IMG/VR virus record: IMGVR_UViG_3300012988_000019
Span: 1-54,102 of that record
Strand: one strand, 5' to 3'
Length of the DNA stretch: 54,102 nt
From: a virus
Taxonomy: Duplodnaviria > Caudoviricetes
The notes beneath the pieces were generated by a model. The model did no database searches and had not been told where the DNA came from. It saw nothing but the letters and a program-made list of their open reading frames with translations. Below, in pieces: positions 1 to 54,102 of the stretch (the first letter of the stretch is position 1; every line of letters starts with the position of its first letter). The position numbers and the translations under genes were made by a program.

Positions 1-2
1 AA

Positions 3-1085
3 CGAGTCCACCAGCGGGTAGTCCGAGCGCTGGCCCGGGATGACCTTGAGACCGCGGTAGGCCTCGTTGGCGTGCTCCCGCAGGCCGATGGGGTTGGAGA
101 TGTTGTCCTGCCCACCGGTCACCACCGAGACCAGGTAGCCGGCCGGGATGTAGCCCTCCTCGACCACGTGGAACGGGCCGTAGGTGCCGATCTCGCCCTC
201 GACGGTGCCCTGCGGGCCACCGACGTACTGGCCGTTGTTGGGCACCCAGACCGCACCGCCGTAGGTCGACGGGTTCGGCACGAAGTCGTACATCGCGCCG
301 GTGGTGGTCCGGAACGTCTTGATGACGTCGGCCTCCTGCTTGTTCACCCAGAGCACGGTGCGGTAGCCGTTCTGGAGCGTGTAGCCGTGCTCCTCCGTGG
401 CCCGCGCCAGGGTGTCGAGGTCCTGGCTGCGGACGGCCGCCGCACCCGAGACCAGGTAGTGGTTGTGGTTGCCGGCGAAGGTGTTCTGCTTGTACTTCGG
501 CGGCAGCTCACCGTCACCGTTGTAGAAGCCGAAGACCGTGATCGGCTCGTTCTTGTCGGTGATGCCCTGCGAGTTGAGCGGGTTGAACAGCCGCTCCATG
601 ACCTTGCGGAAGAGCAGCTTGGTGTCCGCCTCCAGCGCCATGTTGTGGTTCTGACGCAGCTGCTGCGCGCCGGCCTCCGCGATGAACATCCAGGTGTACC
701 GGATGGCCAGGTCGTAGAAGTCGAAGTCGAACCCGCGGAAGAACCGGGTCGCGGTCCCGCGGATGCCGACCGGCTGGCCGTACTCGGAGGCCCGCTCGAA
801 GTCGACCTCGGACGGCACCTGGACCTCCTCGACGATGCCGTTCACGCGGACCGAGAGCGCGTCGATGATGCGGTTCCGGTCGCGGTTGCGGATCGCGATG
901 GTGGCCTGGACCTCGTTCCAGAAGTCGTTGAGGTCCGTGCCGTCGGCGGCGACGATGACGTCGGCCCGCTCGTTGAAGCCCTGCTCGCCACCACGGATGA
1001 GGTAGCGGTCGAGCTCGTGGGAGCCCGCGGCGTTGAACCAGTCGAGGTACTCCGCCGGGGAGATGATGGTGGGCGTCTGACCCAT
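3..1085 (-). CDS. Major capsid protein (3' end runs off window)
   Basis: Not in ORF track. ATG at 1085 with AAGGAG RBS; open to the window edge (MGQTPTII...DFERASEYGQPVGIR...GFDFDFYDLAIRYTW...NPIGLREH...YPLVDS). Follows the scaffold and decoration genes; strong GC3 bias. Confidence 0.85.
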   Translation of the reverse strand, partial: MGQTPTIISPAEYLDWFNAAGSHELDRYLIRGGEQGFNERADVIVAADGTDLNDFWNEVQATIAIRNRDRNRIIDALSVRVNGIVEEVQVPSEVDFERASEYGQPVGIRGTATRFFRGFDFDFYDLAIRYTWMFIAEAGAQQLRQNHNMALEADTKLLFRKVMERLFNPLNSQGITDKNEPITVFGFYNGDGELPPKYKQNTFAGNHNHYLVSGAAAVRSQDLDTLARATEEHGYTLQNGYRTVLWVNKQEADVIKTFRTTTGAMYDFVPNPSTYGGAVWVPNNGQYVGGPQGTVEGEIGTYGPFHVVEEGYIPAGYLVSVVTGGQDNISNPIGLREHANEAYRGLKVIPGQRSDYPLVDS

Positions 1086-1125
1086 GGTGGTTGTCTCCTT
1101 GTTTTTCAGTGGATCGACGGAGGGA

Positions 1126-1581
1126 TCAGGCCGCGGCCGGGGCGGGCGCCGCGAACCGGACGACCAGGCGGCCGGCCTCGACGGTCCAGCCGATGGGCAT
1201 GTTGGTGCCCGCGGTCAGGGTCAGCGCGCCGGCGGAGGTCACGTAGACCTTGCTGCCGGCCAGGAAGACCGTCGGGTCGAGGTCGACGATCTCGCCCTGG
1301 GTCATGACGTCGACGACGTCACCCGCGCGGGCGCCGATGAACGCGGCGGGGTTCGGGTCGCCGGCACGCAGCGAGGTGTCCCACTGGCCGACCGGGCCGC
1401 GGGCCACGTTCTTCACCACGACACCGACGATGCCGGTCTGGCCGCCCGAGCCGACGACCAGGCGGCCGGCGGAGTTGAGCGAGACACCCCCGATGAAGCC
1501 GCCGTCGGTGAGGGTGAGCGCCGCGGCGAGACGCGCGCGGAACCCACCGGAGATCGGGTCGTACTTGTCGTACCGAGCCAT
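1126..1581 (-). CDS. Head decoration / capsid-associated protein
   Basis: 151 aa Gly/Ala/Val-rich protein between scaffold and capsid; AAGGAGGAG RBS. Confidence 0.65.
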   Translation of the reverse strand: MARYDKYDPISGGFRARLAAALTLTDGGFIGGVSLNSAGRLVVGSGGQTGIVGVVVKNVARGPVGQWDTSLRAGDPNPAAFIGARAGDVVDVMTQGEIVDLDPTVFLAGSKVYVTSAGALTLTAGTNMPIGWTVEAGRLVVRFAAPAPAAA

Positions 1582-1626
1582 GAGTGGCTCCTCCTTGTTC
1601 TGCGGTGTGGAAGAGGGATGGAAGGA

Positions 1627-2295
1627 TCAGAGCCCGGGGTACTGCTTGCGGAAGGTCTCCTCCGTCGTCTCGGGCTTCTTGCTCTTGGAGCCCCCGAACT
1701 GCTCGCCCGTGGGCTCGCCGTCGGTGGTGCCCCGGCGGATGAAGTGCGGCTTCTTGGCGGCGAGTGCCTTGACCGCCTTCTCGACCGCCTTGAGATCCAC
1801 CGTGACGTCCGAGGGGTCCTCGTCGTCCTGCTCGATGGTGATGGACTCCTTGTCCACACCCGAGATGGCGTCGTCGATGTCGAGGAAGTTCAGCTTCTGA
1901 GCCGCCTTCTCGATGGCGGAGTTCAGCTCGCGGGTCCGGTAGCCCTGGGCCAGCTTCTCAGCCTTGGCCTCGGCCTTCTCCCGCTTGATGCGCTCCTGCT
2001 CGATCTCGGTCTTCTCCTCGAGCTCGCGCTGCTCCTGAGCAGCCCGGAGCTTGCGGTTCTCGCGCTCGAGCGCCTTGTTCTTGGCACGCTCCTTGTTGAG
2101 GCCCGTCTTGAGACCCTTGAGCGGGTCATCGTCGTCGGGCGAGTCGTCGTCGTGCTCCTCGGACGCGTTGGGGTCGTCCTGGGGGTCCTCCTGACCGCCA
2201 GTCGGGTCACCCGCGGGGTCGCCCCCGCTGGAGTCGTCCTCGCCCTCCGCACCGATGATGAAGGGGGGGAGCAGTCGCTCGAGCTCGTTGTCCAT
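1627..2295 (-). CDS. Capsid scaffolding protein
   Basis: Acidic N-terminus and coiled-coil middle; lies between portal and capsid. Confidence 0.8.
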   Translation of the reverse strand: MDNELERLLPPFIIGAEGEDDSSGGDPAGDPTGGQEDPQDDPNASEEHDDDSPDDDDPLKGLKTGLNKERAKNKALERENRKLRAAQEQRELEEKTEIEQERIKREKAEAKAEKLAQGYRTRELNSAIEKAAQKLNFLDIDDAISGVDKESITIEQDDEDPSDVTVDLKAVEKAVKALAAKKPHFIRRGTTDGEPTGEQFGGSKSKKPETTEETFRKQYPGL

Positions 2296-2355
2296 GGTTG
2301 ATCCTTCCCGCGCATCCCGCGCGTGTTTCGTTGGAGCATCTCGCTCCGGTGAGTA

Positions 2356-3900
2356 CTACGCTTCGGTGCCCGAGCTTTCGTTCGGACGGTCCTTGTTGTT
2401 GCTCGAGTTCTGATCCTCGAGCGTGTTCCCGTCGGTCGACGTCTCGTCGTCCTCGGAAGTCTCTTCGTCGTCGCCCTGGTCCTCCTGCTGGTTCTTGGAG
2501 ACCGCGTTGCGAGCGAGGTCCTCGTCGATCTGGTCCTGGATGTTGCGGGGGAACTCGTACCCCAGCTTCTCCATCTCGTCGCGGTAGTACTTCGTCGAGA
2601 TGACCCGTCGGTCGAGCATGTTGTTGAGCTCCTCGACCTTGGCCTTGCGGTCAGTCGGGAGCTTGTCACCGATGGTCGGAACGACCTCGCCCTCGAGCGC
2701 CTCGTGCTCGAAGACCTCGTGCCAAACCATCCAGTCGTAGAAGAGCTGCTTGAGCCGAGCGATACCGGCCTGGTCTCGCTGCTCGACCTTGGCGAGCGTT
2801 GGCATGAACTTGATCGCCAGCGCGATACCGGACTGAGCCACCTGAGCATCGACCTTGCCGAGGGCCACGTCGCTCAGCGAGGCGCCCTCCATCATCTTCC
2901 GCTCGATGTAGCTGATCTGGTCCGTGGCAGGGGTGATCGACGTGACCCCCTCGACGCGGCGGAAGTAGGAGCCCTGAGGCACCTCCATGACTCGACCCGG
3001 GGCGACCTCCCAGTCGACCTCCGCGCCGGAGTCGTTCACCGGACGGCCACCGTCCGTGGCGTAGACACCCAGGCCCTCAAGCGAGAGCGAAGCCGAGACG
3101 TCAGTCGCGCTCTGCGAGACCGTCTGGAGCAGCGACTCGAAGCCGCGCAGCTCGGAAGAACCGAAGTCCTCCCCGTCCCAGGCCCGGTTACGGAACCAGT
3201 AGACGGGGATGGTGTCGATGCGCTGGTCCAGGTAGCCCTTGGCGAGGATGGTGCGCACCAGCTTGGGCTGCTCGCCGTACCACTTCGGCTCGAGCTCGTA
3301 GATGCCCTGCTGGCGGCTCACCCGGCGGTTGCCGAGCTCATCCTCCTCGAGCTCATACGTCAGCTTGTTGACGTAGCTCTTGTTGTCGTTCGGGTCGTTG
3401 TAGACCGTGACGAGGTGGCACTTGAGCATCTTGTCCGGCGTGTGCATGTCCCACACCGGGAAGACCGACCCGGGGTCGACCGAGTTCAGCGAGAGGCGTC
3501 GCCCCTCCCTCTTCTTGGGGTTACCGGTGAGGTGGAAGACGAAGTCTCCCTTGGCGACACCGGCATGCTTGGCGGTGTGGAACCTCGAGTAGAAGGCCTC
3601 CCGGTCCAGAAAGGCCTGCAGCGTCTTCTTGGTAGCAGCCGATCCACCATCAACCACCAGCTCCAGACCCTTGAGGATGTAGTAGGCAGTCGTGTCGACG
3701 ATCACTCGAGCGTTCGGGATGTACAGCGGCTGCTCACCCTCGAGCACTCGCAGCGAGAACTGGCGCGGCTCGTTCTGGTAGAGCTCGTTGTACTTCTCGT
3801 AGGCCGCGATGCGGTCCTGCTCGTCCTGGGGGATCCAGACTGGTCGAGCAACACCGAGGAATCGGCGTACGCTGGACCACTGGTTCGGGTCGTCGCTCAT
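2356..3900 (-). CDS. Portal protein
   Basis: 514 aa directly downstream of terminase; AQSGIALAIKFMP motif resembles SPP1-like portals. Confidence 0.85.
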   Translation of the reverse strand: MSDDPNQWSSVRRFLGVARPVWIPQDEQDRIAAYEKYNELYQNEPRQFSLRVLEGEQPLYIPNARVIVDTTAYYILKGLELVVDGGSAATKKTLQAFLDREAFYSRFHTAKHAGVAKGDFVFHLTGNPKKREGRRLSLNSVDPGSVFPVWDMHTPDKMLKCHLVTVYNDPNDNKSYVNKLTYELEEDELGNRRVSRQQGIYELEPKWYGEQPKLVRTILAKGYLDQRIDTIPVYWFRNRAWDGEDFGSSELRGFESLLQTVSQSATDVSASLSLEGLGVYATDGGRPVNDSGAEVDWEVAPGRVMEVPQGSYFRRVEGVTSITPATDQISYIERKMMEGASLSDVALGKVDAQVAQSGIALAIKFMPTLAKVEQRDQAGIARLKQLFYDWMVWHEVFEHEALEGEVVPTIGDKLPTDRKAKVEELNNMLDRRVISTKYYRDEMEKLGYEFPRNIQDQIDEDLARNAVSKNQQEDQGDDEETSEDDETSTDGNTLEDQNSSNNKDRPNESSGTEA

Positions 3901-5297
3901 GCTGCCCTCCTCGACTTCCTAACGGAGCTCTGTCGGCTCTGGCGCTTGGCCGTATCGAACTGTTCCATGTGTCCCTTGAAGAACCGCCCCAGGGCCTCAG
4001 GACCGTGGTTGTCCTTGTCCAGCGGCATCTCACTGTCGTTGCGCATGTCGCTGTGAGACTCGGGCCAACGGTAGCCCTCTCGCATCTCCCAGATCAGCTT
4101 GGTGCAGCGTCGGTCGACCTGCAGACCGGGCTTCTTGTCGGGGTGGTCATCGGGCAGCCGCTCCGGACGAAGCTTCAGCGCCGAGCGGATCAGCCGAAGT
4201 CGAACCTTCAGCTCACCACCCGTGTTGGTCTTGACCGGCACTCCGAGGTGACGGCGGAGGATCGCCGAGTCATCCGGCGCGGCCGGGTCGGCGTAGATCG
4301 CGACGAGCTTCTGGGTCAGCGGGTGATCCTTCAGTTCGTTGCGAGCGATGTCCTCAGTGTCGCGCATCCGGAAGCGGTGCTCCCCGATCACGTAGACGAA
4401 CTTCTCCCAGGGGTCGACCTGGATCCAGAGCCAGACCCAGTCGTTCGTGTAGCCGTAGTCGACCGCGGCGTAGAGGGGCCAGTCCGGGTTGTACCGGATA
4501 TCGGCAACGTGATCCTCGTCGTCCCACTCCTTCATGACGCGGCCCTGGCGCTGGATGAACTCGCCACCGTACTGCCGACGGAACTCATCCTCGGTCAGGT
4601 CGTCCTCAGCCTCGAGGATCTCGGGGTCGTTGCGCCCTCCGGGGAAGACGATGGTGTTCGTCCAGCTCGGCATGCGCCAGGATCGCCACTGCGTCTTGGT
4701 CGGGTCCTGACCACGGTTGTATGCCCAGTAGAGCAGCGAGTTCTCGCTGGCGTCCTCAGGCACCCCAGACATCAGGCTCATGCCTCGCTTGTCGGAGAGC
4801 GCGGGTCGGACGTAGTCACCGAACATGCGGCGACGGTGTCGACCGGCCTCGACCAGCAGCACGAAGTCCAGACCCTCACCGACCAGGCTCTCGGGGTGAC
4901 GCGCAGAGCGGCACTCGATGTCGAAACCCCAGCGGGTGCGGATGTGCATGTTGCCGTTCTCGACGTTGTTCAGGAACTTGGAACTGACAGTGTCAATCCC
5001 CAGCTTCTTGAACGTGTCGTAGATGATCCGGAACTCCTTCTCGCAGTCGGAGTACTCCGGACCAATGATCCATCCGCGCATGGGCTCACCGCGCCAGTTG
5101 CGGACGAATGCCAGGCACTCCGACTCCTTACCACCGAGCATCGTCTTGCCCCAGCGTCGGCCGTTGCAGAGAACTCGGTGGCGAGTGTTGTCGTAGTGGA
5201 TGATCTGCTGGCCCCGGTGTGGACGGTACTCCGTCTTGTCGAAGTAGACGTCCTTCCGGAAAACCAGGCCCTCTTCACTGGGCAGCTCTAGCGGCAT
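3897..5297 (-). CDS. Terminase large subunit
   Basis: Walker A GRRWGKT, GEGLDFVLLVEA Walker B region, nuclease AVDYG and DKDNHGPEALGR. Confidence 0.95.
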   Translation of the reverse strand: MPLELPSEEGLVFRKDVYFDKTEYRPHRGQQIIHYDNTRHRVLCNGRRWGKTMLGGKESECLAFVRNWRGEPMRGWIIGPEYSDCEKEFRIIYDTFKKLGIDTVSSKFLNNVENGNMHIRTRWGFDIECRSARHPESLVGEGLDFVLLVEAGRHRRRMFGDYVRPALSDKRGMSLMSGVPEDASENSLLYWAYNRGQDPTKTQWRSWRMPSWTNTIVFPGGRNDPEILEAEDDLTEDEFRRQYGGEFIQRQGRVMKEWDDEDHVADIRYNPDWPLYAAVDYGYTNDWVWLWIQVDPWEKFVYVIGEHRFRMRDTEDIARNELKDHPLTQKLVAIYADPAAPDDSAILRRHLGVPVKTNTGGELKVRLRLIRSALKLRPERLPDDHPDKKPGLQVDRRCTKLIWEMREGYRWPESHSDMRNDSEMPLDKDNHGPEALGRFFKGHMEQFDTAKRQSRQSSVRKSRRAA

Positions 5298-5423
5298 GCG
5301 CGAATCCCTCGCGTTCTTGTCAAGCTCGATGCCCGATCACTCAGCGCGACCCCCTACAGGCAATTTGAGTCAACCTGGGGGGCCGTCTGAAGGCATCTCG
5401 CCGCATGATCGCGCATCGCGCGT

Positions 5424-5708
5424 TTAGTAGGGGTAAGGCGTCTCCCGATAGCGGTCGGCCTCAGCCTGTCGTATCTGCCGCTGTCGCTCCTCCCGAGCGT
5501 AGCGGTCCGCCTCTGCAGCTCGCGGGTCCGGCCTCTGCCCACCATACCAATGGTAGGGATCGACCGGCGCGCGGCTGTCTTCCTCCTGCCCCGTCAGCGA
5601 CTGAAGCCGGAGCCTGTCAGAGGCCGTCAGAGCGTCAGTCCCCTTCGGGTGGACGGTGTTAGGCATCACGCCGCCGCCGTCGTATTCCGAGTGATCCTCC
5701 ACACCCAT
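5424..5708 (-). CDS. Hypothetical protein
   Basis: 94 aa; AAAGGAGG RBS; in operon. Confidence 0.6.
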   Translation of the reverse strand: MGVEDHSEYDGGGVMPNTVHPKGTDALTASDRLRLQSLTGQEEDSRAPVDPYHWYGGQRPDPRAAEADRYAREERQRQIRQAEADRYRETPYPY

Positions 5709-5721
5709 GATCGGCCTCCTT

Positions 5722-6075
5722 TCAGTACCAGGTTGGGGTCAGCTCGCCATCGGTGACTGCGATGACGAGGTGACTGAGTGGTTCGACCCTCTGGGCGAGG
5801 TCGACCCGAGATGGACCGACCCCGCCGCCGGGGTGAGAATGCCAGAGGGTGAGCTTCTCGAGTGTCGCCAAGGAAAGAGGCAGGTGGTTGGAGAGAAGTA
5901 CCTTCTGGATCTCAAGCCTGCTGACTGTGAACCTGTTGGTCGGGTTCTCAGCCTCGTTGGGGAGCTGAACCACCGTGCCGTCCGGTAGGATCAGCCCAGC
6001 GGCCTCGTTCGGCATCTCGGGCAGGATGATCTGCTCGAGCTGCCTCATCAGCCGGGGCGTCAGGACGTGCAGCAC
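5722..6075 (-). CDS. JAB/MPN (JAMM) metalloprotease
   Basis: EAAGLI...WHSHPGGGVGPSRVD matches E...HxH-x7-S-x2-D. Confidence 0.85.
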   Translation of the reverse strand: MLHVLTPRLMRQLEQIILPEMPNEAAGLILPDGTVVQLPNEAENPTNRFTVSRLEIQKVLLSNHLPLSLATLEKLTLWHSHPGGGVGPSRVDLAQRVEPLSHLVIAVTDGELTPTWY

Positions 6076-6346
6076 TGGTACCTCCGAAGATGGCCATCAG
6101 ATCACCCTCGTCGAGGATGCCCTTCTGAGCCAGTCGTTCGATCATGCGGAGCGTGAGCCCCGCGGTCTGGGCCTCGATAGCCCCCGGCACTCGCTCCCGG
6201 GGTGCCTGGCGTCGAGGTGTGGGGCCGGGCTGCAGCGGGATCAGCTCGTCAGTAAGAGTGAACCGATGGTACTTGTCACCGTGCAGCTCGCGGATGGTGC
6301 TGCAGACCCCGCAGACATCGTCAGGGCCATTCTGGATGTCAGCCAT
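5948..6346 (-). CDS. Hypothetical protein (CxxC/His N-terminus)
   Basis: Coupled to the upstream gene; C-terminus overlaps the JAB gene. Confidence 0.6.
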   Translation of the reverse strand: MADIQNGPDDVCGVCSTIRELHGDKYHRFTLTDELIPLQPGPTPRRQAPRERVPGAIEAQTAGLTLRMIERLAQKGILDEGDLMAIFGGTSAARPDAPADEAARADHPARDAERGRWADPTGRHGGSAPQRG

Positions 6347-7040
6347 CGCCGAGCTCCGATTCGTCGAAGTCCTCGGAAACCTGAGCAGCCATCTCCATGG
6401 TGATGCCCGGGTAGTGAGCCACCGAGTAACCCTGGCCCGTGTCGGGGTTCATCGCCGCCTGGGAGGGGTTCACCATCACCTGGCCGAGGATGCCCTGCAG
6501 CTTGACCGAGACATCGGCCTCGAGTCGCTGCTTGGGCTTGCCAACCACGTGCTCGATCAGGAACTTGGCCGCCTCGAGCTTCGTACCTGCCGGTACGATC
6601 GGCTTGCCCTTGTCGTCGTAGTCCTCGTTCTCGAGGATGTTCTTGATCGCCTGGACCGCGTCAACGGTCGTGGCGTTCATCTCCGACTTGATCGCGGCAG
6701 TGTACCGCTCCATGGCCTGTTCGTGAACAGCCGCGGTGATCCACTTCGGCGCTCGACCTCGGAAGGTCCCATCGGCAGAGCGAGGGCGGCCGTGAGCCAG
6801 CTCTTCCAGGTCCCACTCGTCGAGCGGCTTCTGGAAGAGGTAGTCAGCCTCCTGCTCAGTCATTCGTTCCGAGCGAGCCATCTTGCGTCGGGCTCGAGCT
6901 CGGATCTGCTTGGGCGTCAGGAGCTTGCCTTCCGCGGTGCGGGGCGGCTCTCGACGAGCCAGCTGGTCCTGGATGACCCCGGACTTGTGCTGACGATGGT
7001 CAGGGCTGTTCCTGAAGTCCACTGTCATCACGGATGCCAT
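6339..7040 (-). CDS. Putative terminase small subunit
   Basis: ATG 7040 with GAGGAGG RBS; helical 233 aa protein upstream of terminase (KLEAAKFLIEHVVGKPKQ). Confidence 0.6.
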   Translation of the reverse strand: MASVMTVDFRNSPDHRQHKSGVIQDQLARREPPRTAEGKLLTPKQIRARARRKMARSERMTEQEADYLFQKPLDEWDLEELAHGRPRSADGTFRGRAPKWITAAVHEQAMERYTAAIKSEMNATTVDAVQAIKNILENEDYDDKGKPIVPAGTKLEAAKFLIEHVVGKPKQRLEADVSVKLQGILGQVMVNPSQAAMNPDTGQGYSVAHYPGITMEMAAQVSEDFDESELGDG

Positions 7041-7305
7041 CGTCAACACCTCCTCGGCGCGGCTGAAGCTTGCCCAGTCGACCGGTCCTGGGCAGATCGT
7101 CCGTATCGCGCTTGGTGGTGCGCGCTCGAGCATCGATGTGAGGCGATGCGTGCGAGGCGATCTGGATGCCTCTGACGCCGCCCTGTCGAGCGGTCGAGCG
7201 CTGCAGCAGCATGCGATTACGGCGGTCGAGCTCCTTCAGCTGGCGGTAGATGCGGACCTGGTACGCGAGAATCGCCAGCCCGAGAGCAAGGAGCAGGAAG
7301 TCCAT
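7000..7305 (-). CDS. Small membrane-anchored protein
   Basis: AAGGAGG RBS; N-terminal hydrophobic helix MDFLLLALGLAILAY. Confidence 0.65.
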   Translation of the reverse strand: MDFLLLALGLAILAYQVRIYRQLKELDRRNRMLLQRSTARQGGVRGIQIASHASPHIDARARTTKRDTDDLPRTGRLGKLQPRRGGVDDGIRDDSGLQEQP

Positions 7306-7506
7306 GGCTTTCCTCCTTGAGCTTGCCTCTATGAGGCAACGAGTCTGGATTGTGTGCACTCTATCAAGGCATCTGTTCATCGCGCAAGGGGACGCATCGG
7401 ACACCGTTCCCCAGCGGGCCCGAAGTTCATTCCTGTCAGCGAGTCATCCCACACCAATCGAGGCCGATCTCCGAAGAGACCGACCCCGAGAGGTAGTGCG
7501 TGATCG

Positions 7507-8646
7507 TCAGATCGTGTGGCGGCGGCGGTAGGCGACCGCCCCGACCGTGCCGGCACCGGCGGCGAGCAGCGCACCGGCGGTCCCGAGGGCGCCGAGGTCG
7601 GACCCGGTGTGGGCGAGCTCGGTGTCGTCGTTGGCCGGCGCGGCGACCTTGGCCGGGGTGACCGGCGCGGTGACCGTGACCGGGGCGGTGACGGAGATCG
7701 GCGTCGTGATCACCGGGTTGTCGACCGGCGTCGTCGGCTCCTCGACCGGGGTCTCGGGGTCGGTCGGGTCCTCGGGGTCGACGGGCGTCTCACCCGGCTC
7801 CTCCTCGCAGACCGTCGGGGCGATGTACTCCTGTCCGGGGTCGATCATCTCCGTGATGCCCTCGCCGGACCGCTCGTTCCCCGTCGGCTCGTAGCTGGCG
7901 TCGGGGGCCTTCCAGCCGGCGTCGCGCCAGACCAGCTCGGTCGAGTCCTCGGTGCCCGGGATGTAGTCCGGGTTCGGGATGGTCGGACCGGTGTAGTCCG
8001 GGTTGGGGATCGTCTCGTCGCCCTCGGCGTCGTGGTTGACGGTCTCGGTCCAGGCCTCGCGGATGGTGACCGTCTCGTCCCAGGCCTCCTTGATCAGGGC
8101 ACCCGGGCGGGTCTGGCCGGTCTGGGTGTAGCGGTACTCCGTGGAGACCTTGCGCTTCTTGCCGTCGGTCGACTGCACCGCCGAGTGCGGGCCGGCCTCG
8201 GTGAAGTTGGCGTCGGCCCACTTGGTCGAGTTGCCCGACCAGTTCTCCCAGCCGAAGGTCTCGCCGGTGTTGACCCAGCCCAGCCACCCGGTCTGCTGCT
8301 GGATGATGCCGCGGACCTGCTTGATGTACAGGTACTCGGTGGCGTACTCGGCGTCGTGGTGGATGACCGTGGTCTCCGCCGGGTGGTTGATCGTCTCGGT
8401 CCAGGCCGGCTTGTAGTCGGGGTTCGGGATCGTCGGCGAGACCGGGTTCGGCAGCGTCTCCTCGCCCTGGGCGGGGGTGCCGGCGATGGTGTGGAGGTAC
8501 TCGTACTGCACCGCGTAGGTCGGCGCGATGTACTCCTGGCCCGGGTCGGGCACGCACTCGGTGGCCGAGGCGATGGGGGCGAAGATCAGGCCGAGGGCGA
8601 TGGCGCCCGGGGCGGCGAGGGTGTAGAGGAAGCGCGACTTGCGCAT
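7507..8646 (-). CDS. Secreted sortase-anchored (LAxTG) cell-wall protein
   Basis: Signal peptide (ASA/TE), Pro/Thr-rich linker, LAHTG, hydrophobic helix, RRRH tail. Confidence 0.85.
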   Translation of the reverse strand: MRKSRFLYTLAAPGAIALGLIFAPIASATECVPDPGQEYIAPTYAVQYEYLHTIAGTPAQGEETLPNPVSPTIPNPDYKPAWTETINHPAETTVIHHDAEYATEYLYIKQVRGIIQQQTGWLGWVNTGETFGWENWSGNSTKWADANFTEAGPHSAVQSTDGKKRKVSTEYRYTQTGQTRPGALIKEAWDETVTIREAWTETVNHDAEGDETIPNPDYTGPTIPNPDYIPGTEDSTELVWRDAGWKAPDASYEPTGNERSGEGITEMIDPGQEYIAPTVCEEEPGETPVDPEDPTDPETPVEEPTTPVDNPVITTPISVTAPVTVTAPVTPAKVAAPANDDTELAHTGSDLGALGTAGALLAAGAGTVGAVAYRRRHTI

Positions 8647-8658
8647 GAGAGGCTCCTG

Positions 8659-8901
8659 TCAGGCCCGCTGAAGCGAGGCCGTACGGCTGATGTAGATCGG
8701 GAAGTCGTACTCCTCGACTCGAACCTCGATGGACTGTCGAGAGTTCGTGGGGGTCGCGGAGATCAGTGTCAGGGGCTCAGGCTCACCCTTGACGTTGTGG
8801 AGGAAGCGCGTCCCCTGCGCTCCGACCAGGTTAGTTGCCGGGAAGAACTTCTCCTTAGACCAGTCATTGGTCCCCGGCAGCTCGAATCGTCGTGCGGTCA
8901 T
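8659..8901 (-). CDS. Hypothetical protein (leaderless)
   Basis: 80 aa; promoter -10 ends 7 nt upstream of the ATG. Confidence 0.65.
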   Translation of the reverse strand: MTARRFELPGTNDWSKEKFFPATNLVGAQGTRFLHNVKGEPEPLTLISATPTNSRQSIEVRVEEYDFPIYISRTASLQRA

Positions 8902-8908
8902 AGCAGTA

Positions 8909-8937
8909 ATACTAGGCTACTGCGTACCGGATGTCAA
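8909..8937 (-). promoter_or_regulatory. SigA-type promoter TTGACA-17-TAGTAT
   Basis: Consensus boxes with 17 bp spacer. Confidence 0.8.
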
Positions 8938-9432
8938 CGACGAATCGAGTGCCGGAGCGGGAACTTCATCCGGTTCCACACCCGGTTGGTGAGCCGCATC
9001 GCGACCCAGAGCGGAACCACCTTCTTCACCCACTTCCTCTCCTCGCTGAGGAGGTAGTAGGTCTTGCCGGCGTCGTTCGAACGCCTCGCCGCGGCGGCGG
9101 TTCTGCCAGATCATGTCGCCGACCCCGATCCAGTCCGCCGGGTCGGTCGTCAGCGGGTTGAGGTTCTCGAAGTTCAGCAGCCGCTGCAGGGTCTGCAGGC
9201 TGTACGAGGCCGACATGCCCGAGTGCCCCTGCTGGCTGAAGCGGATCACCAGGTCCATGATGTCGTACGCCATCTGGCGGTTCATCTTGTCCGAGCCGGG
9301 GTAGCCCATGCCGCTCAGCTCACGCATGGCGTGCAGCACGAGGTTGCTCTCGAAGCTGGCGTCGTAGTCGGAGTCCCGCCACTGCGGGAACTCAGCGCGG
9401 CGATCACGCAGGGGCTTGTCGCTGGTGATCAT
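8934..9432 (-). pseudogene. Phage protein (FSQQGHSGMSA motif) with apparent frameshift near 9078
   Basis: After ...WQNRRRGEAF the adjacent frame reads NDAGKTYYLL... to TGA at 8934. Confidence 0.6.
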
Positions 9433-9689
9433 CAGTCCTCCAGGTTGGCGCAGTGCTCGTCCCACTCGGGAACGCGCATCACGGCGTTGTAGTCACGGGT
9501 GGTGGTCGCGAAGGCGATGTCGTCGATGCACACCCGGGTGATGTTCGGGTGCTGGTCGACGTTGCCGTAGATCGTGATCTCGTCCGGCTCCTCGAACGGG
9601 ACGTTCTCGACGTCGTACTGCTGCGCGCAGCCCGCGGTCAGGGTGACCAGAGCCGCTGCTGCCAGCACGGCAGCGAGCCTCTTCTTCAT
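9432..9689 (-). CDS. Lipoprotein
   Basis: MKKR, hydrophobic stretch, lipobox LTAG-C. Confidence 0.75.
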   Translation of the reverse strand: MKKRLAAVLAAAALVTLTAGCAQQYDVENVPFEEPDEITIYGNVDQHPNITRVCIDDIAFATTTRDYNAVMRVPEWDEHCANLED

Positions 9690-9961
9690 CAGTTCTTCTT
9701 CTCCTCGGTGAGTCGTGCCATCTCGGTGTGGAAGCGCTCGACCAGCTCGTCGATCACGGCCGAGTCGATTGCGATGGGCTCCAGCGCCTCCCTGAGCGCT
9801 CTCTCAGCGTCCGCCCGCTCGATCAGGTCAGGCGAGGGCGCGATGCGTTCGAGGAACGCCCTGCGGACCGGGGCCGGCAGGTTGTACCAGCTGACGTCGC
9901 CCTGGCGCCGCTCGGTCTCGTACAGCTTCTGCGCCTTGGGCGTACGGGGGTCGTTCGGCAT
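9689..9961 (-). CDS. Hypothetical protein
   Basis: 90 aa; coupled start/stop. Confidence 0.65.
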   Translation of the reverse strand: MPNDPRTPKAQKLYETERRQGDVSWYNLPAPVRRAFLERIAPSPDLIERADAERALREALEPIAIDSAVIDELVERFHTEMARLTEEKKN

Positions 9962-9964
9962 CTG

Positions 9965-10351
9965 TCAGACCTCCTCGTCGAAGCCCAGCTCGATGAGCGC
10001 GGCCTTGAGCCCAGCGAGAGTACGGTGGCCCTCAGGCATCGGCAGGGTGTCGTCGACCTGGTGCCAGGCGCGGCGGAAGGCGTCGGCAGCTCGCGGCAGG
10101 TCATCCGCCTTGAACGCGCAGGGCCGGTCGAGGTACTGACCGAGCAGTGCGTGCAGCTTCACCGCCTCCTGGGCGCTGAGCGCGACGATGAGGCCCTTCT
10201 CCGTCACCCCGCTCTCCAGGAGGTTGACCTCGAGCCCCACACCGGGGCGGGTCTTGAGGGCGGTGAGGATGACCTCTCCCGTCTCGTTGGGGTCGGCCCC
10301 CAGGTTGTTCACCCGGGGCTTGCTGAGTGGTATGCGGCCGAGGTGCGTCAT
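9965..10351 (-). CDS. Hypothetical protein (leaderless)
   Basis: 128 aa; TTGACA-17-TAAGTT (10358-10386) ends 6 nt upstream. Confidence 0.7.
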   Translation of the reverse strand: MTHLGRIPLSKPRVNNLGADPNETGEVILTALKTRPGVGLEVNLLESGVTEKGLIVALSAQEAVKLHALLGQYLDRPCAFKADDLPRAADAFRRAWHQVDDTLPMPEGHRTLAGLKAALIELGFDEEV

Positions 10352-10389
10352 GGGACAAACTTACTCTCTCCATGGTTCCCTGTCAAGGG

Positions 10390-10645
10390 TGCATCGTCAG
10401 CTTGATACAGTCCCACCCCCGATGCTCCGCAGGGGGAGTGAAGCATCGAGGGTGGGATCGTAAGCTGATGGCTGACTCGGCATACCATCCTCATCGGATC
10501 ATCTCCGGACCCTTGAGTCAGTTACCCCTCTCTCATTCTCTGCTGCCTGAGAGGACCATCGTGGGGGCTCCTTGTGCGTAGGAGCTATGACCGGGTATTA
10601 TACGATGTCCGGTGTTTGTATAAGCCTCGCCTCGCGGCGATGCAT
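10390..10645 (-). ncRNA. Candidate structured ncRNA (~255 nt)
   Basis: Own promoter TTGACA-17-CAGTAT (10651-10679); terminal stem plus at least 6 internal helices; no substantial minus-strand ORF. Confidence 0.55.
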
Positions 10646-10689
10646 GAGAAATACTGCCATGCGGGGAGCTGGATGTCAAGGCCGGAGCT

Positions 10690-11067
10690 TCAGCTGCTCT
10701 GTCGGGCCCTGCGTCGCCTCGGCTTGGTCACCGTGCGGTTCTCCCTGCGGCTGTTGCGGCGCGCCTGGCGTTCGGCGTCGCGGCGAGCGTAGATGGTGAG
10801 GTTGCGCTCGACGTCGGACTCCCGAAGGTCGCCGATGAAGAGTCGTGAGCGCCCCTGCAGTTCACGACCCGTCTCGACGTCCTTCTTGCGCCCGTAGATG
10901 CCATCGGGCAGGAAGTACCCGTGCTTGCTGACGTGAGATGGCGTCAGGAGCAACCGGATGTCGCTCTTGACGGAGATGGGCTGGCCCTTCACGTAGATGA
11001 CGACCTCGACGTCACCATACTGCTCTTGGGCCTCAGCCAGGCGTTCTGCCAGCTGTGAGATACGCAT
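10690..11067 (-). CDS. Hypothetical protein
   Basis: MRISQLAERLAEAQEQYGDVEV...; promoter TTGACA-17-TAGATT at 11157-11185. Confidence 0.7.
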   Translation of the reverse strand: MRISQLAERLAEAQEQYGDVEVVIYVKGQPISVKSDIRLLLTPSHVSKHGYFLPDGIYGRKKDVETGRELQGRSRLFIGDLRESDVERNLTIYARRDAERQARRNSRRENRTVTKPRRRRARQSS

Positions 11068-11181
11068 GAGATACACCACTTCCGGATGAGAGATGTTGCC
11101 TTGCGGGTAGCACCAAATCTCCTCTCTCGAGCAGACAGTGGATCCTGAGCAAGGCAAATCTACTGCATCCGGTGTGGGATG

Positions 11182-11388
11182 TCAAGGCCGGGGCTTCTGC
11201 TTACCCCCGGCGTGCTCGATGATGAACATGTCGAGCAGGTCTCGGTACATGTAGAAGGTGTCCCGCACGTCCGTGAGGCTGTCCGGCCTCGAGCGCGGGT
11301 CACTCACCTTGTCGTAGCGGTGGAACAGGTGGTCGAATCCGTGCATGTTCGTGAACAGCAGCATGCCCTTGGATCGCAGCTCATCCAC
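11182..11388 (-). CDS. Hypothetical protein
   Basis: 68 aa; coupled to neighbours. Confidence 0.6.
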   Translation of the reverse strand: MDELRSKGMLLFTNMHGFDHLFHRYDKVSDPRSRPDSLTDVRDTFYMYRDLLDMFIIEHAGGKQKPRP

Positions 11389-11914
11389 TGAAGTCCTCCA
11401 GCCTGGTGGTGCGCTCTAGCAGGAACCAGAAGCCGTGCCCCTCGACGAACCCCATCTGCACGACCCGGTAGCGATCTTGGAACCAGCTCTCCAGCTGACT
11501 CTCGGCCTGGTGGGTGGGCACTCCGCAGATGAACGCTTGCTGCGTGGGCGGGTCGATCTTGGGCTCGGGTGCCGGCTCCATGACCTTCGGCGAGGGCCAG
11601 GGGTCCGGGTGATGCACCTTCGCCTCGGGTCTCAGCGTGCAGCGAGCCACCTTGTTACCGAGCTGGACCTTCTGCATACAGAACATGTTGGATCGCCCCG
11701 GATTGAAGGGGTGGTACTCACCGGCCGGAACAGCCTCCTCGTCGGGCTCCTCAGAGTGAACCAGGCTCATCGAGTGGACCAGGTGGTTGCCATGGCGACC
11801 GCACGGTCGACTGATCGCCTCCTCACCCAGCGTCCAGACCGGCTGAATACAGTGTCCGCCCGGCTTGTCCGTGATATACGGGTGGACCTCGTTGAACGGA
11901 ATGATGCTAGCCAT
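11381..11914 (-). CDS. Hypothetical protein with two H..C..C..H repeats
   Basis: AAGGAGG RBS; HPY..C..C..H and HPF..C..C..H units. Confidence 0.65.
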   Translation of the reverse strand: MASIIPFNEVHPYITDKPGGHCIQPVWTLGEEAISRPCGRHGNHLVHSMSLVHSEEPDEEAVPAGEYHPFNPGRSNMFCMQKVQLGNKVARCTLRPEAKVHHPDPWPSPKVMEPAPEPKIDPPTQQAFICGVPTHQAESQLESWFQDRYRVVQMGFVEGHGFWFLLERTTRLEDFSG

Positions 11915-11924
11915 GCGTCCTCCT

Positions 11925-12059
11925 TCAGTAGGTGCCAGCGGCAAGCGAAGCGAGGAGGAGCAGGCCGCCCATCCACACCATGAGGTAGTCCTCGTGCTTC
12001 AGGCCGAAGCCGATGGCGAGGCAGCCGAGCACGATCAGCAGCAGGATGAACAGGATCAC
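11925..12059 (-). CDS. Small 2-TM membrane protein
   Basis: GTG start; VILFILLLIVLGCLAIGFG...MGGLLLLASLAAG (44 aa). Confidence 0.6.
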   Translation of the reverse strand: MILFILLLIVLGCLAIGFGLKHEDYLMVWMGGLLLLASLAAGTY

Positions 12060-12532
12060 TGCTCCATCACCTGCTTGTGCAGCTCGTCGAGGAACTCCTT
12101 GTGATACTGCAGCGACCAGATGCGCTTGGCCACGTCCCGCTCCAGCCGGCCGACCGCGTCGTACCGGAAGGATCGCTGCCTGGTGCTGAAGGGCTGCAGC
12201 TCCCACTGGTGGATGATGTCCCGCAGCGGCTCGTAGTACCACCACCAGGTGAAGAACGGACCGAACGAGGTGTTCGTCTTGTACAGGAAGTTGTGCTCCG
12301 TGAGGCGCTCGATCAGCCCCAACAGCGCGCCCTGGGTGTGGATGTACGTCTCCTGCTCCTCGTGGAGCGCGCGGTCCTGGACCAGACCGCCGGCGGGGCG
12401 CATGTAGCCGGCCCACTGGGTGTACCGGACGGTGACGGGCGGCGTGTAGTCCGGCTGGCGGCGGTGAGCGGCAGCGGCACCGAAACGGAAGCCGAAGGTC
12501 AGCTCGCGGGGGTCGGGCAGGTGCTTTGTCAT
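12056..12532 (-). CDS. Hypothetical protein
   Basis: MTKHLPDPRE...; start overlaps the upstream stop. Confidence 0.65.
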   Translation of the reverse strand: MTKHLPDPRELTFGFRFGAAAAHRRQPDYTPPVTVRYTQWAGYMRPAGGLVQDRALHEEQETYIHTQGALLGLIERLTEHNFLYKTNTSFGPFFTWWWYYEPLRDIIHQWELQPFSTRQRSFRYDAVGRLERDVAKRIWSLQYHKEFLDELHKQVMEQ

Positions 12533-12885
12533 CGCTGGGCCTCCGCCATCAGTCGGTCGATCTCCGCGGCGATCAGGGCGCCGGCACGGGCGAGCTCGTG
12601 GATGCGGTCCTCCGGCGTCGGCTTCCAGGCGTACGGCGACCACGGCCAGAGGATGGGCAGCGATCCGAGGGAGGGCATGACCTTCCGGATGCGGTCGGGC
12701 ATGGCGTAGCAGAACGCGGCCAGCGACATCTCGTCGTTCTTGTTGGTCTCGAGGTCGTTCTGCAGTGTGTAGCCCTCGCCGCCCTCGATCTTCGGGGCGC
12801 GCATCCGGATGTACTCGTCCAGGATGACTCGGGGGCCGTTCTTCGGCAGGGGCTGGGGGGACTCGGCGTCGGGTGTGGTCGTCAT
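12529..12885 (-). CDS. Conserved phage protein (WPW..WKP..ELARAGALIAAEIDRL), leaderless
   Basis: Recognisable motif; TTGACA-17-TAGCAT (12892-12920) ends 6 nt upstream. Confidence 0.75.
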   Translation of the reverse strand: MTTTPDAESPQPLPKNGPRVILDEYIRMRAPKIEGGEGYTLQNDLETNKNDEMSLAAFCYAMPDRIRKVMPSLGSLPILWPWSPYAWKPTPEDRIHELARAGALIAAEIDRLMAEAQR

Positions 12886-13149
12886 GTGATCATGCTATGG
12901 CATGCTGGGCTGGATGTCAACCTTCTTGTGCCCGGACGACTCGGAGTGGAAACGGGAATACGTGGTAGGGACTTTCCCCCGAGAGACACAGCAGCAGGCG
13001 CGAACTACCATCCGTTTCTTCCCCCCTCTCCATTGTCTATTTTTTCTCCGGGGGGGTTCATTCTCTTGGAGATTAAACACAATGGAGAACAAACACATTC
13101 CGAGGAGGATCATTCCTTGATGGAAAGCAAACCGAAGAGGAATGCAAGG

Positions 13150-13520
13150 GATCATCATCACAGGAAAGATAACAACAGATCATGCCCTCATGGATGCGAT
13201 CATATCGATCCGGCATATCATCATCGCCTCATCACTCAATGACATCATGCTGGAATGATCAGGATATGATCAGAGATCAAGGATAGGCATGCGCGCGCAT
13301 CATCATCGCCTCATCATGCGATCATGCAGGAAGCAACAGCACAGGCATATATGCCCCCCTATATACCCCCCTATATACACCCCCCTATATAGGGCTCTAT
13401 ATATGACCCCTTATATACACCCCCTTATATGCCCCTGTATATACGGGTGTATATGTACAGCCCTATACGAGGCCCCTCTTATGGGCACACCAATATACCC
13501 CCTTCTAAGAGGGGGCATTA
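13150..13520. repeat. Low-complexity non-coding repeats (GATCAT/ATCATC block, then CCCCCTATATA block)
   Basis: ATCATCATCGCCTCATCA occurs twice; several degenerate CCCC(C)TATATA units at 13348-13470; AT-enriched. Confidence 0.75.
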
Positions 13521-13530
13521 TGGCGGGGTG

Positions 13531-13689
13531 TTATCGCTGGGACGGGGCAATCACCCGGGCGATTCCCTCGATGGTCCAGATGAAGAGCATCCCCATGGCG
13601 AGAAGGGCGAGGGCCCCGGCCACCCACCCATAGCAGATGACCAGGATGGCGATGATGGCGGAGCAGAGGAGGAAAGTCGCGATTCCCAT
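13531..13689 (-). CDS. Small membrane protein
   Basis: 52 aa hydrophobic ORF MGIATFLLCSAIIAILV..., translated manually. Confidence 0.6.
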   Translation of the reverse strand: MGIATFLLCSAIIAILVICYGWVAGALALLAMGMLFIWTIEGIARVIAPSQR

Positions 13690-13702
13690 GGTGTGGACCC
13701 CT

Positions 13703-13849
13703 TCAGCGGATGGTCTTGCGGCGGCGGGTGGTGCGGCGGCGACCCGACTTGGTGGTCGGTCGGGGGGAGACCTCGATCGGGGCGAAGGTCATGGATCGGA
13801 GCTCGGCCTGGCGGCGGTCGGAGGCGAGGGTGATCGGCGAGTTCGTCAT
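13703..13849 (-). CDS. Small basic protein (leaderless)
   Basis: MTNSPITLASDRR...RRRKTIR (48 aa); TTGACG-17-TAAGAT (13856-13884). Confidence 0.55.
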   Translation of the reverse strand: MTNSPITLASDRRQAELRSMTFAPIEVSPRPTTKSGRRRTTRRRKTIR

Positions 13850-13891
13850 ACCTGTATCTTACCCCCTCAGCTCCGGATCGTCAAGGCGAGG

Positions 13892-14254
13892 TCACCAGTA
13901 GAGGACCTCCTGGTCGGCGGTCACCGTGAAGGACTGCCCCTGGCCGTTGCCCTGGACTCGGGCGTCCCAGTAGCAGGGTCCCTCGGCGTCCTCGGTCTGG
14001 CAGGGCGCCATGCCGGCGGTGACCCCGGCGAGGTTGCTGTAGTCGAAGGTGATCGAGGTCCCCCCGTCCATGCGGTGAGTGGTGAAGTTCTCGTCGACCC
14101 AGAAGTCGGAGTCGATCTCGGCGGCGTGCTGGTCGGCGGTCCAGTAGCAGTTCTGGAGGACGGTCGCGCGGGAGTCGCACTCGGGGAGGTCCTGAGGCGT
14201 CGAGGGCGCGAAGAGGGAGGCGATGAGGGCGGCGAAGGCGAGGATCGTGGTCAT
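13892..14254 (-). CDS. Secreted Cys-containing protein (leaderless)
   Basis: Signal-like N-terminus; PC..ED..PCYWDA..GNGQG; TTGACA-19-TAGAAT (14261-14291). Confidence 0.7.
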   Translation of the reverse strand: MTTILAFAALIASLFAPSTPQDLPECDSRATVLQNCYWTADQHAAEIDSDFWVDENFTTHRMDGGTSITFDYSNLAGVTAGMAPCQTEDAEGPCYWDARVQGNGQGQSFTVTADQEVLYW

Positions 14255-14383
14255 GCCCTTATTCTACCACCCTCCACACCCAGCTTGTCAAGGCCGGAGC
14301 CGCGAGCGCCGCGATTCTTGCCTAGGACGAGCAAGTATGGACTCGACACCAGAGAACCCCTCCGGAGGGGGGTCCTGTGGCGG

Positions 14384-14695
14384 TCAGTCGTTCATGTGCG
14401 ACTCGAACTCCTCGTCGGTGAGGTCGATCTCGGTCCCGCAGCGCATGCACTCCCAGTAGAGCGCCTCGCGCGTCGGCATCTCCTCGAGAACCATGGACCC
14501 GGTGCGGCGGTCCTTCATGTCGCGGTCGCCGTGCTCGCAGGTGGCGGGGTCCTCGTCGCCCTCCGCCCAGTCCGACTCCTCGTACTCGGGGATGTCGCCC
14601 TCCCAGTCCATCTCCCCGTAGGAGGGGGAGTCCCAACCGAGGACCTCGCCGTCCTCGTTGCGGATGATGGACGAGTTGGCGGTGGGGAACATCAT
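14384..14695 (-). CDS. Acidic Zn-ribbon-like protein
   Basis: GAGGAG RBS; CEH...CMRC. Confidence 0.65.
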   Translation of the reverse strand: MMFPTANSSIIRNEDGEVLGWDSPSYGEMDWEGDIPEYEESDWAEGDEDPATCEHGDRDMKDRRTGSMVLEEMPTREALYWECMRCGTEIDLTDEEFESHMND

Positions 14696-14756
14696 GGTCA
14701 CTCCTCGGGTTCATGCCCCCGGCGGGGGCGATGGGTATACTCTACCACATCCCGGA

Positions 14757-15029
14757 TCAGAGTCCATAGGTCTGGGTCTGCGTCTTCGGGGTCGGCACCG
14801 ATGCCCGGAACGCGTAGGTCGCCTGCTCGATGAGTCGGGCGGTCTGGGCGAGGTCCATCTCGAAGTCGACCACCTGTCCGGTGGTGGTGGTCATGGCGAC
14901 CCGGACTCGAGGCAGGTCCGCGGCCCCCTGGAAGATCGCCCTGCTCGCCTCGATCTTGTCAAGGTCCAGGTGGACCCGCTCCTCGGGCGGGGGCCAGGTC
15001 ATGGTGACCTTGCGCTTGCGCCGGAACAT
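14757..15029 (-). CDS. Hypothetical protein
   Basis: MFRRKRK...; coupled to the upstream gene. Confidence 0.6.
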   Translation of the reverse strand: MFRRKRKVTMTWPPPEERVHLDLDKIEASRAIFQGAADLPRVRVAMTTTTGQVVDFEMDLAQTARLIEQATYAFRASVPTPKTQTQTYGL

Positions 15030-15238
15030 CAGACGTCCTCCCCCTGGAGCGCAGCGATGATCCCGGCGACCACCCCGTTCCGGATGGCGATGCACTGCTC
15101 GGGCGTGGAGTGCGGCGGGAAGATGATGTTCTCATCGACCTCGAGCGCGACGATCTCCATGATCTCCTCGAGGTTGTCCTCGATCGCCTGGGCGATCTGC
15201 GCATCGGTGGGCGGCATGGGCGTCGGGTTCGTCGTCAT
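15029..15238 (-). CDS. Hypothetical protein (leaderless)
   Basis: TTGACA-17-TAGAAT (15245-15273) ends 6 nt upstream. Confidence 0.7.
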   Translation of the reverse strand: MTTNPTPMPPTDAQIAQAIEDNLEEIMEIVALEVDENIIFPPHSTPEQCIAIRNGVVAGIIAALQGEDV

Positions 15239-15476
15239 ACCTAAATTCTACCACCTCCACACCCGGATGTCAAGCGAGCGCCGAAGTCGCGTACGCTCCT
15301 GTGAGGCGGCGGAGTTCGGGGCAGATAGCTAGCTATCTCCCAGGTGCCCGAGGGCCTCAGATCGCTCCTCAGGCGGTACTTGCCTAGGACGAGCAAGAGT
15401 CCACATGGTGGGCAGCGCCTTGACAAACGCCGAACCAGCCCCCTCCTTGCGGAGGGAGCGGTCGGTGTGGTAGGGA

Positions 15477-15824
15477 TCAGTCCTCGAGGTCCTCGTCCTC
15501 GAGCGCGAGGTCGTCGTCGGTGGGGCCCTCGAGCGAGTCGAAGTCGGGGGCCTCGTCGGTCGCCTCGGGGGTGACCTCCTCGACCTCCTGCGCGGCCTCC
15601 TCGGCGCGCTTCGCCTTGGCCTCCTCCTGCGCGGCCTCGAAGGTGCGGAAGGCCCTCGTGAGGCGCGTCAGCTCGGTCTTGGTGCCCTTGATCGCCCAGC
15701 GCTTGCCCTTCCCGGGCTGCTCGTCGCGCGGGGTGATCGAGCGGAGGAACTTGCGCGCGGTGCGGGGGTCGGTGCCCAGCTCGGCGGCGAGGTCGGCGGG
15801 GGAGAGGATCGAAGCAGCGGCCAT
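15477..15824 (-). CDS. HTH DNA-binding protein with acidic tail
   Basis: LSPADLAAELGTDPRTARKFLRS...GKGKRW; promoter TTGAGT-17-CATGAT (15881-15909). Confidence 0.75.
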   Translation of the reverse strand: MAAASILSPADLAAELGTDPRTARKFLRSITPRDEQPGKGKRWAIKGTKTELTRLTRAFRTFEAAQEEAKAKRAEEAAQEVEEVTPEATDEAPDFDSLEGPTDDDLALEDEDLED

Positions 15825-16113
15825 TTGAATCACTCCAGTTGATCAGTCGAGGGGGTCGGTCCCCCCCTTGCGATGAGATAATCATGCCACACCCACTGGG
15901 GTGACTCAAGGCGAGAACGGTAGTTCTTGCTGTGACCTACCTCACTCTCTCACCCCCTTGACGGGAGCACTCCCATGCTCTAGAATCGCGCGCCCGCGCA
16001 CGCTTGTACGCGCCAAGTATCGACGAGACTCTTCGGTTACTGAAGCAAGAGTCCCCTAAAGATGCTACCCCAACCGCCTTGGGTCGCCCCTCGACTCGTG
16101 GTAGAGTATGGGC

Positions 16114-16341
16114 ATGATCAACAACGACATGACCCCCGCCAACGCGATCATCGCGCCCCTCTCGCTCCTGCAGGAGATCACCCCGCCGGCCGCGGGTGCG
16201 CTCATCATCCTGATCAACGCGCTCGACCCGAGCGACGCCGACCGCGACTCCATCGACCAGGCGCTCGTGCGCTTCGAGGGTTCGCACCCGAAGCAGGTCG
16301 CCACCATCCGCCACGAGCTCTTCCGCAAGTTCCGCCACTGA
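16114..16341 (+). CDS. Hypothetical protein (leaderless)
   Basis: Strong GC3 bias; extended -10 TGG-TAGAGT ends 6 nt upstream. Confidence 0.65.
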   Translation: MINNDMTPANAIIAPLSLLQEITPPAAGALIILINALDPSDADRDSIDQALVRFEGSHPKQVATIRHELFRKFRH

Positions 16342-16544
16342 CCCCCCACGAGGGCCCCTACGGGGGCTCTCAGGGCGGAGCGGACCCGCCAGATAGCTAG
16401 CATACTGCCTACCCCCTCAACGGGCTGCAGGAGCGATCCTGACCCCCTCAGCGACTGATGTAGGGCACAAGACCCCCCTAGTCAGGTGGTACTTGCTTCA
16501 GACAAGCAAGCGAATACGTGCTGATGTCACACAAGTGTATAAAC

Positions 16545-16577
16545 AATGCCATTCCCCGGATTCCCGGGGTGGCATTC
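16545..16577 (-). terminator. Hairpin terminator
   Basis: AATGCCA..CCCGG / CCGGGGTGGCATT stem just after the 16586 stop. Confidence 0.5.
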
Positions 16578-16585
16578 TTCAGTAG

Positions 16586-16762
16586 TTATCGGTGGATTGC
16601 TCCGCACTTGTTGCAGAGGTATTCCCCATTCCAGTTGGAATCCGCGGTCGGTTCGCATTCCTTCCCGTCAATGGAAGGGGAGAATCCCATGTATTCGGCG
16701 TCATTGCCGCAGGGGCATTCGAGATCGGAATCGGGGTCAGTGATGGGAATGATGGTAGGCAT
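16586..16762 (-). CDS. Small Zn-finger protein (CPC...CNKC)
   Basis: 58 aa MPTIIPITDPDSDLECPCGND..., translated manually; AAGGGGA RBS. Confidence 0.65.
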   Translation of the reverse strand: MPTIIPITDPDSDLECPCGNDAEYMGFSPSIDGKECEPTADSNWNGEYLCNKCGAIHR

Positions 16763-16775
16763 TGTTTGATTCCCC

Positions 16776-17069
16776 TTAGTTGATCGGCGGGAAGTTATCC
16801 CCGAATGCGTGAATGTAACGTCGGATCAAATCCCAGGTGGTTTCCGACTCGAAAGCATTCAGGAATGCCTCCTCTTCGGCGTCCGAACTGATGAAGGGAT
16901 TGAAGAGATCATTCTCCGCGCATTCCTGCTCGAGAATGCTGAAGAACTGACCGTCGGGGGCATTGTATGCGGCGCGGAATGCCTCGGGGTCGCGCATTGC
17001 TTCCCCAATAACATCGGCAATAACAATGCCAGCGATTACCGGGGGCGTGAGGGGGATGCGATTGATCAT
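16776..17069 (-). CDS. Hypothetical protein (leaderless, lower GC)
   Basis: TTGCTC-17-TATAAT (17076-17104) ends 6 nt upstream. Confidence 0.7.
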   Translation of the reverse strand: MINRIPLTPPVIAGIVIADVIGEAMRDPEAFRAAYNAPDGQFFSILEQECAENDLFNPFISSDAEEEAFLNAFESETTWDLIRRYIHAFGDNFPPIN

Positions 17070-17288
17070 GCCTCAATTATACTCCCCCTACCCCCCTCGA
17101 GCAAGGTGGGTCAAGGTGACTTGGGTCACACTCTTGCTTCAGAGACCGAAGCGCGAGGTTCGCTCCTGCGGGGGCGTACCCCTCAGCAGATAGCTAGCTA
17201 TCCTCGTGCCCCTGCTACCCCCTCAGATCGCTGAGTCGATATGTGCTGATGTAACACAAGAGTGTGACCGACGTCACTTCCCGTGCTA

Positions 17289-17317
17289 TTGACTAACGGT
17301 GTATCCTGTGGTATATT
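17289..17317 (+). promoter_or_regulatory. SigA-type promoter TTGACT-17-TATATT
   Basis: Consensus with extended -10 TG; followed by hairpins rather than a credible gene. Confidence 0.7.
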
Positions 17318-17544
17318 TGTATTGCCACAAAGCGGGCAACAATGAGAGAAAGGGTAGTTGTGTGGGACAACTGTGCATTCCTCGGATTCACATTGTTTGC
17401 ATTGTTTAAATCCATTCTTGTGAGGAATGGGAACAATGTGAAAAAGAATGCCAGCGACCCCCAGCCAGAAAATTTTGAACTTTGTTTTCGCCTCGTATTA
17501 TGGGGCTAGAAAATTCGGCTCTTTGTTCTCCTGAGAATTCAGGG

Positions 17545-17772
17545 CTAGAATCCGTCCTTTCCTCGCTTCATGGTCCTGTTGACCGAAGCTTCCAGAACCA
17601 GTCGCTTCCAGTACTCCTCGAACCGGTCCATCATGGCGCCGATCTCGTACTCGTCCAGGGTCCGGCCGTACTTCTGCTCCTGCGCCTGAGCGTAGCCTCG
17701 GCAGTAACCCTCCCGCGCCTGCTCCTTGGTCCGTCCGACGAGTGCTTCCTGCTCTTCTAGTGGCATGTCCAT
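17545..17772 (-). CDS. Hypothetical protein (leaderless)
   Basis: TTGACT-17-TAGCAT (17779-17807). Confidence 0.7.
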   Translation of the reverse strand: MDMPLEEQEALVGRTKEQAREGYCRGYAQAQEQKYGRTLDEYEIGAMMDRFEEYWKRLVLEASVNRTMKRGKDGF

Positions 17773-18254
17773 GGCACTATGCTACCAGTTCCGTGGTGTG
17801 GAGTCAACTTCCGCACTCTTTCCACACCAGGCCGGCCTCGCTTCGCTGGGATCGGTCTTCCGGAACGGAACGTGGCCGTCGATGCTAGCATCGAGCGAGT
17901 CGGACAGAGTGTTCCGTGGCCATTTGGAGCCGGAATCTTCCCGTCCAAACTCGTGTAGTCCTCCTTCCAACGGGGCCAAACCCCCAGTGCTCCTGTCAAC
18001 GGAGCCTACCCCCCGGTCAAAACCCGGACCGGATCGATCCGAGTGGGAACAAACCGCCAGTCTCTCGGAGCCCACGGTAATTCCTACTGGAATATCCTCG
18101 ATACTCTGTCCTCATTCTTCAACCCCGAACGTGGTAGCTGGATCACCAGACCTTCATTCCGGATGCACCATCATACCACCTAGCGATTCACCCGGACACC
18201 AAACCGGCGACCAGACCCTCACCATCAGAGTCCAATCACCGGCCGGCGCCCGGA

Positions 18255-18464
18255 TCAACTATTCAAGTGGCTGATCAGCTTCTCCCTAGCTTTCTTCAGC
18301 TCACCGATGGTGGTGCCCTCAGACCCCACGTGAAGACTCCAGATGCCTCCATGGATTACCGTGTTATAGTCCCCACCAGGCAGCCAGGTATCATCAGAAA
18401 GCTCCCGCCCTTCGCCTTCAGCCACCCGGTTGAGAATCTGCTCCCGGTCCTCATCGCGAAGCAT
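18255..18464 (-). CDS. Hypothetical protein
   Basis: 69 aa; GAGGAG RBS. Confidence 0.55.
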   Translation of the reverse strand: MLRDEDREQILNRVAEGEGRELSDDTWLPGGDYNTVIHGGIWSLHVGSEGTTIGELKKAREKLISHLNS

Positions 18465-18759
18465 AGTACTCCTCGAGTCTCAGCTCCAGCAGGTCGTACG
18501 TCTGCTCGGTCAGCCCGCCAGTACCAGCGATAAGCCGATGTATCACCCCATTGGCATCCTGGTAGAAGTGAGAGACAGGCCCATCACTCCGGAACATCAT
18601 CTCCCACTTCCGGGCCGTCTCGAGCTTCCCTCCCCGCCGACCCTTACCCCCAAGATCGATGTACCGGCTCTCTACCGGGTCGAGCTTACGCCCCCAGTCG
18701 GGATCGGAGAGCAGTGCCTCCTCCATCCAGTCGGCCGCCTCATCTTCGTACCCCTTCAT
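18451..18759 (-). CDS. Hypothetical protein
   Basis: 102 aa; coupled. Confidence 0.55.
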   Translation of the reverse strand: MKGYEDEAADWMEEALLSDPDWGRKLDPVESRYIDLGGKGRRGGKLETARKWEMMFRSDGPVSHFYQDANGVIHRLIAGTGGLTEQTYDLLELRLEEYYASR

Positions 18760-18890
18760 CCCGAGATACCCGGCTGCGCGTCCCGATACATCATCGGATC
18801 AGCACCCTCGGCCTCACGCTCATCGCGACCATCGACGAGCATCTCCTCGCGATCCTGACCATCTTCCTCAGGTCCCAGCTCACTCATCAT
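18756..18890 (-). CDS. Small acidic protein
   Basis: 44 aa ORF filling the gap with overlapping start/stop. Confidence 0.4.
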   Translation of the reverse strand: MMSELGPEEDGQDREEMLVDGRDEREAEGADPMMYRDAQPGISG

Positions 18891-19476
18891 GCCCAACCTT
18901 TCCTCCGTCAAACGGGCAGAACTTCCAGCCCTCTCGCATCATTCGACCACATCCAGTGCAGCGAGTACCCGAACCCAGATGCCCCTCCCGTTCCGGTTCA
19001 CCGCGACGACGGCGTGCCATCTCGTCGAGCTCGAACTGAATCTCACGGGCAATACCACGAAGCCGCTTGTCAATGAGGTCCTTGAGCTCCAGCGCTTCCT
19101 CATCAGCGATGACCCAGTACTTCTTGTATGACTTCCGCTTGGCCCCACCCCCCGAGATCTGTATCTTGCCTGGGACGTTCCGCGTCGGAGCCTTGCCAAG
19201 TCGACCTGTCTCTGCTTGAGCTGCACCACGCGCACCTGCGCCTCCATCATCCTTGCCAGCCAGCCCCTTGTGCCAGAGCTGCTCGTACGCATCCAGGAAG
19301 CCCTGCGGCAGGAAGAAGAAGACCTCCTTGGCGATCTGGTTATATCCCACACCAGCCGAGGCCATCAGGTCCGCAAACATCGCCTTCGCCTGTCGAGCAG
19401 CGAGAGCGTGAACCAGTGCAGCACCCTGATCCTGCCTCTCTCTTGCTCCCCCGCCTCGTTCGATCGCGTTCTTCAC
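18880..19476 (-). CDS. Protein with C-terminal zinc ribbon
   Basis: CTGC...WKFCPFDG. Confidence 0.7.
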   Translation of the reverse strand: MKNAIERGGGARERQDQGAALVHALAARQAKAMFADLMASAGVGYNQIAKEVFFFLPQGFLDAYEQLWHKGLAGKDDGGAGARGAAQAETGRLGKAPTRNVPGKIQISGGGAKRKSYKKYWVIADEEALELKDLIDKRLRGIAREIQFELDEMARRRRGEPEREGHLGSGTRCTGCGRMMREGWKFCPFDGGKVGHDE

Positions 19477-19563
19477 TATCTACCGACCCTTCCGATGTGG
19501 CTTGTGTGGTGTGTGGTGCGGAGCTGAGCGCAGCGAAGCGACGCGCTCCGTGCCATGCATGCG

Positions 19564-19860
19564 CTACCGCGAGGCAAGGGTGCTAGCCTTCCGCCGGATG
19601 ATCGCGTACTCTGCTTTCCGCTGCCTCGACAGCCCGGGCCAGAGTCGCTTCATCAGCTCGTGCAGACGGTCGCCCTGTACCTGCACCTTGATCCCACCTC
19701 GATGACCCTTGTGCACGTTCAGACCTGCGAGGTCAGCGAATCGCTGGATCGCCTCGATCCGGAAGGTGCTCTTCAGCACGTAACAGGAAGCCCCTTGGCG
19801 TACGAAGAAGGTACCCATCCCATCCATCATGCCTGCCATCCAGGCTTCGTCAACATCCAT
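19564..19860 (-). CDS. Degenerate single-motif LAGLIDADG-like protein (leaderless)
   Basis: AWMAGMMDGMGTF; TTGACA-17-TAGGAT (19867-19895). Confidence 0.6.
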   Translation of the reverse strand: MDVDEAWMAGMMDGMGTFFVRQGASCYVLKSTFRIEAIQRFADLAGLNVHKGHRGGIKVQVQGDRLHELMKRLWPGLSRQRKAEYAIIRRKASTLASR

Positions 19861-20086
19861 AGAGATATCCTATCCTCTGCGGTTTGATCTGTCAATCCAA
19901 TCGGATGCACTGAATCCGATAAGATGCACGAAACAGCCCCGAGTCGAATGTCAGATCTTGACAGAGTGTGTTCGTTTCGTTCGTATTCACCCCTCCGAAG
20001 GAGGGTGATACGCGTATGCATATGACGCGCCCGCGGGCACGGGCACGGGCACGCGCTCGTGCTCGTCCGCGCGAGTGAGTGGGCCG

Positions 20087-20620
20087 TTAGCTCTTGTCCT
20101 TGCGCTGGCCGCAGTGCATGCACATTCCCGTTACGGCCTGATAGTAGTGGGGCTTCTGGCTGCCCTCACGGCCCGGGCAGTAGTCGCCGGCACTGGTCCG
20201 GCCCAGGGGCGGGAGCTTGGCCAGCTCGCGGCAGACTTGGCACTCGGAGGCGGGGCCGTCGTGGAGAACACGGGCATTGCCGAGAGATCGATGGCCGCCC
20301 GGCTTGATCGGTGTGGGGCGACCTCGAACCAGCAGCTCGTCCTTCTGGAGCGCATCGGTGATCTCCTCGGCGAGCACAGCGTGCGTGCGGCCCAGGTTCC
20401 TGGTGATGAGGTCGAAGATGAGCTGGCGGGCCTCTCGGGCGATGTCGTCGGACTCCCGCTGCCTCTGCTTGGCGAGCACAAGGCCCTCGGCCGCTAGTGC
20501 TTCGGTGACTCGCGCCGTCAGCACATCGACCTTCCACTCACGCTCGTCGGTGGACTTCATGAGCGGGCGGGCGTCGATGTTCCGGTCGATCGCCTGTCGG
20601 ACGATGTCGTAGGTGGTCAC
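20087..20620 (-). CDS. Hypothetical protein, Cys/His-rich C-terminus
   Basis: 177 aa; coupled. Confidence 0.65.
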   Translation of the reverse strand: MTTYDIVRQAIDRNIDARPLMKSTDEREWKVDVLTARVTEALAAEGLVLAKQRQRESDDIAREARQLIFDLITRNLGRTHAVLAEEITDALQKDELLVRGRPTPIKPGGHRSLGNARVLHDGPASECQVCRELAKLPPLGRTSAGDYCPGREGSQKPHYYQAVTGMCMHCGQRKDKS

Positions 20621-20886
20621 ATGATCTCCTTGAACTGGTAGTAGCCGTCGTAAACTTTGCCCTGGGGGTCGCGGAAGAGGACCAGCGCGTAGAGAGCAAC
20701 CTCGGGCATCGGCATGCTTTGGATCAGGTCATTGTCAGCGTAGAGCGAGACGACCTCGGGCTCACCGGGCACCATCATCTTGAGCTCGTGCTGGATCATG
20801 CTCTTGGGCAGCCAGTGCTCACCCTCCAGAGGGCCACCCTTGAGTGTGACTCGGAAGAGTTCCTCGTTCATGCCCTGAATACCCAC
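20617..20886 (-). CDS. Hypothetical protein
   Basis: LKGGPLEG motif, common in small phage proteins. Confidence 0.6.
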   Translation of the reverse strand: MGIQGMNEELFRVTLKGGPLEGEHWLPKSMIQHELKMMVPGEPEVVSLYADNDLIQSMPMPEVALYALVLFRDPQGKVYDGYYQFKEIM

Positions 20887-22958
20887 TTGTTGCTCCCTCC
20901 CGGCAGAACCTCTCGCTCGACCCGCTCCTCGTCGAAGAGCTTGGTCATGCGCTTGTGGATCGTGGATCTTCCCACACCCCGCGCTTCGGCGAGCTGGGCG
21001 GTCGTCATGCCGGTCGAGCCCGCCTCCTTGAGCAGGTCGATGATCGGGTCGCCCTTCGCCTTGCCTCCCCTCGCCGTCCTGGAGCGCGTCCCTCGCGTCT
21101 CGTGGCCATGACTGACCTGATCGCTCGGCTGCTCATCTTCGGCGCGCCAGGGGACGATATTCGGGGTCCATCCCAGGTTATCCACCTCGTTCATGCGGTA
21201 GGTGGCCGCCGGCACGGTCTTCGAATCGAGGTCGATGCGGATGTCCTTCAGACCCGAGCGGCTGAGGTAGATGGAGTCCTCACCCCATGCGTGGTTTGCC
21301 ACCGAGCCGAGCAGTCGCTGGCCCGGGCGGCTCTTGTCAGCCTTGCCCATGTGGTGCACCACGAGCAGGGCGACATTGTGCTTGCGGCTGAGCACCTTCA
21401 GCGGCTTGAAGACTCTGTTGGTCATCTCCTGCGAACGGTTCTCATCGACGTCCCCGGCGGTCATCATCAGTGTGTCGATGATGATGAGGCGGTAGGGCTC
21501 CCCATCCATGCCGGCAGCGAGCACCTCGTCGAGCCAGATCATCCAGGCGTCGCTGCTGATGGTGAAGCCCTGCTGGATGTAGGCGTTGACATCCGGGTCG
21601 AACACCTGCTCGCGGTCAGGCGGCAGCCAGTAGAGCCCAGCCGAGTCTTCCTCGTTCACCAGCTCGAACTTGTCGGTAGCCTTGCCTACCCAGATCTTCG
21701 CCGAGCGGTTCTTCAGCGTGGGGGCGGGGTCCTCCTCCTGGATGTAGAGCACGGGGCCGGGGTTCTGGATCTTGAACATCCCCAGGAAGGGAGCACCAGT
21801 CGAGACGGAGAGCGCCATGTCCAGGGCGACCCAGCTCTTGTAGCACTTCGGCTCACCAGCGATGAAGCCACATGCACCCTCGGTGAGTACCCCCTGGATC
21901 AGGTACTTGGGCTTCTTGATGTTCTTGAGCAGGAAGCCGAGGCGGTTCGGGGCGGGTCGATCGACCTGCTCCTCCTCCTCATCCTCCTTAGCCAGCTTGG
22001 CGATGGTCTCGTCCGACCGCTTGGCGATGGCCTTGGAGGCCTCGGTGATGAGTCGGCGCATCTCGTCAGCGCGGTCGCGGAACTTGTTCCAGACCGTCTC
22101 GCGTACCACCGCGACGATCTCGGCAGTGGTGCAGCCGACATCAGCGAGGCATCGAATCAGGTACCAGAGGTTCTCGCTCTTGTCCCCGTGAGCCTCACGG
22201 GCGTTGAGCAGCTCACGAGCGGTGTGATTGAGCTTGAGCTTCACCCGGGCGATGACCTCGACCCTGTCCACACCATCGATGTCGTTGGCGAGCGCGTCGG
22301 TGAGGTCTGTCTCCGCCCCAGCCTTGACCTCGGGCAGCTCGGCGAAGTCCCCCGGCTGGTAGCGGGGGCCATCGAGCCAGAGGAGCTTGCCCTTGGGGTA
22401 CTTCCCCTTGCTGTCCCGGTAGTCGGGCTTGTAGTTGGTCGAGCCCGGCACTCGGAGCAGCTTGGTCGCGAACCACCCGCCGGAGTCAGCCCCGGTGAAG
22501 TAGGTCATTTTCTGGTTCTCGTTGCCCGGCCAGGTGGCGCCGAGGAAGTCACCAGTCTGAGCGACCCAGAGCGCCTGATAGCTGCCCGGCGAGGTCTCCC
22601 AGGCGACAGTCGGCGGGTACTCGTCCAGTGTGGAGGGGTCCACCTTGTCGAGGTCAGCGAAGAGCGCGTGCTCGGTCATCGCCACGTCTTCGCGGCGGAT
22701 CGGCATCTCGAAGAGCTCAGCCGACCAGTAGATGTCGTGCTCGAGATCGTCGTTGTTGTGAGCCAGGATGTGCTCGACGATCTTGTCCCTGTCCCTGGGC
22801 CACATGAACGCAGGCCCCTCGTTGAAGCCCTTCCGTCGGATACCCGACAGCCGCTGCTCTCTGCGGTCGATCCAGGGGAAGAAGGTGTACCCGCTCTGGC
22901 GACGTCCCCATGACATCGCCATGATCCGGAGTGCCTTCTCGACCTCCGCCTTGTTCAC
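20868..22958 (-). CDS. DNA primase-helicase (RepB'-like AEP primase, RecA/AAA_25 helicase, C-terminal HTH)
   Basis: LFADLD, ETSPGSYQALW, LLRVPGSTNYK; Walker A GEPKCYKS; IIIDTL; VVHH. Confidence 0.85.
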   Translation of the reverse strand: MNKAEVEKALRIMAMSWGRRQSGYTFFPWIDRREQRLSGIRRKGFNEGPAFMWPRDRDKIVEHILAHNNDDLEHDIYWSAELFEMPIRREDVAMTEHALFADLDKVDPSTLDEYPPTVAWETSPGSYQALWVAQTGDFLGATWPGNENQKMTYFTGADSGGWFATKLLRVPGSTNYKPDYRDSKGKYPKGKLLWLDGPRYQPGDFAELPEVKAGAETDLTDALANDIDGVDRVEVIARVKLKLNHTARELLNAREAHGDKSENLWYLIRCLADVGCTTAEIVAVVRETVWNKFRDRADEMRRLITEASKAIAKRSDETIAKLAKEDEEEEQVDRPAPNRLGFLLKNIKKPKYLIQGVLTEGACGFIAGEPKCYKSWVALDMALSVSTGAPFLGMFKIQNPGPVLYIQEEDPAPTLKNRSAKIWVGKATDKFELVNEEDSAGLYWLPPDREQVFDPDVNAYIQQGFTISSDAWMIWLDEVLAAGMDGEPYRLIIIDTLMMTAGDVDENRSQEMTNRVFKPLKVLSRKHNVALLVVHHMGKADKSRPGQRLLGSVANHAWGEDSIYLSRSGLKDIRIDLDSKTVPAATYRMNEVDNLGWTPNIVPWRAEDEQPSDQVSHGHETRGTRSRTARGGKAKGDPIIDLLKEAGSTGMTTAQLAEARGVGRSTIHKRMTKLFDEERVEREVLPGGSNKWVFRA

Positions 22959-23170
22959 TCGCCCTCGCCCCTCACTGTTGCTCCCCAGATGGTCTTCTCG
23001 GCGAAGCTCAGCATGCCCATGAACTGCAGCAGCATGCGATCGTCGTCGTCTTCGGAAGTGGTGTCATCCCAGTAGACCTCGACATCGGGCTGACCACCCG
23101 GCATGATCTGGTAGGTGATCTCGATCCGGGCGAGCACTACCGGCGCATCGGGCTCAGACTCCGAAGTCAT
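22955..23170 (-). CDS. Hypothetical protein
   Basis: 71 aa; coupled. Confidence 0.6.
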   Translation of the reverse strand: MTSESEPDAPVVLARIEITYQIMPGGQPDVEVYWDDTTSEDDDDRMLLQFMGMLSFAEKTIWGATVRGEGE

Positions 23171-23402
23171 TGTTCCTCATTGTCTCGGCGAGCTCGGCGG
23201 ACAGCTGCAGCAGCGCTCGAGCCTCGGGCGAGTTCCGAGTCACCGAGCCATCCATATACTTCTCCTCGAGGTGGGTCAGCACCGCGCGGCGCATCTTCTC
23301 CCGGCCCTCGTTGCGACCCGCGATCCACACCGGGTCATCGATCCTGACCTTGGGCTTACCGACTGCTCCTGCGAGTCGGGACAGCTTGTCCCCGCTTGCC
23401 AT
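23154..23402 (-). CDS. Hypothetical protein
   Basis: MASGDKL...; GGAG RBS. Confidence 0.6.
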   Translation of the reverse strand: MASGDKLSRLAGAVGKPKVRIDDPVWIAGRNEGREKMRRAVLTHLEEKYMDGSVTRNSPEARALLQLSAELAETMRNNDFGV

Positions 23403-23464
23403 ATCATCTCCAAGGCTGTTTCGTACGGGAGTGTGTTCGTCCTGTTCGTAACGAATCGTGCTCA

Positions 23465-23550
23465 ATACTAGGAGTGAGGAGTGTGAGATGTCAACGATAC
23501 GAAACGGGCTCGATCCCTGCCTTGACTCATCGATCCACCCGCCCTAGTAT
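23465..23550. promoter_or_regulatory. Divergent promoters: minus TTGACA-18-TAGTAT (23465-23494) and plus TTGACT-17-TAGTAT (23522-23550)
   Basis: Consensus boxes at a strand switch. Confidence 0.8.
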
Positions 23551-23556
23551 TGAGGC

Positions 23557-24129
23557 ATGCTCACGATCCATGACCTGCTTCAGGACCCGGTTTACAAGGG
23601 GTTCCTGCGCACCGTGCCAACCCTGCCCGATATCTACGGGCCCGACCGCAAGCCCTGGCGCCTGATGGTGCTGCTGAAGGGGGAGAAGCACTGGCGGTCG
23701 AAGCGGTACGGCACCTACCGCGAGGCGTTCGCGGCTCTGAAGAAGTATCTCCCTCGCGCGGCTGACGCGACGATTAACTGCCCGGCGATCGACTGGCAGC
23801 CGCCGACGAAGGTGGTCAAGGTCAAGGGCAAGTACATCGTCAAGGGCAAGGGCAAGAACGCCAAGAAGGTCCAGGTGACCAAGACCATCACCTGGAAGCC
23901 CAAGATGCCGATGGACGAGTTCGAGGAGCACTACTGGTGCCCCTTCTGCCGGCGGCCCACGGTCTTCCGCACCATGGACTCGCACACCTCGCTGCCCGCT
24001 CGCAAGACCGCGGGTGTGGGCATCGACCCGACGCTCCAGCGCTGCATCATCTGCGGTGCCAGCGAGAACATCGTCAACCTCCGCAACCCCGCCGCTCACC
24101 AGCGGTGGGACGTCTACGCAGTTCGCTAA
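23557..24129 (+). CDS. Zn-binding protein (CPFC...CIIC), leaderless
   Basis: 190 aa; strong codon bias. Confidence 0.75.
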   Translation: MLTIHDLLQDPVYKGFLRTVPTLPDIYGPDRKPWRLMVLLKGEKHWRSKRYGTYREAFAALKKYLPRAADATINCPAIDWQPPTKVVKVKGKYIVKGKGKNAKKVQVTKTITWKPKMPMDEFEEHYWCPFCRRPTVFRTMDSHTSLPARKTAGVGIDPTLQRCIICGASENIVNLRNPAAHQRWDVYAVR

Positions 24130-24134
24130 GGAGC

Positions 24135-24752
24135 ATGGTGGAATACCCCCAGCCGCCCATCCCGCCCGGCTACATCGAGATCGAGTTCATCGACGAGAAC
24201 ATCTCGCCGGTGCGCTACTACTTCCGTGACATCATCTCCTACCGGACGACCGACTACCGAGGTGAGCCGATGTCGGACATGATCGTCAAGCTAGACGACA
24301 CGACGCACCTCACCTACCCGCTCAGGCACATCCTGGTCTGGAAGGTGAAGAAGAACGGCCCCGAGTACATCGAGGAGCTGCGCACCTACGAGATGATGCT
24401 GCACGAGCAGGGCCACCCGGAGAAGGAGGATCCCGATCACCCGGGGCGCACCCTTCAGCGGTTCGGCAACTGCCGGTACTGCGGAGCCAACCCCCACTCG
24501 GTGGTCACTAGCCCGAGAGGAGGTACTCGAGCCGAGTTCAGCGAGCAGGAGCAGGAGCTGATCCGCCGCACCACCAAGCTCGGGCCCGGTGACGCCTACT
24601 TCCCGCCGGGGGTTACCGCCCCGCCGCCGTCGCTGCCGACCCCAAAGTGGGACCCGCCGAACTGGCCTGAGATGCCGCCGATGCAGCCCCGTCATGGTCG
24701 CTCCAAGTCGCCGATGCAGACTGTGATCGATACGATCCTGGGCCGCAGCTGA
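24135..24752 (+). CDS. Hypothetical protein
   Basis: AAGGAG RBS; MVEYPQPP... Confidence 0.7.
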   Translation: MVEYPQPPIPPGYIEIEFIDENISPVRYYFRDIISYRTTDYRGEPMSDMIVKLDDTTHLTYPLRHILVWKVKKNGPEYIEELRTYEMMLHEQGHPEKEDPDHPGRTLQRFGNCRYCGANPHSVVTSPRGGTRAEFSEQEQELIRRTTKLGPGDAYFPPGVTAPPPSLPTPKWDPPNWPEMPPMQPRHGRSKSPMQTVIDTILGRS

Positions 24753-25042
24753 TGCGCGGTCACATGTGGGTCGAGCTCAAGATGACCCCCGTCGAGGTCG
24801 AGGAGATGCCCGACGGAACACTCAACCTCTCCGTGGCCGAAGCTGCCGAGGAGATCGCCCATGAGGAGGCGCAGTATGGATGCTGGATCTGCTTCACTCC
24901 GCTCGACCGCAACAATCTCGGTACCGACTGCCTCGGTGGCTTCGGACCTCGAGACGTTCCGTACGAGCCTGCCCCAGATCAGGCTGAAGAAGGCCCGGCT
25001 GATGGCTCGCATGGAGGCCCAGGGCCCGACCTGGGATCGTGA
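24752..25042 (+). CDS. Hypothetical protein
   Basis: TGATG coupling; CWIC. Confidence 0.6.
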   Translation: MRGHMWVELKMTPVEVEEMPDGTLNLSVAEAAEEIAHEEAQYGCWICFTPLDRNNLGTDCLGGFGPRDVPYEPAPDQAEEGPADGSHGGPGPDLGS

Positions 25043-25160
25043 CTTCGCCGAGGCCCTCTACGTGAAGCTGTGCGACGAGGGGCTCACCCCGGTCTTCGAC
25101 AAGCTGTGCCAGGAGAAGGGCCACCCGCTTCAGGTCTGGGGTGGCGACGCCAACGGTTAG
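25002..25160 (+). CDS. Hypothetical protein
   Basis: MARMEAQGPTW... Confidence 0.5.
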   Translation: MARMEAQGPTWDRDFAEALYVKLCDEGLTPVFDKLCQEKGHPLQVWGGDANG

Positions 25161-25201
25161 CTCGACTTGACAACCGTCAGCCCTAGTCTTAGAATTGAGG
25201 C

Positions 25202-25576
25202 ATGACGAAGTACTTCCCGCGAGTAGGTGACTGGGTCAGGTGGCTCACGTCGACCAAGGGCCAAGAAGGCCAGGTCGTCGAGGCTGCTTGGCCCAGCTTC
25301 ACTGTTCGCTGGGTGGGTGTGGACGAGCCCCAGGTCTTCCCGCTGGGCTTCCTGTACTTCACCGGCGAGCAGTCATCGATGAGCATGGAGCCGATCACGC
25401 CGAAGAAGAAGCTCAAGGCTGTCGCTATCGACTCCACACCGAAGGGTCGAGCGATGACTGTGCGCGAGGCGGCCGGCGCCCTTGACACTACTCCTCGCGC
25501 TATCCGAATGAAGCTGCGCGCCGGCAAGCTGAAGGGCCTTCAGCGCGACGGCCGATGGGTGGAGGTCTACCTGTGA
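25202..25576 (+). CDS. SH3-like plus excisionase/MerR-type HTH protein (leaderless)
   Basis: MTVREAAGALDTTPRAIRMKLRAGKL...GRW; TTGACA-17-TAGAAT (25167-25195). Confidence 0.75.
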   Translation: MTKYFPRVGDWVRWLTSTKGQEGQVVEAAWPSFTVRWVGVDEPQVFPLGFLYFTGEQSSMSMEPITPKKKLKAVAIDSTPKGRAMTVREAAGALDTTPRAIRMKLRAGKLKGLQRDGRWVEVYL

Positions 25577-25908
25577 CATCGCTCCGCGAGTTGCTCGGTA
25601 TCAAGATCAGCCAGACGGGGTATGAGTACTCCTCGGATGGTCATCGAATTGGTACCTTCGGCTCGGCCTTCGTCCCGGGTCGACCCGACATCATCTGGCA
25701 GGGGGACTTCCTCGAGTACGACGCGGAGTACTTCCGCAATCGCACTGAGTACGAGGCCTGGCTGGCTGAGATGATCAGGCGGGAGTTCAAGCCCGCGCTC
25801 TCGGTGATCATGCAGGCGGGTCTCCTGCCCAAGCCCCTCCGTGAGCGGGCTGACATCCCATACAAGATCGAGTACCCGATCCACCATGGGGATGTTGACT
25901 GTGAGTAA
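25573..25908 (+). CDS. Hypothetical protein
   Basis: GTGA overlap with the upstream gene. Confidence 0.6.
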   Translation: MTSLRELLGIKISQTGYEYSSDGHRIGTFGSAFVPGRPDIIWQGDFLEYDAEYFRNRTEYEAWLAEMIRREFKPALSVIMQAGLLPKPLRERADIPYKIEYPIHHGDVDCE

Positions 25909-26281
25909 GCGAGGCGGCCTGGGCGTCCGTCACGCCCGTGCCGATCGTCAGCAGCAGGCCTCGGGCTACCGCCTGGTGGGCGTTCCGTCAGGCTCCCCAG
26001 TAGCTGAGTGCCTCGATCCCTACCGCCGATGGCAGTACGGCTATCGTACGGGCGTGATCGTGCGCAATAGTACTGCGATGGTCACCGTGCAGTGGGATGG
26101 TGAGGAGTCATTCACCACCTACTCGGCGGGCGATGCGCGATACAAGGTGGACACGAACCTGTGGCGCATCGGAGAGTCACGAAGCAAGTCGCCCTTGACT
26201 GCCTTGACATCGCCGGCAGGGGAGGATAGATTTACCTCATCGCCTCACCCGGGGGCACCGACAACAACAGGAGGGTCAGCG

Positions 26282-27061
26282 ATGGCTGACGACACGACGA
26301 CCTACACGGTCGAGGAGATCGACGCGATGATGCTGCCGGCGCTGCGCAAGCTCGCCGCCGAGCACTACGAGGCCGACGACCTGAAGGGTCTGAAGAAGGC
26401 CCAGCTGCAGACGCTGCTCAAGGAGAACCCCGCGATCATCGCCTCCGACGATGTCGACGAGGACGAGGTCGACGACGAGGAGCTGGACGACGAGGTCGAG
26501 GACGAGGACGAGGAGGACGACACCCCCGAGACCGAGTCGGACGACGAGCTCGACGACATCGAGGTCGACGAGGACGAGGAGGTCGACGAGCCGGTCCCCG
26601 CCCCGAAGAAGTCCCGCGCCAAGGCGGCCGACAAGCCGGCTCCGGCGAAGGCGACCAAGGCCAAGGCGGACACCCCGCCCGAGCCGACGGGCGACACGCT
26701 GACCGCCAAGCAGGTCGCCACCCGCATCGGCACCGACGCCAAGACGCTGCGCAAGTTCTTCCGGAGCGACGCCAGCACCGTCGAGGCGGTCGGCCAGGGC
26801 GGGCGCTACGAGTTCGCCAAGGAGGACCTCGAGACGATCCGCTCGGAGTTCAACGCCTGGAACACGAGCCGCCCGACGCGGTCGGCCCCCGGCGCCAAGG
26901 CCGACAAGCCGGCCGAGCCGAAGCGCAAGGCGGCCGAGGAGGTCCCGGACGAGGAGCTCGAGCTGGAGGACGACGAGGAGGCCTCGGGCCCCAGCGACGA
27001 CGAGCTGGACGACCTGGAGCTCGAGGACGACGAGCTGGACGACGACGAGCTGGACGACTGA
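26282..27061 (+). CDS. Very acidic HTH protein with Rho-N/HeH-like N-terminus
   Basis: AGGAGG RBS; promoter TTGACA-17-TAGATT (26204-26232); LTAKQVATRIGTDAKTLRKFFRS...GQGGRY. Confidence 0.75.
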   Translation: MADDTTTYTVEEIDAMMLPALRKLAAEHYEADDLKGLKKAQLQTLLKENPAIIASDDVDEDEVDDEELDDEVEDEDEEDDTPETESDDELDDIEVDEDEEVDEPVPAPKKSRAKAADKPAPAKATKAKADTPPEPTGDTLTAKQVATRIGTDAKTLRKFFRSDASTVEAVGQGGRYEFAKEDLETIRSEFNAWNTSRPTRSAPGAKADKPAEPKRKAAEEVPDEELELEDDEEASGPSDDELDDLELEDDELDDDELDD

Positions 27062-27162
27062 CCCCTCCACACCAGCCCGCGGGCTCGGGGCTTTCAACGC
27101 CGCCTCGAGACTAAACGACCCGGCTTAGCAGGGCGCCCGCACTTCCAGCTCAAGGAGAAAGC

Positions 27163-27342
27163 ATGCCGATCCGCCGGCACAACATCCGCAAGTGGTCCGA
27201 GTCGAAGAAGATCGCGGGCACCAAGAAGGAGCTCCACTACTGGAGCTGCTCGCACTGCCAGGAGTCGAACGCCACCGACTCCAAGAAGCAGCGCGACAAG
27301 CAGGCCGCCGAGCACGAGCAGAAGATCACGGTGAACCGCTGA
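27163..27342 (+). CDS. Small CxxC protein
   Basis: AAGGAG RBS; 59 aa MPIRRHNIRKW...WSCSHC, translated manually. Confidence 0.65.
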   Translation: MPIRRHNIRKWSESKKIAGTKKELHYWSCSHCQESNATDSKKQRDKQAAEHEQKITVNR

Positions 27343-27761
27343 TGGGCCTCTCTACCTTCCTCGTCACCTGCGCCAACCCTCGGTGTGGGCAGCAGAACCC
27401 GCTCCGTCACCCCTCCTTCCAGAACGATGCCAAGCGGCTCATCGGGGTGGTCTTCAAGTGCATCCACTGCGATGAGGTGAACGAGGTCAGCGCAGACCAT
27501 GACGCCGAGGAGATCCCGGCTCAGCCCCTCGCCGCGGTGCTGCCCTTCCCCAAGCTCAAGGGGGCTGAGGAGTCCGCCAAGCCGACGCCGGCCGTGATGC
27601 CGAAGCGACGCCCCGAGGCCAAGCCGAAGGCGCCCCAGAAGCAGCAGAAGCAGTCCAAGCGGCAGCCCTACCTCGGCCTCACCCAGCGCATCGACCTCGG
27701 CCTCTACGTCGAGGCCCGCCAGCGGGCCGAACAGGGCATGGACCCGAACGAAGAAGACTGA
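27342..27761 (+). CDS. Zn-ribbon protein
   Basis: CANPRC...CIHC. Confidence 0.65.
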   Translation: MGLSTFLVTCANPRCGQQNPLRHPSFQNDAKRLIGVVFKCIHCDEVNEVSADHDAEEIPAQPLAAVLPFPKLKGAEESAKPTPAVMPKRRPEAKPKAPQKQQKQSKRQPYLGLTQRIDLGLYVEARQRAEQGMDPNEED

Positions 27762-27768
27762 CACCAGT

Positions 27769-27800
27769 CGGCCCCCGCCTCGAGATGAGGATCGGGGGCC
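27769..27800. terminator. Hairpin between convergent operons
   Basis: GGCCCCCG...CGGGGGCC. Confidence 0.6.
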
Positions 27801-27813
27801 TTCTGGCGTGTGT

Positions 27814-28269
27814 TTATCGCGCGATCATCGGGTGATCGAGCTGATCGAGCAGGTCGAATCCTGCCCCGAGAAGCTCATCCGGCTCATCCGTGATCGCCGC
27901 AATGGGCGAAGTGATCGAGTCGGTGGGCTCATCGGGCACCGGCGATTCCTGACCCTCTCCAAGAAAGTCGAACTCGTCGCCCTCGATGTCCTCCACACCC
28001 GGGGAGGCCTTGGGCCGGCCAGAGCCGATCTTCAGGCCTCGGCGCTGAGCCTCAGCCCAGGCGTCGATCTCGCAGTCGCTCGGCAGACCGCCGGCCTTGG
28101 TGATGCGCAGGTAGTCAGCGGCGATCCCGCGGATGTTCTCGGCCGGCTGAGAGAGCCGCCATGCCATGCGAGCATCGTCGTAGTCCACATTGTCGACCGG
28201 CATCGTGAGCTCGGGGTACAGGCTGTTCCGGTACCGCGAGCCTCGCTTCTTCGGGTTACCGCCCGGCAT
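27814..28269 (-). CDS. Hypothetical protein
   Basis: 151 aa; coupled to VRR-NUC. Confidence 0.65.
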   Translation of the reverse strand: MPGGNPKKRGSRYRNSLYPELTMPVDNVDYDDARMAWRLSQPAENIRGIAADYLRITKAGGLPSDCEIDAWAEAQRRGLKIGSGRPKASPGVEDIEGDEFDFLGEGQESPVPDEPTDSITSPIAAITDEPDELLGAGFDLLDQLDHPMIAR

Positions 28270-28561
28270 TCTTGAGCACCTCCTTGACTACCGCGAGAGC
28301 CTCGGCAGGGGACGTAACCACCTGCGCGTGACCACCCGCGTTCTCGATCTGGCTGTGCACCAGCACCTGCCTCGGCGAGACGTCGCCTCGGGTCTCGGGG
28401 TGCTTGGTCTCGAGGCCGATGAACAGCCCCTCTGCACAGACGATGATGTCCGGCAGCCCCGCCATCATGAACTCGCTGCCGTGAACCTTGAAGCAGAAGT
28501 AGCCTTCAGCACGGAGCTCGGTCATGATCTTGCGGCTGAGCTTAGACTCCCGCTGGGTCAT
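28256..28561 (-). CDS. VRR-NUC nuclease / Holliday junction resolvase
   Basis: ESKL...AGLPDII...FIGLETK...SPRQ. Confidence 0.9.
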   Translation of the reverse strand: MTQRESKLSRKIMTELRAEGYFCFKVHGSEFMMAGLPDIIVCAEGLFIGLETKHPETRGDVSPRQVLVHSQIENAGGHAQVVTSPAEALAVVKEVLKNAGR

Positions 28562-28661
28562 GATCTTCTCCTAAGTATGTAAGGGCAATCCGCCCTATCC
28601 GATGCACTGATACTATCGGATTGATAGCTGGCAATCAAGGATCTTTCTGACACAGGACAAA

Positions 28662-28686
28662 GCCCCTCTCCGGTGTGGAAAGGGGC
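28662..28686 (-). terminator. Hairpin downstream of SSB
   Basis: GCCCCTCTCC-GGTGT-GGAAAGGGGC. Confidence 0.55.
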
Positions 28687-28721
28687 CCTGTCTATCCTGC
28701 TAGAGGGTTGGTCCAACCCCC

Positions 28722-29507
28722 TCAGAGATCGTCGATGTCGAGCTCCTCGAGCTCGTCGTCGGTGACCTCGGTCGCCTTCTTCTTGGCCGCGGCCTTCTTC
28801 TTCGCGGCCGGCTTCGGAGCGGGCTCGGGCTCCTCCTCGTCCTCCTCGTCCTCCGGGTCGCCGGCGCGCTCGGCCGAGGCCTCACGCAGCAGGTCGCGCA
28901 GGTCGTCGTCGGACTGCGACTTCTTGGCGACGAAGCTCGGGTCGAGCTTCTTGAGCTCCGCCTTGAGCGCGGCCCGGTCGAGCTCGGCCAGCGGGTCGGT
29001 CTCCTCCTCGGCCTCGTCCTCGGTGTCGTCGTCCGCGAGGTCGTCGAGGTCCTCCGTGGCCTCGTCCTCGTCGTCCTCGATGGGCTCGTCGTCCTCGGGC
29101 TCCGCACCGTCGGCGAGCTCGGCGGCCGGGAAGACCGCGGCGATGGTCGACTGCTCCTTGCCGTCGTACTCGTCGTCCTCGACCGTCACGCCGATGGTCT
29201 TGCCGACCACCTTGTTCGGGTCGACCTTCATCTTCTTCTTCGGCACCGTGAGGCCGGCCGCGATCAGCAGGTTGCGCAGCTTCCAGAGCTGGTTCTCCTG
29301 CAGCTTGCAGTAGTAGGGGAAGACCGACTGCGAGTGCTTGGTGATCTTGATGGAGACGAGGTACTGGAAGACCCCGTCCTTCGCCTCGGCGTCCTCGATC
29401 TTCGTCACCGTCGCGAGGTAGTCACCCGCGGGGATGCGCCGGCGGTTGAAGTTGCCGCCGTCCTTGACGTTCGAGAAGTCGATGTTCCTGGCACTGGCTC
29501 CTGCCAT
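28722..29507 (-). CDS. ssDNA-binding protein (DUF669-like) with acidic tail
   Basis: IPAGDYLATV...LWKLRNLL...VGKTIGVTV; next to the AAA ATPase and exonuclease. Confidence 0.75.
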   Translation of the reverse strand: MAGASARNIDFSNVKDGGNFNRRRIPAGDYLATVTKIEDAEAKDGVFQYLVSIKITKHSQSVFPYYCKLQENQLWKLRNLLIAAGLTVPKKKMKVDPNKVVGKTIGVTVEDDEYDGKEQSTIAAVFPAAELADGAEPEDDEPIEDDEDEATEDLDDLADDDTEDEAEEETDPLAELDRAALKAELKKLDPSFVAKKSQSDDDLRDLLREASAERAGDPEDEEDEEEPEPAPKPAAKKKAAAKKKATEVTDDELEELDIDDL

Positions 29508-29542
29508 TGTGGCATGTTCCTTTCGTGATTCCAGCTAAGCGC

Positions 29543-30328
29543 TTAGCTGGAGGTCTTGGGGGTTGCGGTCGCCGATCCGGTACGCATCAGGCGAACCAGC
29601 TTAGGAATCGTAGGATTCCGGATGAAATCAGGCAAGGTGTAGTCGGAACGATATCCGGTGTCGTACTTCAGCGACTCGCCGATCCAGAGTCGTCGTTCCG
29701 CCTTGCCATCATCGTTCTTGACGATGTAGAGCCGGCCGATGACGTCGACCATGGAGGTGATCGATCCCCGGACACCCTTCGGCAGGTCGGGCAGGAAGAG
29801 CGCGCTAACGCCCTCGACGTCCTCGTCCTCCTCAGAGTCATCCGAGTTCTCGACCATGCGCTCGTTGGCGGTGAAGATGACACCCAGCGGCAGGTTCTGG
29901 AACTGGTTGAGCATCTCCTTCATCAGCTCGCCAGCCTTGCCGTAGTCGCGCTGCTGCACCATGCCGGGGATGCGGTCGAGGGACTTCTCCTCCTGCAGCT
30001 TCATCACGTACTTGAGCGCCATGTTGGCCAGCTTGGTCATGGCATCGACCCCGACCCACTGGTAGTCGTGCTTCTCGTGGCGCAGGAACTGGTAGGCCTC
30101 GTCGATGTCCTCCCAGCGCTCGATGTGCCAGACGTGCGGGTCCTTCTTCTTCATCTCGTCCGTGCCATGCTCGGGATCGAGGATGAGGATCTTGTCCACA
30201 CCCACCGTCGTGAGCAGGGTGGACTTCCCCTTCTTGTTGCGGGAGTAGATGAAGATGCGGGGGAACCGCTTCTGCTGTGACGGCCGCGAGATGCGCTGTC
30301 GCGCGATCGCCGCGTAGTCCTTGGCCAT
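29543..30328 (-). CDS. AAA ATPase (AAA_24 / Sak4-like)
   Basis: SRNKKGKST, LDPEHGT, VGVDAMT, QRDYGK. Confidence 0.85.
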   Translation of the reverse strand: MAKDYAAIARQRISRPSQQKRFPRIFIYSRNKKGKSTLLTTVGVDKILILDPEHGTDEMKKKDPHVWHIERWEDIDEAYQFLRHEKHDYQWVGVDAMTKLANMALKYVMKLQEEKSLDRIPGMVQQRDYGKAGELMKEMLNQFQNLPLGVIFTANERMVENSDDSEEDEDVEGVSALFLPDLPKGVRGSITSMVDVIGRLYIVKNDDGKAERRLWIGESLKYDTGYRSDYTLPDFIRNPTIPKLVRLMRTGSATATPKTSS

Positions 30329-30391
30329 GCGTGTCCTTTCCTTCCGGGCCCCTATACTATCAGCGGGGAATGCTGTCGCGCACCTACCGCG

Positions 30392-30601
30392 TCAGTCGCG
30401 ATTCCGCACCGCGTACCGGAGCTGCTTCCGGTTGAAGGGCCGGGAGGGGATGGGCATGTGCTGCTCGACGTCCTTGTACTTGGCCAGCACCCCCTTGCCA
30501 TCCTTGCGCAGGTGGTCGCTCCAGGCCATGCCGCAGATGCAGACCTTGGAGGGCTTGGGCGCCTTGATCTTGGCGAGCTCGAGGCTCTTCCCACTGGCCA
30601 T
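30392..30601 (-). CDS. Hypothetical protein
   Basis: MASGKSL...CICG...H. Confidence 0.6.
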   Translation of the reverse strand: MASGKSLELAKIKAPKPSKVCICGMAWSDHLRKDGKGVLAKYKDVEQHMPIPSRPFNRKQLRYAVRNRD

Positions 30602-30602
30602 G

Positions 30603-30731
30603 TCAGACCTCTTCCTCGTCGATGACCTCGGCCCCGAGGGCGCGGAGGGTGTCCATGATCCGCATGTATGTGTCCGGCTCGCCATCATCCTCGAGCTCGA
30701 TGACCAGCTTGAGCGTGCGGGGGTTGCCCAT
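30603..30731 (-). CDS. Small hypothetical protein
   Basis: 42 aa MGNPRTLKLVIEL..., translated manually. Confidence 0.55.
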   Translation of the reverse strand: MGNPRTLKLVIELEDDGEPDTYMRIMDTLRALGAEVIDEEEV

Positions 30732-30732
30732 G

Positions 30733-31104
30733 TCAGATCTCCAGACGGTTGCGCAGGTCGGCCACGCGGGTCACCGCGTGACGGTAGCGACGGATGAGGG
30801 TCTCGAGCTGCTCCGCGAGGGGGCTCTGCTGCGGCGGGTCCTCCGGGTAGCCCTCCTTCGACTCCGCATCGCGCGCCGGCACGAGCAGGGGGTCGACCCG
30901 CTCGTCCAGGCCGTTGAGAGCATCGTGGAGCATGATGGCCGTCTCCTCGAGCTCCTTGACGCGCTGCATGAGGCTGATGGGCCGGGGCGAAGCGTCGGAC
31001 ATGCCGACCTCAGTCTTGCCCCTCATGCCCACGATGCGACCCGAACCGACGTCGCGGGTGGTGCGCTCCGCCGGCCACTCCTCCTGGGCCCGGTCGTTGC
31101 CCAT
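30733..31104 (-). CDS. Hypothetical coiled-coil protein
   Basis: 123 aa; AGGAGG RBS. Confidence 0.6.
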   Translation of the reverse strand: MGNDRAQEEWPAERTTRDVGSGRIVGMRGKTEVGMSDASPRPISLMQRVKELEETAIMLHDALNGLDERVDPLLVPARDAESKEGYPEDPPQQSPLAEQLETLIRRYRHAVTRVADLRNRLEI

Positions 31105-31105
31105 G

Positions 31106-31267
31106 TCAGGCCTCCTGCTCGGGGTGGACCAGCGCGTCGACCTGCGTGGTCACGGTCTCGCTGACCAGCCGGCCCTGCTCGTCGTACTGCAGGGTGCGGG
31201 TCTGCGACGTCACCGTACCGACGTCACCAGACTGCAGCGAGCGGGCCTTGTTCTTCACCTTGGCCAT
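31106..31267 (-). CDS. Small hypothetical protein
   Basis: 53 aa MAKVKNKARSL...; AAGGAG RBS. Confidence 0.55.
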   Translation of the reverse strand: MAKVKNKARSLQSGDVGTVTSQTRTLQYDEQGRLVSETVTTQVDALVHPEQEA

Positions 31268-31269
31268 GA

Positions 31270-32421
31270 TCACTCCTTCTCGGGCACGTCGCCGGCCCGG
31301 TCGTTGTAGTAGTCGTTCGGGTCACCGACCGTGTAGTTCTGCCGGATCAGGGGGCGCAGGTTGCCACCCATGAGCTCCGCCGTGCAGAGGTCGGTGTAGG
31401 AGCAGCTGAAGGTGCAGCCCCTCTCGACCACCCGTTCCACCTGGTCGGGGTTGTCGAAGTTGTAGTTGTGCATCCGCAGGGAGGTCGTGTAGTTCCCCTG
31501 CAGCACCCGCTCGATCATGTCGTCGGACTTCTCGAGCACGTCGCGGCGGAAGAAGGTGGAGGTCTGCGGCTTGCCGAACTCGTAGCGCGCAGCCTGCAGC
31601 TGACGGAGCCGAGCCTTGTCATCCTCCGAGATCACGAACTGGGGGTTCTCTGCCTTGTACTTCTTGAGCGCCCGGTACATCGTCGGATAGTCGGTGTCAC
31701 AGGCGGACTTGCTGATGCGCTTCCCGTCCTTGAGCAGCGCGGGTGTGGACGGGGCCTTCCACCGGATGTAGTTCCAGATGAACCCCTTCACATCCAGCCC
31801 GTTCTCGCGAGCGGCCCAGAGGTACAGGGCAGACTGCGCATCGAGCAGACGGAAGTTCATGTCGGGCAGGGTCTTGTGCGTCTTGTGGTCCACCAGGTAG
31901 AGACCGAACTGGGTCTCGACCAGGGCGTCGACCTTCCCTCGGTAGATCGTCCCGTCGGGTAGCTCGGCCTCGAGCTGGAACTCCGCGTCGATGTACTTCC
32001 AGGGGTCGTTCTTGTAGTGCCACATGTACGAGTTCATGATCTGAAGGATCTCCGTCGGCATGTCGCCGTAGTAGTCCTTCTCTTCGTCGAACAGCTGGTT
32101 GAACTTGGCACTGTATGCCGCGTGCAGAGCCCGCCAGTCCTCGCCCTTGTGGTACGCCTCGAGCAGAGCGTGAACCCAGGTCCCTCGCTTAAGCGGCGAA
32201 CCCAGTCGCTTCGGCTTGAGGCGATGGACGTACTTGAACTCGGCCTGCTTCGGACACCGACGGAATGTCTTGAGCATCGAGTGGGTGGAGATGCGGGCAC
32301 CCTCACCATCTCGAGCGTTCGGGTCCCAGTACAGACCCTTCGTGCCTTCGAGCCGGTCGTACATGTCGATACGGGCTTCGTCAGCATTCTCGAGGGGCAT
32401 CCCGAGGTCAACGGTCGTCAT
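31270..32421 (-). CDS. PD-(D/E)XK (RecB/Cas4-like) exonuclease
   Basis: TFRRCP, GTWVHALLE, GKVDAL...VDHKT, C..SCSY..LC. Confidence 0.9.
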   Translation of the reverse strand: MTTVDLGMPLENADEARIDMYDRLEGTKGLYWDPNARDGEGARISTHSMLKTFRRCPKQAEFKYVHRLKPKRLGSPLKRGTWVHALLEAYHKGEDWRALHAAYSAKFNQLFDEEKDYYGDMPTEILQIMNSYMWHYKNDPWKYIDAEFQLEAELPDGTIYRGKVDALVETQFGLYLVDHKTHKTLPDMNFRLLDAQSALYLWAARENGLDVKGFIWNYIRWKAPSTPALLKDGKRISKSACDTDYPTMYRALKKYKAENPQFVISEDDKARLRQLQAARYEFGKPQTSTFFRRDVLEKSDDMIERVLQGNYTTSLRMHNYNFDNPDQVERVVERGCTFSCSYTDLCTAELMGGNLRPLIRQNYTVGDPNDYYNDRAGDVPEKE

Positions 32422-32449
32422 CTTCCTCCTTTGTCAGATGTCGACTCTA

Positions 32450-32653
32450 TCACGCAGCCCGCTGAGGAGTCAACGCCTGGCGGCCCTCGCCCTTCTCCTG
32501 GGAGGTCAGGTGGAAGTGACCGTTGGGGCAGGGGTAGTATCGCTTCTCGCCCTTGTCCTTCCACACCCGGGAGGCGAGGGCGATCTTCGCATCCAGCTCG
32601 GTCTCGAAGACCACCTTGCCGGCACGGTTGCAGCGGCGGAGCTTCTTAGTCAT
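32450..32653 (-). CDS. Small Zn-binding phage protein
   Basis: C..GKVVF...YYPCPNGHFHLTS. Confidence 0.65.
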   Translation of the reverse strand: MTKKLRRCNRAGKVVFETELDAKIALASRVWKDKGEKRYYPCPNGHFHLTSQEKGEGRQALTPQRAA

Positions 32654-32823
32654 CAGTTCACCTTCTTGGCGCACTTGTAGCAGAGGATGGCTGGGATGGC
32701 AGTCTCGGTGTAGAATCGAGACCAACCCCCCATATCCAGCCCGCAGGCGGTGCGATCACCCGGGAAGTTCACCAGGTGCATGAGAGACGGTCGCTTGTTA
32801 ACCGTGCGTGCCACTACGAACAT
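32653..32823 (-). CDS. Small Zn-finger protein
   Basis: 56 aa H...TACG...CYKC, translated manually; promoter TTGACG-17-TAGTAT (32858-32886). Confidence 0.65.
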   Translation of the reverse strand: MFVVARTVNKRPSLMHLVNFPGDRTACGLDMGGWSRFYTETAIPAILCYKCAKKVN

Positions 32824-32888
32824 TGCTTCACCTCAATCGTGGTCGATCAGTGAAGCAATACTACCAACACTGACCTATGTCGTCAACA

Positions 32889-33182
32889 TCAGCTTCCCCT
32901 TTCTTGCTTACGGAGTGCCGCCTCGAGCCGGATCATCTCGTTGAACTCGGAGGGGTACTTGCGAGCGAGTCGACGAAACGCGCGCGAGCGGATCAACTCG
33001 CGCTCCCTGGAAGCGTCGAGGGTCTTCCCATCGTTCCGTTGCTTCTGCTCCGCCTGATATCTCGCATGTGCTTCACGGCAGCCGCAGGAGTCTTCCTCAT
33101 CGATCATCACCTTGTGTCGATGGTGGGCCATGTAGCCCGCATTGGTGCCATGGTGGATCGTGATGACTGAGGTCTTAGGCAC
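32889..33182 (-). CDS. HGT..GY..H..C.CR family protein
   Basis: Motif typical of actinophages; GTG start overlaps the pol stop. Confidence 0.6.
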   Translation of the reverse strand: MPKTSVITIHHGTNAGYMAHHRHKVMIDEEDSCGCREAHARYQAEQKQRNDGKTLDASRERELIRSRAFRRLARKYPSEFNEMIRLEAALRKQERGS

Positions 33183-35715
33183 CCTTGTACTCCAGCTTGA
33201 AGTCGTAGACCTGGTCGGGGCTGAGCTCCTTCTTATCGCCCCAGTGCTGCCCGACGGCAACATCGGCGATGATCGGGATGTCGACCACCGTACCGAATTT
33301 CTTGTACACCAGATCCATATCCTCCATCACATCCTTGATGATGGGGAGAGCCTGCGGCAGGTAGTCATCCCGAATCTCGTAGTTGATGGCATCGTGCACC
33401 AACCCGAGGCAGTAACCCATGATGCCCAGCTCGCGGAAGCGTCGGTTAATCTCGATCATCGAGAGTACCGCCATGTCCGAGGCGAAGCCCTGCACCGGAG
33501 AGTTGATCGCCTGGCGCTCGGCTTCAGACTGCACCCCCTTATCGGGCGAGTAGATGTCGGGCAGGTGCCTGACGCGTCCCAGAGGGCTCTGAACTCGCCC
33601 GTACTCGCGCACCAATCGTCGCTGTCGAGCGTGCCAGGGGAGAAGCTTGGGGTAGAGCTGGAAGTATGTCGCCCGAGCGCCCTGTGCCTCGAGCTCGCTG
33701 AACTCGGCCCCGTAGTTCTCGAAGGCGGTCTGGATGAACTTCTTCCACCCCATGCCATAGAGGAAGCCGAAGTTAACTGGCTTGCCCAGCTTCTTGCGCA
33801 CCTCCTTCTCGACCTGAGACTCAGGGATGCCCGCTACTCGAGCAGCAGTGGTAGTGTGAATGTCACCGCCAGTCGCGTAGATGTGCTTCATGTTCGTCTC
33901 GTCGGCAAGGAATGCCGCCACCCGCAGCTCGATCTGCGAGTAGTCGGACTCAACGAATGTCCACCCAGGAGGTGCACCGAACATGCCGCGGATGAAGGCG
34001 TCACGGGGTACCTGCTGCAGGTTGACCCCGCGCAGCTTGCCTCGACTACCGCTGATCTTGTCAGCGTCAGCCTTGCCCGAACTGAGTCGCCCCGTCACCG
34101 TACCCGCCAGCTTGAATGTGGTGTGGATGCGGTGATTCTCGTCGTAGAGCTCGACGTAGGGGTTGAAGAACGCGGTGAGGTGCTTGTTCGCAGTCACCCG
34201 GTCGAGCATGTGCGGTACTACCGGATGCTCATTCTTGAGTGCCATGAGCACGCCTTCCGCCATGCTCGGGTCACCGGGCGAGCCATCCTCCTTGTCCTTG
34301 CCCCGTTCGAGCACCGGCAGTCCGCACCACTCGAACAGCATCCACTTGGCGAAGTTACTCGCGTTGAAGTTTCGCTCGAGCGGGATGCGCTTGTCCCCGG
34401 ACTTGAGGTGTTTGATCGTGGCAGGCCACTCAGGATCACTCGGGTCGGGCAGCTCAGCAGCCTCGGCGATGCGCTCCTCGATCTCAGCGAGCTTCTGCTC
34501 AGCCTGAGGCTTCCGTTCGTTCAGCCGCTTGACATCGATCCAGATGCCCCGGAGCTCAGAGTCAATCAGCTCGCGCTGTGCCGGCATCGTGAGCAGCTTG
34601 AAGATGCGAGCGAGCCGTGGCTGCTCCTTCAGCTCTTCGACCAGCTGCTGCTTCACCCAGTACATGTACCAGGTATCGAGAACGTTGTAGTGCAGCACGT
34701 CATCCAGGTCGTGCTTGAACAGGTCACCGGTGTCGATGCCCCAGGGCTCCACACCCAGGCGAGCCATTGCCTGAGGCTTCAGTCCCTTCTGGATATTCTC
34801 GTTCATCAGCGCGATGGCGAGCATGGTGTCGAAGGTGGGATAGAGCTTCACCCCGTACCAGATCAGCCACTTGCAGTCGAAGCTGGAGTTGTGAGCCACC
34901 ACCTTGCGGATGCCCTCAGTATGCTTACCGATGACCCGCAGCACCTGCTTCCAGCTGCTTCGCCAGGGCGACTGGGGGTGGCAGAGAGGGACCGCGATCA
35001 CGGCTCGCTTGCGCTGACCGAAGGTGTCGGGCTTCAGAATGCAGGTGGCCGCGAGCGAGACCATCTTGGACTCGTCCTTGTAGTACTCGCCGCTGGGTGC
35101 GTGCGTCTCGATGTCGACGTAGATTTCGTCAGTCCTGTCGAGAATCTTGAGCACCAGGGCGAGTGAGGCCTTGTCCCGAGCCACTGTGTACTTCGGATCA
35201 GGAATACCAACCTCGCGGCCCTTCACCTTGTTCACGAAGAGCCTCAGGTCAGCGATGTAGCCTGGCGTCTGACCCGGGTTGCGCTTCACTGCCGAGGGCG
35301 AGATGGTGGCGATGACCTCAGCACCGAAGTCGGTCGTGAAGGTCTTGCCTCGGTACTTGGTGATACCCGACTTGCCCGTCAGCGCGAGCAGTGCCTCATT
35401 ACCGAGCGCGAGGATGTACTTCGGCTTGATACGCCGGATCTCCTCGTCGAAGTAGTCAGCTGCGTGAGTCTTGAGCTGCTTGTTCGTGAGCGAGAGGTCG
35501 AACGACCGGCACTTGATCACCGGAGTGAAGTAGACCGAGCCGACATCCAACCCCAGCTCGGTGAGCTGAGCCTCAAGCGCCTGCTGGTAGGTGCCCGAGT
35601 TCTTCATCTTGCCGACGACCACGATCTTCGCGTCAGCTGGCCCGGTGGAGTAGGTCTCGACGCGGTGGGGGTCATCACAGAGGATGCACTGGTCGAGAAG
35701 CTGTACGACTGTCAT
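33175..35715 (-). CDS. polA: Family A DNA polymerase with N-terminal UDG-like domain and 3'-5' exonuclease
   Basis: DIET, HNSSFD, YNVLD exonuclease motifs; TGRLSS, DYSQIELR, K..NFGFLYG, VHDA; leaderless promoter TTGACC-17-TAGAAT (35722-35750). Confidence 0.95.
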   Translation of the reverse strand: MTVVQLLDQCILCDDPHRVETYSTGPADAKIVVVGKMKNSGTYQQALEAQLTELGLDVGSVYFTPVIKCRSFDLSLTNKQLKTHAADYFDEEIRRIKPKYILALGNEALLALTGKSGITKYRGKTFTTDFGAEVIATISPSAVKRNPGQTPGYIADLRLFVNKVKGREVGIPDPKYTVARDKASLALVLKILDRTDEIYVDIETHAPSGEYYKDESKMVSLAATCILKPDTFGQRKRAVIAVPLCHPQSPWRSSWKQVLRVIGKHTEGIRKVVAHNSSFDCKWLIWYGVKLYPTFDTMLAIALMNENIQKGLKPQAMARLGVEPWGIDTGDLFKHDLDDVLHYNVLDTWYMYWVKQQLVEELKEQPRLARIFKLLTMPAQRELIDSELRGIWIDVKRLNERKPQAEQKLAEIEERIAEAAELPDPSDPEWPATIKHLKSGDKRIPLERNFNASNFAKWMLFEWCGLPVLERGKDKEDGSPGDPSMAEGVLMALKNEHPVVPHMLDRVTANKHLTAFFNPYVELYDENHRIHTTFKLAGTVTGRLSSGKADADKISGSRGKLRGVNLQQVPRDAFIRGMFGAPPGWTFVESDYSQIELRVAAFLADETNMKHIYATGGDIHTTTAARVAGIPESQVEKEVRKKLGKPVNFGFLYGMGWKKFIQTAFENYGAEFSELEAQGARATYFQLYPKLLPWHARQRRLVREYGRVQSPLGRVRHLPDIYSPDKGVQSEAERQAINSPVQGFASDMAVLSMIEINRRFRELGIMGYCLGLVHDAINYEIRDDYLPQALPIIKDVMEDMDLVYKKFGTVVDIPIIADVAVGQHWGDKKELSPDQVYDFKLEYKGA

Positions 35716-35724
35716 ATGGCTATT

Positions 35725-36273
35725 CTACCTCTCCATCGATGAGAGGTCAACGACCCGGATTCCAGCAGCAGTGAGCATCCACACCCCACTGGCGATGCGG
35801 TACGGCACCTTGTAGATCACCCGCTTCACCCCGACGTTCAGCAGCGAGCCGGCGCAGGTAGGGCAGGGCATGTGAGTGACATGAACCTCCGAGCCCTCGA
35901 GCGAGATGCCATGGCGAGCCGCGAAGTCGATGCCATTCCGCTCAGCGTGGTTGGCGATGGGGCATCCGTGCAGGACATCTCTCTCCCACCGACGGTCATC
36001 CCCGGCCCGAGTGAAAAACTCTCCTGGCTGGAAGTGGCAACCCTCGGGCCACTCCTGAGCCATCATGTCATCCACCCACTCGGGTCGATCACCATCTCCC
36101 ACGACGTAGTGCTCGCAGTGAGGCTGCCCCTTCGGTGCGCCGTTGTAGCCCGTTGCGAGGATGCGTCCCTCGCGGCTGAAGACCGCACCGACCCTCAGCC
36201 TCGAACACGTACCCCGCTTGGCCGCGACAGTTGCGTGCTCCATCAGCATCTGGTCCCTGCTCAGGCGCTCCAT
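35725..36273 (-). CDS. dCMP deaminase
   Basis: TGYNG, HAERN, THMPCPTC. Confidence 0.92.
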   Translation of the reverse strand: MERLSRDQMLMEHATVAAKRGTCSRLRVGAVFSREGRILATGYNGAPKGQPHCEHYVVGDGDRPEWVDDMMAQEWPEGCHFQPGEFFTRAGDDRRWERDVLHGCPIANHAERNGIDFAARHGISLEGSEVHVTHMPCPTCAGSLLNVGVKRVIYKVPYRIASGVWMLTAAGIRVVDLSSMER

Positions 36274-37124
36274 GCCTTGCCCTCCTCGTCGCGCAGCTTC
36301 ATGGCGGGGACATCCCCAGCGAAGCAGTGCAGCGAGACGATGTGCATGATCAGCTCGCTCACCTCGTACCTCAGCTGGCCCACCTCGTCGTTGAGACGGT
36401 CTCGCACCCACTGGGCCAGGCGACCCGCCATGTAGACATCGTCCTGGAAGTGCCGGATCAGGTCGCAGGAGCGCATGTAGTACGTGATCTGGAGCTTGTC
36501 GCCCCGGATCATGAAGTGGTACCCCAGCGTGCAGGGCACCCGCTCACCGTGAACCGCCCCCGTGTCCTCGGGGAACCAGATCGGGAGAAAGGCCTGGCGA
36601 GTGAGCGGCCCCTTCTTCAGCTGGTTGACGACATCGTCCAGGTCGCCGTAGTAGAACCGGATGCCATGCATGGGGTCCCAGGCCGTCGAGTTCGACTTCG
36701 CCATGTCGACGTAGGCCTCACCCGCCCACTTCGGCCACATCCGCTCGGGGTACGTGTGGGAGAAGGCCTCGCCCTGGCTCTTGTGGGCCTTGTTGGTCTC
36801 GCCGACCTCCGTCTTCTGCGCGAACGGCCACCAGGCCTCGCTCGGCGCGGGGTTCAGCGGCTCACCCCCCACCCGCTCCTTGAAGTGGTCCTCAGCCCAG
36901 GGCAGGTGAGCCCCGGTCTTCATCGCCAGGTGGTGCGCGGTGTGAGGGATCGGCATCACCATGCTCACGTTGGCGAGCTCGTGCGTCGCCAGCATCGGCT
37001 TGTCGCTGATGTCCTGCGACTGCCACTCGCCCGTGGCCACGATCGGGACCTCGAGCAGACGGCGCTGAAGGGTGCGGAAGACCTCTTCGAAGTCGTCGCC
37101 GTCGAATGCGTGAAGCGTCATCAT
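36261..37124 (-). CDS. Thymidylate synthase-fold enzyme (ThyA / dNMP hydroxymethylase family)
   Basis: TRQA, PCTLGYHF, MRSCD, SLH motifs; Asp at the Asn177-equivalent position. Confidence 0.85.
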   Translation of the reverse strand: MMTLHAFDGDDFEEVFRTLQRRLLEVPIVATGEWQSQDISDKPMLATHELANVSMVMPIPHTAHHLAMKTGAHLPWAEDHFKERVGGEPLNPAPSEAWWPFAQKTEVGETNKAHKSQGEAFSHTYPERMWPKWAGEAYVDMAKSNSTAWDPMHGIRFYYGDLDDVVNQLKKGPLTRQAFLPIWFPEDTGAVHGERVPCTLGYHFMIRGDKLQITYYMRSCDLIRHFQDDVYMAGRLAQWVRDRLNDEVGQLRYEVSELIMHIVSLHCFAGDVPAMKLRDEEGKAWSA

Positions 37125-37180
37125 CTCTCCTCGAGTGCTTGGAAGGCCGTCAGGATCGCCCGTACGCGATCATGCAGTCG

Positions 37181-38215
37181 TCACTCGTCATCGTCGTCGA
37201 AGTCGTCCCCATCGCCTCCCACGAAGGGCTCGCCGTACGCCCGGGTGATGGGCATGCCGATGGGCGAGAAGTCGAGGCTATCAGCCTTGACCGAGGGGAG
37301 CAAACCGTAGAACTTGAAGAACTCCTTCTGCTCTCCCTCCTTCGGGCCCTTCTTGTAGTAGGACCACCCCTCGAACTTCTTGGCGTAGTCCTCGCCCATC
37401 ACCTCGGTGTGGAAGCGTCGCACGATCCGGCGGAACGTGTTGTACGTCATGTCACCGTAGGTGCGACCGGCGCGGTCGTCGCTGATGACCTTGCGCAGCC
37501 ACTTGCGGGACAGCTTGATCGCCGGCGAGCTGAGGATGGCCCTCTTCTCCACACCGGTGAGTGCGCTCGAGTCCTCCATGAGGTACCGGCGGTACTGCTT
37601 GCGCATGTTCTGGTCGTGGTGGTTGAGCATGTAGGCCAGCGACTTGAAGTTGTGCCACTGGATCGCCGAGTTCATCCAGACGAAGCTGATGTCGGAAACA
37701 TCGATCTTCATCTCCTTGGCGAGGTACCGGGCGCACATCCAGGCGACGGTCAGGTCGAGCGCCCCGATGTAGCCCAGGTACGAAGTGCGGGACATGAGCG
37801 TGATCGTCGGCTTCGGCTTCGCCTTGTACGAGATCGAGAGCATGCAGGAGCCCCAGCGACGCGTCTCCTTGTTGGTGTGACCGGTCGCGGCACCACCGCG
37901 CGGCTTCACCACCTTGGTGCGCATGGTCGCGATCCCTCGACCCTTGGTGCCGATCTTGCCCGTGCACTGCCCGATCCAGGCCTCGAGCTCCTCGGGGTCG
38001 ATGTACTGCCGGACCATCATCGACCAGCGCTGCTTGGTGAGCCACATCGACTTGAGGTCGAAGTCCCAGTCCATGGACTCGGCCTCGGCGATGACGTCGT
38101 GGATCTGGACGTCGACCGTGGAGATGACGTCGAGCTCACCCTCCTTGGCGGTGATGAGGCTGTCACAGAGCAGGTCGTGCAGCTCCGTGAGGGTAGGCGC
38201 GGTGTAGGTGCGCAT
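37181..38215 (-). CDS. Divergent second TS-fold protein
   Basis: GSCMLSISY...LMSRTSYLGYIGALD...IQWH parallels TS motifs; adjacent to the TS gene. Confidence 0.55.
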   Translation of the reverse strand: MRTYTAPTLTELHDLLCDSLITAKEGELDVISTVDVQIHDVIAEAESMDWDFDLKSMWLTKQRWSMMVRQYIDPEELEAWIGQCTGKIGTKGRGIATMRTKVVKPRGGAATGHTNKETRRWGSCMLSISYKAKPKPTITLMSRTSYLGYIGALDLTVAWMCARYLAKEMKIDVSDISFVWMNSAIQWHNFKSLAYMLNHHDQNMRKQYRRYLMEDSSALTGVEKRAILSSPAIKLSRKWLRKVISDDRAGRTYGDMTYNTFRRIVRRFHTEVMGEDYAKKFEGWSYYKKGPKEGEQKEFFKFYGLLPSVKADSLDFSPIGMPITRAYGEPFVGGDGDDFDDDDE

Positions 38216-38364
38216 CAGTGCATGACTCCAATGAGCTTGAGCAGGGTGATCACCAGGATGGTGGGCACCAGGAGGATGACCGCGATCACGGCCGTGAAGA
38301 AGGCGGCAGTCACCGCAGTCGCAAACCGGTCACGCAGCTTGTCCGGCTTCTGGTCGTTCTGCAT
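38215..38364 (-). CDS. Small membrane protein
   Basis: 49 aa with one long hydrophobic helix. Confidence 0.6.
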   Translation of the reverse strand: MQNDQKPDKLRDRFATAVTAAFFTAVIAVILLVPTILVITLLKLIGVMH

Positions 38365-38852
38365 CAGTACCGCCCGAAGCAGATGAAGGAGCCGGGGTGC
38401 AGCGGGTCCTCGTGGCACTGGACCGCGTCGTCGTCCAGCGCGCGCCGGCAGTGCGGGCACTTCGTCGAGACGCCGTCGTAGCCCTCCTCCTGCCGCTTGA
38501 TGTTCTTCGTACGCTTCCGGTAGTACTTGACGAAGAGGTCCTCCGGGGTCATGCCCGCGGTCATGCAGAGGTTCATGAAGAAGTGGAAGGCATCCACCAG
38601 CTCGCCCTGCACGGCCTCCTCGTTGAAGTGCTTGGAGGTGGCCCAGGGCTTCCAGCCCATCTCGTCGAGCGCCTCGTGGAGCTCGTCGATCAGCGCGATG
38701 TGCATGTCCTTGTAGAACTGCAGCCGCTGCTCACCGCTCAGCTGGTACGGGTCGGCGCCGAAGTTCTTCTCCTGCATGGAGCGCTGGAGCTCGAACATCG
38801 TGGCGAGGCGGTCATCCACACCCAGCTGGCCGTCGGGGGTGATCTCGGTCAT
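38364..38852 (-). CDS. All-alpha NTP pyrophosphatase (dimeric dUTPase / MazG-like)
   Basis: ALIDELHEAL..WKPW..ELVDAFHF..KNIKRQ..GY. Confidence 0.88.
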   Translation of the reverse strand: MTEITPDGQLGVDDRLATMFELQRSMQEKNFGADPYQLSGEQRLQFYKDMHIALIDELHEALDEMGWKPWATSKHFNEEAVQGELVDAFHFFMNLCMTAGMTPEDLFVKYYRKRTKNIKRQEEGYDGVSTKCPHCRRALDDDAVQCHEDPLHPGSFICFGRY

Positions 38853-39400
38853 GCGAACTTCCTCTCGATGTGGCGCATCACGCCGTTGAACGTGGCCAGC
38901 GGGTCATCCTCGCGGCCATCCTTGGTGTAGTCGTAGATGAAGACCCGAGCCTGCGTGGCCTCCTCATCGATGGCAGCACGAGCGCAGTACGCCTGGTAGA
39001 TCGCGTCGATCTTGCCCTGGACGACCACATTGTCGGGGTCATCCCAGATGTTCTCCCTGACGACCTGCAGCGGCGGGAGGCAGTAGATGATGATCGGCTG
39101 GCACCGGTAGAAGTCGCCCATCCAGAGCAGCATCTGGATCGGGTCGTCGAAGCCCTGCTCCGCGCTACCTCGCAGGATCGGCCCGTAGATCGTCTCGGAG
39201 ATCAGGCGGTGTCGGTCGAAGAGCATGGGCTTCTCGCCCCAGTGCTCGAGGCTGTCGGCGATCCAGGCCGGCAGGTCGACCATGGCCTCAGCGTCCTTGG
39301 AAACGACCCTCGGCGCGAGCTCGAGGAACGGCCACCGCTCGAGCAGCGACTTGATCAGCGTGGTCTTGCCGGCACCATCCGGCCCCTCGACGATGATCAC
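38849..39400 (-). CDS. P-loop dNMP kinase (thymidylate kinase-like)
   Basis: IIVEGPDGAGKTT, FDRHRLISE.IYG. Confidence 0.88.
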   Translation of the reverse strand: MIIVEGPDGAGKTTLIKSLLERWPFLELAPRVVSKDAEAMVDLPAWIADSLEHWGEKPMLFDRHRLISETIYGPILRGSAEQGFDDPIQMLLWMGDFYRCQPIIIYCLPPLQVVRENIWDDPDNVVVQGKIDAIYQAYCARAAIDEEATQARVFIYDYTKDGREDDPLATFNGVMRHIERKFA

Positions 39401-39756
39401 AGGACCGGCTCGCTCGGGAAGAGGATCGGGTAGCTCCAGGGCTCCTGACTGGTGATCAGTACCGGGCCCCCATCGATGCGACGGAAGTCGGGCGACTGGA
39501 TCATGTCGTAGGGGCCGATGACCGGGCGAGAGAAGATGGTGCCGTTGGGCCGGGTGTCGGTGACCAGCGTCGGGATGCGCCAGAACTCGGTTGTGTAGTA
39601 CTTGCCCGAGGTCTTGAAGAGGATCACTTCGACCCTCTCGATCGTCGGCGGGTGCTTCTGCTCGCGACCAGCCGACCAGATCTCGCCGCAGCTACACTGC
39701 CAGTACGGTCTGCTCTCTGAACCCATGAGCTTGGCGATGTGCGGCTTGTTCTCCAT
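39397..39756 (-). CDS. Hypothetical protein
   Basis: FKTSGKYYT motif; promoter TTGACA-18-TAGAGT (39784-39813). Confidence 0.65.
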   Translation of the reverse strand: MENKPHIAKLMGSESRPYWQCSCGEIWSAGREQKHPPTIERVEVILFKTSGKYYTTEFWRIPTLVTDTRPNGTIFSRPVIGPYDMIQSPDFRRIDGGPVLITSQEPWSYPILFPSEPVL

Positions 39757-39809
39757 TGTCTTATCCTTCCGGGTGGATGATTAACTCTATCAGTTCGGAA
39801 CTGAAGATG

Positions 39810-41363
39810 TCAATCACTCAGCTTCCCGCCTGCGACTCGGAGCAGTCGCTCGGGGGACATGATCATCTTCTTGCCGATGTCGCCATCCTCCATGAGGGTC
39901 TCATAGAGGAGGAAGTCAACGGTGTTTGCCCCGAGGTAGAACTCGTGGAACGTCGGCTTGTCGCTCAGCGCGATACGGTCCGAGAACTGACGGAAGTTCA
40001 CCCAGCTCTGCGGCAGGCTGTACCACTGGAGGATCGATGCACAGCTCAGGTCGATGGCCTCACCAGCAGCAGCGGGCTGACCGATGAAGACTGCACCACC
40101 CTGCGTCTTCTTGAACTGGGCCGGCATCCTGTCGCGCTCAGCCTGCTTCATCCCCCCATAGATCGAGTAGACGGGCACCTTCAGCTGCTTCCGGCAGAGC
40201 TCGAGCAGTCGCTGGATGTCGGCCTTGAACAGGGCGCCGATGACGACCTTCTCATCGGCTTCCATCAGATCCTCAAGCCTGCTCTGGATCATCCGCAGCT
40301 TTTCTGCACCCACCACTACCAGTCGACCCTCACGGTGCTGAGGAGTCGGCGAGGTCTTGCTGAGGCCCGAGGTAATCTGCTGCAGTCGCAGTCGCTGAAC
40401 CAGGCGGATACTCGCCTCAGTGATCTCACCCGTGTGAATGCGGGCGACCATGTCCTCGGCCATCTGGTCGTAGACCCCAGCAGACTCCTCGAGCGGTACC
40501 GGGATGATCTGAGTGGTTTGCTTAGGAAGGTCGTAGCACTCCTCACGAGTGATGCTGAAGGCATCCAGGTGCACGAGCGAGTGCAGCTCGTCCTCGTTAC
40601 GGGCACCCTTCCATACCTCGTAACGACCATCCCCAGCCTTGACCCATCGCCCGTAGTAGTGCTTGAACTCATTGAAGTTCATGTTGGGGAAGCGATCGGG
40701 GTTAAGGAACTGCCACTGGCTATAGATGTCGTACAGACGCTTGCTCTTCGTCACTACCGTACCGGTCAGCAGAACTCGGTAGTCGGCGACCTTGCCGAGG
40801 GTGTGGAGAGCAGTCGACTTCTTGGCAGACGGGGACTTGATACGGTGGCTCTCGTCGAGGATCATGAGCTGAGGCTGCCACCGCTTGAACGCCTTGATCA
40901 TGTCGTAGCGTCCACCGCGCCTAGCGCGAATCTTGGCCCCGCCCTTGTCGAGGATCGGCTGGCCCTTCTTTGGACCGCTGCGATGCACTCGGAAGTCACC
41001 CGGCACCGAGAAGGCGTCGTAATTGATCAGCACGATGTCGAGGATGTCCTGGCCATACGGAGGCAGCGACTGCACCTTGCGGCCCTTGCGGTCCCAGACC
41101 GTAAGTCGATAGGGTACGGGACAGTTCTCCTTGAGCTGGTCCTTCCACACCTGGATCGCGACGACCGGGCCGACCATGACTACTCGGTTGACCTTCCCCT
41201 GCATGTGCAGGATGGACATGTAGTCGATCGCTACCTTGGTCTTGCCTGTCCGGGGTTCCATGAGGAGCGCCCCGCCCCAGCCGTTCGCCATCAGCTTCTT
41301 GACGGCGGCCACCTGGTGGGCGTATGGACGCTTCTTCCACCTGTACTTGAGCCGATCTGCCAT
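39810..41363 (-). CDS. SNF2/SF2 helicase
   Basis: EPRTGKT, ILDESH, LTGT, QFSDRI; leaderless promoter TTGACT-18-GATAAT. Confidence 0.92.
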   Translation of the reverse strand: MADRLKYRWKKRPYAHQVAAVKKLMANGWGGALLMEPRTGKTKVAIDYMSILHMQGKVNRVVMVGPVVAIQVWKDQLKENCPVPYRLTVWDRKGRKVQSLPPYGQDILDIVLINYDAFSVPGDFRVHRSGPKKGQPILDKGGAKIRARRGGRYDMIKAFKRWQPQLMILDESHRIKSPSAKKSTALHTLGKVADYRVLLTGTVVTKSKRLYDIYSQWQFLNPDRFPNMNFNEFKHYYGRWVKAGDGRYEVWKGARNEDELHSLVHLDAFSITREECYDLPKQTTQIIPVPLEESAGVYDQMAEDMVARIHTGEITEASIRLVQRLRLQQITSGLSKTSPTPQHREGRLVVVGAEKLRMIQSRLEDLMEADEKVVIGALFKADIQRLLELCRKQLKVPVYSIYGGMKQAERDRMPAQFKKTQGGAVFIGQPAAAGEAIDLSCASILQWYSLPQSWVNFRQFSDRIALSDKPTFHEFYLGANTVDFLLYETLMEDGDIGKKMIMSPERLLRVAGGKLSD

Positions 41364-41370
41364 GGGGGTA

Positions 41371-41832
41371 TTATCTCACCAGCCGACCGCGAGAGTCAAT
41401 GACTGGATACCAGTACCCTTCCGCTGGTTCCTCGGGCCAATTGAACCGCCCGTACCACTCGGGGTCTTTGCGCAGGAGGTTGGCGCGGTGAACGGAGTGG
41501 AACCGCTTGAGCCCGATGAACGGGGGCAGAAGCACGTTACCCCTGCGGAACTGGCGATCGATCTGGGCCGGGTAGTATAGGTCGCGGGTTTTCTCCCAGC
41601 AGGTGTCCTTGTAGCCTCGGCGCTGCCATTCTTTGCAGATGTACCACTGGTAGGAAAGAAGAGCACCCTCGTAGCCTCGCCACATCTTCGTGACGGGGTG
41701 ATTGACCCAGCCCTCGTCGGTCACGAGAGCCTTCATGATCTGCAGGGTCTCGACTCGCTGCTTACCGAGACGTGCTCTGTCGAGCACCCGAGCCGATGAC
41801 TGGAAGCTCCGGTAAGGGAGGAACGTTTGCAT
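41371..41832 (-). CDS. Pyrimidine-dimer glycosylase / MSMEG_6728-like protein
   Basis: MQTFLPY...LD..RLGKQRVE...NHP..MW.GY...H..NLLRKDP..Y. Confidence 0.85.
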   Translation of the reverse strand: MQTFLPYRSFQSSARVLDRARLGKQRVETLQIMKALVTDEGWVNHPVTKMWRGYEGALLSYQWYICKEWQRRGYKDTCWEKTRDLYYPAQIDRQFRRGNVLLPPFIGLKRFHSVHRANLLRKDPEWYGRFNWPEEPAEGYWYPVIDSRGRLVR

Positions 41833-42383
41833 CAGACCTTCTTCGCGCAGACGGGGCCGATGCCCGCCTTGATCGACTCGTCAGCGGTGAGCTCTGCCCC
41901 GCAGATGATGCACCGACCGTGGAGCTTGCCCAGCTCCTTAGCCCGCTCGAGCGAGAGCTTGGAGCCGTGCATGAAGACCTCGTGCGAGCCCCCCTCGATG
42001 TACTCGAACTTGCCCCTGTCGTTGAGCACCTTGGCATAGCGTCGACCCGCCATGGAGGTGAGCAGCTTGTAGATGCGACCTCGAGCTTCGTAGAAGCCGT
42101 CCTCGACGACCCGTGCCTCATGCGCGGGGTTACCTGCTCGCTGGCGGTACGGAGCCGCACGGAGAGCTTCGATCATGTCCGAAGCAGCCTTGCTCGTCAA
42201 GGGCGTACCCTTGCCATCGCGGCAATCACGGATGATCTGCTCCTGCTTGTCGCGGGGCACCTCTGGAGCATACTCGCGCTCGTTCAGCAAGATGAGGATG
42301 TAGTTGTACTGCTTCACCGAAGCGAGTCTCACCTCGCTCGGCCGGTACGGGTTGCGCCAGTACTGGTGGGTCATCGCGGTCAT
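41832..42383 (-). CDS. DUF6011-like protein (leaderless)
   Basis: CIICGAELT..ESI..GIGPVC; TTGACA-16-TAGAGT (42390-42417). Confidence 0.75.
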   Translation of the reverse strand: MTAMTHQYWRNPYRPSEVRLASVKQYNYILILLNEREYAPEVPRDKQEQIIRDCRDGKGTPLTSKAASDMIEALRAAPYRQRAGNPAHEARVVEDGFYEARGRIYKLLTSMAGRRYAKVLNDRGKFEYIEGGSHEVFMHGSKLSLERAKELGKLHGRCIICGAELTADESIKAGIGPVCAKKV

Positions 42384-42419
42384 GTGATCACTCTACCATC
42401 TCCACACCAGGTGTCAAGG

Positions 42420-42824
42420 TCAGTCGCGGGCAGGGTAGATGTTCACCTGCAGCTCATCGGGGTAGAACGAGTAGTCACGAGGATCGGAGTTGCTCGGCGC
42501 CGACTCGGTGTGGAATGCCCGTCCGCGCGCCTTGAACGGGGCGATGATATCGGCGCGCGCGAGGAGGTTCCGAAGGCCCTGGTTCTGCACGGTGGGGCGC
42601 TTGCAGGTGGGGCAGACGAACCAGCCGAGCTTGCCCCCTCGCTGAATACCCCACTCCTTGTAGTCCTTCGTGGAGCGGTAGCACTGGCAGAGCTTGCCAG
42701 GGCGGGCGAAGAGACCCACTACCCTGAAAGCCTTGCCCTTGCGAGTGGCAGTATCAATCTGCGCGCGTAGGGCATCCGCTTGGGCGGCGTCATCGAACTC
42801 GATGAGAAGGTAGCGAGCGGGCAT
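42420..42824 (-). CDS. Zn-binding hypothetical protein
   Basis: CQC...CPTC. Confidence 0.65.
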   Translation of the reverse strand: MPARYLLIEFDDAAQADALRAQIDTATRKGKAFRVVGLFARPGKLCQCYRSTKDYKEWGIQRGGKLGWFVCPTCKRPTVQNQGLRNLLARADIIAPFKARGRAFHTESAPSNSDPRDYSFYPDELQVNIYPARD

Positions 42825-42866
42825 CAGATTCCCCTCTGGAATGTCGTATGCGGTCGATCACCCCCC

Positions 42867-42950
42867 ATACTATATACACAGATCACTAATGTCAAAGTGG
42901 GAAGCACTGCACCTTCCAGCCTTGACATGATAGCCATGGCTCATTAGATT
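42867..42950. promoter_or_regulatory. Divergent promoters: minus TTGACA-17-TAGTAT (42867-42895) and plus TTGACA-17-TAGATT (42922-42950)
   Basis: Perfect -35 boxes with 17 bp spacers. Confidence 0.8.
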
Positions 42951-43019
42951 AGTACTCGCATCGCTCACCCAACGAGCTAGGCGGACAACCCGGTCCGCCA
43001 TCGATCAAGGAGAATCATC

Positions 43020-43490
43020 ATGGCCCGAGCCCGTGCCGCCGCCAAGCCCGCCGTCGAGGTCGAGGAGGAGGTGGAGGCCACCGAGGAGACCCAGGAGGTC
43101 GCCTTCGGCGTCGCCGACATCGTCGCCCTGATCAAGACCAAGTTCAAGCAGGACACCACCACCCGCGAGCTGCGGACCCTGCTCCGCAAGATGGCCCGCG
43201 ACGGCCGCCTCGACCGCGAGATCGTCGCCGGCAACCGGGCCCGCTGGGAGTGGTCCGGCCCGAACGACCCCGAGGTCAAGGCCATCCTCAAGGCCTTCAA
43301 GGACGGCGAGCTCGAGGCCGACAAGAAGGAGAAGCTCGAGGCGCTGAAGCAGCGCAAGGCCGAGCAGAAGGCCGCGGCCGCCGCCGAGGCGGAGAAGGCC
43401 GAGAAGGCCGCCGCCAAGAAGGGCAAGAAGGCCGCGGTCGTCGAGGTCGAGGACGACGACGAGGACCTCGAGGACGACGACGAGTCCTGA
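43020..43490 (+). CDS. Putative HTH DNA-binding protein with Lys/Ala-rich and acidic tail
   Basis: AAGGAG RBS; TTRELRTLLRK...RWEW; extreme GC3 bias. Confidence 0.75.
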   Translation: MARARAAAKPAVEVEEEVEATEETQEVAFGVADIVALIKTKFKQDTTTRELRTLLRKMARDGRLDREIVAGNRARWEWSGPNDPEVKAILKAFKDGELEADKKEKLEALKQRKAEQKAAAAAEAEKAEKAAAKKGKKAAVVEVEDDDEDLEDDDES

Positions 43491-43541
43491 TCTCTCATCT
43501 GCCGGCACGACCTCCTGGGCACGAGGTTAAACTACCCACTC

Positions 43542-43665
43542 GGGGAGCTAGCTCAATCGGCAGAGCATCCGGCGCGCCCATGGACATGATGATACCGCCT
43601 TACGAGGTACTGGATCCAGGACCATGCGGATGGGAAGTATCGAGGTTCGAATCCTCGGCTCTCCA
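43542..43665 (+). ncRNA. tRNA-like RNA with Ala-type acceptor stem and about 50 nt extra
   Basis: GGGGAGC/GCTCTCC-A acceptor; GCTC/GAGC D arm; CGAGG-TTCGAAT-CCTCG T arm; non-canonical centre. Confidence 0.75.
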
Positions 43666-43812
43666 CTCGAGTACAACTCAATAGAGGTAGAGGGACCTTG
43701 CGAGGTAACGAGGCCGCGTTTTCCGGGTGATGGCGGCGGCAGTGACTCACTCGCTCAGGTTTAAAAGACCCTATTCTCAGCACCTAGCCAGTGCCAGGGC
43801 CCCCTCTCCCCA

Positions 43813-43848
43813 GCTGCCCCGCCGGTATTCTCTCGCCGCCGGGGCAGT
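43813..43848. terminator. Hairpin between convergent units
   Basis: CTGCCCCG...CGGGGCAG. Confidence 0.5.
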
Positions 43849-44041
43849 CTGGTAGATGGCTCAGAATCGCCGGCCCCTCACCTGACCTCATCACTCGACC
43901 CCACCCCTAACGGGCGATTACGCGCTTCCCTGGCCCCATCCTAGGGGTGCATGATCGCCCGACGCGTCGCGATCGATCACGGCCCGACACACCACGAAGC
44001 CCCCCCACACCCGAGTGATCGAGCGCGGAGGGGCAACGGTA

Positions 44042-45433
44042 CTAGCTGGTGTAGGCGTCAACGGGCTCAAGCGTTACAATGGCCCAATCACTAGTCCCTC
44101 CCCCGCCAGAAATAGTACCACTGGCGTTTCGGTTCACGGCCTGTACCCGCACCCGTACGGTAACTCCCGGATCAATCACGAGCTCAGCATCGATCAGCCG
44201 GGAAGCGAGCTGTGACGCAGATACTGTGTTGTCTCGATGCTCGTGTCGGATAGCCTCAGTACCCCCAATCGAGAGATCGGCGATCAGGGAGGGGGAGGCA
44301 TTAGCAGCCGAGTTGGTAAGCATGGCGGAGGCTCGGACCTTGAGTAGAGCCTTACTATCCGGGAAGGGGTTGGTGAAGTTGGCATCAAACATCACCGCTG
44401 CGACAGTACCAATTGCACTAACCGCAGTCATGGGGCCAGTGTAGGTTTGCATCTTGGGTGAAGCCGGGCCAGTGGCCCCCGTGTTACCGCGGGGGATCAC
44501 CAGGTTGAGCTGCTTATCGGGGGAGTCCCCGGTAATCGTGGCCTGTGCCGCAGAACCCGCTGCCCCAGTGGTAACAGTGCCAATGGAGAGTGTATCCCCA
44601 TCAGCCCCATCGACTCCCGGGTTTCCCCTGGGGATGGTCAGATCGAGAACCTTGTTCGGAGAAACACCGGTGATCGAAGCTACTGCCTCAGTACCAGGGT
44701 CGCCCGTCGTGATGGTGCCCATGGTGAGCTTGTCACCCGGGGACCCCGCATCACCCTTGTCACCCTTGGGGCCGATACTCCCATCGGCCCCCGGAGGACC
44801 CTCCAGCTCACTCGTCAGGATCAGATCGACCCAGGGCAGCTCAGGCGTATCGACATACCGCCACTGGATGGCCGTCCCTGAGTTCCTGAGCTCGACCTCC
44901 CGACCATCATCACCCATGATGATACCACCACCATCGATGATGTCCTTGATGTCCTGGTAGATCTGCTCGACCTCGGCGACACCCTCGGTACTCACCACGA
45001 CTACCGTGCCGGGATCGGGGTCGACACCCATCGCCATGGCCAGATCGATGGTCCCGTTCACCGGAACCTCGAAGACCACCGGTACCGGCTGAGCCAGCCC
45101 ACTCAGCTCGTTGAAGTTGAACCGAGCAGTGAACTGGACGTGATCGGGCTGGCCGGCAGGCTGCTCACTCGCCATCATCCAGACCCCAGGTGTGGAGCTG
45201 TTCGGCGCGTAGAGATCCCCGTTGATCACCCGGCACTCGAGGATGGAGATCACTGCCGTCCTCGGCGGGTCGGTGTTGATGAACCGCATGAGAGGAGTGT
45301 TCGGCGTGATGGTTACGGTACCAGTGAGAGGCACCTCATCCGGCACAGTGCCCGGGTCGTTGGAGTCCGCCACGAAGGAGACAAACCGACCGATCACCTT
45401 GCCATACTGGACCTGGCTAGGAACGTCAACCAT
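44042..45433 (-). CDS. Tail fibre / minor tail protein with collagen-like repeats
   Basis: GPKGDKGDAG Gly-X-Y repeats; paralog of the next gene. Confidence 0.75.
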   Translation of the reverse strand: MVDVPSQVQYGKVIGRFVSFVADSNDPGTVPDEVPLTGTVTITPNTPLMRFINTDPPRTAVISILECRVINGDLYAPNSSTPGVWMMASEQPAGQPDHVQFTARFNFNELSGLAQPVPVVFEVPVNGTIDLAMAMGVDPDPGTVVVVSTEGVAEVEQIYQDIKDIIDGGGIIMGDDGREVELRNSGTAIQWRYVDTPELPWVDLILTSELEGPPGADGSIGPKGDKGDAGSPGDKLTMGTITTGDPGTEAVASITGVSPNKVLDLTIPRGNPGVDGADGDTLSIGTVTTGAAGSAAQATITGDSPDKQLNLVIPRGNTGATGPASPKMQTYTGPMTAVSAIGTVAAVMFDANFTNPFPDSKALLKVRASAMLTNSAANASPSLIADLSIGGTEAIRHEHRDNTVSASQLASRLIDAELVIDPGVTVRVRVQAVNRNASGTISGGGGTSDWAIVTLEPVDAYTS

Positions 45434-45443
45434 GGTGAGCCTC

Positions 45444-46913
45444 CTACGGCTTCTCGACGGTCAGCAGACCGGGTCGGTTACTAGCAGAAATCCAGGTCAC
45501 CTGACCGGTACCACCGGCGCGATAAACCCAGACCCCATAAGTAACAGAGCCCTCGGGGGGAGTGTCCTTAGTACGAAGAATGACCGTAGAAGGCACTCCG
45601 GCGTAGGGCACCAGGATCACGAAGTTACCGACCTCGGGATCGGTTGTAGCAGTACCTCGACGGATGATGATGCCCAGTCGGTCATTGGCCACTGTGCACT
45701 GAAGGTGGCCAGAGAGCTCGAGCAGCAGGTCACTACCAGTAGCGGCGACCGTTACCGTCAGCTGAGACATCAGGACCTGAGTACTGTCAGTCGGGCCATA
45801 GTTCACTACCGACTGGCTCAGTCCGATCTTCCCTCGAGCCTCGAGCGCAGTAACTCGATTGGTCAGGTTCTGCTGAAGTGCAGTGACTGCGGCCTTGAAT
45901 ACCGCTGCGGTGATGGCGCTCTTGGTAGTGTCAGTACCCGTGGTGATCTGAGCCTGGGTGAGAGCCGGTAGAGCAGTACCGTCCGCACCAGCAGGACCAG
46001 TGATGGAAGAGAGAGAGACCAGGTTGCTCCACACCGGGTCACCGACATACTGCCACTGGATGTAGCCACCCGAGACGCGAAGCTGGACCTGCCTCCCGTC
46101 CGCACCAGGGTTACCATTCGACCCATCGGCACCCTTCGGGAGACCCAGGTTCAGCACCTGGTTAGGGGCCGCCCCCGTAATACTCGCCTGCGGGGTCGAG
46201 GTCGAAGTGACGCTGCCGATCGTCAGGGAGTTGGGCGGTCCGGCTTCTCCATCGTCGCCCTTATCGCCCTTGAGCCCCTGGGGGCCCTGCAGGTCGGCCA
46301 GCATGACGAGAGATGCCCAGAGAGTCGTTCCCGAGTACCGCCACTCGATAGCCGTGTCGCTGGCCCGCAGCTCGACCTCTCGACCATCAGCACCCTGGAT
46401 CATGCCGCCACCGGCGATGATGTCCTGAATCTGCTGGTAGATCTCCTGGATGTCGGCCCAGTCCTCGTGAGTCACCAGCTCGACCGTACCCGGGTCAGGC
46501 GAGACAGGCACGATTGTGGTGAGATCGACCTCGGTGTCGGGCGGAACTTCGATGATCACGGGCGACGGCTGCTGGGTCGAGGTAAGACCATCGAACTGGA
46601 AGGTGGCAGTCCACTGGATGTTGCTCGGCTGACCCTCCGGCTGCTCCGAAGCGACCAGGTTAACTCCGGGTTCGGTGTTGCCCTCTGCAGTAAGCCAGCC
46701 ATCGACCAGGGTGCAAACAATGGGCGAAATCACCGCGAGGCGTGCTGGGTCGGTAGTCGGGAACCGCATGATGCGGACGTTGGGCGTGAGCGTGATGGTG
46801 CCGCCCAGAGGCAGCTCCTCGGGCAGGTTACCCGGGTCGTCACTGTCAGCCACCACCAGGACGAACCGCCCGACTACCCGACCGTAGCGGACCTCACTGG
46901 GAACATCGGCCAT
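45444..46913 (-). CDS. Tail fibre / minor tail protein with collagen-like repeats
   Basis: GPQGLKGDKGD; two DGRxVxLR..IxWxY units. Confidence 0.75.
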   Translation of the reverse strand: MADVPSEVRYGRVVGRFVLVVADSDDPGNLPEELPLGGTITLTPNVRIMRFPTTDPARLAVISPIVCTLVDGWLTAEGNTEPGVNLVASEQPEGQPSNIQWTATFQFDGLTSTQQPSPVIIEVPPDTEVDLTTIVPVSPDPGTVELVTHEDWADIQEIYQQIQDIIAGGGMIQGADGREVELRASDTAIEWRYSGTTLWASLVMLADLQGPQGLKGDKGDDGEAGPPNSLTIGSVTSTSTPQASITGAAPNQVLNLGLPKGADGSNGNPGADGRQVQLRVSGGYIQWQYVGDPVWSNLVSLSSITGPAGADGTALPALTQAQITTGTDTTKSAITAAVFKAAVTALQQNLTNRVTALEARGKIGLSQSVVNYGPTDSTQVLMSQLTVTVAATGSDLLLELSGHLQCTVANDRLGIIIRRGTATTDPEVGNFVILVPYAGVPSTVILRTKDTPPEGSVTYGVWVYRAGGTGQVTWISASNRPGLLTVEKP

Positions 46914-46933
46914 TGAAACCTCCAGGGGTTAAA

Positions 46934-46968
46934 GCCGGGGCCTCGAGTATCGCACCCGAGACCCCGGC
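46934..46968 (-). terminator. Hairpin after holin
   Basis: GCCGGGG..CTCG...CGAG.CCCCGGC followed by TTT on the minus strand. Confidence 0.55.
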
Positions 46969-46973
46969 GGTCG

Positions 46974-47330
46974 TCAGCCCTCGATCGTCTTGTCGTTACT
47001 GAGGGAGCCGGTCGAGTTGCCGATGGCCTGCGCCTTGTCGGTCAGGCCGGTCGGCTTCAGCAGGCCGAAGTGGAACCCCACACCGATCACGAAGGTGACG
47101 ATGGCCTGGAGCAGGGCGAGCCCCAGGTCGAAGCTCTCCACCCCGTTCTGGAAGGCCGAGAGCATCTCCGTGAGCAGCGCGGTGATCACCGACAGGGCCA
47201 GCAGGAGCAGCGCCTTGAGCGAGCTCGAGGTGGTGTACTTGGTGACCAGGCCCACCGCCAGCGGCAGCAGCACGGGCAGGATGAACAGCTGCAGGATGAT
47301 CCAGCCGGAGAGGCTGAAGGTGAACTCCAT
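46974..47330 (-). CDS. Holin
   Basis: AGGAGG RBS; 3 TM helices; LPLAVGLVTK...GLLKPTG. Confidence 0.8.
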   Translation of the reverse strand: MEFTFSLSGWIILQLFILPVLLPLAVGLVTKYTTSSSLKALLLLALSVITALLTEMLSAFQNGVESFDLGLALLQAIVTFVIGVGFHFGLLKPTGLTDKAQAIGNSTGSLSNDKTIEG

Positions 47331-47338
47331 GGAGCCTC

Positions 47339-47635
47339 CTAGTGATTGTGTCCGGAAGCAGGAGCCCGGTTGGACACCTGCACCCCCGGCTCGATTTTGC
47401 CGGACCAGGGGTAGAAGGAGTACTTGCAGATGGTCGCTCTCGTTTCCGAGAGATAGGACTGTTGGATGCACTGGTTCAAGTAGAGCGTGTGCATCCAGAT
47501 CGCGAAGTAGGCCGTGAGTACCAGCAGGATGAGCTCCTTCAGCCTCCGCCTGCTCCACTTCTGGCGTTCGAGTCGGCGAGCGTAGCGGATCGCCTGCTTC
47601 GCCTCGTCGACCACCTCCTTGGCCTGGTCGGTCAT
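47339..47635 (-). CDS. Membrane protein (lysis cassette)
   Basis: One TM helix. Confidence 0.65.
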   Translation of the reverse strand: MTDQAKEVVDEAKQAIRYARRLERQKWSRRRLKELILLVLTAYFAIWMHTLYLNQCIQQSYLSETRATICKYSFYPWSGKIEPGVQVSNRAPASGHNH

Positions 47636-48114
47636 GCCGTCCCCCTCTGCCGGAGGACCCTGAGTTCCCCCTCGGCAGCAGCCAGAGCCTGCCGGGCCAG
47701 GTTCAGCTCGCTCTGCAGCGTTGAGATGGTCACCTGGTACTCGAGGTTCTGTCGAGTGAGTGTTCGGGCCTCCGCCCGTGACTCGTTCAGCTCCGTCCTC
47801 GTCTGGCTCAGCTGGCTCTGGATTGCATCCAGTCTTGTGTTCGCATCAGCGAGCATCTCGAGTACCGTGTCGAGTGCCCGACCGACGGCCAACTCGAGCG
47901 GATCGGCCATCGCCTCCGGCGCAGCCTTCGGTGTGGGAAGCTGGGTCACCGTGGCCTCCTGTTTGACCTCGGCCTTGTGTTCCTGCACGGGCTTTTCCTC
48001 ACCCCCCTCTTTGGCATCGCGGCGATTATCCACGAGCAGCTTGGTGAGAAGGGTGAGCAGGCCCGTGAGCGCGACACCGAAGAATGCCCAGGCTTCACCG
48101 GGAAGGTCTCCCAT
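47632..48114 (-). CDS. Membrane protein with coiled coil (lysis cassette)
   Basis: N-terminal TM helix plus heptad repeats. Confidence 0.7.
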   Translation of the reverse strand: MGDLPGEAWAFFGVALTGLLTLLTKLLVDNRRDAKEGGEEKPVQEHKAEVKQEATVTQLPTPKAAPEAMADPLELAVGRALDTVLEMLADANTRLDAIQSQLSQTRTELNESRAEARTLTRQNLEYQVTISTLQSELNLARQALAAAEGELRVLRQRGTA

Positions 48115-48140
48115 ACCCCCTCCTTACCTGGGTACTGGTA

Positions 48141-49106
48141 CTAGAAGCGACCAGCGTTGAGCGCGTTCTGCATGGCCGCGACTGCCGGCGAGTGCCGCCA
48201 GAGCTCCCCGTCGACGACCGTGCCGTAGCGGCGCTGCAGGCCCTTGTAGAACTCCGTGCCCGCCACCCCGTCGATCTTGCCCGTGTACTGGCCGGCAGCC
48301 GCCATGATCTCCATCATCCGGCGGATGAGGGGCGAACCGCTGGTGCCCTTGACCCAGTTCCACACCCAGCCCGAGACCATCGCCGGCTGAGCGTTCGGCT
48401 TGTACTGGTACCAGACCTCACCATCGGCGACGAGACCCAGCACCTCCTGGGCGCGCTTGGTCGTCTTGGTGCCCCAGTCACCATCGGGGTCGAGGTGGTT
48501 CGACGGCACCGGGGTGGGCGCCGGCGTCGGGGTCGGCGTCGGGGTGGGAGACGGCGAGGGCTGCGCGTTGCCTCCGTTGAAGATGCTGGGGATCTGCGCG
48601 ATCTTGGCGTTCCCCGGGCAGATCTTGCCCGACTTGCGGGAGTAGAGCACGCCGCCCACCGAGGTCGGGTAACCCGGCACGCCGAGGCGGTGGTAGCTCA
48701 GGCCCTTGTTCTCGTCGTTGACCGCCCGGGACGAGGTCGCCAGCTTGTTCTTGATGCCGTGGGTGTCCCGAGCCCACTGCCAGATGCGGGCGAGCGAGAC
48801 GAGCTGAGCAGCGGTCCAGGGCTCGTTCTGCGCGTCCTTGAGACCCCCCTGGGTCTCGATGGAGATGGTCGCGTCGTTGCCCTGGTAGTCGGCCTTGGAC
48901 TGGAACTCGGTGTCCATGTACTGCTCGATCGTGCCGTCCTTCGCGACGTAGAAGTGCGAGCAGTCGCCGACCCCCGAGAAGTAGCCGAACAGCGACGAGG
49001 CCTCGGAGACCGCGACGTGCAGGTTGACTCGGTTGTAGACCGCCATCTTCGCGCCCTTGTTGTGGCGAGCGATGAGGCGGTGGTTCACTCCCGGCATGAG
49101 TGCCAT
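48141..49106 (-). CDS. Endolysin (N-acetylmuramoyl-L-alanine amidase plus PG-binding domains)
   Basis: LHVAVS, SHFYV..DGTIEQY, SIET, YH, KICPG; (PT)n linker; DGDWG.KT and DGVAG repeats. Confidence 0.92.
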   Translation of the reverse strand: MALMPGVNHRLIARHNKGAKMAVYNRVNLHVAVSEASSLFGYFSGVGDCSHFYVAKDGTIEQYMDTEFQSKADYQGNDATISIETQGGLKDAQNEPWTAAQLVSLARIWQWARDTHGIKNKLATSSRAVNDENKGLSYHRLGVPGYPTSVGGVLYSRKSGKICPGNAKIAQIPSIFNGGNAQPSPSPTPTPTPTPAPTPVPSNHLDPDGDWGTKTTKRAQEVLGLVADGEVWYQYKPNAQPAMVSGWVWNWVKGTSGSPLIRRMMEIMAAAGQYTGKIDGVAGTEFYKGLQRRYGTVVDGELWRHSPAVAAMQNALNAGRF

Positions 49107-49116
49107 GGGGTTCCTC

Positions 49117-49362
49117 CTATCCTTCCGACCCGGATGAGTCGGAGTCCTGGGTGCGGAGCCGGGTGAGCTCCGCCTCGAGCTGGTTGACCCGGTCCTGGTT
49201 CGCTTCGAGCTGCGCGGCCATACCCCGCCACTGCTCCATCAGCGACTCCCGTTCGACGGTCAGCTGGTTCACCTGCAGCGTGGCGAACGCCAGCTGCTTG
49301 ATGTAGAGGTTCACGATCGGACTATCCGTAAACTCCTGCGAGTTCTCCGGGTTCTGGGCCAT
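49117..49362 (-). CDS. Coiled-coil hypothetical protein
   Basis: AGGAGG RBS. Confidence 0.65.
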   Translation of the reverse strand: MAQNPENSQEFTDSPIVNLYIKQLAFATLQVNQLTVERESLMEQWRGMAAQLEANQDRVNQLEAELTRLRTQDSDSSGSEG

Positions 49363-49437
49363 TGTCCCTCCTGGGGGTATTGATGGATCAAACCTATCAT
49401 GCGAGCTGGAGAAGTGTTGAAGAGCTGATTCCCGAAC

Positions 49438-52400
49438 TCAGATCATCTTGTGCTCGGGACCCGCCCCCACCTTCTCAATCTCGACGTCGAACTCGAAGCC
49501 CGAGCGAACTGCCTGCACCAGCCAAGAGAACCGTCGACCAGGCTCTCCGTAGACCGTGAAGCGGCCATCCTCGATCTCATCCACACCGATGGGGTACGGC
49601 TTGCCGACGGCGCTCACCAGCACGGCTCGCTTGTCCTTGTCCGTCAGTGGCTCGAAGTAGTCAGGGAGGATGATGACTGCGGTGCCATCCTCGCCGATCA
49701 CATCGTCACCAGTGCCGCCGACCCCGTTCCAGTAGTGAACACCCGAAGCGGGCGCCTCAGTGGCAGCGTGAACGAGGCTCATGTCGTCCTTGGTCGGGTG
49801 GTCCATGACGAAGCTCTTGTTACCCGTCACAAACAGGCCGTTCATCGGTCGCAGAACCCCATAGACATCCATGTAGGCAGTGCCATCGGTGTTTCGCCAG
49901 GAGTTGATGCGACCGTGACTGTTGTCACCCCAGCCGATCGACCAGTCACCACTCCAGAGCAGCACCAGTCCCCGGCGGTTGTCATTCAGGAAGGCGTTGC
50001 CCGTGTAGACCGCAAGGCCCTGCGAGCCCACCTTGACCTGAGTACGTGCCGCCGCGTTGAAGCCAGGCTGATGAGGCGAGTCGATAGCCACCGAGTATCG
50101 CTCAGCATACATACCGCCCCACTGAGAGGGGTCGGTAGTATCGGTTCCCGTACCCGGATAGTACACTGCCGGGACAACGCCGTAGCGCGCAGTCTGGTAA
50201 GAATCCGCAGAGACTCGAACCCGGTAAGCGATGTCAGATGAGGCGGGCTTCGACTCAAACTGACCGGCAGTGATCGAAGCCCCAGCACCGTCGAGAACGA
50301 TAGTCTGGTTACCACTGCCATCGTACATCCGGATGGTGCTCGGCGAAAGCTCGAGAGCAGGGGCTCCCGACTGCAGGAAGAAGACACTACCGAGGCGAAT
50401 GGCGTTGGTGTTATTGCTGAACGACCCATCCCCGTTGTTCTGGAAGACGAGTCGAACGTGAGTAATACCCGTGGCGAAAGCTCGAGTCCAACTAACATAA
50501 GCCCAGGCGTTAACCACATTGCCTCGAGCCCAGTTAGTCGTACCCATGTCGCTGAAGGTCTGGCCCCCGTCAGTACTGACCAGGTAGCGAAGACCAACCT
50601 CCTGCACAGTAGAAACCAGGGGCATCAGGAAGATGGTCAGCTTGTAGTCGATACCGGGAGTAACGGGGATGGGGTCGCTGACGATGCGACCACCAGTCTC
50701 AAGGGCATTACCCTGGCGAAGAACTGCGTTGCCCCGACCGACATAAGCAGTACCCAGGCCGTACTGGAACCCCTGCTCACTAGCCTGAGAAGTGCGAGGC
50801 TCGTAAATCCAGCCCGGGATGGTGGGCCCGAAAGCCCCCGGGTTCGGCGGCGGGTAAATGCCCATGTCGCTGAAGTCGCCATTGCGAATCAGGTTAGTGC
50901 TCACTGTACCAATCGCGAGCGAGCGGGCCTGCACGGCCCCTGCGGCGATCTGTTCTGCCTTCACCGATCCAGCAGCGAGCTCATTGGTCGTGACCGAGTT
51001 TGCTTCGAGGTCAGGCCCAGAGATTCGCTGGACCATGATCTCCGACTGCTCCGACTGCTCAGACTCGTTGCTAGAGGTGTCGGTGGCAGTAAACCAGAAC
51101 GTCTGAGTCTGAACGGGCAGTCCGCTCAGAACGATCAGACCACCCCCCTGACCGCGAGAACCTCCGCGGATAGTACCGACCTGCTCCGCACCAATCGTAC
51201 CCAGTCTCCACACCCGGACGAAGGCGAAGTCTGCCGGCATCACACCGCCAGTCTCGTTCTTACCATCCCACTGGATTGTGACAGTACCCAGCTTGCTCGA
51301 CAGAACCGGCTTGCTCGGGGCGGGGGGAGCCTGGTCCTCGGTGGCAGTGGTGTGAGGCACTACCGTCGAGTACTGACCCAGCACTCCACTCGAGCTACGG
51401 GCACGCACTCGGAACTGATACGCCGTACCGATGGGCAGTCCGGGGAAGGAGAGGCTGTTGCTCGGCGTCTCAGTCAGGAGGGCCCAAGGTGCACTACCAC
51501 CATTCAGTCGGTACTCGACCTGGTAGCCATTGACCTCAATAGCCCCGCCATCCGTCGCGGTGTCAACAACAGTCCAGCCCATCGTGACCTGAGCTCGGGG
51601 TGATCCCAGCTCGATGTAGGCCGTGCTGTCCACCGTAAGCGCCTGGGGGGCGACGGGGGTACGAGTGTCGTTCGAGGGAGGCGTCGGACGACCTCCTGAG
51701 CCACCAGCAGTAGCGCCGCCGGTGATGCCATTGGTCTTCTTGGCGTTGCGGATCTCCCGCTCGACGAAGCGGTCGTTGAGGATGAGGTCGATCTGCTGCT
51801 TCTCGCCAGTCGCCCGGCTGCCGTTGATCTGGCGCACTCGGTAGGGCTCAGAGCCCTGCTCAGAGGGCCCCGTCACGTAGTCACCAGGGAAGAAGTCGAT
51901 GAAGGGGTGGTACGTAGTCGTATCCATCTTCATCTCAGCGGTATACTGGATGCGCTCCTGAGAGCCATCCTCCAGCAGAGCCTCACCGAGAAGCTGCATC
52001 GTGGTCTTGTCACTGACCCCCGAGTTGGACACCGAGGTCTCCCAGTGACCCCACGGCATGGTGATGCCCGTGTTGGTCAGGGGGAGGCTTACCCCGCCAT
52101 CGCCGATGACGAGAGCCTTGTCGACCAGCTCCTCGATACTGCCCTGAATCGGGAGTGCCTTGACATCCACACCGGGCTTGAGGGTGACCGGGCGAGTCGT
52201 GGAGAGCGCAGTGTCGGAGTTGTACAGCTGGAGCGTGCGACCCTGGAAGCGCCAGTCGCACATGCTCTGCTGAGCGAGGTTGTCCAGGATGGTGTAGAGG
52301 TTCGCCCCGGGCTCGTAGTAGATCGTGATGACCTTGTTCCACGGGTTACCCGCAGAGTCATGGGTCGTCGAGAAGTCGTACGTGAGCCCCGGAACGGTAC

Positions 52401-52824
52401 CGCGAGAGTGGGCCTCGTCGAGCAGGGTCTTCACGATAGTGCCGACCGTCGCGCTCAGGAACGGCCGCTTCCCATCAGCGTTGAGCCCCGTGGTCTGCCA
52501 CTGCAGCACCTTCTTGAGCTGCCAGCCGTAGCCAGTGAAGGAGTACTCACGAGTGTTGTGAGCACCGATCTTCTCGTACTTCCGGTTGAGTCGGATGTAC
52601 CGCCCGTTCGGAATCTCTGCCCAAGTCTCACCCGTCTTCGACGCCTCGACCGCGACCTCCATGTAGTTCTGGAGAAGGTCGTAGCCCGGCGAGTCGGGAC
52701 GGTAGTTGAAGGAACAGGAGCCCACCTCGTTGAAGGGGCTGCCGAAGCTGACTCCGATGGGCGCGGAGAGCATGCCCAGGCGGGCACCGTTGGGCTCGTA
52801 AGCCACCACTCGGAAGAGAGTCAC
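49438..52824 (-). CDS. Large minor tail protein (hub, fibronectin-III-like, carbohydrate-binding-like)
   Basis: Follows Dit; GL..GT.YQFRVRA FN3 motif; NLIRNGDF; C-terminal KSFVMDHP..LVHA..E domain. Confidence 0.85.
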   Translation of the reverse strand: MTLFRVVAYEPNGARLGMLSAPIGVSFGSPFNEVGSCSFNYRPDSPGYDLLQNYMEVAVEASKTGETWAEIPNGRYIRLNRKYEKIGAHNTREYSFTGYGWQLKKVLQWQTTGLNADGKRPFLSATVGTIVKTLLDEAHSRGTVPGLTYDFSTTHDSAGNPWNKVITIYYEPGANLYTILDNLAQQSMCDWRFQGRTLQLYNSDTALSTTRPVTLKPGVDVKALPIQGSIEELVDKALVIGDGGVSLPLTNTGITMPWGHWETSVSNSGVSDKTTMQLLGEALLEDGSQERIQYTAEMKMDTTTYHPFIDFFPGDYVTGPSEQGSEPYRVRQINGSRATGEKQQIDLILNDRFVEREIRNAKKTNGITGGATAGGSGGRPTPPSNDTRTPVAPQALTVDSTAYIELGSPRAQVTMGWTVVDTATDGGAIEVNGYQVEYRLNGGSAPWALLTETPSNSLSFPGLPIGTAYQFRVRARSSSGVLGQYSTVVPHTTATEDQAPPAPSKPVLSSKLGTVTIQWDGKNETGGVMPADFAFVRVWRLGTIGAEQVGTIRGGSRGQGGGLIVLSGLPVQTQTFWFTATDTSSNESEQSEQSEIMVQRISGPDLEANSVTTNELAAGSVKAEQIAAGAVQARSLAIGTVSTNLIRNGDFSDMGIYPPPNPGAFGPTIPGWIYEPRTSQASEQGFQYGLGTAYVGRGNAVLRQGNALETGGRIVSDPIPVTPGIDYKLTIFLMPLVSTVQEVGLRYLVSTDGGQTFSDMGTTNWARGNVVNAWAYVSWTRAFATGITHVRLVFQNNGDGSFSNNTNAIRLGSVFFLQSGAPALELSPSTIRMYDGSGNQTIVLDGAGASITAGQFESKPASSDIAYRVRVSADSYQTARYGVVPAVYYPGTGTDTTDPSQWGGMYAERYSVAIDSPHQPGFNAAARTQVKVGSQGLAVYTGNAFLNDNRRGLVLLWSGDWSIGWGDNSHGRINSWRNTDGTAYMDVYGVLRPMNGLFVTGNKSFVMDHPTKDDMSLVHAATEAPASGVHYWNGVGGTGDDVIGEDGTAVIILPDYFEPLTDKDKRAVLVSAVGKPYPIGVDEIEDGRFTVYGEPGRRFSWLVQAVRSGFEFDVEIEKVGAGPEHKMI

Positions 52825-53753
52825 AGGTAGGCCCTCCCCATCCTCAGGTCGATCTGGGCCGGTTCGGAGTCGTTCTTGATCACCGAAGCCCAGTAGCGGT
52901 TAGGTGTGGAGGGGAAGAGGTCGAACCCAGCCTCCGGCTCGAAGACGAACCCCCCGTTACCCGTCAGCTCGAGGTAGTTACGGGCATCAGTACCCGCAGT
53001 GATGTCCCAGGTCGCAGAGGTCTGCTTGCGGGCGTTGAGCGTCTTCAGATCGATCAGAAGAAACTCGGTGGGCTGAAGCAGAGCCGTCGGGCGAATGACC
53101 AGCCCGTGATCCACGAGACCTCGATCGCGGATCGTCAACGTAGCCCCAGAGGCCAGCTGACCTTCCACTCGAAGGAGGCCCTCACCCATCGGGGCAGTAG
53201 AGTCGCCCGCGATGTTGAGCTCGGTGAGGTCCAGGGTGTTCGTGCCCTGAGTGACCTCCATCCCATTGGTGTACTGGTCCTGACTGTACCAGAAGGCCCC
53301 GGGCAGCTCGATCACCGCAGTGAGCCGAGCAACCCGCTCGTTGATGTACTCGACAGCGAGCGAGCCGATCATGCGCGCAGTCGCCTCCCTGATGAGTCCT
53401 GAGGCGACGTTAAAGGTCCTGTTGGCCCTTTGCCGATTGGTCGGCGCGCTGCGAAGCGGAGAGATCTGGGGGGCGGATGTGAGCTTCAGGATGGGTGCGC
53501 TGAACAGCGACTGCAGGGCGGTGAGCAGCTGGTAGAACTCCTCGCGGTTAGCAGCTTCCAGGTTGAGCACCAGGGTGTGCTGACCGGCACCGAAGTAAGC
53601 CGGACCAGTGGCATCCACACCATGATAGGCGATCTGGTCAGTCGAGGGGGCCGCGCGACTCACCGTGTTCAGAAGCGACGACCGGGTGTAATCCGGCCGC
53701 CACTTCTGAAGCGGGTCTCGCATGGGCACCCCGTTGATGATCAGGTCTCTCAT
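52821..53753 (-). CDS. Distal tail (Dit-like) minor tail protein
   Basis: 310 aa immediately after the tape measure. Confidence 0.7.
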   Translation of the reverse strand: MRDLIINGVPMRDPLQKWRPDYTRSSLLNTVSRAAPSTDQIAYHGVDATGPAYFGAGQHTLVLNLEAANREEFYQLLTALQSLFSAPILKLTSAPQISPLRSAPTNRQRANRTFNVASGLIREATARMIGSLAVEYINERVARLTAVIELPGAFWYSQDQYTNGMEVTQGTNTLDLTELNIAGDSTAPMGEGLLRVEGQLASGATLTIRDRGLVDHGLVIRPTALLQPTEFLLIDLKTLNARKQTSATWDITAGTDARNYLELTGNGGFVFEPEAGFDLFPSTPNRYWASVIKNDSEPAQIDLRMGRAYL

Positions 53754-53765
53754 GGGAGTATCTCC

Positions 53766-54102
53766 TTAGACATCAACGGCAGCAGCGAGCTGCAGTGCCT
53801 TGTCGGTGGTTTCCGAGTCGCGCTCGGTCACCGGGTTGTTGATCGTGACCTCCTGGTTCACCACTCGCTGAGGCTGAGAGGCGAGCTGGGCAGCGACCTG
53901 CTCTGCCAGCTGGTTCGTGGGCGGCATGCTGGTCGCAGTGGCCAGCTGAGCAGAGAGGTTCGCAGTACCAGCCATGCTGCTGAGCTGAGACTGCATCGCC
54001 TGGGCCTGAGCCACCCGGTCGGCCAGGGTGGTAAGACCCGAGTCGACGGCAGTGGGATCGAAGCCCATGTTCTCACCCATGCGGGAGATACCGTTGCCGA
54101 GA
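53766..54102 (-). CDS. Tape measure protein C-terminus (partial)
   Basis: Open from the window edge; ends VNQEVTINNP...; Ala/Gln-rich. Confidence 0.65.
   Translation of the reverse strand, partial: LGNGISRMGENMGFDPTAVDSGLTTLADRVAQAQAMQSQLSSMAGTANLSAQLATATSMPPTNQLAEQVAAQLASQPQRVVNQEVTINNPVTERDSETTDKALQLAAAVDV

Follow-up and report, generated by a model that had tools for sequence, protein, structure and literature searches.

Sortase-anchored proteins are normally regarded as adhesins and pili that belong to the bacterium itself, and this locus raises the question of what a phage would do with one and what shape it would take. Phage-borne examples have been linked to temperate elements or, lately, to huge phages with their own sortase (bioRxiv 10.64898/2026.10.24.761521). 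The window analyzed here is a 54,102-nucleotide (nt) stretch of viral DNA (Caudoviricetes; IMG/VR record IMGVR_UViG_3300012988_000019). Its open reading frame (ORF) at positions 7507 to 8646 encodes a 379-amino-acid (aa) protein, for which the sequence confirmed both the signal peptide and the LAHTG-transmembrane-RRR anchor named in the original prediction. The gene and the parts of its product are laid out as follows.

7507..8646, minus strand: whole gene for the 379-aa secreted, sorting-signal-bearing, probable hairpin-rod protein (ORF call and translation; stop codon included)
8563..8646, minus strand: signal peptide, residues 1 to 28, with MRKSR followed by a hydrophobic core and with ASA preceding the predicted cut (hydropathy; model helix at 12 to 20)
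8350..8556, minus strand: N arm, residues 31 to 99, with Cys31, DPGQEYIAPT (34 to 43), IPNPDY (73 to 78), AWTETIN (81 to 87), and HHDAE (sequence; model strands 72 to 74, 82 to 88, and 91 to 97)
8104..8349, minus strand: Trp-rich core, the putative tip, residues 100 to 181, TEYLY...GWLGWV...FGWENWSG...KW...GPH...TEYRY (pLDDT 95 to 99; core HMM score 93, E = 4e-29)
7807..8103, minus strand: C arm, residues 182 to 280, with AWDETV, AWTETVN, HDAE, two IPNPDY copies, a W..GW module, DPGQEYIAPT (269 to 278), and Cys280 (strands 189 to 196, 199 to 205, and 212 to 214 in model 1 and 264 to 269 in model 2)
7861-7941, minus strand: extra W..GW module within the C arm, residues 236 to 262 (sequence)
7618..7806, minus strand: Pro/Thr/Glu/Val-rich linker, residues 281 to 343, presumed to be a wall-spanning spacer (14 P, 12 T, 9 E, and 9 V of 63; low pLDDT)
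7510..7617, minus strand: predicted cell wall sorting signal, with LAHTG (344 to 348), hydrophobic residues 349 to 373, and an RRRHTI tail (sequence; model helix at 351 to 377)

Hydropathy was 1.6 to 1.9 across residues 6 to 30. The predicted signal peptidase cut was placed on the sequence by the −3/−1 rule. The only cysteines of the protein are Cys31 and Cys280, and the motifs between them start at mirrored positions: DPGQEYIAPT at 34 and 269; IPNPDY at 73, 213, and 223; AW.ET at 81, 188, and 198; HDAE at 97 and 205; and TEY.Y at 103 and 169. The nested A-B-C-D-core-D′-C′-B′-A′ order that had been proposed is confirmed by motif positions, and mirror order recurs in the family described below. 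Five Trp residues lie between residues 121 and 143. Both cysteines and the DPGQ..I.P motif were invariant across three full-length homologues.

Two AlphaFold models were compared, model 2 being of the mature part, and strand pairing was worked out from the pattern of DSSP bridges together with model confidence. Both models were all beta outside the signal and anchor helices, with a confident all-beta center and the two DPGQEYIAPT copies paired antiparallel, as would be expected if the N- and C-terminal repeats pair. In model 1, pLDDT exceeded 90 for approximately residues 72 to 214, long strands spanned residues 100 to 118 and 164 to 186, and isolated bridges marked residues 34 and 278 as well as residues 79 and 208. 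Bridges or strands of model 2 at 34, 37, 40, and 43 to 47 were mirrored by those at 264 to 269, 272, 275, and 278 (pLDDT 69 to 83), with a base register (i + j) of 312 versus a sum of 311 for Cys31 and Cys280. Residues 43 to 68 and ~218 to 263 were modeled with pLDDT below 50. The arms of this protein are unequal, at 69 versus 99 residues, and the register shifts from i + j of ~284 to 287 near the core (model 1) to 312 at the base (model 2), which would leave ~27 C-arm residues unpaired. Such an excess is at odds with a simple two-stranded ribbon. Of the long two-stranded hairpin stalk originally proposed, then, arm pairing, a cysteine clasp, and a Trp-rich tip are supported by the two models and the family comparison, whereas the term "two-stranded" is strained by the extra C-arm residues.

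For the comparison, 33 full-core proteins were used, the window protein included. A pair of cysteines brackets the unit, one on each side, in all 33, which extends the flanking pair seen in the window protein to every core-bearing relative, and 32 of the 33 have an even number of cysteines. The C arm exceeds the N arm by only 1 to 7 residues (mean, 4.1; standard deviation, 1.4) in 21 of 33 proteins, with N arms spanning 2 to 148 residues; shuffled arm pairings gave 2.5 such matches on average and never more than 11 in 10,000 shuffles, versus the 21 observed. The count of equal-armed proteins becomes 22 if the outer cysteines of one protein (P0022) are used, and the window protein is one of the 11 whose arms are unequal. 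Outer-to-inner sums of NPDY positions were constant (range, 0 to 2) in five of six relatives tested and lay within 6 to 8 of the cysteine sum in those five, a result matched by 0 to 24 of 10,000 random placements; the sixth relative, OneinaGillian gp75, had a range of 4, with a random-placement control based on an incorrect Cys pair. A cruder test of motif order, based on mean motif distances, scored one of five proteins as mirrored, a low score that is accounted for by the finer position-by-position test. The mirror order might nevertheless have no structural meaning if the protein were an ordinary globular beta domain. The two-residue breaks between strands 82 to 88, 91 to 97, and 100 to 118 might reflect a compact meander with tight turns, and arm pairing was read from DSSP bridges and confidence. 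However, arm lengths covary from 2 to 148 residues, the mirror placement of motifs is exact across arms of up to 250 residues each, and Foldseek superpositions on compact domains had root mean square deviations of 30 to 45 Å, as expected of a very elongated model. We therefore consider a compact fold very improbable.

Searches of known folds and families returned little. Foldseek found no match in the PDB at E ≤ 0.001 with either model. The best Z scores from a wide VIA-align search of the PDB were 3.9 and 3.5; the matches, long beta-hairpins found in ribosomal proteins, secretins, and DysF domains, were unconvincing and were rejected. The BFVD fold search produced weak matches only, Cressida gp81 among them, and scores in the ESM Atlas were at most 0.81, with the core falling in no named cluster. 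Pfam contained no family at E ≤ 1 for the 379-aa protein, and Pfam, NCBIfam, and PHROGs searches of the protein and its relatives returned nothing except anchor models (PHROGs, zero of eight relatives). The hairpin-rod design is undescribed.

At the extreme C terminus, the tripartite signal of pentapeptide, hydrophobic stretch, and basic tail is complete, with 25 mostly small or hydrophobic residues between LAHTG and RRRHTI. It is the sole sorting signal of its kind in the window, and as LAHTG it has the class E substrate trait of Ala at the second motif position; LAXTG is described as the class E sortase signal of Actinobacteria (PMC5148588). No sortase gene was found in the window, and anchoring would thus depend on an enzyme of the host. 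Of 101 genomes sampled from the order that includes Cellulosimicrobium, 95 had sortase-domain genes, counted irrespective of class. No curated anchor model matched the 379-aa protein above its cut-off: NF058582 matched at E = 0.011 and 15.8 bits, under its cut-off of 27, and TIGR01167 and PF00746 had no match. These subthreshold scores would suit an exported type I membrane protein that is held by its C-terminal helix and is not processed by sortase, the form taken for granted by the "membrane protein" annotations of phage relatives, as would the lack of any L[PAS]x[TSA]G motif in 11 of 33 core-bearing relatives. The completeness of the terminal signal argues against that alternative, as do the presence of the motif in the other 22 proteins, 18 of them with LAxTG, and the matches of TIGR01167 above its cut-off to 4 of the 17 relatives that were scanned. 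PF00746 reached E ≤ 0.01 in 3 of 31 relatives. We give simple membrane retention a slim chance and regard a hairpin-rod architecture together with wall anchoring as likely.

The original prediction implied a one-off protein, but homologues of the same plan were present in 136 phage records, every one a Microbacterium phage, in which they are annotated just as "membrane" or "hypothetical" protein. Judged by sequence, the window protein is a member of a sizeable unannotated family in Microbacterium phages. The homologue search that had been suggested for the core showed that it recurs, either in the enlarged form of the window protein (type 1) or in a second form (type 2); the two are related with an hhalign probability of 99.9% (E = 1.6e-34) and a BLASTP E value of 3e-11. 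Within this family, the window protein is a new subtype with an enlarged tip, carried by a phage without its own sortase. Six relatives (StrawberryJamm gp75, Hendrix gp122, OneinaGillian gp75, Cressida gp81, Phrancesco gp81, and PhunaPhoke gp58), referred to here as gp75-like, share the plan of signal peptide, Cys, repeat arm, small aromatic core, mirrored arm, Cys, Pro/Glu linker, LAQTG or LAETG, hydrophobic stretch, and basic tail. None of these phage proteins has been characterized, and a literature search found no paper tying gp75-like Microbacterium phage proteins to sortase. Identity to the window protein is only ~27%; in contrast to the gp75-like proteins, the window protein has an 82-residue type 1 tip with five Trp, DPGQEYIAPT and AWTET units in addition to PNPDY in its arms, and ~27 extra residues in its C arm.

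The family is kept in at least six phage genera, and in five genera its gene lies among replication or early genes, away from structural ones. A virion or tail fiber role was rejected on the basis of the signal peptide and sorting signal and of the location of the gene outside the structural genes; a chaplin-like amyloid was rejected because there is no similarity. According to one source, most such Microbacterium phages are presumably obligately lytic (PMC7302621). The phage of the window is probably a lytic, Triscuit/Shrew-like phage of Microbacterium-like soil bacteria, with a record of 54 kb compared to ~68 kb in its relatives (91% complete by CheckV). The claim that it has no visible lysogeny genes held, in that no integrase was found among 36 larger ORFs (PHROGs) or 20 ORFs (Pfam) of this 91%-complete record.

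A few homologues also occur on actinobacterial chromosomes (Cellulomonas, Cellulosimicrobium, and Nocardioides) in ordinary, nonprophage surroundings, and the fold therefore has some cellular role that is not necessarily phage related. Closest known phages Shrew, Triscuit, and Huwbert had no homologue, and megablast and tblastn searches of phages at 1e-3 returned no match to the gene. Pattern-based locus searches found none in viral, genome, or metagenome contigs with A1 and none in viral contigs with P0025. Six metagenome matches to a degenerate DNA pattern of the core were rejected, all being chance matches. No extended, fused version of the core turned up in a further search, which is weak evidence. 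Metagenomic homologues numbered 62, and all ten of the clusters that were checked were unnamed singletons.

The setting of the gene bears on whether it has a role in the phage at all. Its ORF has an ATG start, a TGA stop, and a GC3 of 0.98, and an AGGAG lies 7 nt 5′ of the ATG. Three flanking features, in order of transcription, are as follows.

8909..8937, minus strand: promoter-like TTGACA-17-TAGTAT (consensus match only; 1 site found versus 0.2 expected in shuffles)
8659..8901, minus strand: 80-aa ORF of unassigned function directly 5′ of the 379-aa gene (ORF call; GC3 0.78)
7458..7489, minus strand: 14-bp stem with a UUCG loop (begins 18 nt past the stop; −29.8 kcal/mol for 46 nt)

The promoter-like site ends 7 nt 5′ of the ATG of the 80-aa ORF, whose start is possibly leaderless, and 12 nt separate the stop of this ORF from the start codon of the 379-aa gene. 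The 80-aa ORF had no PHROG or Pfam match and no tblastn match among phages. The stem-loop, which lacks a U tract, is possibly a terminator; it was not among the calls of a terminator scan. GC content across the stretch of the gene is 0.67 to 0.75, compared to 0.60 to 0.65 in the flanks. As for the traits of a moron, a self-contained unit of transcription set among phage genes, the promoter-like site stands 5′ of the preceding ORF, the 3′ hairpin was not called by the scan, the raised GC is accompanied by similar GC3 in other ORFs, and Shrew, Triscuit, and Huwbert have no homologue. One might read the gene as a recently captured host surface protein gene, a passenger without a phage-specific role, given this GC-rich stretch, what may be its own promoter-like site and terminal hairpin, and the existence of cellular homologues alongside their absence from the nearest isolated phages. 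However, a Pro/Ala/Gly-rich composition raises GC by itself, and GC3 is at least 0.96 in five more ORFs of the window. Of 401 genomes sampled from the order, just 2 gave a match to the type 1 profile, each a weak one, and no likely donor was seen. The two 10-residue DPGQEYIAPT copies differ by four synonymous and no nonsynonymous bases, and the family has been kept by 136 phage records in several genera. Recent capture of a passenger accordingly has little likelihood.

As for function, we tentatively favor, as something quite possible though short of probable, an accessory wall-anchored hairpin rod that alters adsorption. The protein would be an accessory, nonvirion product of the infected cell. 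As read from the sequence, it would be exported by Sec through a classical signal peptide cut after ASA28, and LAHTG, the hydrophobic stretch, and RRR would serve as a LAxTG-type signal for an actinobacterial class E sortase. The models and comparisons suggest that the N arm (31 to 99) and C arm (182 to 280) pair antiparallel along their length, with the 82-residue Trp-rich beta unit (100 to 181) as the distal tip, a Cys31-Cys280 disulfide closing the base, and the ~27 extra C-arm residues of the W..GW module looping out. The 63-residue Pro/Thr/Glu linker would span the wall, and the host sortase would link Thr347 to peptidoglycan. On the surface of the infected cell, the rod may cause further phages to adsorb poorly or may keep progeny phages from binding to cells already infected and to wall debris, with the swappable tip acting as the specificity element. 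That the rods make further phages adsorb poorly, whether as superinfection exclusion or as progeny protection, is possible but doubtful. The nonprophage chromosomal homologues and the lack of a homologue in the closest known phages speak against this function. Superinfection exclusion, receptor masking, and adhesion, the roles first suggested, are guesses that the computed results do not tell apart.

The same anchored rod could instead be an adhesin or aggregation factor, its aromatic tip binding a glycan, a wall polymer, or a cell, so that infected cells clump or stick and progeny are released beside new hosts. Sugar-binding faces are often rich in aromatics, and the tip is rich in invariant ones (W124, W133, W136, W143, F131, Y107, and Y173; H154 is invariant as well). 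These residues may, however, simply pack together as the hydrophobic interior of a small beta unit, and Pfam searches of the protein and its relatives found no carbohydrate-binding or adhesin family, nor did the best PDB matches exceed the Z scores given above. Homologues on the chromosomes of free-living actinobacteria fit an adhesin, but the gain to an obligately lytic phage would be less direct. The closest design analogue, antigen I/II, is itself an adhesin (PMC3178794). Taken together, we think an adhesin role unlikely.

Comparison with antigen I/II is also informative for the shape of the favored rod. These wall-anchored proteins (SspB, SpaP, and AspA) have N- and C-repeat regions that associate into a stalk projecting a head away from the anchor point (PMC3178794). 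Their stalk is an alpha-helix and a polyproline helix, whereas the arms of the window protein are beta rich and Pro rich; moreover, they have no disulfide clasp, carry large, unrelated heads and C-domains, and are encoded by chromosomal genes. Antigen I/II proteins are marked by an Ala-rich helical A region, a Pro-rich P region, a V head, and C-terminal Antigen_C and AgI_II_C2 domains, and Pfam found no match in the window protein to any antigen I/II domain. Class E substrates of Streptomyces, chaplins and others (NF058582, NF041527, and NF041528), share the signal with Ala at the second position, but their ectodomains are unrelated, and LAxTG anchor models match only the last ~35 to 80 residues, weakly and mostly under cut-offs. 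Among phages, gut "huge" phages are reported to encode signal peptide-bearing substrates with tripartite wall-sorting signals and their own SrtB, with display on the infected cell proposed (bioRxiv 10.64898/2026.10.24.761521). Those modules combine SrtB with PXTG and SHIRT or FctA in Bacillota hosts, in contrast to the LAHTG, lack of a sortase or Pfam domain, and 54-kb record seen here. On the functional side, T5 Llp and TP-J34 Ltp are phage-encoded surface lipoproteins that block later infection, but they are lipid anchored, whereas the window protein is predicted to be wall anchored, and the likeness is functional only. SasX is a prophage-borne, sortase-anchored LPXTG protein of a temperate element and acts in colonization.

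An ordinary-sized, probably lytic actinophage that carries the substrate only would need to use the host's enzyme. In its broadest form, the proposal is that lytic Microbacteriaceae phages coat the infected cell with covalent, clasped rods, planted by the housekeeping sortase of the host, of a length set by matched repeats and with a swappable aromatic tip, excluding rivals or saving progeny. Such rods would be a Gram-positive, peptidoglycan-anchored counterpart of T5 Llp-type exclusion as well as an unrecognized surface-rod fold principle; this is speculative and, as a whole, rather unlikely to hold. If rods do control adsorption, phages of Gram-positive hosts would have a new class of device for competing with other phages or for preventing readsorption, and the 136 isolated phages in teaching and research collections make the idea testable at once in harmless laboratory strains. 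Matched arms and mirror registers suggest that surface rods can be built in a simple and tunable manner, which may interest those working on protein design and surface display. The nearest isolated phage relatives each bear a different LAxTG-ended protein.

The target of our analysis is a phage-borne protein with a sortase-anchoring signal, putatively wall anchored, for which models and comparison with relatives predict a hitherto undescribed hairpin-rod ectodomain.

7507 to 8646, minus strand: target ORF of 379 amino acids with an ATG start, AGGAG 7 nt upstream of the ATG, and a GC3 of 0.98

Inspection of the sequence found each motif of the original prediction in its place, confirming a real gene and an accurate observation. 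Cysteine occurs only at residues 31 and 280, which bound an N arm, a core (residues 100 to 181), and a C arm. DPGQEYIAPT is present at residues 34 and 269, IPNPDY at 73, 213, and 223, AW.ET at 81, 188, and 198, HDAE at 97 and 205, and TEY.Y at 103 and 169, with five Trp between 121 and 143. The DPGQEYIAPT copies differ at four synonymous and no nonsynonymous bases, and their identity is therefore maintained at the protein level.

The predicted signal peptide and LAHTG anchor can both be read from the sequence. At the N terminus stands a classical signal peptide (MRKSR, a hydrophobic core, and ASA), and the C terminus holds a complete tripartite wall-sorting signal, seen on no other ORF of the window: LAHTG at residue 344, 25 small or hydrophobic residues, and RRRHTI. 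No curated anchor model attained its cutoff on the target (NF058582 scored 15.8 bits versus 27), and the anchor model TIGR01167 exceeded its cutoff in 4 of 17 relatives scanned. With a complete sorting signal on the one hand and these scores on the other, we consider a protein retained in the membrane quite improbable. No sortase gene was found in the 54,102-base record, and action on the target would hence fall to a host enzyme. LAXTG is described in PMC5148588 as the signal of class E sortases in soil Actinobacteria. Of 101 genomes sampled from the order containing Cellulosimicrobium, 95 carried sortase-domain genes, counted irrespective of class.

AlphaFold2 models of the whole protein and of its mature part were built with 31 to 33 homologues, and pairing was deduced from DSSP strings, not from coordinates. 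Residues 72 to 214 were confidently modeled as all-beta (pLDDT mostly 92 to 99), with long strands at 100 to 118, 124 to 135, 151 to 161, and 164 to 186. Isolated bridges appear in the whole-protein model at 34 and 278, as well as at 79 and 208. In the mature-part model, bridges or strands at 34, 37, 40, and 43 to 47 mirror those at 264 to 269, 272, 275, and 278 (i + j = 312, versus 311 for Cys31 plus Cys280); these two base segments had pLDDT values of 69 to 83, and adjoining stretches fell below 50. The model therefore appears to pair the DPGQEYIAPT copies antiparallel, bringing the cysteines together. Next to the core the register is ~284 to 287 rather than the 312 of the base, thus leaving ~27 C-arm residues unpaired; these coincide with a W..GW module (residues 236 to 262) that is absent from symmetric relatives. 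Foldseek returned no PDB match to either model at an E value of ≤0.001, and the best VIA-align Z scores (3.9 and 3.5) both fell on long hairpins, none of them convincing. A compact fold for the ectodomain is highly improbable.

An exhaustive HMMER search of 1.84 billion proteins recovered 62 representative homologues (E ≤ 0.001), and a word-indexed search recovered 9; all 10 clusters looked up were unnamed singletons. An HMM of the core, used to locate it in each collected homologue, found a full core in 33 proteins. Every one of these has Cys on both sides of the core, with an even number of Cys in 32 and exactly two in 17. Although N-arm length varies between 2 and 148 residues, the C arm is longer by only 1 to 7 residues (mean, 4.1; standard deviation, 1.4) in 21 of the 33, or in 22 if the outer cysteines of homologue P0022 are taken. 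Shuffled pairings gave a mean of 2.5 matches and a maximum of 11 in 10,000, although kinship among family proteins inflates these arm-length statistics and those for register. Nevertheless, arm lengths vary widely between members less than 50% identical. The remaining 11, including the target, have longer C arms, and in 9 of them a W..W..R module is confined to the C arm.

NPDY positions are also exactly mirror symmetric. Summed pairwise from outermost to innermost, they give 519 for five pairs in StrawberryJamm gp75, and 637 for seven pairs and 639 for one in Hendrix gp122; the sums are 452 to 454, 366 to 368, and 327 to 329 in homologues P0036, P0008, and P0033. In each of these five proteins the sums lie within 6 to 8 of the sum of the bracketing cysteines, and random placements did as well in 0 to 24 of 10,000 trials. 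OneinaGillian gp75, which carries an additional Cys-paired domain beyond the clasp, has NPDY sums of 561 to 565 and a Cys sum of 557. A cruder motif-order test found mirroring in only one of five proteins because AW.E units stand beside the core and also beside the cysteines. A paired-arm, Cys-clasped rod is well supported by this comparison for the family as a whole. For the target, the original prediction of a hairpin with a disulfide at its base appears largely right: the models pair the DPGQEYIAPT copies and bring the cysteines together, and arm lengths match in most relatives, but ~27 C-arm residues would be looped out. Models and comparison thus support a paired-arm, Cys-clasped rod carrying one looped-out insertion.

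Searched by tblastn at a relaxed threshold, the mature part of the target matched 75 phage records, of which 74 are Microbacterium phages. StrawberryJamm gp75, annotated as a membrane protein, follows the same plan, each arm carrying five PNPDY units and the anchor reading LAQTG. Homologues of gp75 were found in 136 records, every one a Microbacterium phage, and span at least six genera (Squashvirus, Gillianvirus, Quhwahvirus, Krampusvirus, Mementomorivirus, and Rogerhendrixvirus). Profile comparison linked the target's type (type 1) to that of StrawberryJamm gp75 (type 2; probability, 99.9%; E = 1.6e-34). The gp75-like genes adjoin replication or regulatory genes, not structural ones, and are set apart from their neighbors by gaps of 38 to 180 bases. 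The majority of Microbacterium phages are presumably obligately lytic (PMC7302621); the accessible text of that article mentions neither sortase nor LPXTG.

The gp75 proteins of the related phages StrawberryJamm and OneinaGillian resemble each other in their PNPDY arms (overall identity, 45%) but differ in their tips, type 2 in StrawberryJamm and the small Hendrix type in OneinaGillian, which looks like tip swapping. Homologue P0025 shares the target's anchor and, at 69% identity over 36 residues, its signal peptide but has arms twice as long. Tip and arms thus behave as exchangeable modules. An exact pattern encoding AWTETIEHPA was found in nine species genomes. The Cys-bracketed plan with LATTG, LAATG, or LPATG anchors also occurs in Cellulomonas, Cellulosimicrobium, and Nocardioides proteins; these chromosomal members lie in ordinary surroundings, the Cellulomonas and Cellulosimicrobium loci being syntenic. 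In the order containing Cellulosimicrobium, the target's type 1 profile matched only 2 of the 401 genomes sampled, both weakly.

Several side observations concern other members. In Bacillota lipoproteins or anchored proteins (loci L009, L010, L012, and L014 from Lachnospiraceae, Mediterraneibacter, and Clostridium MAGs; proteins P0007, P0010, and P0054 to P0063), AWTETIEHPAE-type arm repeats flank small CxxC...CxxC units; arms of this kind may serve Gram-positive bacteria more generally as a module that presents different tips. Some members (Nocardioides locus L013 and uncultured actinobacterial locus L015; proteins P0015 and P0065) end in (I/V)DAGL, a hydrophobic stretch, and a basic tail, not LAxTG, and L015 has a sortase-domain gene (G005:C2:147551-147958) immediately downstream; the ending may be a distinct sorting motif served by its own sortase. 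Others end in EGM (P0012, P0027, P0030, and P0043) or (S/T)FTG (P0004, P0011, P0014, and P0045) with no hydrophobic stretch after, and the recurrence of identical ends suggests a further C-terminal signal, unless it stems from read-through or gene calling.

The record is linear and 91% complete (CheckV), with ORFs for terminase, portal, scaffold, DNA polymerase, primase/helicase, tail proteins, and an amidase endolysin. Among isolated phages, Curtobacterium phage Shrew and Microbacterium phages Triscuit and Huwbert come closest to the record (64 to 71% identity in DNA polymerase, 52 to 56% in portal), which makes a host from Microbacteriaceae probable. Since their genomes are ~68 kb, the window is a large fragment. 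No target homologue was found in these three phages. Shrew gp28 (L003:10423-11268), unrelated to the target, combines a signal peptide, two Cys, and a Pro/Thr/Ser linker with a terminal LAYTG, hydrophobic stretch, and RRRK; Triscuit gp17 (L002:6303-6596; 97 amino acids, four Cys) closes with LATTG, a hydrophobic stretch, and RRAR. Both are annotated as hypothetical proteins and differ from each other; wall-sorting signals therefore recur on different proteins in this phage group.

As models and comparison suggest, the rod would be a hairpin with a disulfide at its base and a conserved aromatic unit at its tip, continued by a 63-residue Pro/Thr/Glu spacer and linked to the wall by the host sortase. 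An extended chain spans ~3.3 Å per residue; as upper bounds, this gives a length of roughly 20 nm for the 69-residue N arm and several times that for the Hendrix gp122 arms (225 to 290 residues). We tentatively propose surface remodeling that reduces adsorption of further phages as a possible function, because the genes are kept by lytic phages and located among nonstructural genes, tip and length vary, and the proteins sit where incoming phages must act. A role in adhesion or aggregation seems unlikely. Among described systems, the antigen I/II stalk comes closest in design, its N- and C-terminal repeat regions associating to project a head (PMC3178794); its elements, sequences, and domains differ, so the target is not a member of that family. 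Gut huge phages carry modules of sortase B and its substrates, according to a preprint (bioRxiv 10.64898/2026.10.24.761521, October 2026), whereas the window has no sortase, an LAxTG signal, a probable actinobacterial host, and an unrelated ectodomain. No published description of the hairpin-rod family was found in the full texts searched, the supplements of that preprint aside.

A promoter-like site ends 7 nt before the ATG of an 80-amino-acid orphan ORF upstream of the target, a 14-bp UUCG hairpin lies 3' of the target's stop codon, and GC is elevated across the gene. They may mark a self-contained unit, but each feature is weak, and other window ORFs show GC3 as high as the target's. That the target is a passenger gene is improbable.

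Features neighboring the target ORF
8917 to 9465, minus strand: ORF of 182 amino acids two genes upstream of the target; residues 40 to 131 match Pfam PF25185 (Tad3, type I Thoeris inhibitor; E = 2.5e-28)
9432 to 9689, minus strand: ORF of 85 amino acids beginning MKKRLAAVLAAAALVTLTAGC, with a lipoprotein-like signal and an imperfect lipobox
7000 to 7304, minus strand: small ORF directly downstream of the hairpin, with a strong AAGGAGG before its ATG; opens MDFLLLALGLAILAYQV
5722 to 6075, minus strand: ORF of 117 amino acids between the target region and terminase; Prok-JAB PF14464 (E = 7.4e-09) and weak minor-tail PHROGs

The PF25185-matching ORF, whose tblastn relatives span 33 phage records, including 23 of Arthrobacter phages, is a candidate antidefense gene adjoining the surface protein. 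The 85-amino-acid ORF had no family match and may encode a second phage envelope protein near the target. The small ORF downstream of the hairpin, a predicted small single-pass membrane protein, overlaps the annotated start of a 264-amino-acid ORF (6339 to 7133).

Follow-up and report, generated by a model that had tools for sequence, protein, structure and literature searches.

A 338-nt gap between two minus-strand genes (positions 10352–10689) in the early region of a soil actinophage raises the question of what, if anything, is made from it. The gap opens on a promoter-like sequence and closes at the promoter of the next gene, and the original prediction was that it yields a discrete, multi-helix RNA of about 255 nt belonging to no assignable family. 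The features considered are listed in Table 1, in coordinates of the window, that is, the complete 54,102-nt IMG/VR viral record, whose completeness is estimated at 91%.

Table 1. Predicted features in and around the gap, in the order in which minus-strand transcription would meet them.
Feature	Positions	Strand	Details
Upstream gene	10690–11067	minus	125 aa, arginine-rich C-terminal tail; promoter 11157–11185, 5' UTR of ~80 nt; codon-position GC 0.62/0.45/0.79
Promoter P10679	10651–10679	minus	−35 TTGACATCC (TTGACA 10679–10674), 17-nt spacer, −10 CAGTAT 10656–10651
Possible leaderless 15-codon ORF	10598–10645	minus	MHRREARLIQTPDIV; ATG 5 nt after −10 hexamer; stop TAA 10600–10598
End helix, 5' arm UGCAUCG	10638–10644	minus	7 bp
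5' domain	10469–10637	minus	four short hairpins; AAGGAG paired in a 6-bp stem; TATAAT-containing loop
Hairpin	10397–10468	minus	~28 bp, 11-nt apical region; terminator-like or processing/stabilising stem, no U-tract; inverted repeat I6
End helix, 3' arm CGAUGCA	10390–10396	minus	directly after hairpin, 3 nt before P10386 −35
Promoter P10386	10358–10386	minus	TTGACA 10386–10381, 17-nt spacer, TAAGTT 10363–10358; ATG of leaderless gene 6 nt on
Downstream leaderless gene	9965–10351	minus	128 aa; codon-position GC 0.75/0.42/0.89
Tad3-family gene (type I Thoeris inhibitor)	8917–9465	minus	PF25185, E 2.5e-28, 98.7 bits against a cut-off of 27

The phage, its early arm and the non-coding slot

For the family-A DNA polymerase of the window phage, identity is 70.6% with the enzyme of Curtobacterium phage Shrew, ~64% with the enzymes of Microbacterium phages Triscuit and Huwbert, and 67–77% with those of five IMG/VR contigs (L002–L006); because of these identities the host is taken to be of the Microbacteriaceae type among the Actinobacteria. 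On sequence grounds, the phage appears to be a lytic-type actinobacterial siphovirus from soil, related to Shrew and Triscuit. Triscuit is described as a lytic siphovirus, and its description and annotation place ~33 small ORFs of unknown function between the left terminal repeat and the structural genes (PMC7302621). The candidate region sits in the window phage's counterpart of this arm. Terminase, portal, and replication genes are conserved in the five relatives compared here, and just two of the 11 ORFs lying within 7507–12885 are matched by tblastn in at least one of them. The early arm that holds the candidate region is hypervariable.

The database entry of the upstream protein is the same 125-aa form, and among 5.8 billion proteins only the protein itself was recovered. 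For the downstream protein a single homologue was recovered (P0002, 54% identity, encoded on an 11-kb contig of a public assembly), and there was no Pfam or PHROG match. Loci encoding either protein were not found in IMG/VR, JGI metagenomes, GTDB genomes, or the five relatives, and a protein-atlas comparison of both gave no score as high as 0.9 and no family. Farther along, in the transcription block that would start from P10386 and 0.9 kb downstream of the candidate region, is the Tad3-family gene, which makes an anti-defence role for the candidate RNA conceivable; Tad3 is described in a review as binding the ThsB sensor (PMC13728456).

Codon periodicity is absent from the gap. Genes of the window phage have GC contents of ~0.6–0.75, 0.4, and 0.74–0.98 at the three codon positions, a pattern seen in both flanking genes, while across 10352–10689 the values lie between 0.52 and 0.62 in all frames on both strands; in sliding windows the periodicity vanishes exactly at these boundaries. 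The slot is non-coding, and in this respect, as in being a discrete stretch bounded by promoters, it is as originally described. A reading of it as a pseudogene was rejected, there being no codon periodicity in any frame. The claim that its minus strand has only ORFs of 8–15 aa did not hold, since there are also ORFs of 48 aa (10348–10494), 28 aa (10397–10483), and 48 aa (10533–10679, with a TTG start), none of them coding-like. The first of these (10351–10494) had three matches among 1.84 billion representatives, at E-values of 2e-4 to 8e-4; the two of the three that were inspected (P0005 and P0006) are repetitive predicted proteins, and were regarded as junk. An 84-aa ORF on the plus strand had no candidate homologue in the protein search. 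Overlooked in the original prediction was an ATG coinciding with the predicted transcription start, which opens the possible leaderless ORF of Table 1.

The promoter at the head of the slot, TTGACA-17-CAGTAT, is present where it had been placed, and it has company. The window has 15 matches (14 sites) to the pattern TTGACA-N16-18-NANNNT where 1.44 would be expected, and none of 100 shuffled sequences reached 15. Such abundance is above chance, and by family resemblance P10679 would be a real promoter. The family consists of early promoters of the sigma-70 type with the consensus TTGACA(TCC)-17-TAGNNT, and P10679 has the features that define predicted members: a perfect −35, a 17-nt spacer, an A at position 2 and a T at position 6 of the −10 hexamer, and location on the strand of the gene array. 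It also has upstream sequence in common with other members, GGCCTTGACATCC with the promoters at 11185 and 14291 and TTGACATCCAGC with that at 12920. In its −10 hexamer a C takes the place of the first T, a deviation seen in no other family member; P10679 may be weak because of this missing T. The same type of promoter, often in leaderless arrangement, is found four to 15 times per genome in the five relatives. In the window, eight of the 14 family promoters (with a TANNNT −10) have an ATG 6–7 nt after the hexamer that opens an ORF of 69–183 aa. At P10679 the ATG follows after only 5 nt and opens just 15 codons. Mini-ORFs of 3–23 codons were also noted after some other family promoters, at 42895 in the window, at 15720 and 61547 in relative G001, and at 28397 and 64929 in G002.

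Most promoters in the early array abut or overlap the preceding stop codon, without any stem. In the minus-strand early array as a whole (5.2–13.3 kb) only two hairpins stand out, that of the candidate region and one at 7431–7510, which follows the stop codon of the last gene of the next block. Other top hairpins of the genome, the latter included, lie just past stop codons (28651–28730, 43981–44060, 46911–46990, 27761–27840, and 7431–7510). A strong hairpin upstream is found at one of the 15 window promoters, and at four of the 72 family promoters in the six genomes if z < −3 is taken as the limit, with the candidate's the strongest. A layout in which a non-coding stretch leads to a hairpin and then to a family promoter also occurs in two relatives. 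In G005 (3717–4452), ~700 nt devoid of coding-like ORFs separate a promoter at 3717 from a hairpin that has a T-run, after which comes a promoter at 4452; in G003 (2842–3304), a promoter at 2842 leads into a 45-aa ORF and then ~250 nt, a hairpin, and a promoter at 3304. The promoter-driven non-coding locus of G005, in the equivalent arm, has a match to the Pistol ribozyme that is barely over threshold. A separate iteron-like repeat array is present in the window at 13335–13464.

Folding of the predicted transcript and similarity searches

All eight helix pairs proposed for the RNA are exact reverse complements in the positions given for them, but they do not amount to eight independent elements. 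Three of them (TCAGCTT/AAGCTGA, TCCCACCC/GGGTGGGA, and CGATGCT/AGCATCG) are segments of the single hairpin at 10397–10468. A comparison of folding energy with shuffled sequences, proposed as a check, gave a favorable result for the whole and for this hairpin and an unfavorable one for the remainder. The 255-nt RNA on the minus strand folds at −108.3 kcal/mol (z −4.30), with none of 200 shuffles as good, and an 81-nt piece with the 3' hairpin folds at −47.3 kcal/mol (z −7.71, again 0 of 200), while the 177 nt of the 5' domain (10469–10645) reach −57.6 kcal/mol (z −1.21), a value equaled or bettered by 32 of 200 shuffles. As these split folds make clear, the z-score of the whole RNA is due almost entirely to the one hairpin. 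The 5' domain, with its four remaining helices, is indistinguishable from shuffled sequence, and the plus strand of the whole region folds about as well (−109.1 kcal/mol, z −3.40, one of 200 shuffles as good).

Comparison with the rest of the genome leads to the same place. The hairpin ranks second in stability among 10,806 windows of 80 nt. The candidate 255-nt window is 39th of 1796 once adjusted for GC content (−2.04 SD), and a minus-strand window shifted to 10450–10704, with most of the hairpin lost, falls to 1454th of 1796. On its own, the hairpin gains 4.4 kcal/mol on the minus strand (−46.7 versus −42.3 on the plus strand), owing to two G-U pairs. In the 5' domain, the energies of single helices are similar on both strands; the small hairpin with the TATAAT loop is better on the plus strand (−10.2 versus −5.9 kcal/mol), where a terminator scan calls it terminator-like. 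As a candidate intrinsic terminator, the large hairpin has the expected G+C-rich stem-loop, but the sequence after the stem, CGAUGCACCC, contains no U-rich tract, and the scan made no minus-strand call there. No other terminator-like structure was found between the stop of the upstream gene (10690) and the hairpin.

The predicted ends of the RNA are complementary, and the 3' arm of this end helix stops 3 nt short of the −35 of P10386. For an RNA spanning 10645–10388, pair probabilities in the end helix are 0.55–0.96. In simulations, a perfect 7-bp match of the first 12 nt with the 12 nt after the hairpin had P ~0.002, and one with a partner anywhere in 240 nt P ~0.07, both being post hoc tests; the end helix weakly exceeds chance. 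Four copies of the hexamer GCATCG/CGATGC are present, one at each end of the RNA and one in each arm of the hairpin. This arrangement was considered as a leader-peptide attenuator, which was rejected on two counts: the 6 bp that the 5' end could form instead with the 5' arm of the hairpin are no competitor for a 28-bp stem, and the 15-codon ORF stops ~130 nt from the hairpin. A MITE-like insertion was also rejected, as inspection by eye showed no direct repeat on either side of the 7-bp terminal inverted repeats. Altogether, what is supported is a promoter, ~170 nt with nothing remarkable about them, a single exceptional hairpin, and a clamp between the ends. Only the hairpin and possibly the end helix exceed chance, so that the original prediction was accurate in what it observed in the sequence and inflated in reading this as a multi-helix structured RNA.

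The expectation that no RNA family could be assigned was borne out by Rfam 15, which had no match to the whole window at gathering thresholds, its families for 6S/Ms1-like RNAs, riboswitches, ribozymes, CRISPR repeats, and tmRNA included. With E-values up to 10 allowed, there were 11 weak matches to 10250–10800, the best to mir-4433, which scored 26.9 bits where 77 would be needed, a generic hairpin similarity to 10398–10467; an E-value search of 12800–19600 gave nothing. ARAGORN found no tRNA or tmRNA genes in the window. By blastn, the region matched nothing in 50,697 phage records and had just one 15-nt match (E 0.071) in the five relatives, where nhmmer with --max had a best E-value of 2.1 and blastn with a word size of 7 one of 0.71. 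A covariance model built from the single sequence and run over 345,690 bases, with the five relatives among them, recovered only the sequence itself and a partial hairpin match (E 0.035), with nothing in Shrew or Triscuit. Exact-word scans of IMG/VR (19-mers) and JGI metagenomes (24-mers) were empty. Among public sequencing runs, no RNA run had the stretch, and the sole run holding it in full may be the source sample; a second run with a match has only a 151-nt contig corresponding to 10068–10218, outside the element. There is no second copy of the stem-loop in the genome, and possible antisense targets within the phage are at chance level, with 12 exact 11-mers against ~8.7 expected, the longest of these being promoter repeats.

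Possible roles of the slot

P10679 probably gives rise to a short early RNA that is non-coding and has a stem resembling a terminator; it is not demonstrably a multi-helix RNA family. By this account, P10679 would start transcription at or beside A10645, giving an RNA with no coding capacity past the possible 15-codon ORF that would run for ~250 nt into the hairpin. The transcript of the upstream gene would likewise cross the candidate region as far as this point. Acting at the RNA level, either as a terminator or as a double-stranded processing and 3'-stabilising stem, the hairpin would close the upstream transcription block, with transcripts from P12920, P11185, and P10679 ending or being cut there. 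It would also insulate P10386, the gene of which, if its leaderless mRNA is to be translated, needs the AUG at the very 5' end. The P10679 RNA would then share its 3' end with the upstream gene's 3' UTR, and would be either a non-coding early transcript or a by-product; if it is stable, this would follow from the clamping of its two ends at the base of the hairpin. Support for the hairpin as terminator and insulator comes from the position of the few standout hairpins, the only other one in the early array and other top ones of the genome being just past stop codons. The reading is weakened by the missing U-tract, the rarity of the hairpin–promoter layout (four of 72), and the imperfect −10 hexamer. 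Taken as a whole, a mechanism in which a gene-less promoter slot is closed by a terminator or processing hairpin that insulates P10386 seems to have about an even chance of being right.

A pure insulator model needs no end helix, and the strict test of that helix hints at selection on the RNA itself. The helix also counts in favor of the original idea of a trans-acting orphan RNA, made early, clamped at its ends, and stable, that might be a regulator, a sponge, or a decoy and might have a part in counter-defence. Its suggested roles as decoy or antitoxin mimic would be speculative. Such an RNA would have its own family promoter, a 7-bp helix tying the predicted 5' end to the 7 nt after the hairpin (with pairing up to 0.96), a setting in a hypervariable arm with an anti-Thoeris gene of the Tad3 family nearby, a possible parallel in the ~700-nt locus of G005 with its ribozyme match, and a precedent in the early non-coding RNAs described for Cluster A mycobacteriophages (PMC5712189). 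However, its 5' domain shows no more structure than shuffled sequences do, overall folding is just as good on the plus strand, no homologue or Rfam match was found, pairing potential with the rest of the phage does not rise above chance, and the −10 hexamer is imperfect, all of which leave this reading doubtful. A narrower form of it, in which the singleton ~255-nt RNA is a counter-defence or host-takeover factor acting beside the Tad3-family gene in an anti-defence arm, for example as a decoy for host systems that sense RNA or are guided by it, would likewise parallel the G005 locus with its Pistol-like ribozyme, and is distinctly unlikely.

If the RNA has no function, the slot could instead be what is left of a gene cassette, with the promoter and terminator of a former leaderless gene remaining around a functionless stretch. 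The layout of promoter, ATG at the start, and next promoter is that of the neighboring one-gene cassettes, with an ORF that now stops after 15 codons; the CAGTAT hexamer and the spacing of 5 rather than 6 nt to the ATG deviate from the family, and so poor a conservation of ORFs in this arm would be compatible with loss. But no leftover periodicity is seen in any frame, neither the 48-aa nor the 84-aa ORF has a protein homologue apart from the repeat-protein matches, and decay would not predict an end helix and an exceptional hairpin, so emptying is considered unlikely. It is highly unlikely that the product is the 15-residue peptide itself, or its translation a regulatory event, with the remainder as 3' UTR. 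The ATG at 10645 is where family promoters put a 5'-terminal AUG, with C at −1 and A at +1, mini-ORFs follow other promoters of the family, and short leaderless ORFs are reported to be common in mycobacteria (PMC4633059); yet with a gap of 5 nt instead of 6–7 the start may fall within the ATG, the ORF has no homologue or codon bias, and its stop is too distant from the hairpin for classical attenuation coupling. Finally, the 72-bp imperfect palindrome might act as DNA, as a site for protein binding, recombination, or replication. Few inverted repeats in the genome exceed it in length, either strand of it gives a good fold, and composite stem-loop/promoter motifs are described as shuffling cassettes in T4-like phages (PMC4122927). 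Against this, the stem is not repeated elsewhere in the genome, its two G-U pairs favor the transcribed strand, and the iteron-like array lies apart from it, making a DNA-level role very improbable.

Comparison with known elements

Phages with similar arrangements offer several points of comparison for the preferred reading, a non-coding early transcript closed by a terminator or processing hairpin. In the Cluster A mycobacteriophages L5, D29, and StarStuff, abundant and stable small non-coding early transcripts are described as arising from Pleft (Dedrick et al., 2017, PMC5712189). According to the same account, they come from the genome end, are conserved within the cluster, and were seen by RNA-seq and Northern blot. 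As there, a host-type early promoter of an actinobacteriophage here leads into a few hundred nt without a notable ORF. Unlike the Pleft RNAs as described, the candidate is a singleton predicted from sequence, with no blastn similarity in the phage records. By analogy, it would work most like these transcripts, yet it is not a member of their group.

The 3' boundary has a different counterpart. T4-like phages are described as having composite terminator/promoter units, the PeSL (promoter-early stem-loop) motifs, through which cassettes are shuffled (Comeau et al., 2014, PMC4122927). The order of elements is the same here, with a stem-loop (to 10397) followed by an early promoter (−35 from 10386) in a hypervariable region of small genes. 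PeSLs, as described, are repeated units with conserved sequence, whereas in the window the promoter is repeated and the stem-loop is unique; the phage lineage and host phylum also differ. The boundary may be said to resemble the PeSL junctions of the hyperplastic regions of T4-like phages, as far as these are described, without belonging to them. These motifs are reportedly also treated by Arbiol et al. (2010).

More generally, intrinsic terminators and the RNase III processing hairpins of phage early transcripts, for example those of the T7 early region, occupy similar positions. The candidate's G+C-rich stem of ~28 bp likewise lies at the end of a block and right before the next promoter, and its duplex is long enough to be a substrate for a double-strand RNase. 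Unlike intrinsic terminators, the predicted stem lacks a U-tract. Whether such stems bring about termination in Actinobacteria is disputed.

Retrons were also considered. In the msr-msd RNA of a retron, terminal inverted repeats (a1/a2) pair the ends, a long msd hairpin lies beside a2, and a reverse transcriptase is encoded next to them. The candidate shares a 7-bp end helix directly beside a 28-bp hairpin, short 5' hairpins, and a promoter of its own. In contrast to retrons, its neighboring genes have no Pfam family, and a six-frame search of the 54-kb record found no match to PF00078 at E-values up to 1, while control genomes were positive. With the defining reverse transcriptase absent from the record, identity as a retron was rejected.

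One lesson of this locus is that a good fold z-score for a whole region can stem from a single terminator-like stem. For the phage group, the finding mainly documents the organization of the early arm, which combines leaderless genes with strong host-type promoters and now and then has a slot without a gene, closed off by a hairpin of great strength. Should the RNA prove both real and functional, the early/anti-defence arm of an actinophage would gain an RNA among its products, to be placed alongside the unexplained early non-coding RNAs of the mycobacteriophages.

Promoters, repeats and a gene-poor stretch

Features of the phage genome and its relatives are collected in the table. The repeat array lies at the minus-strand/plus-strand gene switch, and may be described as iteron- or origin-like. 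Two copies of the family promoter (the phage's own sigma-70-type early promoter) stand back to back in the divergent pair. On the minus-strand side, a 23-codon leaderless GTG ORF precedes the main gene. The 5' UTR on the other side opens with CATCGC(C)TCACCC, as does that from the promoter at 26204; the candidate RNA (minus strand, about 10390-10645) has a similar CATCGCC at its start.

Features of the phage genome and of two relatives (G005, G002)
Feature	Position	Strand	Details
Repeat array	13335-13467		~8 copies of 12-14-nt unit (TATATACCCCCC), nested inverted repeats
Divergent family promoters	42867-42950		Starts 42895 (-) and 42922 (+)
Tandem repeat	17957-18018		29-nt unit, within 16404-18450
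Pistol match locus, G005 (L010)	3717-4452		Promoter-driven non-coding slot, ~700 nt, with the match inside it
Pistol match locus, G002 (L017)	11998-12045		Two tRNA genes follow 250 nt downstream
Tad3-family gene	8917-9465	-	182 aa; Pfam PF25185 match
5' UTR of upstream gene	11081-11170	-	~80 nt; promoter at 11185
379-aa protein gene	7507-8646	-	GC3 0.98

The roughly 2 kb between 16404 and 18450 contain just one coding-like small ORF (17545-17772), together with the tandem repeat and a number of sites resembling promoters or terminators. No hairpin elsewhere in the genome is as stable as the one at 18181-18260 on the minus strand (-51.7 kcal/mol), which also lies here. An Rfam search of this stretch, at E up to 1, gave no match.

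Pistol ribozyme matches in two relatives

The Rfam Pistol ribozyme was matched in two relatives, barely over the threshold of 34.5 bits (36.2 in G005 and 38.9 in G002). By eye, a 5-bp pseudoknot is possible in the G005 match, between the P1 loop and a downstream stretch. The G005 slot also has a T-arm-like GGTTCAAATCC motif, despite which no tRNA was called there by ARAGORN.

Genes of the early arm

The protein encoded directly upstream of the candidate RNA (10690-11067, minus strand) has an arginine-rich tail (R or K at about 14 of the final 30 positions) reminiscent of RNA-binding arginine-rich motifs; no homologue was found among 5.8 billion proteins. The 5' UTR of its gene has a 9-bp long-range helix (UUGCCUUGC/GCAAGGCAA), and its structure is moderately above genome background (z about -2.4, 80-nt windows).

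A strong terminator hairpin (7431-7510) comes after the gene for the 379-aa protein. This protein has a signal-like segment at its N-terminus and an LAHTG motif, a hydrophobic stretch and an RRRH tail at its C-terminus. It resembles a cell-wall anchor of the sortase type, an unusual feature for a phage. None of the five relatives has a homologue.

The 182-aa protein matches Tad3, a type I Thoeris inhibitor (E 2.5e-28, 98.7 bits, cut-off 27), as well as phrog_14697, and homologues with 39-42% identity are carried by two relatives (G001 and G003). The Tad3 match marks the early arm, the hypervariable minus-strand array of small genes that holds the candidate RNA, as putative anti-defence territory.

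Follow-up and report, generated by a model that had tools for sequence, protein, structure and literature searches.

A conserved phage gene cassette with two proteins of the thymidylate synthase fold and a possible role in rewiring deoxycytidylate metabolism

Background

The hydroxymethylcytosine pathway of phage T4 comprises the dCTPase/dUTPase gp56, the dCMP hydroxymethylase gp42, the dNMP kinase gp1, the deaminase cd, the thymidylate synthase (TS) td, and glucosyltransferases. Enzymes of the TS fold are dimers in which each active site includes arginines supplied by the other subunit.

Mutagenesis and metavirome data link an Asp at the Asn177 position of TS homologues to the use of dCMP (PMC13326640, sections 24 and 28; PMC8670742), and at position 143 a hydrophobic residue is tied to methyl products and an acidic residue to hydroxymethyl products (PMC13326640). 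In a metavirome study, 5mdCMP was the product of five of the seven TS homologues linked to deaminases, and one of the linked deaminases converted 5mdCTP to dTTP; such deaminases are proposed to make dT nucleotides from 5-methyl-dC nucleotides. Linked neighbourhoods are enriched on cytosine-modified contigs (104 of 149 modified contigs, compared with 17 of 277 unmodified ones) (bioRxiv 10.1101/2024.12.05.627091). Flavin-dependent 5-hydroxy-dCMP synthases (RB69 gp48, DLP3 gp80 and AfhB of HY126; PDB 9iqc/9iqu) also have the TS fold and act on dCMP, by non-folate chemistry (PMC13326640). MilA (5b6d/5jnh), a CMP 5-hydroxymethylase with a ribonucleotide substrate, belongs to antibiotic synthesis in a bacterium.

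Here we analyse a window of 54,102 nucleotides from the soil phage IMGVR_UViG_3300012988_000019, in which a cassette of nucleotide-metabolism genes lies directly ahead of the phage's own DNA polymerase gene, on the minus strand.

Results and Discussion

Gene content of the locus

Family calls for the cassette genes were made with Pfam and PHROGs. All six contiguous genes named in an earlier, sequence-only reading of this DNA were recovered, contiguous and on the minus strand.

38849..39400, minus strand: P-loop nucleotide kinase, thymidylate-kinase-like, 183 aa (PHROGs)
38364..38852, minus strand: dUTPase_2-type all-alpha NTP pyrophosphatase, 162 aa (Pfam, PHROGs, PDB)
37181..38215, minus strand: protein X, highly diverged TS-fold protein by predicted structure, 344 aa
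36261..37124, minus strand: TS homologue, putatively of the cytosine type, 286-287 aa (Pfam, PDB match)
35725..36273, minus strand: zinc deaminase of the dCMP deaminase family, resembling T4 cd, 182 aa with the Met at 36273 as start
33175..35715, minus strand: family A DNA polymerase (UDG-PolA), 846 aa (Pfam)
39784..39813, minus strand: promoter-like site, TTGACA-18-TAGAGT, 10 of 12 consensus matches

The kinase matches phrog_761 ('thymidylate kinase', 3e-21) and falls below the cut-offs of both Pfam AAA_33 and NCBIfam dTMP kinase; its start overlaps the stop of the upstream ORF by 4 nt. The pyrophosphatase, which is proposed to be a dCTPase/dUTPase, matches Pfam PF08761 (3.7e-15), phrog_18650 (2.6e-41) and the dUTPase structure 1w2y (3.6e-5), and carries a C-terminal tail rich in Cys and His. 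The deaminase matches PF00383 (4.5e-21), MafB19-deam (5.1e-10), PDB 2hvv (5.8e-21) and the T4 dCMP deaminase 1vq2 (1.2e-20 over residues 11-176), the match to T4 cd spanning its full length. Its ORF extends to 36411, and the Met at 36273 was chosen as the start on the basis of homologues and of where the TS gene stops; the gene overlaps the 3' end of the TS gene by 13 nt. Its homologue in phage Muddy, gp45, is annotated as hypothetical. The polymerase has DNA_pol_A (9.7e-71), UDG (1e-10) and exo1 (5.8e-6) domains in Pfam; the N-terminal family-4 UDG-like domain matches NCBIfam UDG_fam4 at 2.4e-11, below the cut-off of that model, and a 3'-5' exonuclease is also present.

The phage record is 91% complete, and in it we found a single PF00303 match, no uracil-type TS and no ThyX. 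Among the other ORFs scanned (36 against PHROGs and 26 against Pfam, many of them belonging to no family) there was no glycosyltransferase, as the sequence-only reading had noted, and no methyltransferase or carbamoyltransferase.

The TS homologue has Asp at the specificity site

The TS homologue matches PF00303 at 7.7e-8, with 32.2 bits against a gathering cut-off of 24.3. Alignments with Lactobacillus casei TS and MilA show the catalytic Cys in a Pro-Cys pair and the Arg-Ser-x-Asp motif (Arg218-Ser-Cys-Asp221) of the superfamily. Its best PDB match is the N229D mutant of L. casei TS, crystallised with dCMP (1njc). Since RSCDLIRHFQDD of the homologue aligns residue for residue with RSADIFLGVPFD of L. 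casei TS, the second Asp of QDD occupies the Asn229/Asn177 position, which bears out the earlier placement of an Asp at this site. All 82 aligned relatives (from 84 rows, two of them truncated) have this Asp (Asp229) as well as Cys198 and Arg218; position 221 is Asp in 78 and Glu in four. Arg195, at the Leu143 position three residues before the Cys, is likewise present in all 82. Thr199 stands at the His147 position, and Arg176-Gln177 replaces the Arg-Arg pair of classical TS.

The protein departs from canonical ThyA (EC 2.1.1.45) in having Asp229 rather than Asn, and its scores to the NCBIfam TS equivalogs are far below cut-off (best 44.6 compared with 174.55 bits). It shares Asp177 with the dCMP hydroxymethylases of the T4 gp42 type but lacks their acidic residue at the Leu143 position (PMC13326640), and shares it with the dCMP methyltransferases of the Xp12 type, in place of whose bulky hydrophobic residue at 143 it has Arg. 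The D169N signature given for flavin-dependent 5hodCMP synthases (PMC13326640, section 28) is absent, Asp221 or Glu being found there. Because the Arg at the Leu143 position is neither hydrophobic nor acidic, the product is not readable from the published rules.

The AF2 model of the TS homologue has a pLDDT of 79.6 and gives Z 18.8 to AfhB, 18.1 to MilA and about 17.5 to classical TS. Residues 90-160 are disordered in it (pLDDT <50); this is the region where classical TS binds folate.

Protein X is predicted to have the TS fold

Protein X belongs to no Pfam or NCBIfam family. A sequence search of the PDB gave no match, its profile found no TS in the PDB, and at the sequence level it falls outside PF00303, hhalign against the TS family giving a probability of 2.75%. 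It matches phrog_13667, of unknown function (2.2e-106), and has 1107 homologues at E ≤ 1e-3. Its AF2 model has a pLDDT of 94.8, and Foldseek returned 21 PDB matches at E ≤ 1e-3, those listed all belonging to the TS superfamily with probability 1.00. VIA-align Z scores are 15.6 to AfhB, 15.3 to 9iqc, 14.9 to MilA and about 12 to classical TS; the 9iqu comparison (Z 15.6) aligns 187 residues with an rmsd of 3.7, and Z is at least 8 for 396 of 1000 chains. Judged by this model, protein X has the TS fold, so that the claim of paired TS-fold proteins holds when the fold of X is checked directly, with a carboxylate at the specificity site of the TS homologue and at the putative one of X.

The sequence reads GSC, 18 further residues and RTSYLGYIGALD, with the spacing, the terminal Asp and the missing RSxD Asp that had been described for this neighbour of the TS. 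A restricted profile alignment, non-significant alone (3.3%), places Cys124, Arg143, Tyr146 and Asp154 of X on Cys198, Arg218, Asp221 and Asp229 of the TS homologue. The register rests on this alignment together with spacing and secondary structure, the predicted strand-strand-helix order being in agreement. Cys124, Arg143 and Asp154 are present in 83 of 83 sequences (the window and 82 relatives). In a wider set of 82 representatives, with identities as low as 22%, the Cys and the Arg are again invariant (82/82); at position 154 there are 81 Asp, one Glu and no Asn. Such conservation in both sets indicates that the residue pattern is more than chance.

Other features set X apart. Tyr146 replaces the Asp of RSxD in all 83 close relatives and in 67 of the 82 wider representatives, and the D169N signature is absent. 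The conserved set also includes Ser142 (Ser142-Arg143). A Trp stands at the putative Leu143 position, there is no Arg21-type loop, and an extra helical C-terminal region at about residues 200-280 (an addition of some 100 residues) contains conserved Arg263 and Arg267. The acidic C-terminal tail seen in the sequence occurs in the close subfamily only; a length of just 260-300 aa is common in the family. We found no paper describing protein X, which appears to be the only undescribed member of the cassette.

The cassette is conserved across phages

X is followed by the TS gene in 79 of 80 IMG/VR loci, the sole exception being a truncated locus. By tblastn these 80 loci also have the helicase (77), kinase (76), deaminase (75) and PolA (75). 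The gene order is constant, with PolA downstream of the cassette in 75. The pyrophosphatase slot is filled in 76 loci, in 66 of them by tblastn; the 12 loci without a tblastn pyrophosphatase match contain PRA-PH (nine), dUTPase_2 (one) or nothing recognised (two). Phages Shrew, Muddy and Serbin show the same gene order, and X adjoins TS in all six of the Gram-negative-type phage records compared by coordinates. X was not detected by tblastn in Xanthomonas phages.

The cassette is present in at least 85 phage records, and the Azira genome announcement assigns four of the genes (deaminase, TS, dUTPase and thymidylate kinase) to thymine synthesis (PMC10353413). Its description as novel in the sequence-only reading was thus overstated, because the neighbourhood is in print at the domain level and cultured actinophages already carry it under a thymine-synthesis annotation.

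Comparison with described systems

The cassette follows the same logic as T4 and has the same enzyme classes. The deaminase resembles T4 cd, and the TS profile matches gp42 (1b49, 3e-5), with Asp at the specificity site in both. It differs from T4 in four ways: the second TS-fold enzyme would be of the cytosine type, whereas that of T4 is the uracil-type td; the Leu143 position of the TS homologue is Arg and not acidic; the scanned ORFs contain no glycosyltransferase; and the genes are packed together next to that of the polymerase.

At the level of domains the cassette resembles the metavirome neighbourhoods and the 5-methylcytosine pathway of Xanthomonas phage Xp12. As in these, an Asp177 TS lies directly upstream of a dCMP_cyt_deam_1/MafB19 deaminase and an exonuclease-bearing family A polymerase, with an all-alpha NTP pyrophosphatase nearby and no separate uracil-type TS (bioRxiv 10.1101/2024.12.05.627091; PMC8670742). 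The PRA-PH variant of the cassette has the same five Pfam domains as are found around deaminases on cytosine-modified contigs (bioRxiv 10.1101/2024.12.05.627091). The relevant parts of the two papers work at the Pfam-domain level and do not mention X. The TS homologue of the cassette is set apart by its Arg at the Leu143 position.

Both proteins find their closest structural matches among the flavin-dependent 5-hydroxy-dCMP synthases, with which the TS homologue shares 23-24% identity. The lead of AfhB is slight, however, since MilA is within about 1 Z unit for both proteins and classical TS within about 1 for the TS homologue. Unlike these synthases, the TS homologue has Asp/Glu and X has Tyr at the D169N site, and X bears the helical addition. 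MilA aligns with the TS homologue without gaps across the Cys...Arg...Asp core, with C-T-L, Y-M-R and the Asp common to the two proteins, but its residue at the Leu143 position is Asp.

A proposed pathway and its alternatives

On balance, and with modest confidence, we favour a reading of the cassette as a module that rewires deoxycytidylate before replication, as in T4 and Xp12, and in which X is an active second C5 enzyme that more probably forms its own dimer. Beside the folds, residues, gene order and conservation documented above, the substrates, products, cofactor and oligomeric state are what we infer. The all-alpha pyrophosphatase would turn dCTP (and dUTP) into the monophosphate. Cys198 of the TS homologue would then attack C6 of dCMP, selected by Asp229, and a one-carbon group would be added at C5 to give 5-methyl-dCMP or 5-hydroxymethyl-dCMP. 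The kinase would phosphorylate this (modified) dNMP on its way to the triphosphate used by the phage PolA, which would consume the dNTP pool. The T4-cd-like deaminase would convert part of the C5-substituted dC pool to dT-type nucleotides, which would explain why the phage has neither a uracil-type TS nor ThyX. The roles given to kinase, pyrophosphatase and deaminase in the sequence-only reading fit such a pathway, and its guess that the deaminase makes dT from a modified dC nucleotide agrees with published deaminases linked to Asp177 TS homologues (bioRxiv 10.1101/2024.12.05.627091).

X would retain the Cys that acts as nucleophile, the Arg that binds phosphate and the Asp that selects cytosine. 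Its cofactor side may be remodelled (Tyr in place of Asp169, Trp in place of Leu143, and the helical region with Arg263 and Arg267), and on a cytosine nucleotide it would catalyse a C5 reaction different from that of the TS homologue. More tentatively, X could use its Cys/Arg/Asp set and a non-folate cofactor to make an undescribed deoxycytidylate derivative. In that case a base, or a nucleotide made during infection, would have gone unrecognised in more than 1000 phages, among them the therapeutic mycobacteriophage Muddy and cultured phages of Gordonia, Streptomyces, Microbacterium and Serratia.

Several points count against the favoured reading. The Arg at the Leu143 position takes the product of the TS homologue outside the published rules, the segment of that protein where a folate would be expected is poorly modelled, and the register of X leans on spacing, secondary structure and a non-significant alignment. 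We found no report on the DNA of these phages in the literature. Some restriction-type palindromes are depleted (CGATCG, 22 compared with 45 expected; GGATCC, 5 compared with 14; the statistics are weak), and a fully C-modified genome would not need this. The depletion would suit a thymidylate bypass with canonical DNA, which we consider rather unlikely, as would the routine use of cultured carriers such as Muddy with no report of unusual DNA found. Here dCTP would pass through dCMP, 5-methyl-dCMP (made by the Asp-type TS) and dT nucleotides to a thymidylate-type kinase, leaving little or no modified C in virion DNA, with X as an accessory or regulatory protein. The thymidylate-kinase-like kinase, the lack of uracil-type TS and ThyX, and the proposal for linked deaminases (bioRxiv 10.1101/2024.12.05.627091) agree with it. 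However, such neighbourhoods are enriched on cytosine-modified contigs in the same study, a bypass needs neither a dedicated NTP pyrophosphatase nor a second conserved, catalytic-looking enzyme, and the polymerase would be free to use any 5-methyl-dCTP formed.

The sequence-only reading had X and the TS homologue as an obligate heterodimer, one enzyme making one non-canonical nucleotide. Strict adjacency and co-occurrence speak for it, as do the Arg176-Gln177 pair in an enzyme family of dimers with borrowed arginines and the finding that, among the 60 of 218 TS matches listed, every one of at least 38% identity comes from a phage that is also among the X matches. However, Cys, Arg and Asp are all retained in each protein, with no loss in one that the other would make good. 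Their distances correlate with r 0.56, falling to a partial r of 0.18 given PolA (64 loci), no better than phylogeny predicts, and a weak search for a fused X form of 603-2000 aa found none. These indirect signs lean weakly against the obligate heterodimer, which we think improbable. X distances in the same 64 loci track the helicase (0.85) and PolA (0.80) more closely than TS, which suggests that the TS gene has been swapped more freely than X.

That pattern of evolving in step with helicase and polymerase would also fit X as a non-catalytic TS-fold protein, which might sense nucleotides, act as an allosteric partner or serve as a scaffold tethering the nucleotide enzymes to the replisome, the last through its acidic tail. 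Replication proteins use acidic C-terminal tails of this kind for docking, and X, which matches no Pfam family, has lost several classical TS features, among them the Arg21-type loop and Asp169, which is replaced by Tyr. This, too, is doubtful, since without chemistry it is hard to explain why the Cys at the nucleophile position and Arg143 stay invariant, and position 154 Asp or Glu, across so deep a divergence, and the tail is limited to the close subfamily. Ordinary thymidylate synthesis from dUMP, as annotated for Shrew, Muddy, Serbin and Azira (PMC10353413), is highly improbable, given the invariant Asp instead of Asn at the 177 position and the low TS equivalog scores, and leaves X unaccounted for.

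The promoter-like site at 39784..39813 sits upstream of a 119-aa ORF and the kinase gene, and from its consensus match it is possibly the start of the cassette transcription unit; the surrounding region contains 10 promoter-like sites, compared with 2.1 expected.

Organization of the gene block

All of the contiguous genes that the sequence-only reading had described, for a kinase, a dUTPase-like protein, a divergent thymidylate synthase (TS)-like protein (here protein X), a TS homologue, a deaminase and a UDG-PolA protein, are present on the minus strand of the window, with families assigned by Pfam, PHROGs and NCBIfam. They belong to a block in which several genes overlap by 4–13 nt:

Block 41,363 to 33,175, minus: SNF2-type helicase as first gene
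39397–39756, minus: 119-aa ORF between helicase and kinase, no family
38849–39400, minus: P-loop kinase
38364–38852, minus: dUTPase_2-type all-alpha pyrophosphatase
37181–38215, minus: protein X, 344 aa
36261–37124, minus: TS homologue (PF00303)
35725–36273, minus: dCMP-family deaminase
33175–35715, minus: family A polymerase (PolA) with exonuclease and N-terminal UDG-like domain

The window spans an entire IMG/VR virus record, 54,102 bases long (estimated completeness 91%, G+C ~63%), and the nearest cultured relatives of this phage infect Curtobacterium and Microbacterium. The 119-aa ORF has no Pfam or PHROGs family and no tblastn relative in 80 related loci, and looks like an insertion peculiar to the lineage of the window. 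An 81-aa ORF at 38215–38460, which is without family and overlaps the dUTPase gene, was dropped as a gene. Promoter-like sites, recognized as consensus matches only, lie 5' of the 119-aa ORF and of PolA. Between 32800 and 43200 there are 10 sigma-70-like promoter matches, an enrichment over the 2.1 expected from shuffles; seven of the 10 are on the coding (minus) strand, and for five of these seven a gene starts no more than ~60 nt downstream.

Protein X has a TS fold

Protein X matches no Pfam or NCBIfam family, and its sole family match is phrog_13667 (PHROGs), of unknown function. Searches of the PDB with the X sequence (phmmer) and with the X profile gave chance-level matches only, and a full profile–profile comparison with the TS family found no similarity (probability 2.75%). 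An AF2 model of X, built from an 82-sequence alignment, has a pLDDT of 94.8 and a pTM of 0.92. Foldseek returned 21 PDB matches for this model at E <= 1e-3, which belong to the TS superfamily throughout among the matches listed and are led by AfhB, the TS-fold dCMP hydroxylase of phage HY126, and by the CMP 5-hydroxymethylase MilA. With VIA-align, Z scores were 15.6 (rmsd 3.7, 187 residues) to 9iqu (AfhB), 15.3 to 9iqc, 14.9 to MilA and ~12 to classical TS, the last alignments spanning residues 7–334; searches of BFVD and the ESM Atlas again recovered the TS fold. Because these comparisons concur on the AF2 model, we conclude that X, the second protein of the proposed pair, does have a TS fold.

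Twelve residues of X (Trp58, Arg63, Tyr71, Gly122, Cys124, Ser142, Arg143, Tyr146, Asp154, Trp180, Arg263 and Arg267) are invariant in the window and 82 relatives (83/83 each). Across 82 representatives with identities down to 22%, Cys124, Arg143, Gly122, Tyr71 and Trp180 are retained in all 82, while position 154 holds Asp in 81, Glu in one and Asn in none. Judging from residue spacing, from the succession of strand, strand, helix and strand in the model, and from the top-scoring local alignment of core profiles, Cys124 would correspond to Cys146 of E. coli ThyA, Arg143 to Arg166, Tyr146 to Asp169, Asp154 to Asn177, Trp121 to Leu143 and His188 to His207; the local alignment of the X and TS core profiles is not significant alone. 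After the His188 strand, X has ~100 added residues, mostly helical, with conserved basic residues, and the subfamily of the window carries an acidic C-terminal tail.

The TS homologue is of the Asp type

The TS homologue passes the gathering score of Pfam PF00303 (32.2 bits) and falls far under every cut-off of the NCBIfam thymidylate-synthase equivalogs (best 44.6 versus 174.55 bits). Among PDB sequences it matches the L. casei N229D mutant best, and the second Asp of its RHFQDD motif falls on the mutated position. A profile of 39 TS relatives aligns to MilA without gaps over the active-site core.

Table. Residues of the TS homologue, corresponding E. coli ThyA residues and column counts (window plus 83 relatives; two rows incomplete, n = 82)
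Cys198; Cys146; 82/82
Arg218; Arg166; 82/82
Asp229; Asn177; 82/82
Asp221; Asp169; 78 Asp, 4 Glu
Arg195; Leu143; 82/82
Thr199; His147; 61 Thr, 21 Ser

The Asp at the Asn177 position is thus invariant, and with Asp154 in the proposed register of X, both TS-fold proteins would have Asp at the specificity site, as had been read from the sequence. Published residue rules (PMC13326640; PMC8670742) tie Asp177 to dCMP selectivity, associate methyl products with a hydrophobic residue 143 and hydroxymethyl products with an acidic one, and treat D169N as the mark of flavin-dependent 5-hydroxy-dCMP synthases. By these rules the TS homologue is predicted to be cytosine-type and not a 5hodCMP synthase, and its product is not readable from them because residue 143 is Arg. 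A reading of the cassette as a 5-hmU thymidine-hypermodification cluster of the M6/ViI type was rejected because the TS is Asp-type. The AF2 model of the TS homologue (pLDDT 79.6) is poorly defined at residues 90–160, where classical TS binds folate, and its fold matches are tied (AfhB, Z 18.8; MilA, 18.1; classical TS, ~17.5).

Distribution and conservation of the module

Among proteins of 189–602 aa, 1107 homologues of X were found at E <= 1e-3, forming 203 clusters at 50% identity. By tblastn, X is present in 85 records of phages, cultured or deposited, namely those of Gordonia (68), Mycobacterium (9, including Muddy and FF47), Streptomyces (4), Microbacterium (2), Curtobacterium (1) and Mycobacteroides (1). 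A shorter branch (~269 aa) occurs in 18 records, from phages of Serratia, Pseudomonas, Stutzerimonas, Yersinia, Brevundimonas and Desulfofustis and from uncultured Caudoviricetes; X adjoins TS in all six Gram-negative-type phage records whose coordinates were compared.

Eighty IMG/VR loci holding X, fetched with a 19-sequence alignment of close relatives, were searched by tblastn with the proteins of the window.

Table. Loci with a match to each protein of the window
TS; 79/80 (the sole miss is a locus ending at X)
Helicase; 77/80
Kinase; 76/80
PolA; 75/80
Deaminase; 75/80 (four of the five misses are loci cut short)
Window-type dUTPase; 66/80

The gene order is constant across the 80 loci. 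Twelve loci have kinase and X without a dUTPase match: nine of these encode PRA-PH, one encodes dUTPase_2 and two have nothing recognized in the slot, so that the pyrophosphatase position is occupied in 76 of the 80. PRA-PH (MazG-like) lies between kinase and X in L010, L014, L018, L019, L028, L029, L032, L050 and L057, as if one all-alpha NTP pyrophosphatase had been exchanged in place for a related one. The phages Shrew, Muddy (gp50 to gp44) and Serbin have the module in the same order as the window. In Shrew the pyrophosphatase gene and X abut, whereas a 148-nt gap separates them in the window. Muddy gp45 (7673–8083 of L002, the Muddy locus), annotated as hypothetical, is a homologue of the cassette deaminase (40% identity, residues 2–181, E 8.5e-27).

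Proposed function and alternatives

The interpretation that we prefer, if by a limited degree, is a pre-replicative module rewiring deoxycytidylate metabolism, in which the Asp-type TS, the deaminase and X all act on cytosine nucleotides. The TS would convert dCMP into a C5 one-carbon derivative, and the deaminase would draw on this pool to supply dT-type nucleotides, which fits the absence of a uracil-type TS and of ThyX from the record. X would catalyse another, distinct reaction at C5 of a cytosine nucleotide and would have a cofactor site that differs from the one in classical TS.

This logic resembles that of T4, with its dCTPase, dCMP-modifying TS homologue, dNMP kinase and cd deaminase, and that of the Xp12-type 5-methylcytosine phages. 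A MetaGPA preprint (10.1101/2024.12.05.627091) reports that dCMP-family deaminases have a TS gene no more than 3 kb away in 104 of 149 cases on contigs scored as cytosine-modified, versus 17 of 277 on unmodified ones; MafB19-deam, PRA-PH, DNA_pol_A and DNA_pol_A_exo1 are the other top neighbour domains of such deaminases. Five of seven linked TS homologues assayed there made 5mdCMP, and one linked deaminase converted 5mdCTP to dTTP. These neighbourhoods have the same domain set as the module of the window, a likeness at the domain level, and three motif strings of its family had no occurrence in four eLife MetaGPA supplementary files. Actinophage annotators call the four recognizable module genes thymine synthesis (PMC10353413). 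Our literature searches, which covered DNA modification in Muddy, FF47, GTE2, PMBT14 and actinophages as well as AfhB/HY126, found no description of X or of the DNA of these or other carrier phages. The pathway is of a known kind, and X is its component without prior study.

A thymidylate bypass, with the DNA left canonical, is the foremost alternative, although we think it improbable. As a proxy for modification, the palindrome statistics of the window point in no clear direction: the mean z is -0.33 for 6-mer palindromes and 0.01 (sd 1.34) for the remaining 6-mers, every GC-rich palindrome occurs, and CGATCG and GGATCC are somewhat depleted. The remark that no glycosyltransferase is visible agrees with our scan of 36 ORFs against PHROGs and 26 against Pfam, which recognized no transferase for further DNA modification.

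The sequence-only reading, which is partly supported overall, had X and TS form a heterodimeric enzyme making a non-canonical nucleotide. We hold an obligate heterodimer to be quite unlikely, several observations speaking weakly against it: complete catalytic sets are kept in both proteins; in a mirror-tree comparison of 64 loci X–TS distances correlate at r 0.56 and at a partial r of 0.18 given PolA, leaving no signal beyond phylogeny, and X distances instead follow the helicase (0.85) and PolA (0.80); and no fused X of 603–2000 aa was found, itself weak evidence. A non-catalytic role for X appears just as doubtful. Plain thymidylate synthesis from dUMP is very improbable.

Modified bases govern phage survival when hosts defend themselves by restriction or CRISPR, and they also supply enzymes for the chemistry of DNA sequencing. 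The module is widespread, including in Muddy, which has been used in patients, and is annotated as plain thymine synthesis plus one hypothetical gene. If both TS-fold enzymes make modified dC nucleotides, then an aspect of DNA chemistry in a whole actinophage group, and in some Gram-negative phages, has escaped notice. X would then add a new type of reaction to a classic enzyme fold, and the module might influence which hosts therapy phages infect and how sensitive they are to defences.

Other features of the record

The C-terminus of the pyrophosphatase (38364–38460, minus) is Cys/His-rich (CPHC ... C.H), matches DUF7575 weakly (0.0031) and is possibly a small zinc ribbon. The UDG-like domain of PolA (35200–35715, minus) scores below the NCBIfam cut-off for family-4 UDG (43.6 versus 125.3 bits). 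Family-4 enzymes carry the motifs GEAPG and HPSP, and at these sites the domain has, by eye, GKMKN and ISPSA; it may serve in base binding rather than excision. Two genes upstream of the cassette, at 41371–41832 (minus), is a pyrimidine-dimer DNA glycosylase of the T4 endonuclease V type (Pyr_excise, Pfam 2.3e-24), with homologues in just eight of the 80 related loci.

Between 16000 and 20000 the G+C content is lower (0.57–0.59) and the GC skew strongly negative (-0.218 at 18001–20000); all ORFs in this region are short, tRNA genes are absent, and a single tandem repeat of 29 nt is weak. Among sequencing runs, two soil metagenomes contain matching sequence, with no RNA run among the matches listed. 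A 182-aa protein encoded at 8917–9465 (minus) matches Pfam PF25185 (Tad3 type I Thoeris inhibitor) above the cut-off (2.5e-28) and is likely the product of an anti-defence gene.

What the first reader, a model, noticed from the sequence alone, without database searches (positions are those of the whole stretch)
43542..43665. tRNA-like RNA with alanine identity but an aberrant, enlarged centre
Seen: 124 nt with canonical acceptor, D and T arms. It has G1-C72, G2-C71, G3-U70 and A73, with no encoded CCA. The centre reads either as a weak arm TCCGG-CGCGCCC-ATGGA (CGC = Ala anticodon, but no U33 or purine 37) plus a ~55-nt variable region, or as a long arm ATCCG..CATGG..TACC/GGTA..CCATG..CGGAT. 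Known: G3-U70 with A73 is the AlaRS determinant, shared by tRNA-Ala and tmRNA. Inference: an alanylatable non-decoding tRNA mimic (nuclease or toxin decoy, ribosome rescue, aminoacyl donor) or a tRNA with a removable insert. Standard tRNA scanners may miss it.
Basis: partly seen in the sequence, partly recalled or inferred. Interest (0 to 1): 0.75.

Follow-up and report, generated by a model that had tools for sequence, protein, structure and literature searches.

The report
Phage tRNA-like gene, alanine-type, split anticodon
A soil phage carries a 124-base gene with a normal tRNA upper half and the alanine charging marks, but its anticodon loop is split by a 51-base insert; related phages carry similar unannotated genes, and what they do is unknown.

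Summary
Window 43542-43665(+) matches the Rfam tRNA model end to end (43.9 bits, cut-off 29) with a large insertion in the anticodon arm. ARAGORN's default run and a whole-window Rfam scan both miss it.

It has 7/7 acceptor, 4/4 D-stem and 5/5 T-stem pairs, plus G1-C72, G2-C71, G3.U70 and A73. No CCA is encoded.

New anatomy: the insert is one 51-nt block (43574-43624) lying exactly between C32 and U33. Removing it in silico rejoins a loop, CUGCGGA, identical to that of a Streptomyces-phage tRNA-Arg(GCG). ARAGORN then calls a 74-nt tRNA-Arg(gcg).

The window is a ~54-kb virus record whose nearest named relatives by helicase are Curtobacterium and Microbacterium phages. Five of 20 records examined carry alanine-type tRNA-likes with aberrant centres of 73-124 nt. 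Pairs 4-7 of their acceptor stems covary, while G3.U70 and A73 never change. None of 7 normal tRNAs in these records is alanine-type.

Cultured phages SallyK, Nike and Hubbs hold unannotated 122-nt homologues of one type, and Schubert holds another, annotated tRNA-Pro. Hubbs and Schubert lack G3.U70.

Best reading (about 0.45): a maintained, alanine-chargeable tRNA-like RNA that cannot decode as transcribed. Rivals: a removable insert (0.25), a recently disrupted tRNA (0.2), or a tmRNA-like SmpB titrator (0.05). Expression and charging are untested.

The parts
43542..43665 (+). whole tRNA-like gene, 124 nt, no encoded CCA
   Evidence: RF00005 43.9 bits, model 1-71; sequence
43542..43548 (+). 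acceptor stem 5' strand GGGGAGC (G1, G2, G3)
   Evidence: 7/7 pairs with 43658-43664
43549..43567 (+). U8 A9, D arm GCUC-AAUCGGCA-GAGC (A14, G18, G19, A21), A26
   Evidence: positions 8-32 are identical to 5' halves of phage tRNA-Asn genes
43568..43573 (+). anticodon-stem 5' strand UCCGG plus C32
   Evidence: MAFFT against normal tRNAs
43574..43624 (+). 51-nt insert between C32 and U33. Contains palindromes CCATGG and CTGGATCCAG; its first bases complete GGCGCGCC with the exon. No other copy was found.
   Evidence: single alignment gap; no other copy in 2.8 Mb of held loci or in 50,697 phage records; no Rfam family
43625..43630 (+). U33 G34 C35 G36 G37 A38: the rest of a CUGCGGA loop (anticodon GCG)
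   Evidence: identical to the loop of Streptomyces phage Gilson tRNA-Arg; ARAGORN calls tRNA-Arg(gcg) after in-silico removal of the insert
43631..43640 (+). anticodon-stem 3' strand UGGGA (pairs with UCCGG at 3 Watson-Crick pairs plus G31.U39; G30xG40 is a mismatch) and variable loop AGUAU
43641..43657 (+). T arm CGAGG-UUCGAAU-CCUCG
43658..43665 (+). acceptor stem 3' strand GCUCUCC (U70, C71, C72) and discriminator A73
43020..43490 (+). upstream co-oriented gene, 156 aa, K/E/D-rich tail, no Pfam family. It is conserved in relatives, where a hairpin plus T-run follows it instead of a tRNA-like gene.
42922..42950 (+). sigma-70-like promoter TTGACA-17-TAGATT upstream of the 156-aa gene. No terminator-like site lies between it and the element, so co-transcription is plausible.

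Best explanation
The element is a real, selectively maintained phage gene for a tRNA-like RNA.

Its upper half (acceptor/T minihelix plus D/T elbow) is fully canonical and carries the alanine identity set (G1-C72, G2-C71, G3.U70, A73). Its lower half is disabled for decoding by a 51-nt block that splits the anticodon loop between C32 and U33.

Inferred steps, none shown:
- It is transcribed with, or just after, the 156-aa gene from the promoter at 42922-42950.
- Host RNase P and 3' processing enzymes cut it out, and CCA is added.
- AlaRS, which does not read the anticodon, charges it with alanine.
- The product cannot read a codon. It acts through its alanylated upper half as a decoy or sink for a host factor that recognises tRNA-Ala, or as an alanyl donor outside ordinary decoding.

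It belongs to a loose class of tRNA-like genes with an intact upper half and a remodelled lower half. These occur in related phages, including cultured Microbacterium phages, and most of them are alanine-type.
For: 1. RF00005 scores 43.9 bits over the full model. All 16 scaffold pairs and the tertiary-contact bases (U8, A14, G18, G19, UUCGA) are intact.

2. Related elements exist. 18 records reached through the helicase and 5 reached through the 156-aa gene were scanned with RF00005. The full DNA of 19 relatives plus the window was scanned with my scaffold scanner. Four more elements with G1-C72, G2-C71, G3.U70 and A73 turned up, with aberrant centres: G011 122 nt, G001 87 nt, G010 85 nt, G008 73 nt.

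3. Across the 5 elements, 35 of 35 acceptor cells pair. Pairs 4:69 to 7:66 show compensatory changes, while 1:72, 2:71, 3:70 (G.U) and A73 are invariant 5 of 5. T stems pair in 24 of 25 cells.

4. The bodies differ: a class I D arm in four and a GCC/GGC class II-type D arm in G001. The shared acceptor is therefore not simple common descent.

5. Five of 6 aberrant-centre tRNA-likes in these records are alanine-type, against 0 of 7 distinct normal tRNAs there. My hand-computed Fisher P is 0.005. The base rate of this acceptor among normal-length phage tRNAs in all held loci is 30 of 505.

6. G008 has no insert at all, yet its 'anticodon arm' is a perfect 7-bp hairpin with a 3-nt loop and C33. 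A single-deletion test restores no canonical arm in G011, G001, G008 or G006. Non-decoding therefore looks like the common property.

7. The centres are not junk. The G011-type hairpin keeps 4 compensatory pairs between G011 and SallyK/Nike/Hubbs. The G010-type centre is 85.7% identical to Schubert's over 63 nt, with a C-G to A-U swap.

8. Established knowledge, recalled and not from a call: AlaRS recognises G3.U70 in the acceptor helix and charges minihelices that lack an anticodon.
Against: 1. No expression, processing or charging data exist. No RNA holder was usable.

2. The window's element is a singleton. No element with the same exons or insert was found in IMG/VR, JGI metagenome contigs or phage GenBank records. 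Its own insert therefore cannot be tested for covariation, and its fold is no better than shuffles.

3. Both halves of a canonical loop survive on either side of the insert. That pattern is what a removable insert or a recent disruption would leave. A long-maintained non-decoder would not need it.

4. Hubbs (A2-U71, U3-A70) and Schubert (G3-C70) carry homologous centres without alanine identity. Alanylation therefore cannot be essential to every member.

5. No phage gene co-occurs with the elements, so no partner points to a mechanism.

6. The five elements sit in three different genomic places and share no centre sequence. 'One family, one function' is an inference.
Confidence: 0.45

Rival explanations
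1. Removable insert. The 51 nt are an intron-like sequence that is removed from the transcript by an unknown route. This leaves a 73-nt tRNA with loop CUGCGGA (anticodon GCG) that decodes CGC/CGU. With G3.U70 and A73, and C rather than A at position 20, it would most likely be charged with alanine.
For: - MAFFT places one gap exactly at 32/33, and the rejoined loop equals that of Gilson tRNA-Arg.
- ARAGORN default calls tRNA-Arg(gcg) after in-silico removal.
- ARAGORN -i also places an intron at 32/33, though a 30-nt one with a long variable arm.
- A pattern scan of IMG/VR returned at least 119 stretches. After my scaffold filter, 66 tRNA genes of 95-150 nt remained, and 23 of them regain a strict canonical anticodon arm after a single deletion.
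- Lak megaphage tRNAs were reported to contain 'enigmatic introns' (PMC6784885, passages read).
Against: - No splicing route for a 51-nt insert is known in bacteria.
- There is no Rfam ribozyme or intron hit.
- Pfam found no RNA ligase, Pnkp or RtcB among 30 window ORFs.
- The rejoined stem has a G30xG40 mismatch.
- A relaxed single-deletion solution arises in 132 of 2000 shuffles, 6.6%.
- The product would put alanine at arginine codons, which would harm the phage as well as the host.
- Four of 6 elements from these records give no such solution, and G008 has no insert but still cannot decode canonically.
Confidence: 0.25
2. Recently disrupted tRNA gene. A 51-nt insertion hit the anticodon loop of a chimeric phage tRNA gene, and the scaffold has not yet had time to decay. 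On this reading it is a pseudogene without function.
For: - It is a singleton with a unique genomic position. All 7 relatives found through the 156-aa gene have a hairpin plus T-run there instead.
- Both loop halves are intact.
- The exons look like a mosaic of tRNA-Asn-like 5' and tRNA-Arg-like 3' parts.
- The fold of the centre is not special.
- A ~92% identical contig in run X5 follows the element's 5' part and then runs on unlike after 43589.
Against: - All 16 scaffold pairs are perfect.
- The undisrupted ancestor would itself be an odd alanine-type tRNA with an Arg anticodon.
- The same combination of alanine-type acceptor and disabled centre recurs in 4 other records on different tRNA bodies, with covarying stems. 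It is 5 of 6 against 0 of 7 for normal tRNAs.
- The insert is not a repeated mobile element.
Confidence: 0.2
3. tmRNA-like action. An alanine-chargeable tRNA-like domain enters stalled ribosomes, or titrates SmpB, as was proposed for the TLD-only tmRNA of mycobacteriophage DS6A.
For: - G3.U70 and A73 are shared with tmRNA.
- An actinophage precedent exists. [quoted passage not shown]
- I located the DS6A element at L245:28478-28557, 80 nt, with G3.U70.
Against: - The window element has a canonical 4-bp D stem. The DS6A TLD has the tmRNA-type D loop without a stem (by reading). From recalled structural work, SmpB occupies that space.
- ARAGORN (tRNA and tmRNA mode) finds no tmRNA, and Rfam gives no tmRNA hit.
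- There are no pseudoknots. The only short frame that ends in stops (ARPWT, then UGA UGA, by my reading) does not look like a tag.
Confidence: 0.05

Closest known systems
Canonical bacterial and phage tRNA-Ala
   Same: Acceptor G1-C72, G2-C71, G3.U70 and A73, a canonical D and T arm, and an Rfam tRNA score above the cut-off.
   Different: There is no contiguous anticodon arm, and no NGC anticodon in a 7-nt loop with U33 and R37. The element is 124 nt long. The loop restored by removing the insert carries GCG, an Arg anticodon.
Unannotated 122-nt tRNA-likes of Microbacterium phages SallyK, Nike and Hubbs, and Schubert gene 37 annotated 'tRNA-Pro'
   Same: They share the architecture of an intact upper half and an expanded centre, occur in cultured Microbacterium phages, and score 41-42 bits on RF00005. 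SallyK and Nike also have G3.U70 and A73.
   Different: Their centres share no sequence with the window's insert. Hubbs and Schubert are not alanine-type. Their centres are conserved and covary, which cannot be tested for the window's singleton.
tmRNA tRNA-like domain, and the TLD-only tmRNA of mycobacteriophage DS6A (Hudson et al. 2014, PMC4131195)
   Same: It is an alanine-type acceptor with a T arm and no usable anticodon, encoded by an actinophage.
   Different: The window element keeps a real D stem and the start of an anticodon stem. It has no tmRNA-type D loop, no tag frame and no pseudoknots.
'Enigmatic introns' in Lak megaphage tRNAs (Devoto et al. 2019, PMC6784885) and the many insert-bearing tRNA genes I saw in IMG/VR
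   Same: Tens of bases are inserted in or near the anticodon arm of phage tRNA genes that bacterial-mode scanners miss.
   Different: I did not see the Lak insert positions or sequences, because the supplements were closed. One IMG/VR subfamily has a conserved ...GGTTAYC 3' end and inserts at about positions 27-30. The window's insert lacks that motif and sits at 32/33. Splicing has not been shown for any of them.
Phage T4 small stable RNAs rnaC and rnaD (species 1 and 2)
   Same: They are phage-encoded stable RNAs of 139 and 119 nt next to tRNA genes, 'of yet unknown functions' (PMC9697503, passages read; annotation). rnaC ends in a canonical T arm and an acceptor-like helix.
   Different: They give no RF00005 match (only tRNA-Sec at 17.5 bits, E 0.76). 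rnaC shows no G3.U70 at position 3:70 by my reading, and there is no sequence similarity.
Engineered tRNA scaffolds that carry a foreign RNA in place of the anticodon arm (Ponchon and Dardel; recalled, no call)
   Same: The cargo replaces or extends the anticodon arm, while the upper half secures processing and stability.
   Different: That is a laboratory design. No natural phage use has been shown.

Membership tests
tRNA (Rfam RF00005) | Covariance-model score at or above the gathering score over the full model | tested here: met
   43.9 bits against 29, model 1-71. Found only when a short stretch is searched; missed.
tRNA (decoding) | Contiguous 5-bp anticodon stem and 7-nt loop with U33 and a purine at 37 | tested here: not met
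   Infernal inserts 62 nt in the arm. ARAGORN default finds nothing. The feature is met only after in-silico removal of 43574-43624, and then with one G.G mismatch.
tRNA-Ala | G3.U70, A73 and G2-C71 in the acceptor helix | tested here: met
tRNA-Ala | Alanine anticodon (NGC) in the anticodon loop | tested here: not met
   The CGC in CGCGCCC has no U33 or R37 and a weak stem. The restored loop carries GCG, an Arg anticodon.
tRNA-Ala | Aminoacylation by AlaRS | not testable with these tools
   Needs an in vitro charging assay or acid-gel Northern blot.
tmRNA or tmRNA TLD | tRNA-like domain without a D stem, tag reading frame with resume codon, pseudoknots | tested here: not met
   A canonical D stem is present. 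ARAGORN calls no tmRNA and Rfam gives no tmRNA hit. The DS6A TLD used for comparison lacks the D stem.
Group I intron in a bacterial or phage tRNA gene | Intron of about 200 nt or more with a P1-P9 core in the anticodon loop | tested here: not met
   The insert is 51 nt, with no Rfam intron match at E <= 10.
Archaeal or eukaryal protein-spliced tRNA intron | Bulge-helix-bulge at the splice sites or position 37/38, and a splicing endonuclease in the cell | tested here: inconclusive
   The position is 32/33, not 37/38. I drew no BHB for the window. Endonuclease and ligase were not found among 30 ORFs. The host is unknown.
YrlA / Y RNA-like tRNA mimics | Rfam RF02553 match, with the termini at the Ro-binding stem rather than at the acceptor | tested here: not met
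   No hit at E <= 10. The termini are at the acceptor stem.

The most novel reading that the evidence does not exclude
Phages of Microbacteriaceae-type hosts encode a class of small RNAs that exploit AlaRS's indifference to the anticodon. These are tRNA bodies of several origins fitted with the G3.U70/A73 acceptor, whose anticodon arm is deliberately disabled or replaced by a cargo hairpin. They are charged with alanine but never decode. They would act as decoys or sinks against host tRNA-directed defences or quality control, or as alanyl donors. The window's element would be one member, caught with its anticodon loop split by a 51-nt block.
Probability: 0.3. Interest if true: 0.8.

Novelty: new variant of a known kind. 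Interest (0 to 1): 0.6.

Why it matters
Phage tRNA genes are usually explained by codon usage, or by replacing host tRNAs that defence nucleases have cut. A recurrent set of phage tRNA-likes that keep everything needed for processing and alanylation, but cannot decode, points to a use of the tRNA shape outside decoding. This is the same open question left by T4 rnaC and rnaD and by the DS6A TLD.

It also has a practical side. Standard annotation misses these genes: they are unannotated in SallyK, Nike and Hubbs and mislabelled tRNA-Pro in Schubert, so phage tRNA censuses undercount them.

Cultured Microbacterium phages carry homologous types, so the question can be tested directly at the bench.

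Tried and rejected
**Close homologues of the window's element.**
- One search used a gap range too short to match even the window's own element, so its zero result is uninformative.
- (IMG/VR and JGI metagenome contigs, same exons with gaps of 35-105 nt) gave 0 relevant hits. One search's single hit, L244, is an unrelated tRNA-Asn-like gene with a long variable region.
- blastn against 50,697 phage records gave only short exon matches to ordinary tRNAs.

**Origin in a host tRNA.** The 22-mer covering the T arm and acceptor 3' strand has 0 exact matches in genome contigs.

**Insert as a mobile repeat.** No other copy was found.

**Insert as antisense to the phage's own genes.** The longest match is 13 nt. 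Matches that long arise in 4.5-9.3% of random sequences. Rejected.

**Known ribozyme or RNA family in the insert.** None at E <= 10.

**A phage-encoded partner.** 990 ORFs from the 5 element-bearing records were compared by tblastn across 20 records. No ORF was present in all 5 element-bearing records and absent from the 7 complete records without an alanine-type element. Pfam on 30 window ORFs found no RNA ligase, kinase or splicing enzyme. ORFs under 94 aa and the structural genes were not scanned.

**Expression.** No RNA holder was listed. Runs X2-X5 were laid as contigs only. A part without cover there shows nothing.

**Other G011-type members in IMG/VR.** Only G011 itself was found.

**Shrew.** It has a 24-nt exact match to G001's T arm and acceptor strand, but I could not draw a 5' acceptor strand for it. 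I left it uncounted.

**T4 rnaC and rnaD.** Only a weak resemblance.

**Closed or unused tools.**
They may bear on whether Lak inserts resemble these.
- No protein fold, complex, atlas or large protein-database search was used.

Full report
**1. What the window is.** The window is a whole IMG/VR virus record of 54,102 bp, estimated 91% complete, with about 63% G+C. Its SNF2-type helicase is 72% identical to that of Curtobacterium phage Shrew and 67% identical to Microbacterium phages Triscuit and Huwbert. It is therefore an actinophage, probably of a Microbacteriaceae host, although no call names the host. Nearly all genes lie on the minus strand. The element lies on the plus strand, at the boundary between the end of the tail-fibre genes and the start of the early genes. 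It sits 52 nt downstream of a co-oriented 156-aa gene (43020-43490). That gene has a sigma-70-like promoter at 42922-42950, and no terminator-like site follows it.

By direct reading, the element has these parts:
- acceptor GGGGAGC/GCUCUCC, giving G1-C72, G2-C71, G3.U70 and four more pairs
- A73 followed by CUC, so no CCA is encoded
- U8 and A9
- D arm GCUC-AAUCGGCA-GAGC
- T arm CGAGG-UUCGAAU-CCUCG

cmscan on a 321-nt stretch gives RF00005 at 43.9 bits (cut-off 29, E 2.4e-8) over model positions 1-71, with 62 nt inserted in the anticodon arm. Three other searches miss it: ARAGORN default, Rfam gathering mode on the whole window, and RF00005 through the genome search. The whole-molecule fold is no more stable than shuffles, z -0.24.

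**3. A sharper anatomy.**
- Positions 8-32 are identical to the 5' halves of ordinary phage tRNA-Asn genes, through the stem UCCGG and C32.
- Positions 84-115 are 84% identical to the 3' part of the tRNA-Arg of Streptomyces phage Gilson, from U33 onward. This match is weak on its own, E = 4.
- When MAFFT aligns the element with Gilson tRNA-Arg and two tRNA-Asn genes, it opens one 51-nt gap exactly between C32 and U33.
- The rejoined loop, CUGCGGA, is the Gilson loop (anticodon GCG).
- After in-silico removal of 43574-43624, ARAGORN default calls a 74-nt tRNA-Arg(gcg).
- The rejoined stem UCCGG/UGGGA has 3 Watson-Crick pairs, one G.U and one G.G mismatch.
- Under relaxed criteria, a solution of this kind appears in 132 of 2000 shuffles of the centre. 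The structural coincidence alone is therefore only moderately significant; the homology running up to both junctions adds to it.
- ARAGORN with introns allowed offers another parse: a 30-nt intron at the same 32/33 site, stem UCCGG/CUGGA, loop CGAGGUA without U33, and a 26-nt variable region.
- The insert has no other copy in 2.8 Mb of held loci or in the phage collection. It matches no Rfam family. It has no significant complementarity to the phage's own genome.

**4. Relatives.** Seven IMG/VR loci encoding the 156-aa protein have no tRNA-like gene after it. Most show an inverted repeat followed by a T-run.

Related whole records do hold tRNA-likes elsewhere. Eighteen records reached through the helicase and 5 reached through the 156-aa gene were scanned with RF00005. 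The full DNA of 19 relatives plus the window was then scanned with my own scaffold scanner, which requires 7/7 acceptor pairs, U8, a D stem and a T arm. Besides 7 distinct normal tRNAs (Lys-CUU, Asn-GUU and tRNAs with a CUUAAAA loop), there are 6 tRNA-likes with aberrant centres:
- the window's, 124 nt
- G011, 122 nt
- G001, 87 nt
- G010, 85 nt
- G008, 73 nt
- G006, 83 nt

The first five all have G1-C72, G2-C71, G3.U70 and A73. G006 does not.

In the five, 35 of 35 acceptor cells pair. Pairs 4:69, 5:68, 6:67 and 7:66 change on both sides (GC/AU; AU/CG/GC; GC/UA; CG/GC), while the top three pairs and A73 never change. T stems pair in 24 of 25 cells. A G.U wobble held fixed inside an otherwise covarying helix is what selection for AlaRS recognition would produce. 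That AlaRS reads G3.U70 and ignores the anticodon is recalled knowledge, not a call result.

The bodies are not one lineage. G001 has a class II-type GCC/GGC D arm and the others a GCUC/GAGC arm. The five also lie in three different genomic contexts.

Against the 0 of 7 normal tRNAs in the same records, 5 of 6 gives Fisher P = 0.005, computed by hand. Among ARAGORN-called normal-length tRNAs in all held loci, 30 of 505 have this acceptor. Of those, 25 have an alanine anticodon and 5 are oddities, which include G008 and the L014 type.

**5. The centres.**
- G008 has no insert, but its arm is a perfect 7-bp hairpin with the loop UCA, C33 pairing with G37.
- G010's centre (GGG / AGUUCA / GGGGC-AUUU-GCCCC / GUCG / CCC) is 85.7% identical over 63 nt to gene 37 of the cultured Microbacterium phage Schubert, annotated tRNA-Pro. 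A C-G to A-U swap sits at the top of the hairpin.
- G011's whole 122 nt has 78-79% identical, unannotated homologues in the cultured Microbacterium phages SallyK, Nike and Hubbs, which score 41-42 bits on RF00005.
- RNAalifold finds a central hairpin in this type with 4 pairs changed on both sides between G011 and the other three, and 1 broken pair.

These centres are therefore maintained structures, not decay.

There is an important exception. Hubbs (A2-U71, U3-A70) and Schubert (G3-C70) keep perfect acceptor stems that are not alanine-type. Alanine identity is frequent in this class but not obligatory.

A single-deletion test for a canonical anticodon arm (at least 4/5 pairs, U33, R37) succeeds for the window and for G010. 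It fails for G011, G001, G008 and G006.

**6. Mechanism.**
- *Shown:* the gene has everything the tRNA upper half needs and the alanine identity set. As encoded it has no usable anticodon arm. The combination recurs under purifying selection in related phages.
- *Inferred:* transcription from the upstream promoter, RNase P and 3' processing, CCA addition, alanylation, and action as a non-decoding alanyl-tRNA mimic (decoy, sink or donor).

I rate this at 0.45. It explains the recurrence, the enrichment of alanine-type acceptors, the covariation, and G008. It does not explain why the window's insert leaves both loop halves intact, nor the non-alanine members.

Three rivals remain:
- *Removable insert, 0.25.* It fits the split loop and the many insert-bearing tRNA genes in phage contigs (Lak phage 'enigmatic introns', PMC6784885, passages read). 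It lacks any known splicing route. The product would be an alanine-accepting tRNA reading arginine codons.
- *Recent disruption, 0.2.* It fits the singleton status and the unique location, but not the recurrence.
- *tmRNA-like role, 0.05.* DS6A gives an actinophage precedent (PMC4131195; element located). The canonical D stem, and the absence of any tmRNA feature, argue against it.

**7. What is known.** The closest kinds are tRNA-Ala, the tmRNA TLD and DS6A's TLD-only gene, the unexplained introns of Lak megaphage tRNAs, and T4 rnaC/rnaD. The T4 RNAs are 'of yet unknown functions' (PMC9697503, passages read), and rnaC has a T arm and an acceptor-like helix. The element fails the defining tests of a decoding tRNA, of tmRNA, of group I intron-bearing tRNAs and of YrlA.

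Five full-text searches found no paper describing alanine-type, anticodon-disabled tRNA-likes in actinophages. That is a statement about those searches only.

I class the finding as a new variant of a known kind.

**8. Limits.**
- There are no expression or charging data.
- The window's own element has no close homologue, so its insert cannot be tested by covariation.
- The five alanine-type elements may not share one function.
- The IMG/VR sample of long tRNA genes was selected by a pattern that fixes U70-C71-C72-A73, so it cannot be used to estimate enrichment.
- The enrichment test rests on 13 genes from related phages.

Noticed in passing
IMG/VR loci, e.g. L162:6159-6286(+), 6377-6505(+), 6614-6739(+); L233:7740-7863(-), 8036-8161(-); L147:9679-9805(-): Phage tRNA genes of 95-150 nt with 40-70-nt inserts are common. 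One subfamily has inserts at about positions 27-30 with a shared stem and a conserved ...GANGANGG-TTAYC 3' end, followed by a normal anticodon loop (e.g. CTTGTAA). No Rfam family matches. This looks like an undescribed small intron-like element.
   Followed up: partly
L155:6911-7041(+), L228:6962-7092(+): An alanine-type tRNA-like whose centre contains what looks like a permuted tRNA: a T arm followed by a D arm. This recalls the Lak-phage remark that an intron may itself encode a tRNA.
   Followed up: no
L247:1501-1622, L248:1501-1622, L249:1498-1619 (Microbacterium phages SallyK, Nike, Hubbs): 122-nt tRNA-like genes scoring 41-42 bits on RF00005 lie in stretches with no annotated feature, between SSB and MazG genes or next to a primase/polymerase gene.
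   Followed up: yes
L010:3844-3928(-) = Microbacterium phage Schubert gene 37: The gene annotated tRNA-Pro has no canonical anticodon arm. Its centre is a conserved hairpin module shared with G010's alanine-type element.
   Followed up: partly
L014:7618-7691(-), L023:7473-7546(+): A 73-nt tRNA with an alanine-type acceptor (G3.U70, A73) and an 8-nt loop CACAUUAG. ARAGORN reports the anticodon as 'catt'.
   Followed up: no
window 8917-9465(-): The ORF matches Pfam Tad3, a type I Thoeris inhibitor (E 2.5e-28), so it is a likely anti-defence gene. The neighbouring ORF 5722-6075(-) has a Prok-JAB domain.
   Followed up: no
window 43888-43920; L002:~3504-3534, L003, L007, L008 downstream of the 156-aa gene: A conserved intergenic motif, ATCACTCGAC, then 13-15 nt, then GGCGATT, is shared by the window and several relatives. 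Its function is unknown.
   Followed up: no
L053 (G008:56896-56969), L057 (G014:12297-12369), L054 (G009:18205-18277): 73-74-nt class I-sized tRNAs with loop CUUAAAA (anticodon UAA, codon UUA) and a GCC/GGC-type D arm. This is unusual for a leucine tRNA, which normally has a long variable arm.
   Followed up: no
20 nt upstream of tRNA and tRNA-like genes in the window and relatives: Many 5' leaders end in a loose CCAC[CT][CAT] motif. The window has AAACTACCCACTC and G001 has AAACGACCACTC directly before G1.
   Followed up: no
L245:28478-28557(+) (mycobacteriophage DS6A): The TLD-only tmRNA reported in the literature is not annotated in the GenBank record. It is 80 nt with G3.U70 and a tmRNA-type D loop. 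DS6A also encodes an RtcB-like RNA ligase.
   Followed up: partly
window 44042-45433(-), 45444-46913(-): Two adjacent tail-fibre-like proteins share their N-terminal ~200 aa and carry collagen-like G-x-x repeats.
   Followed up: no
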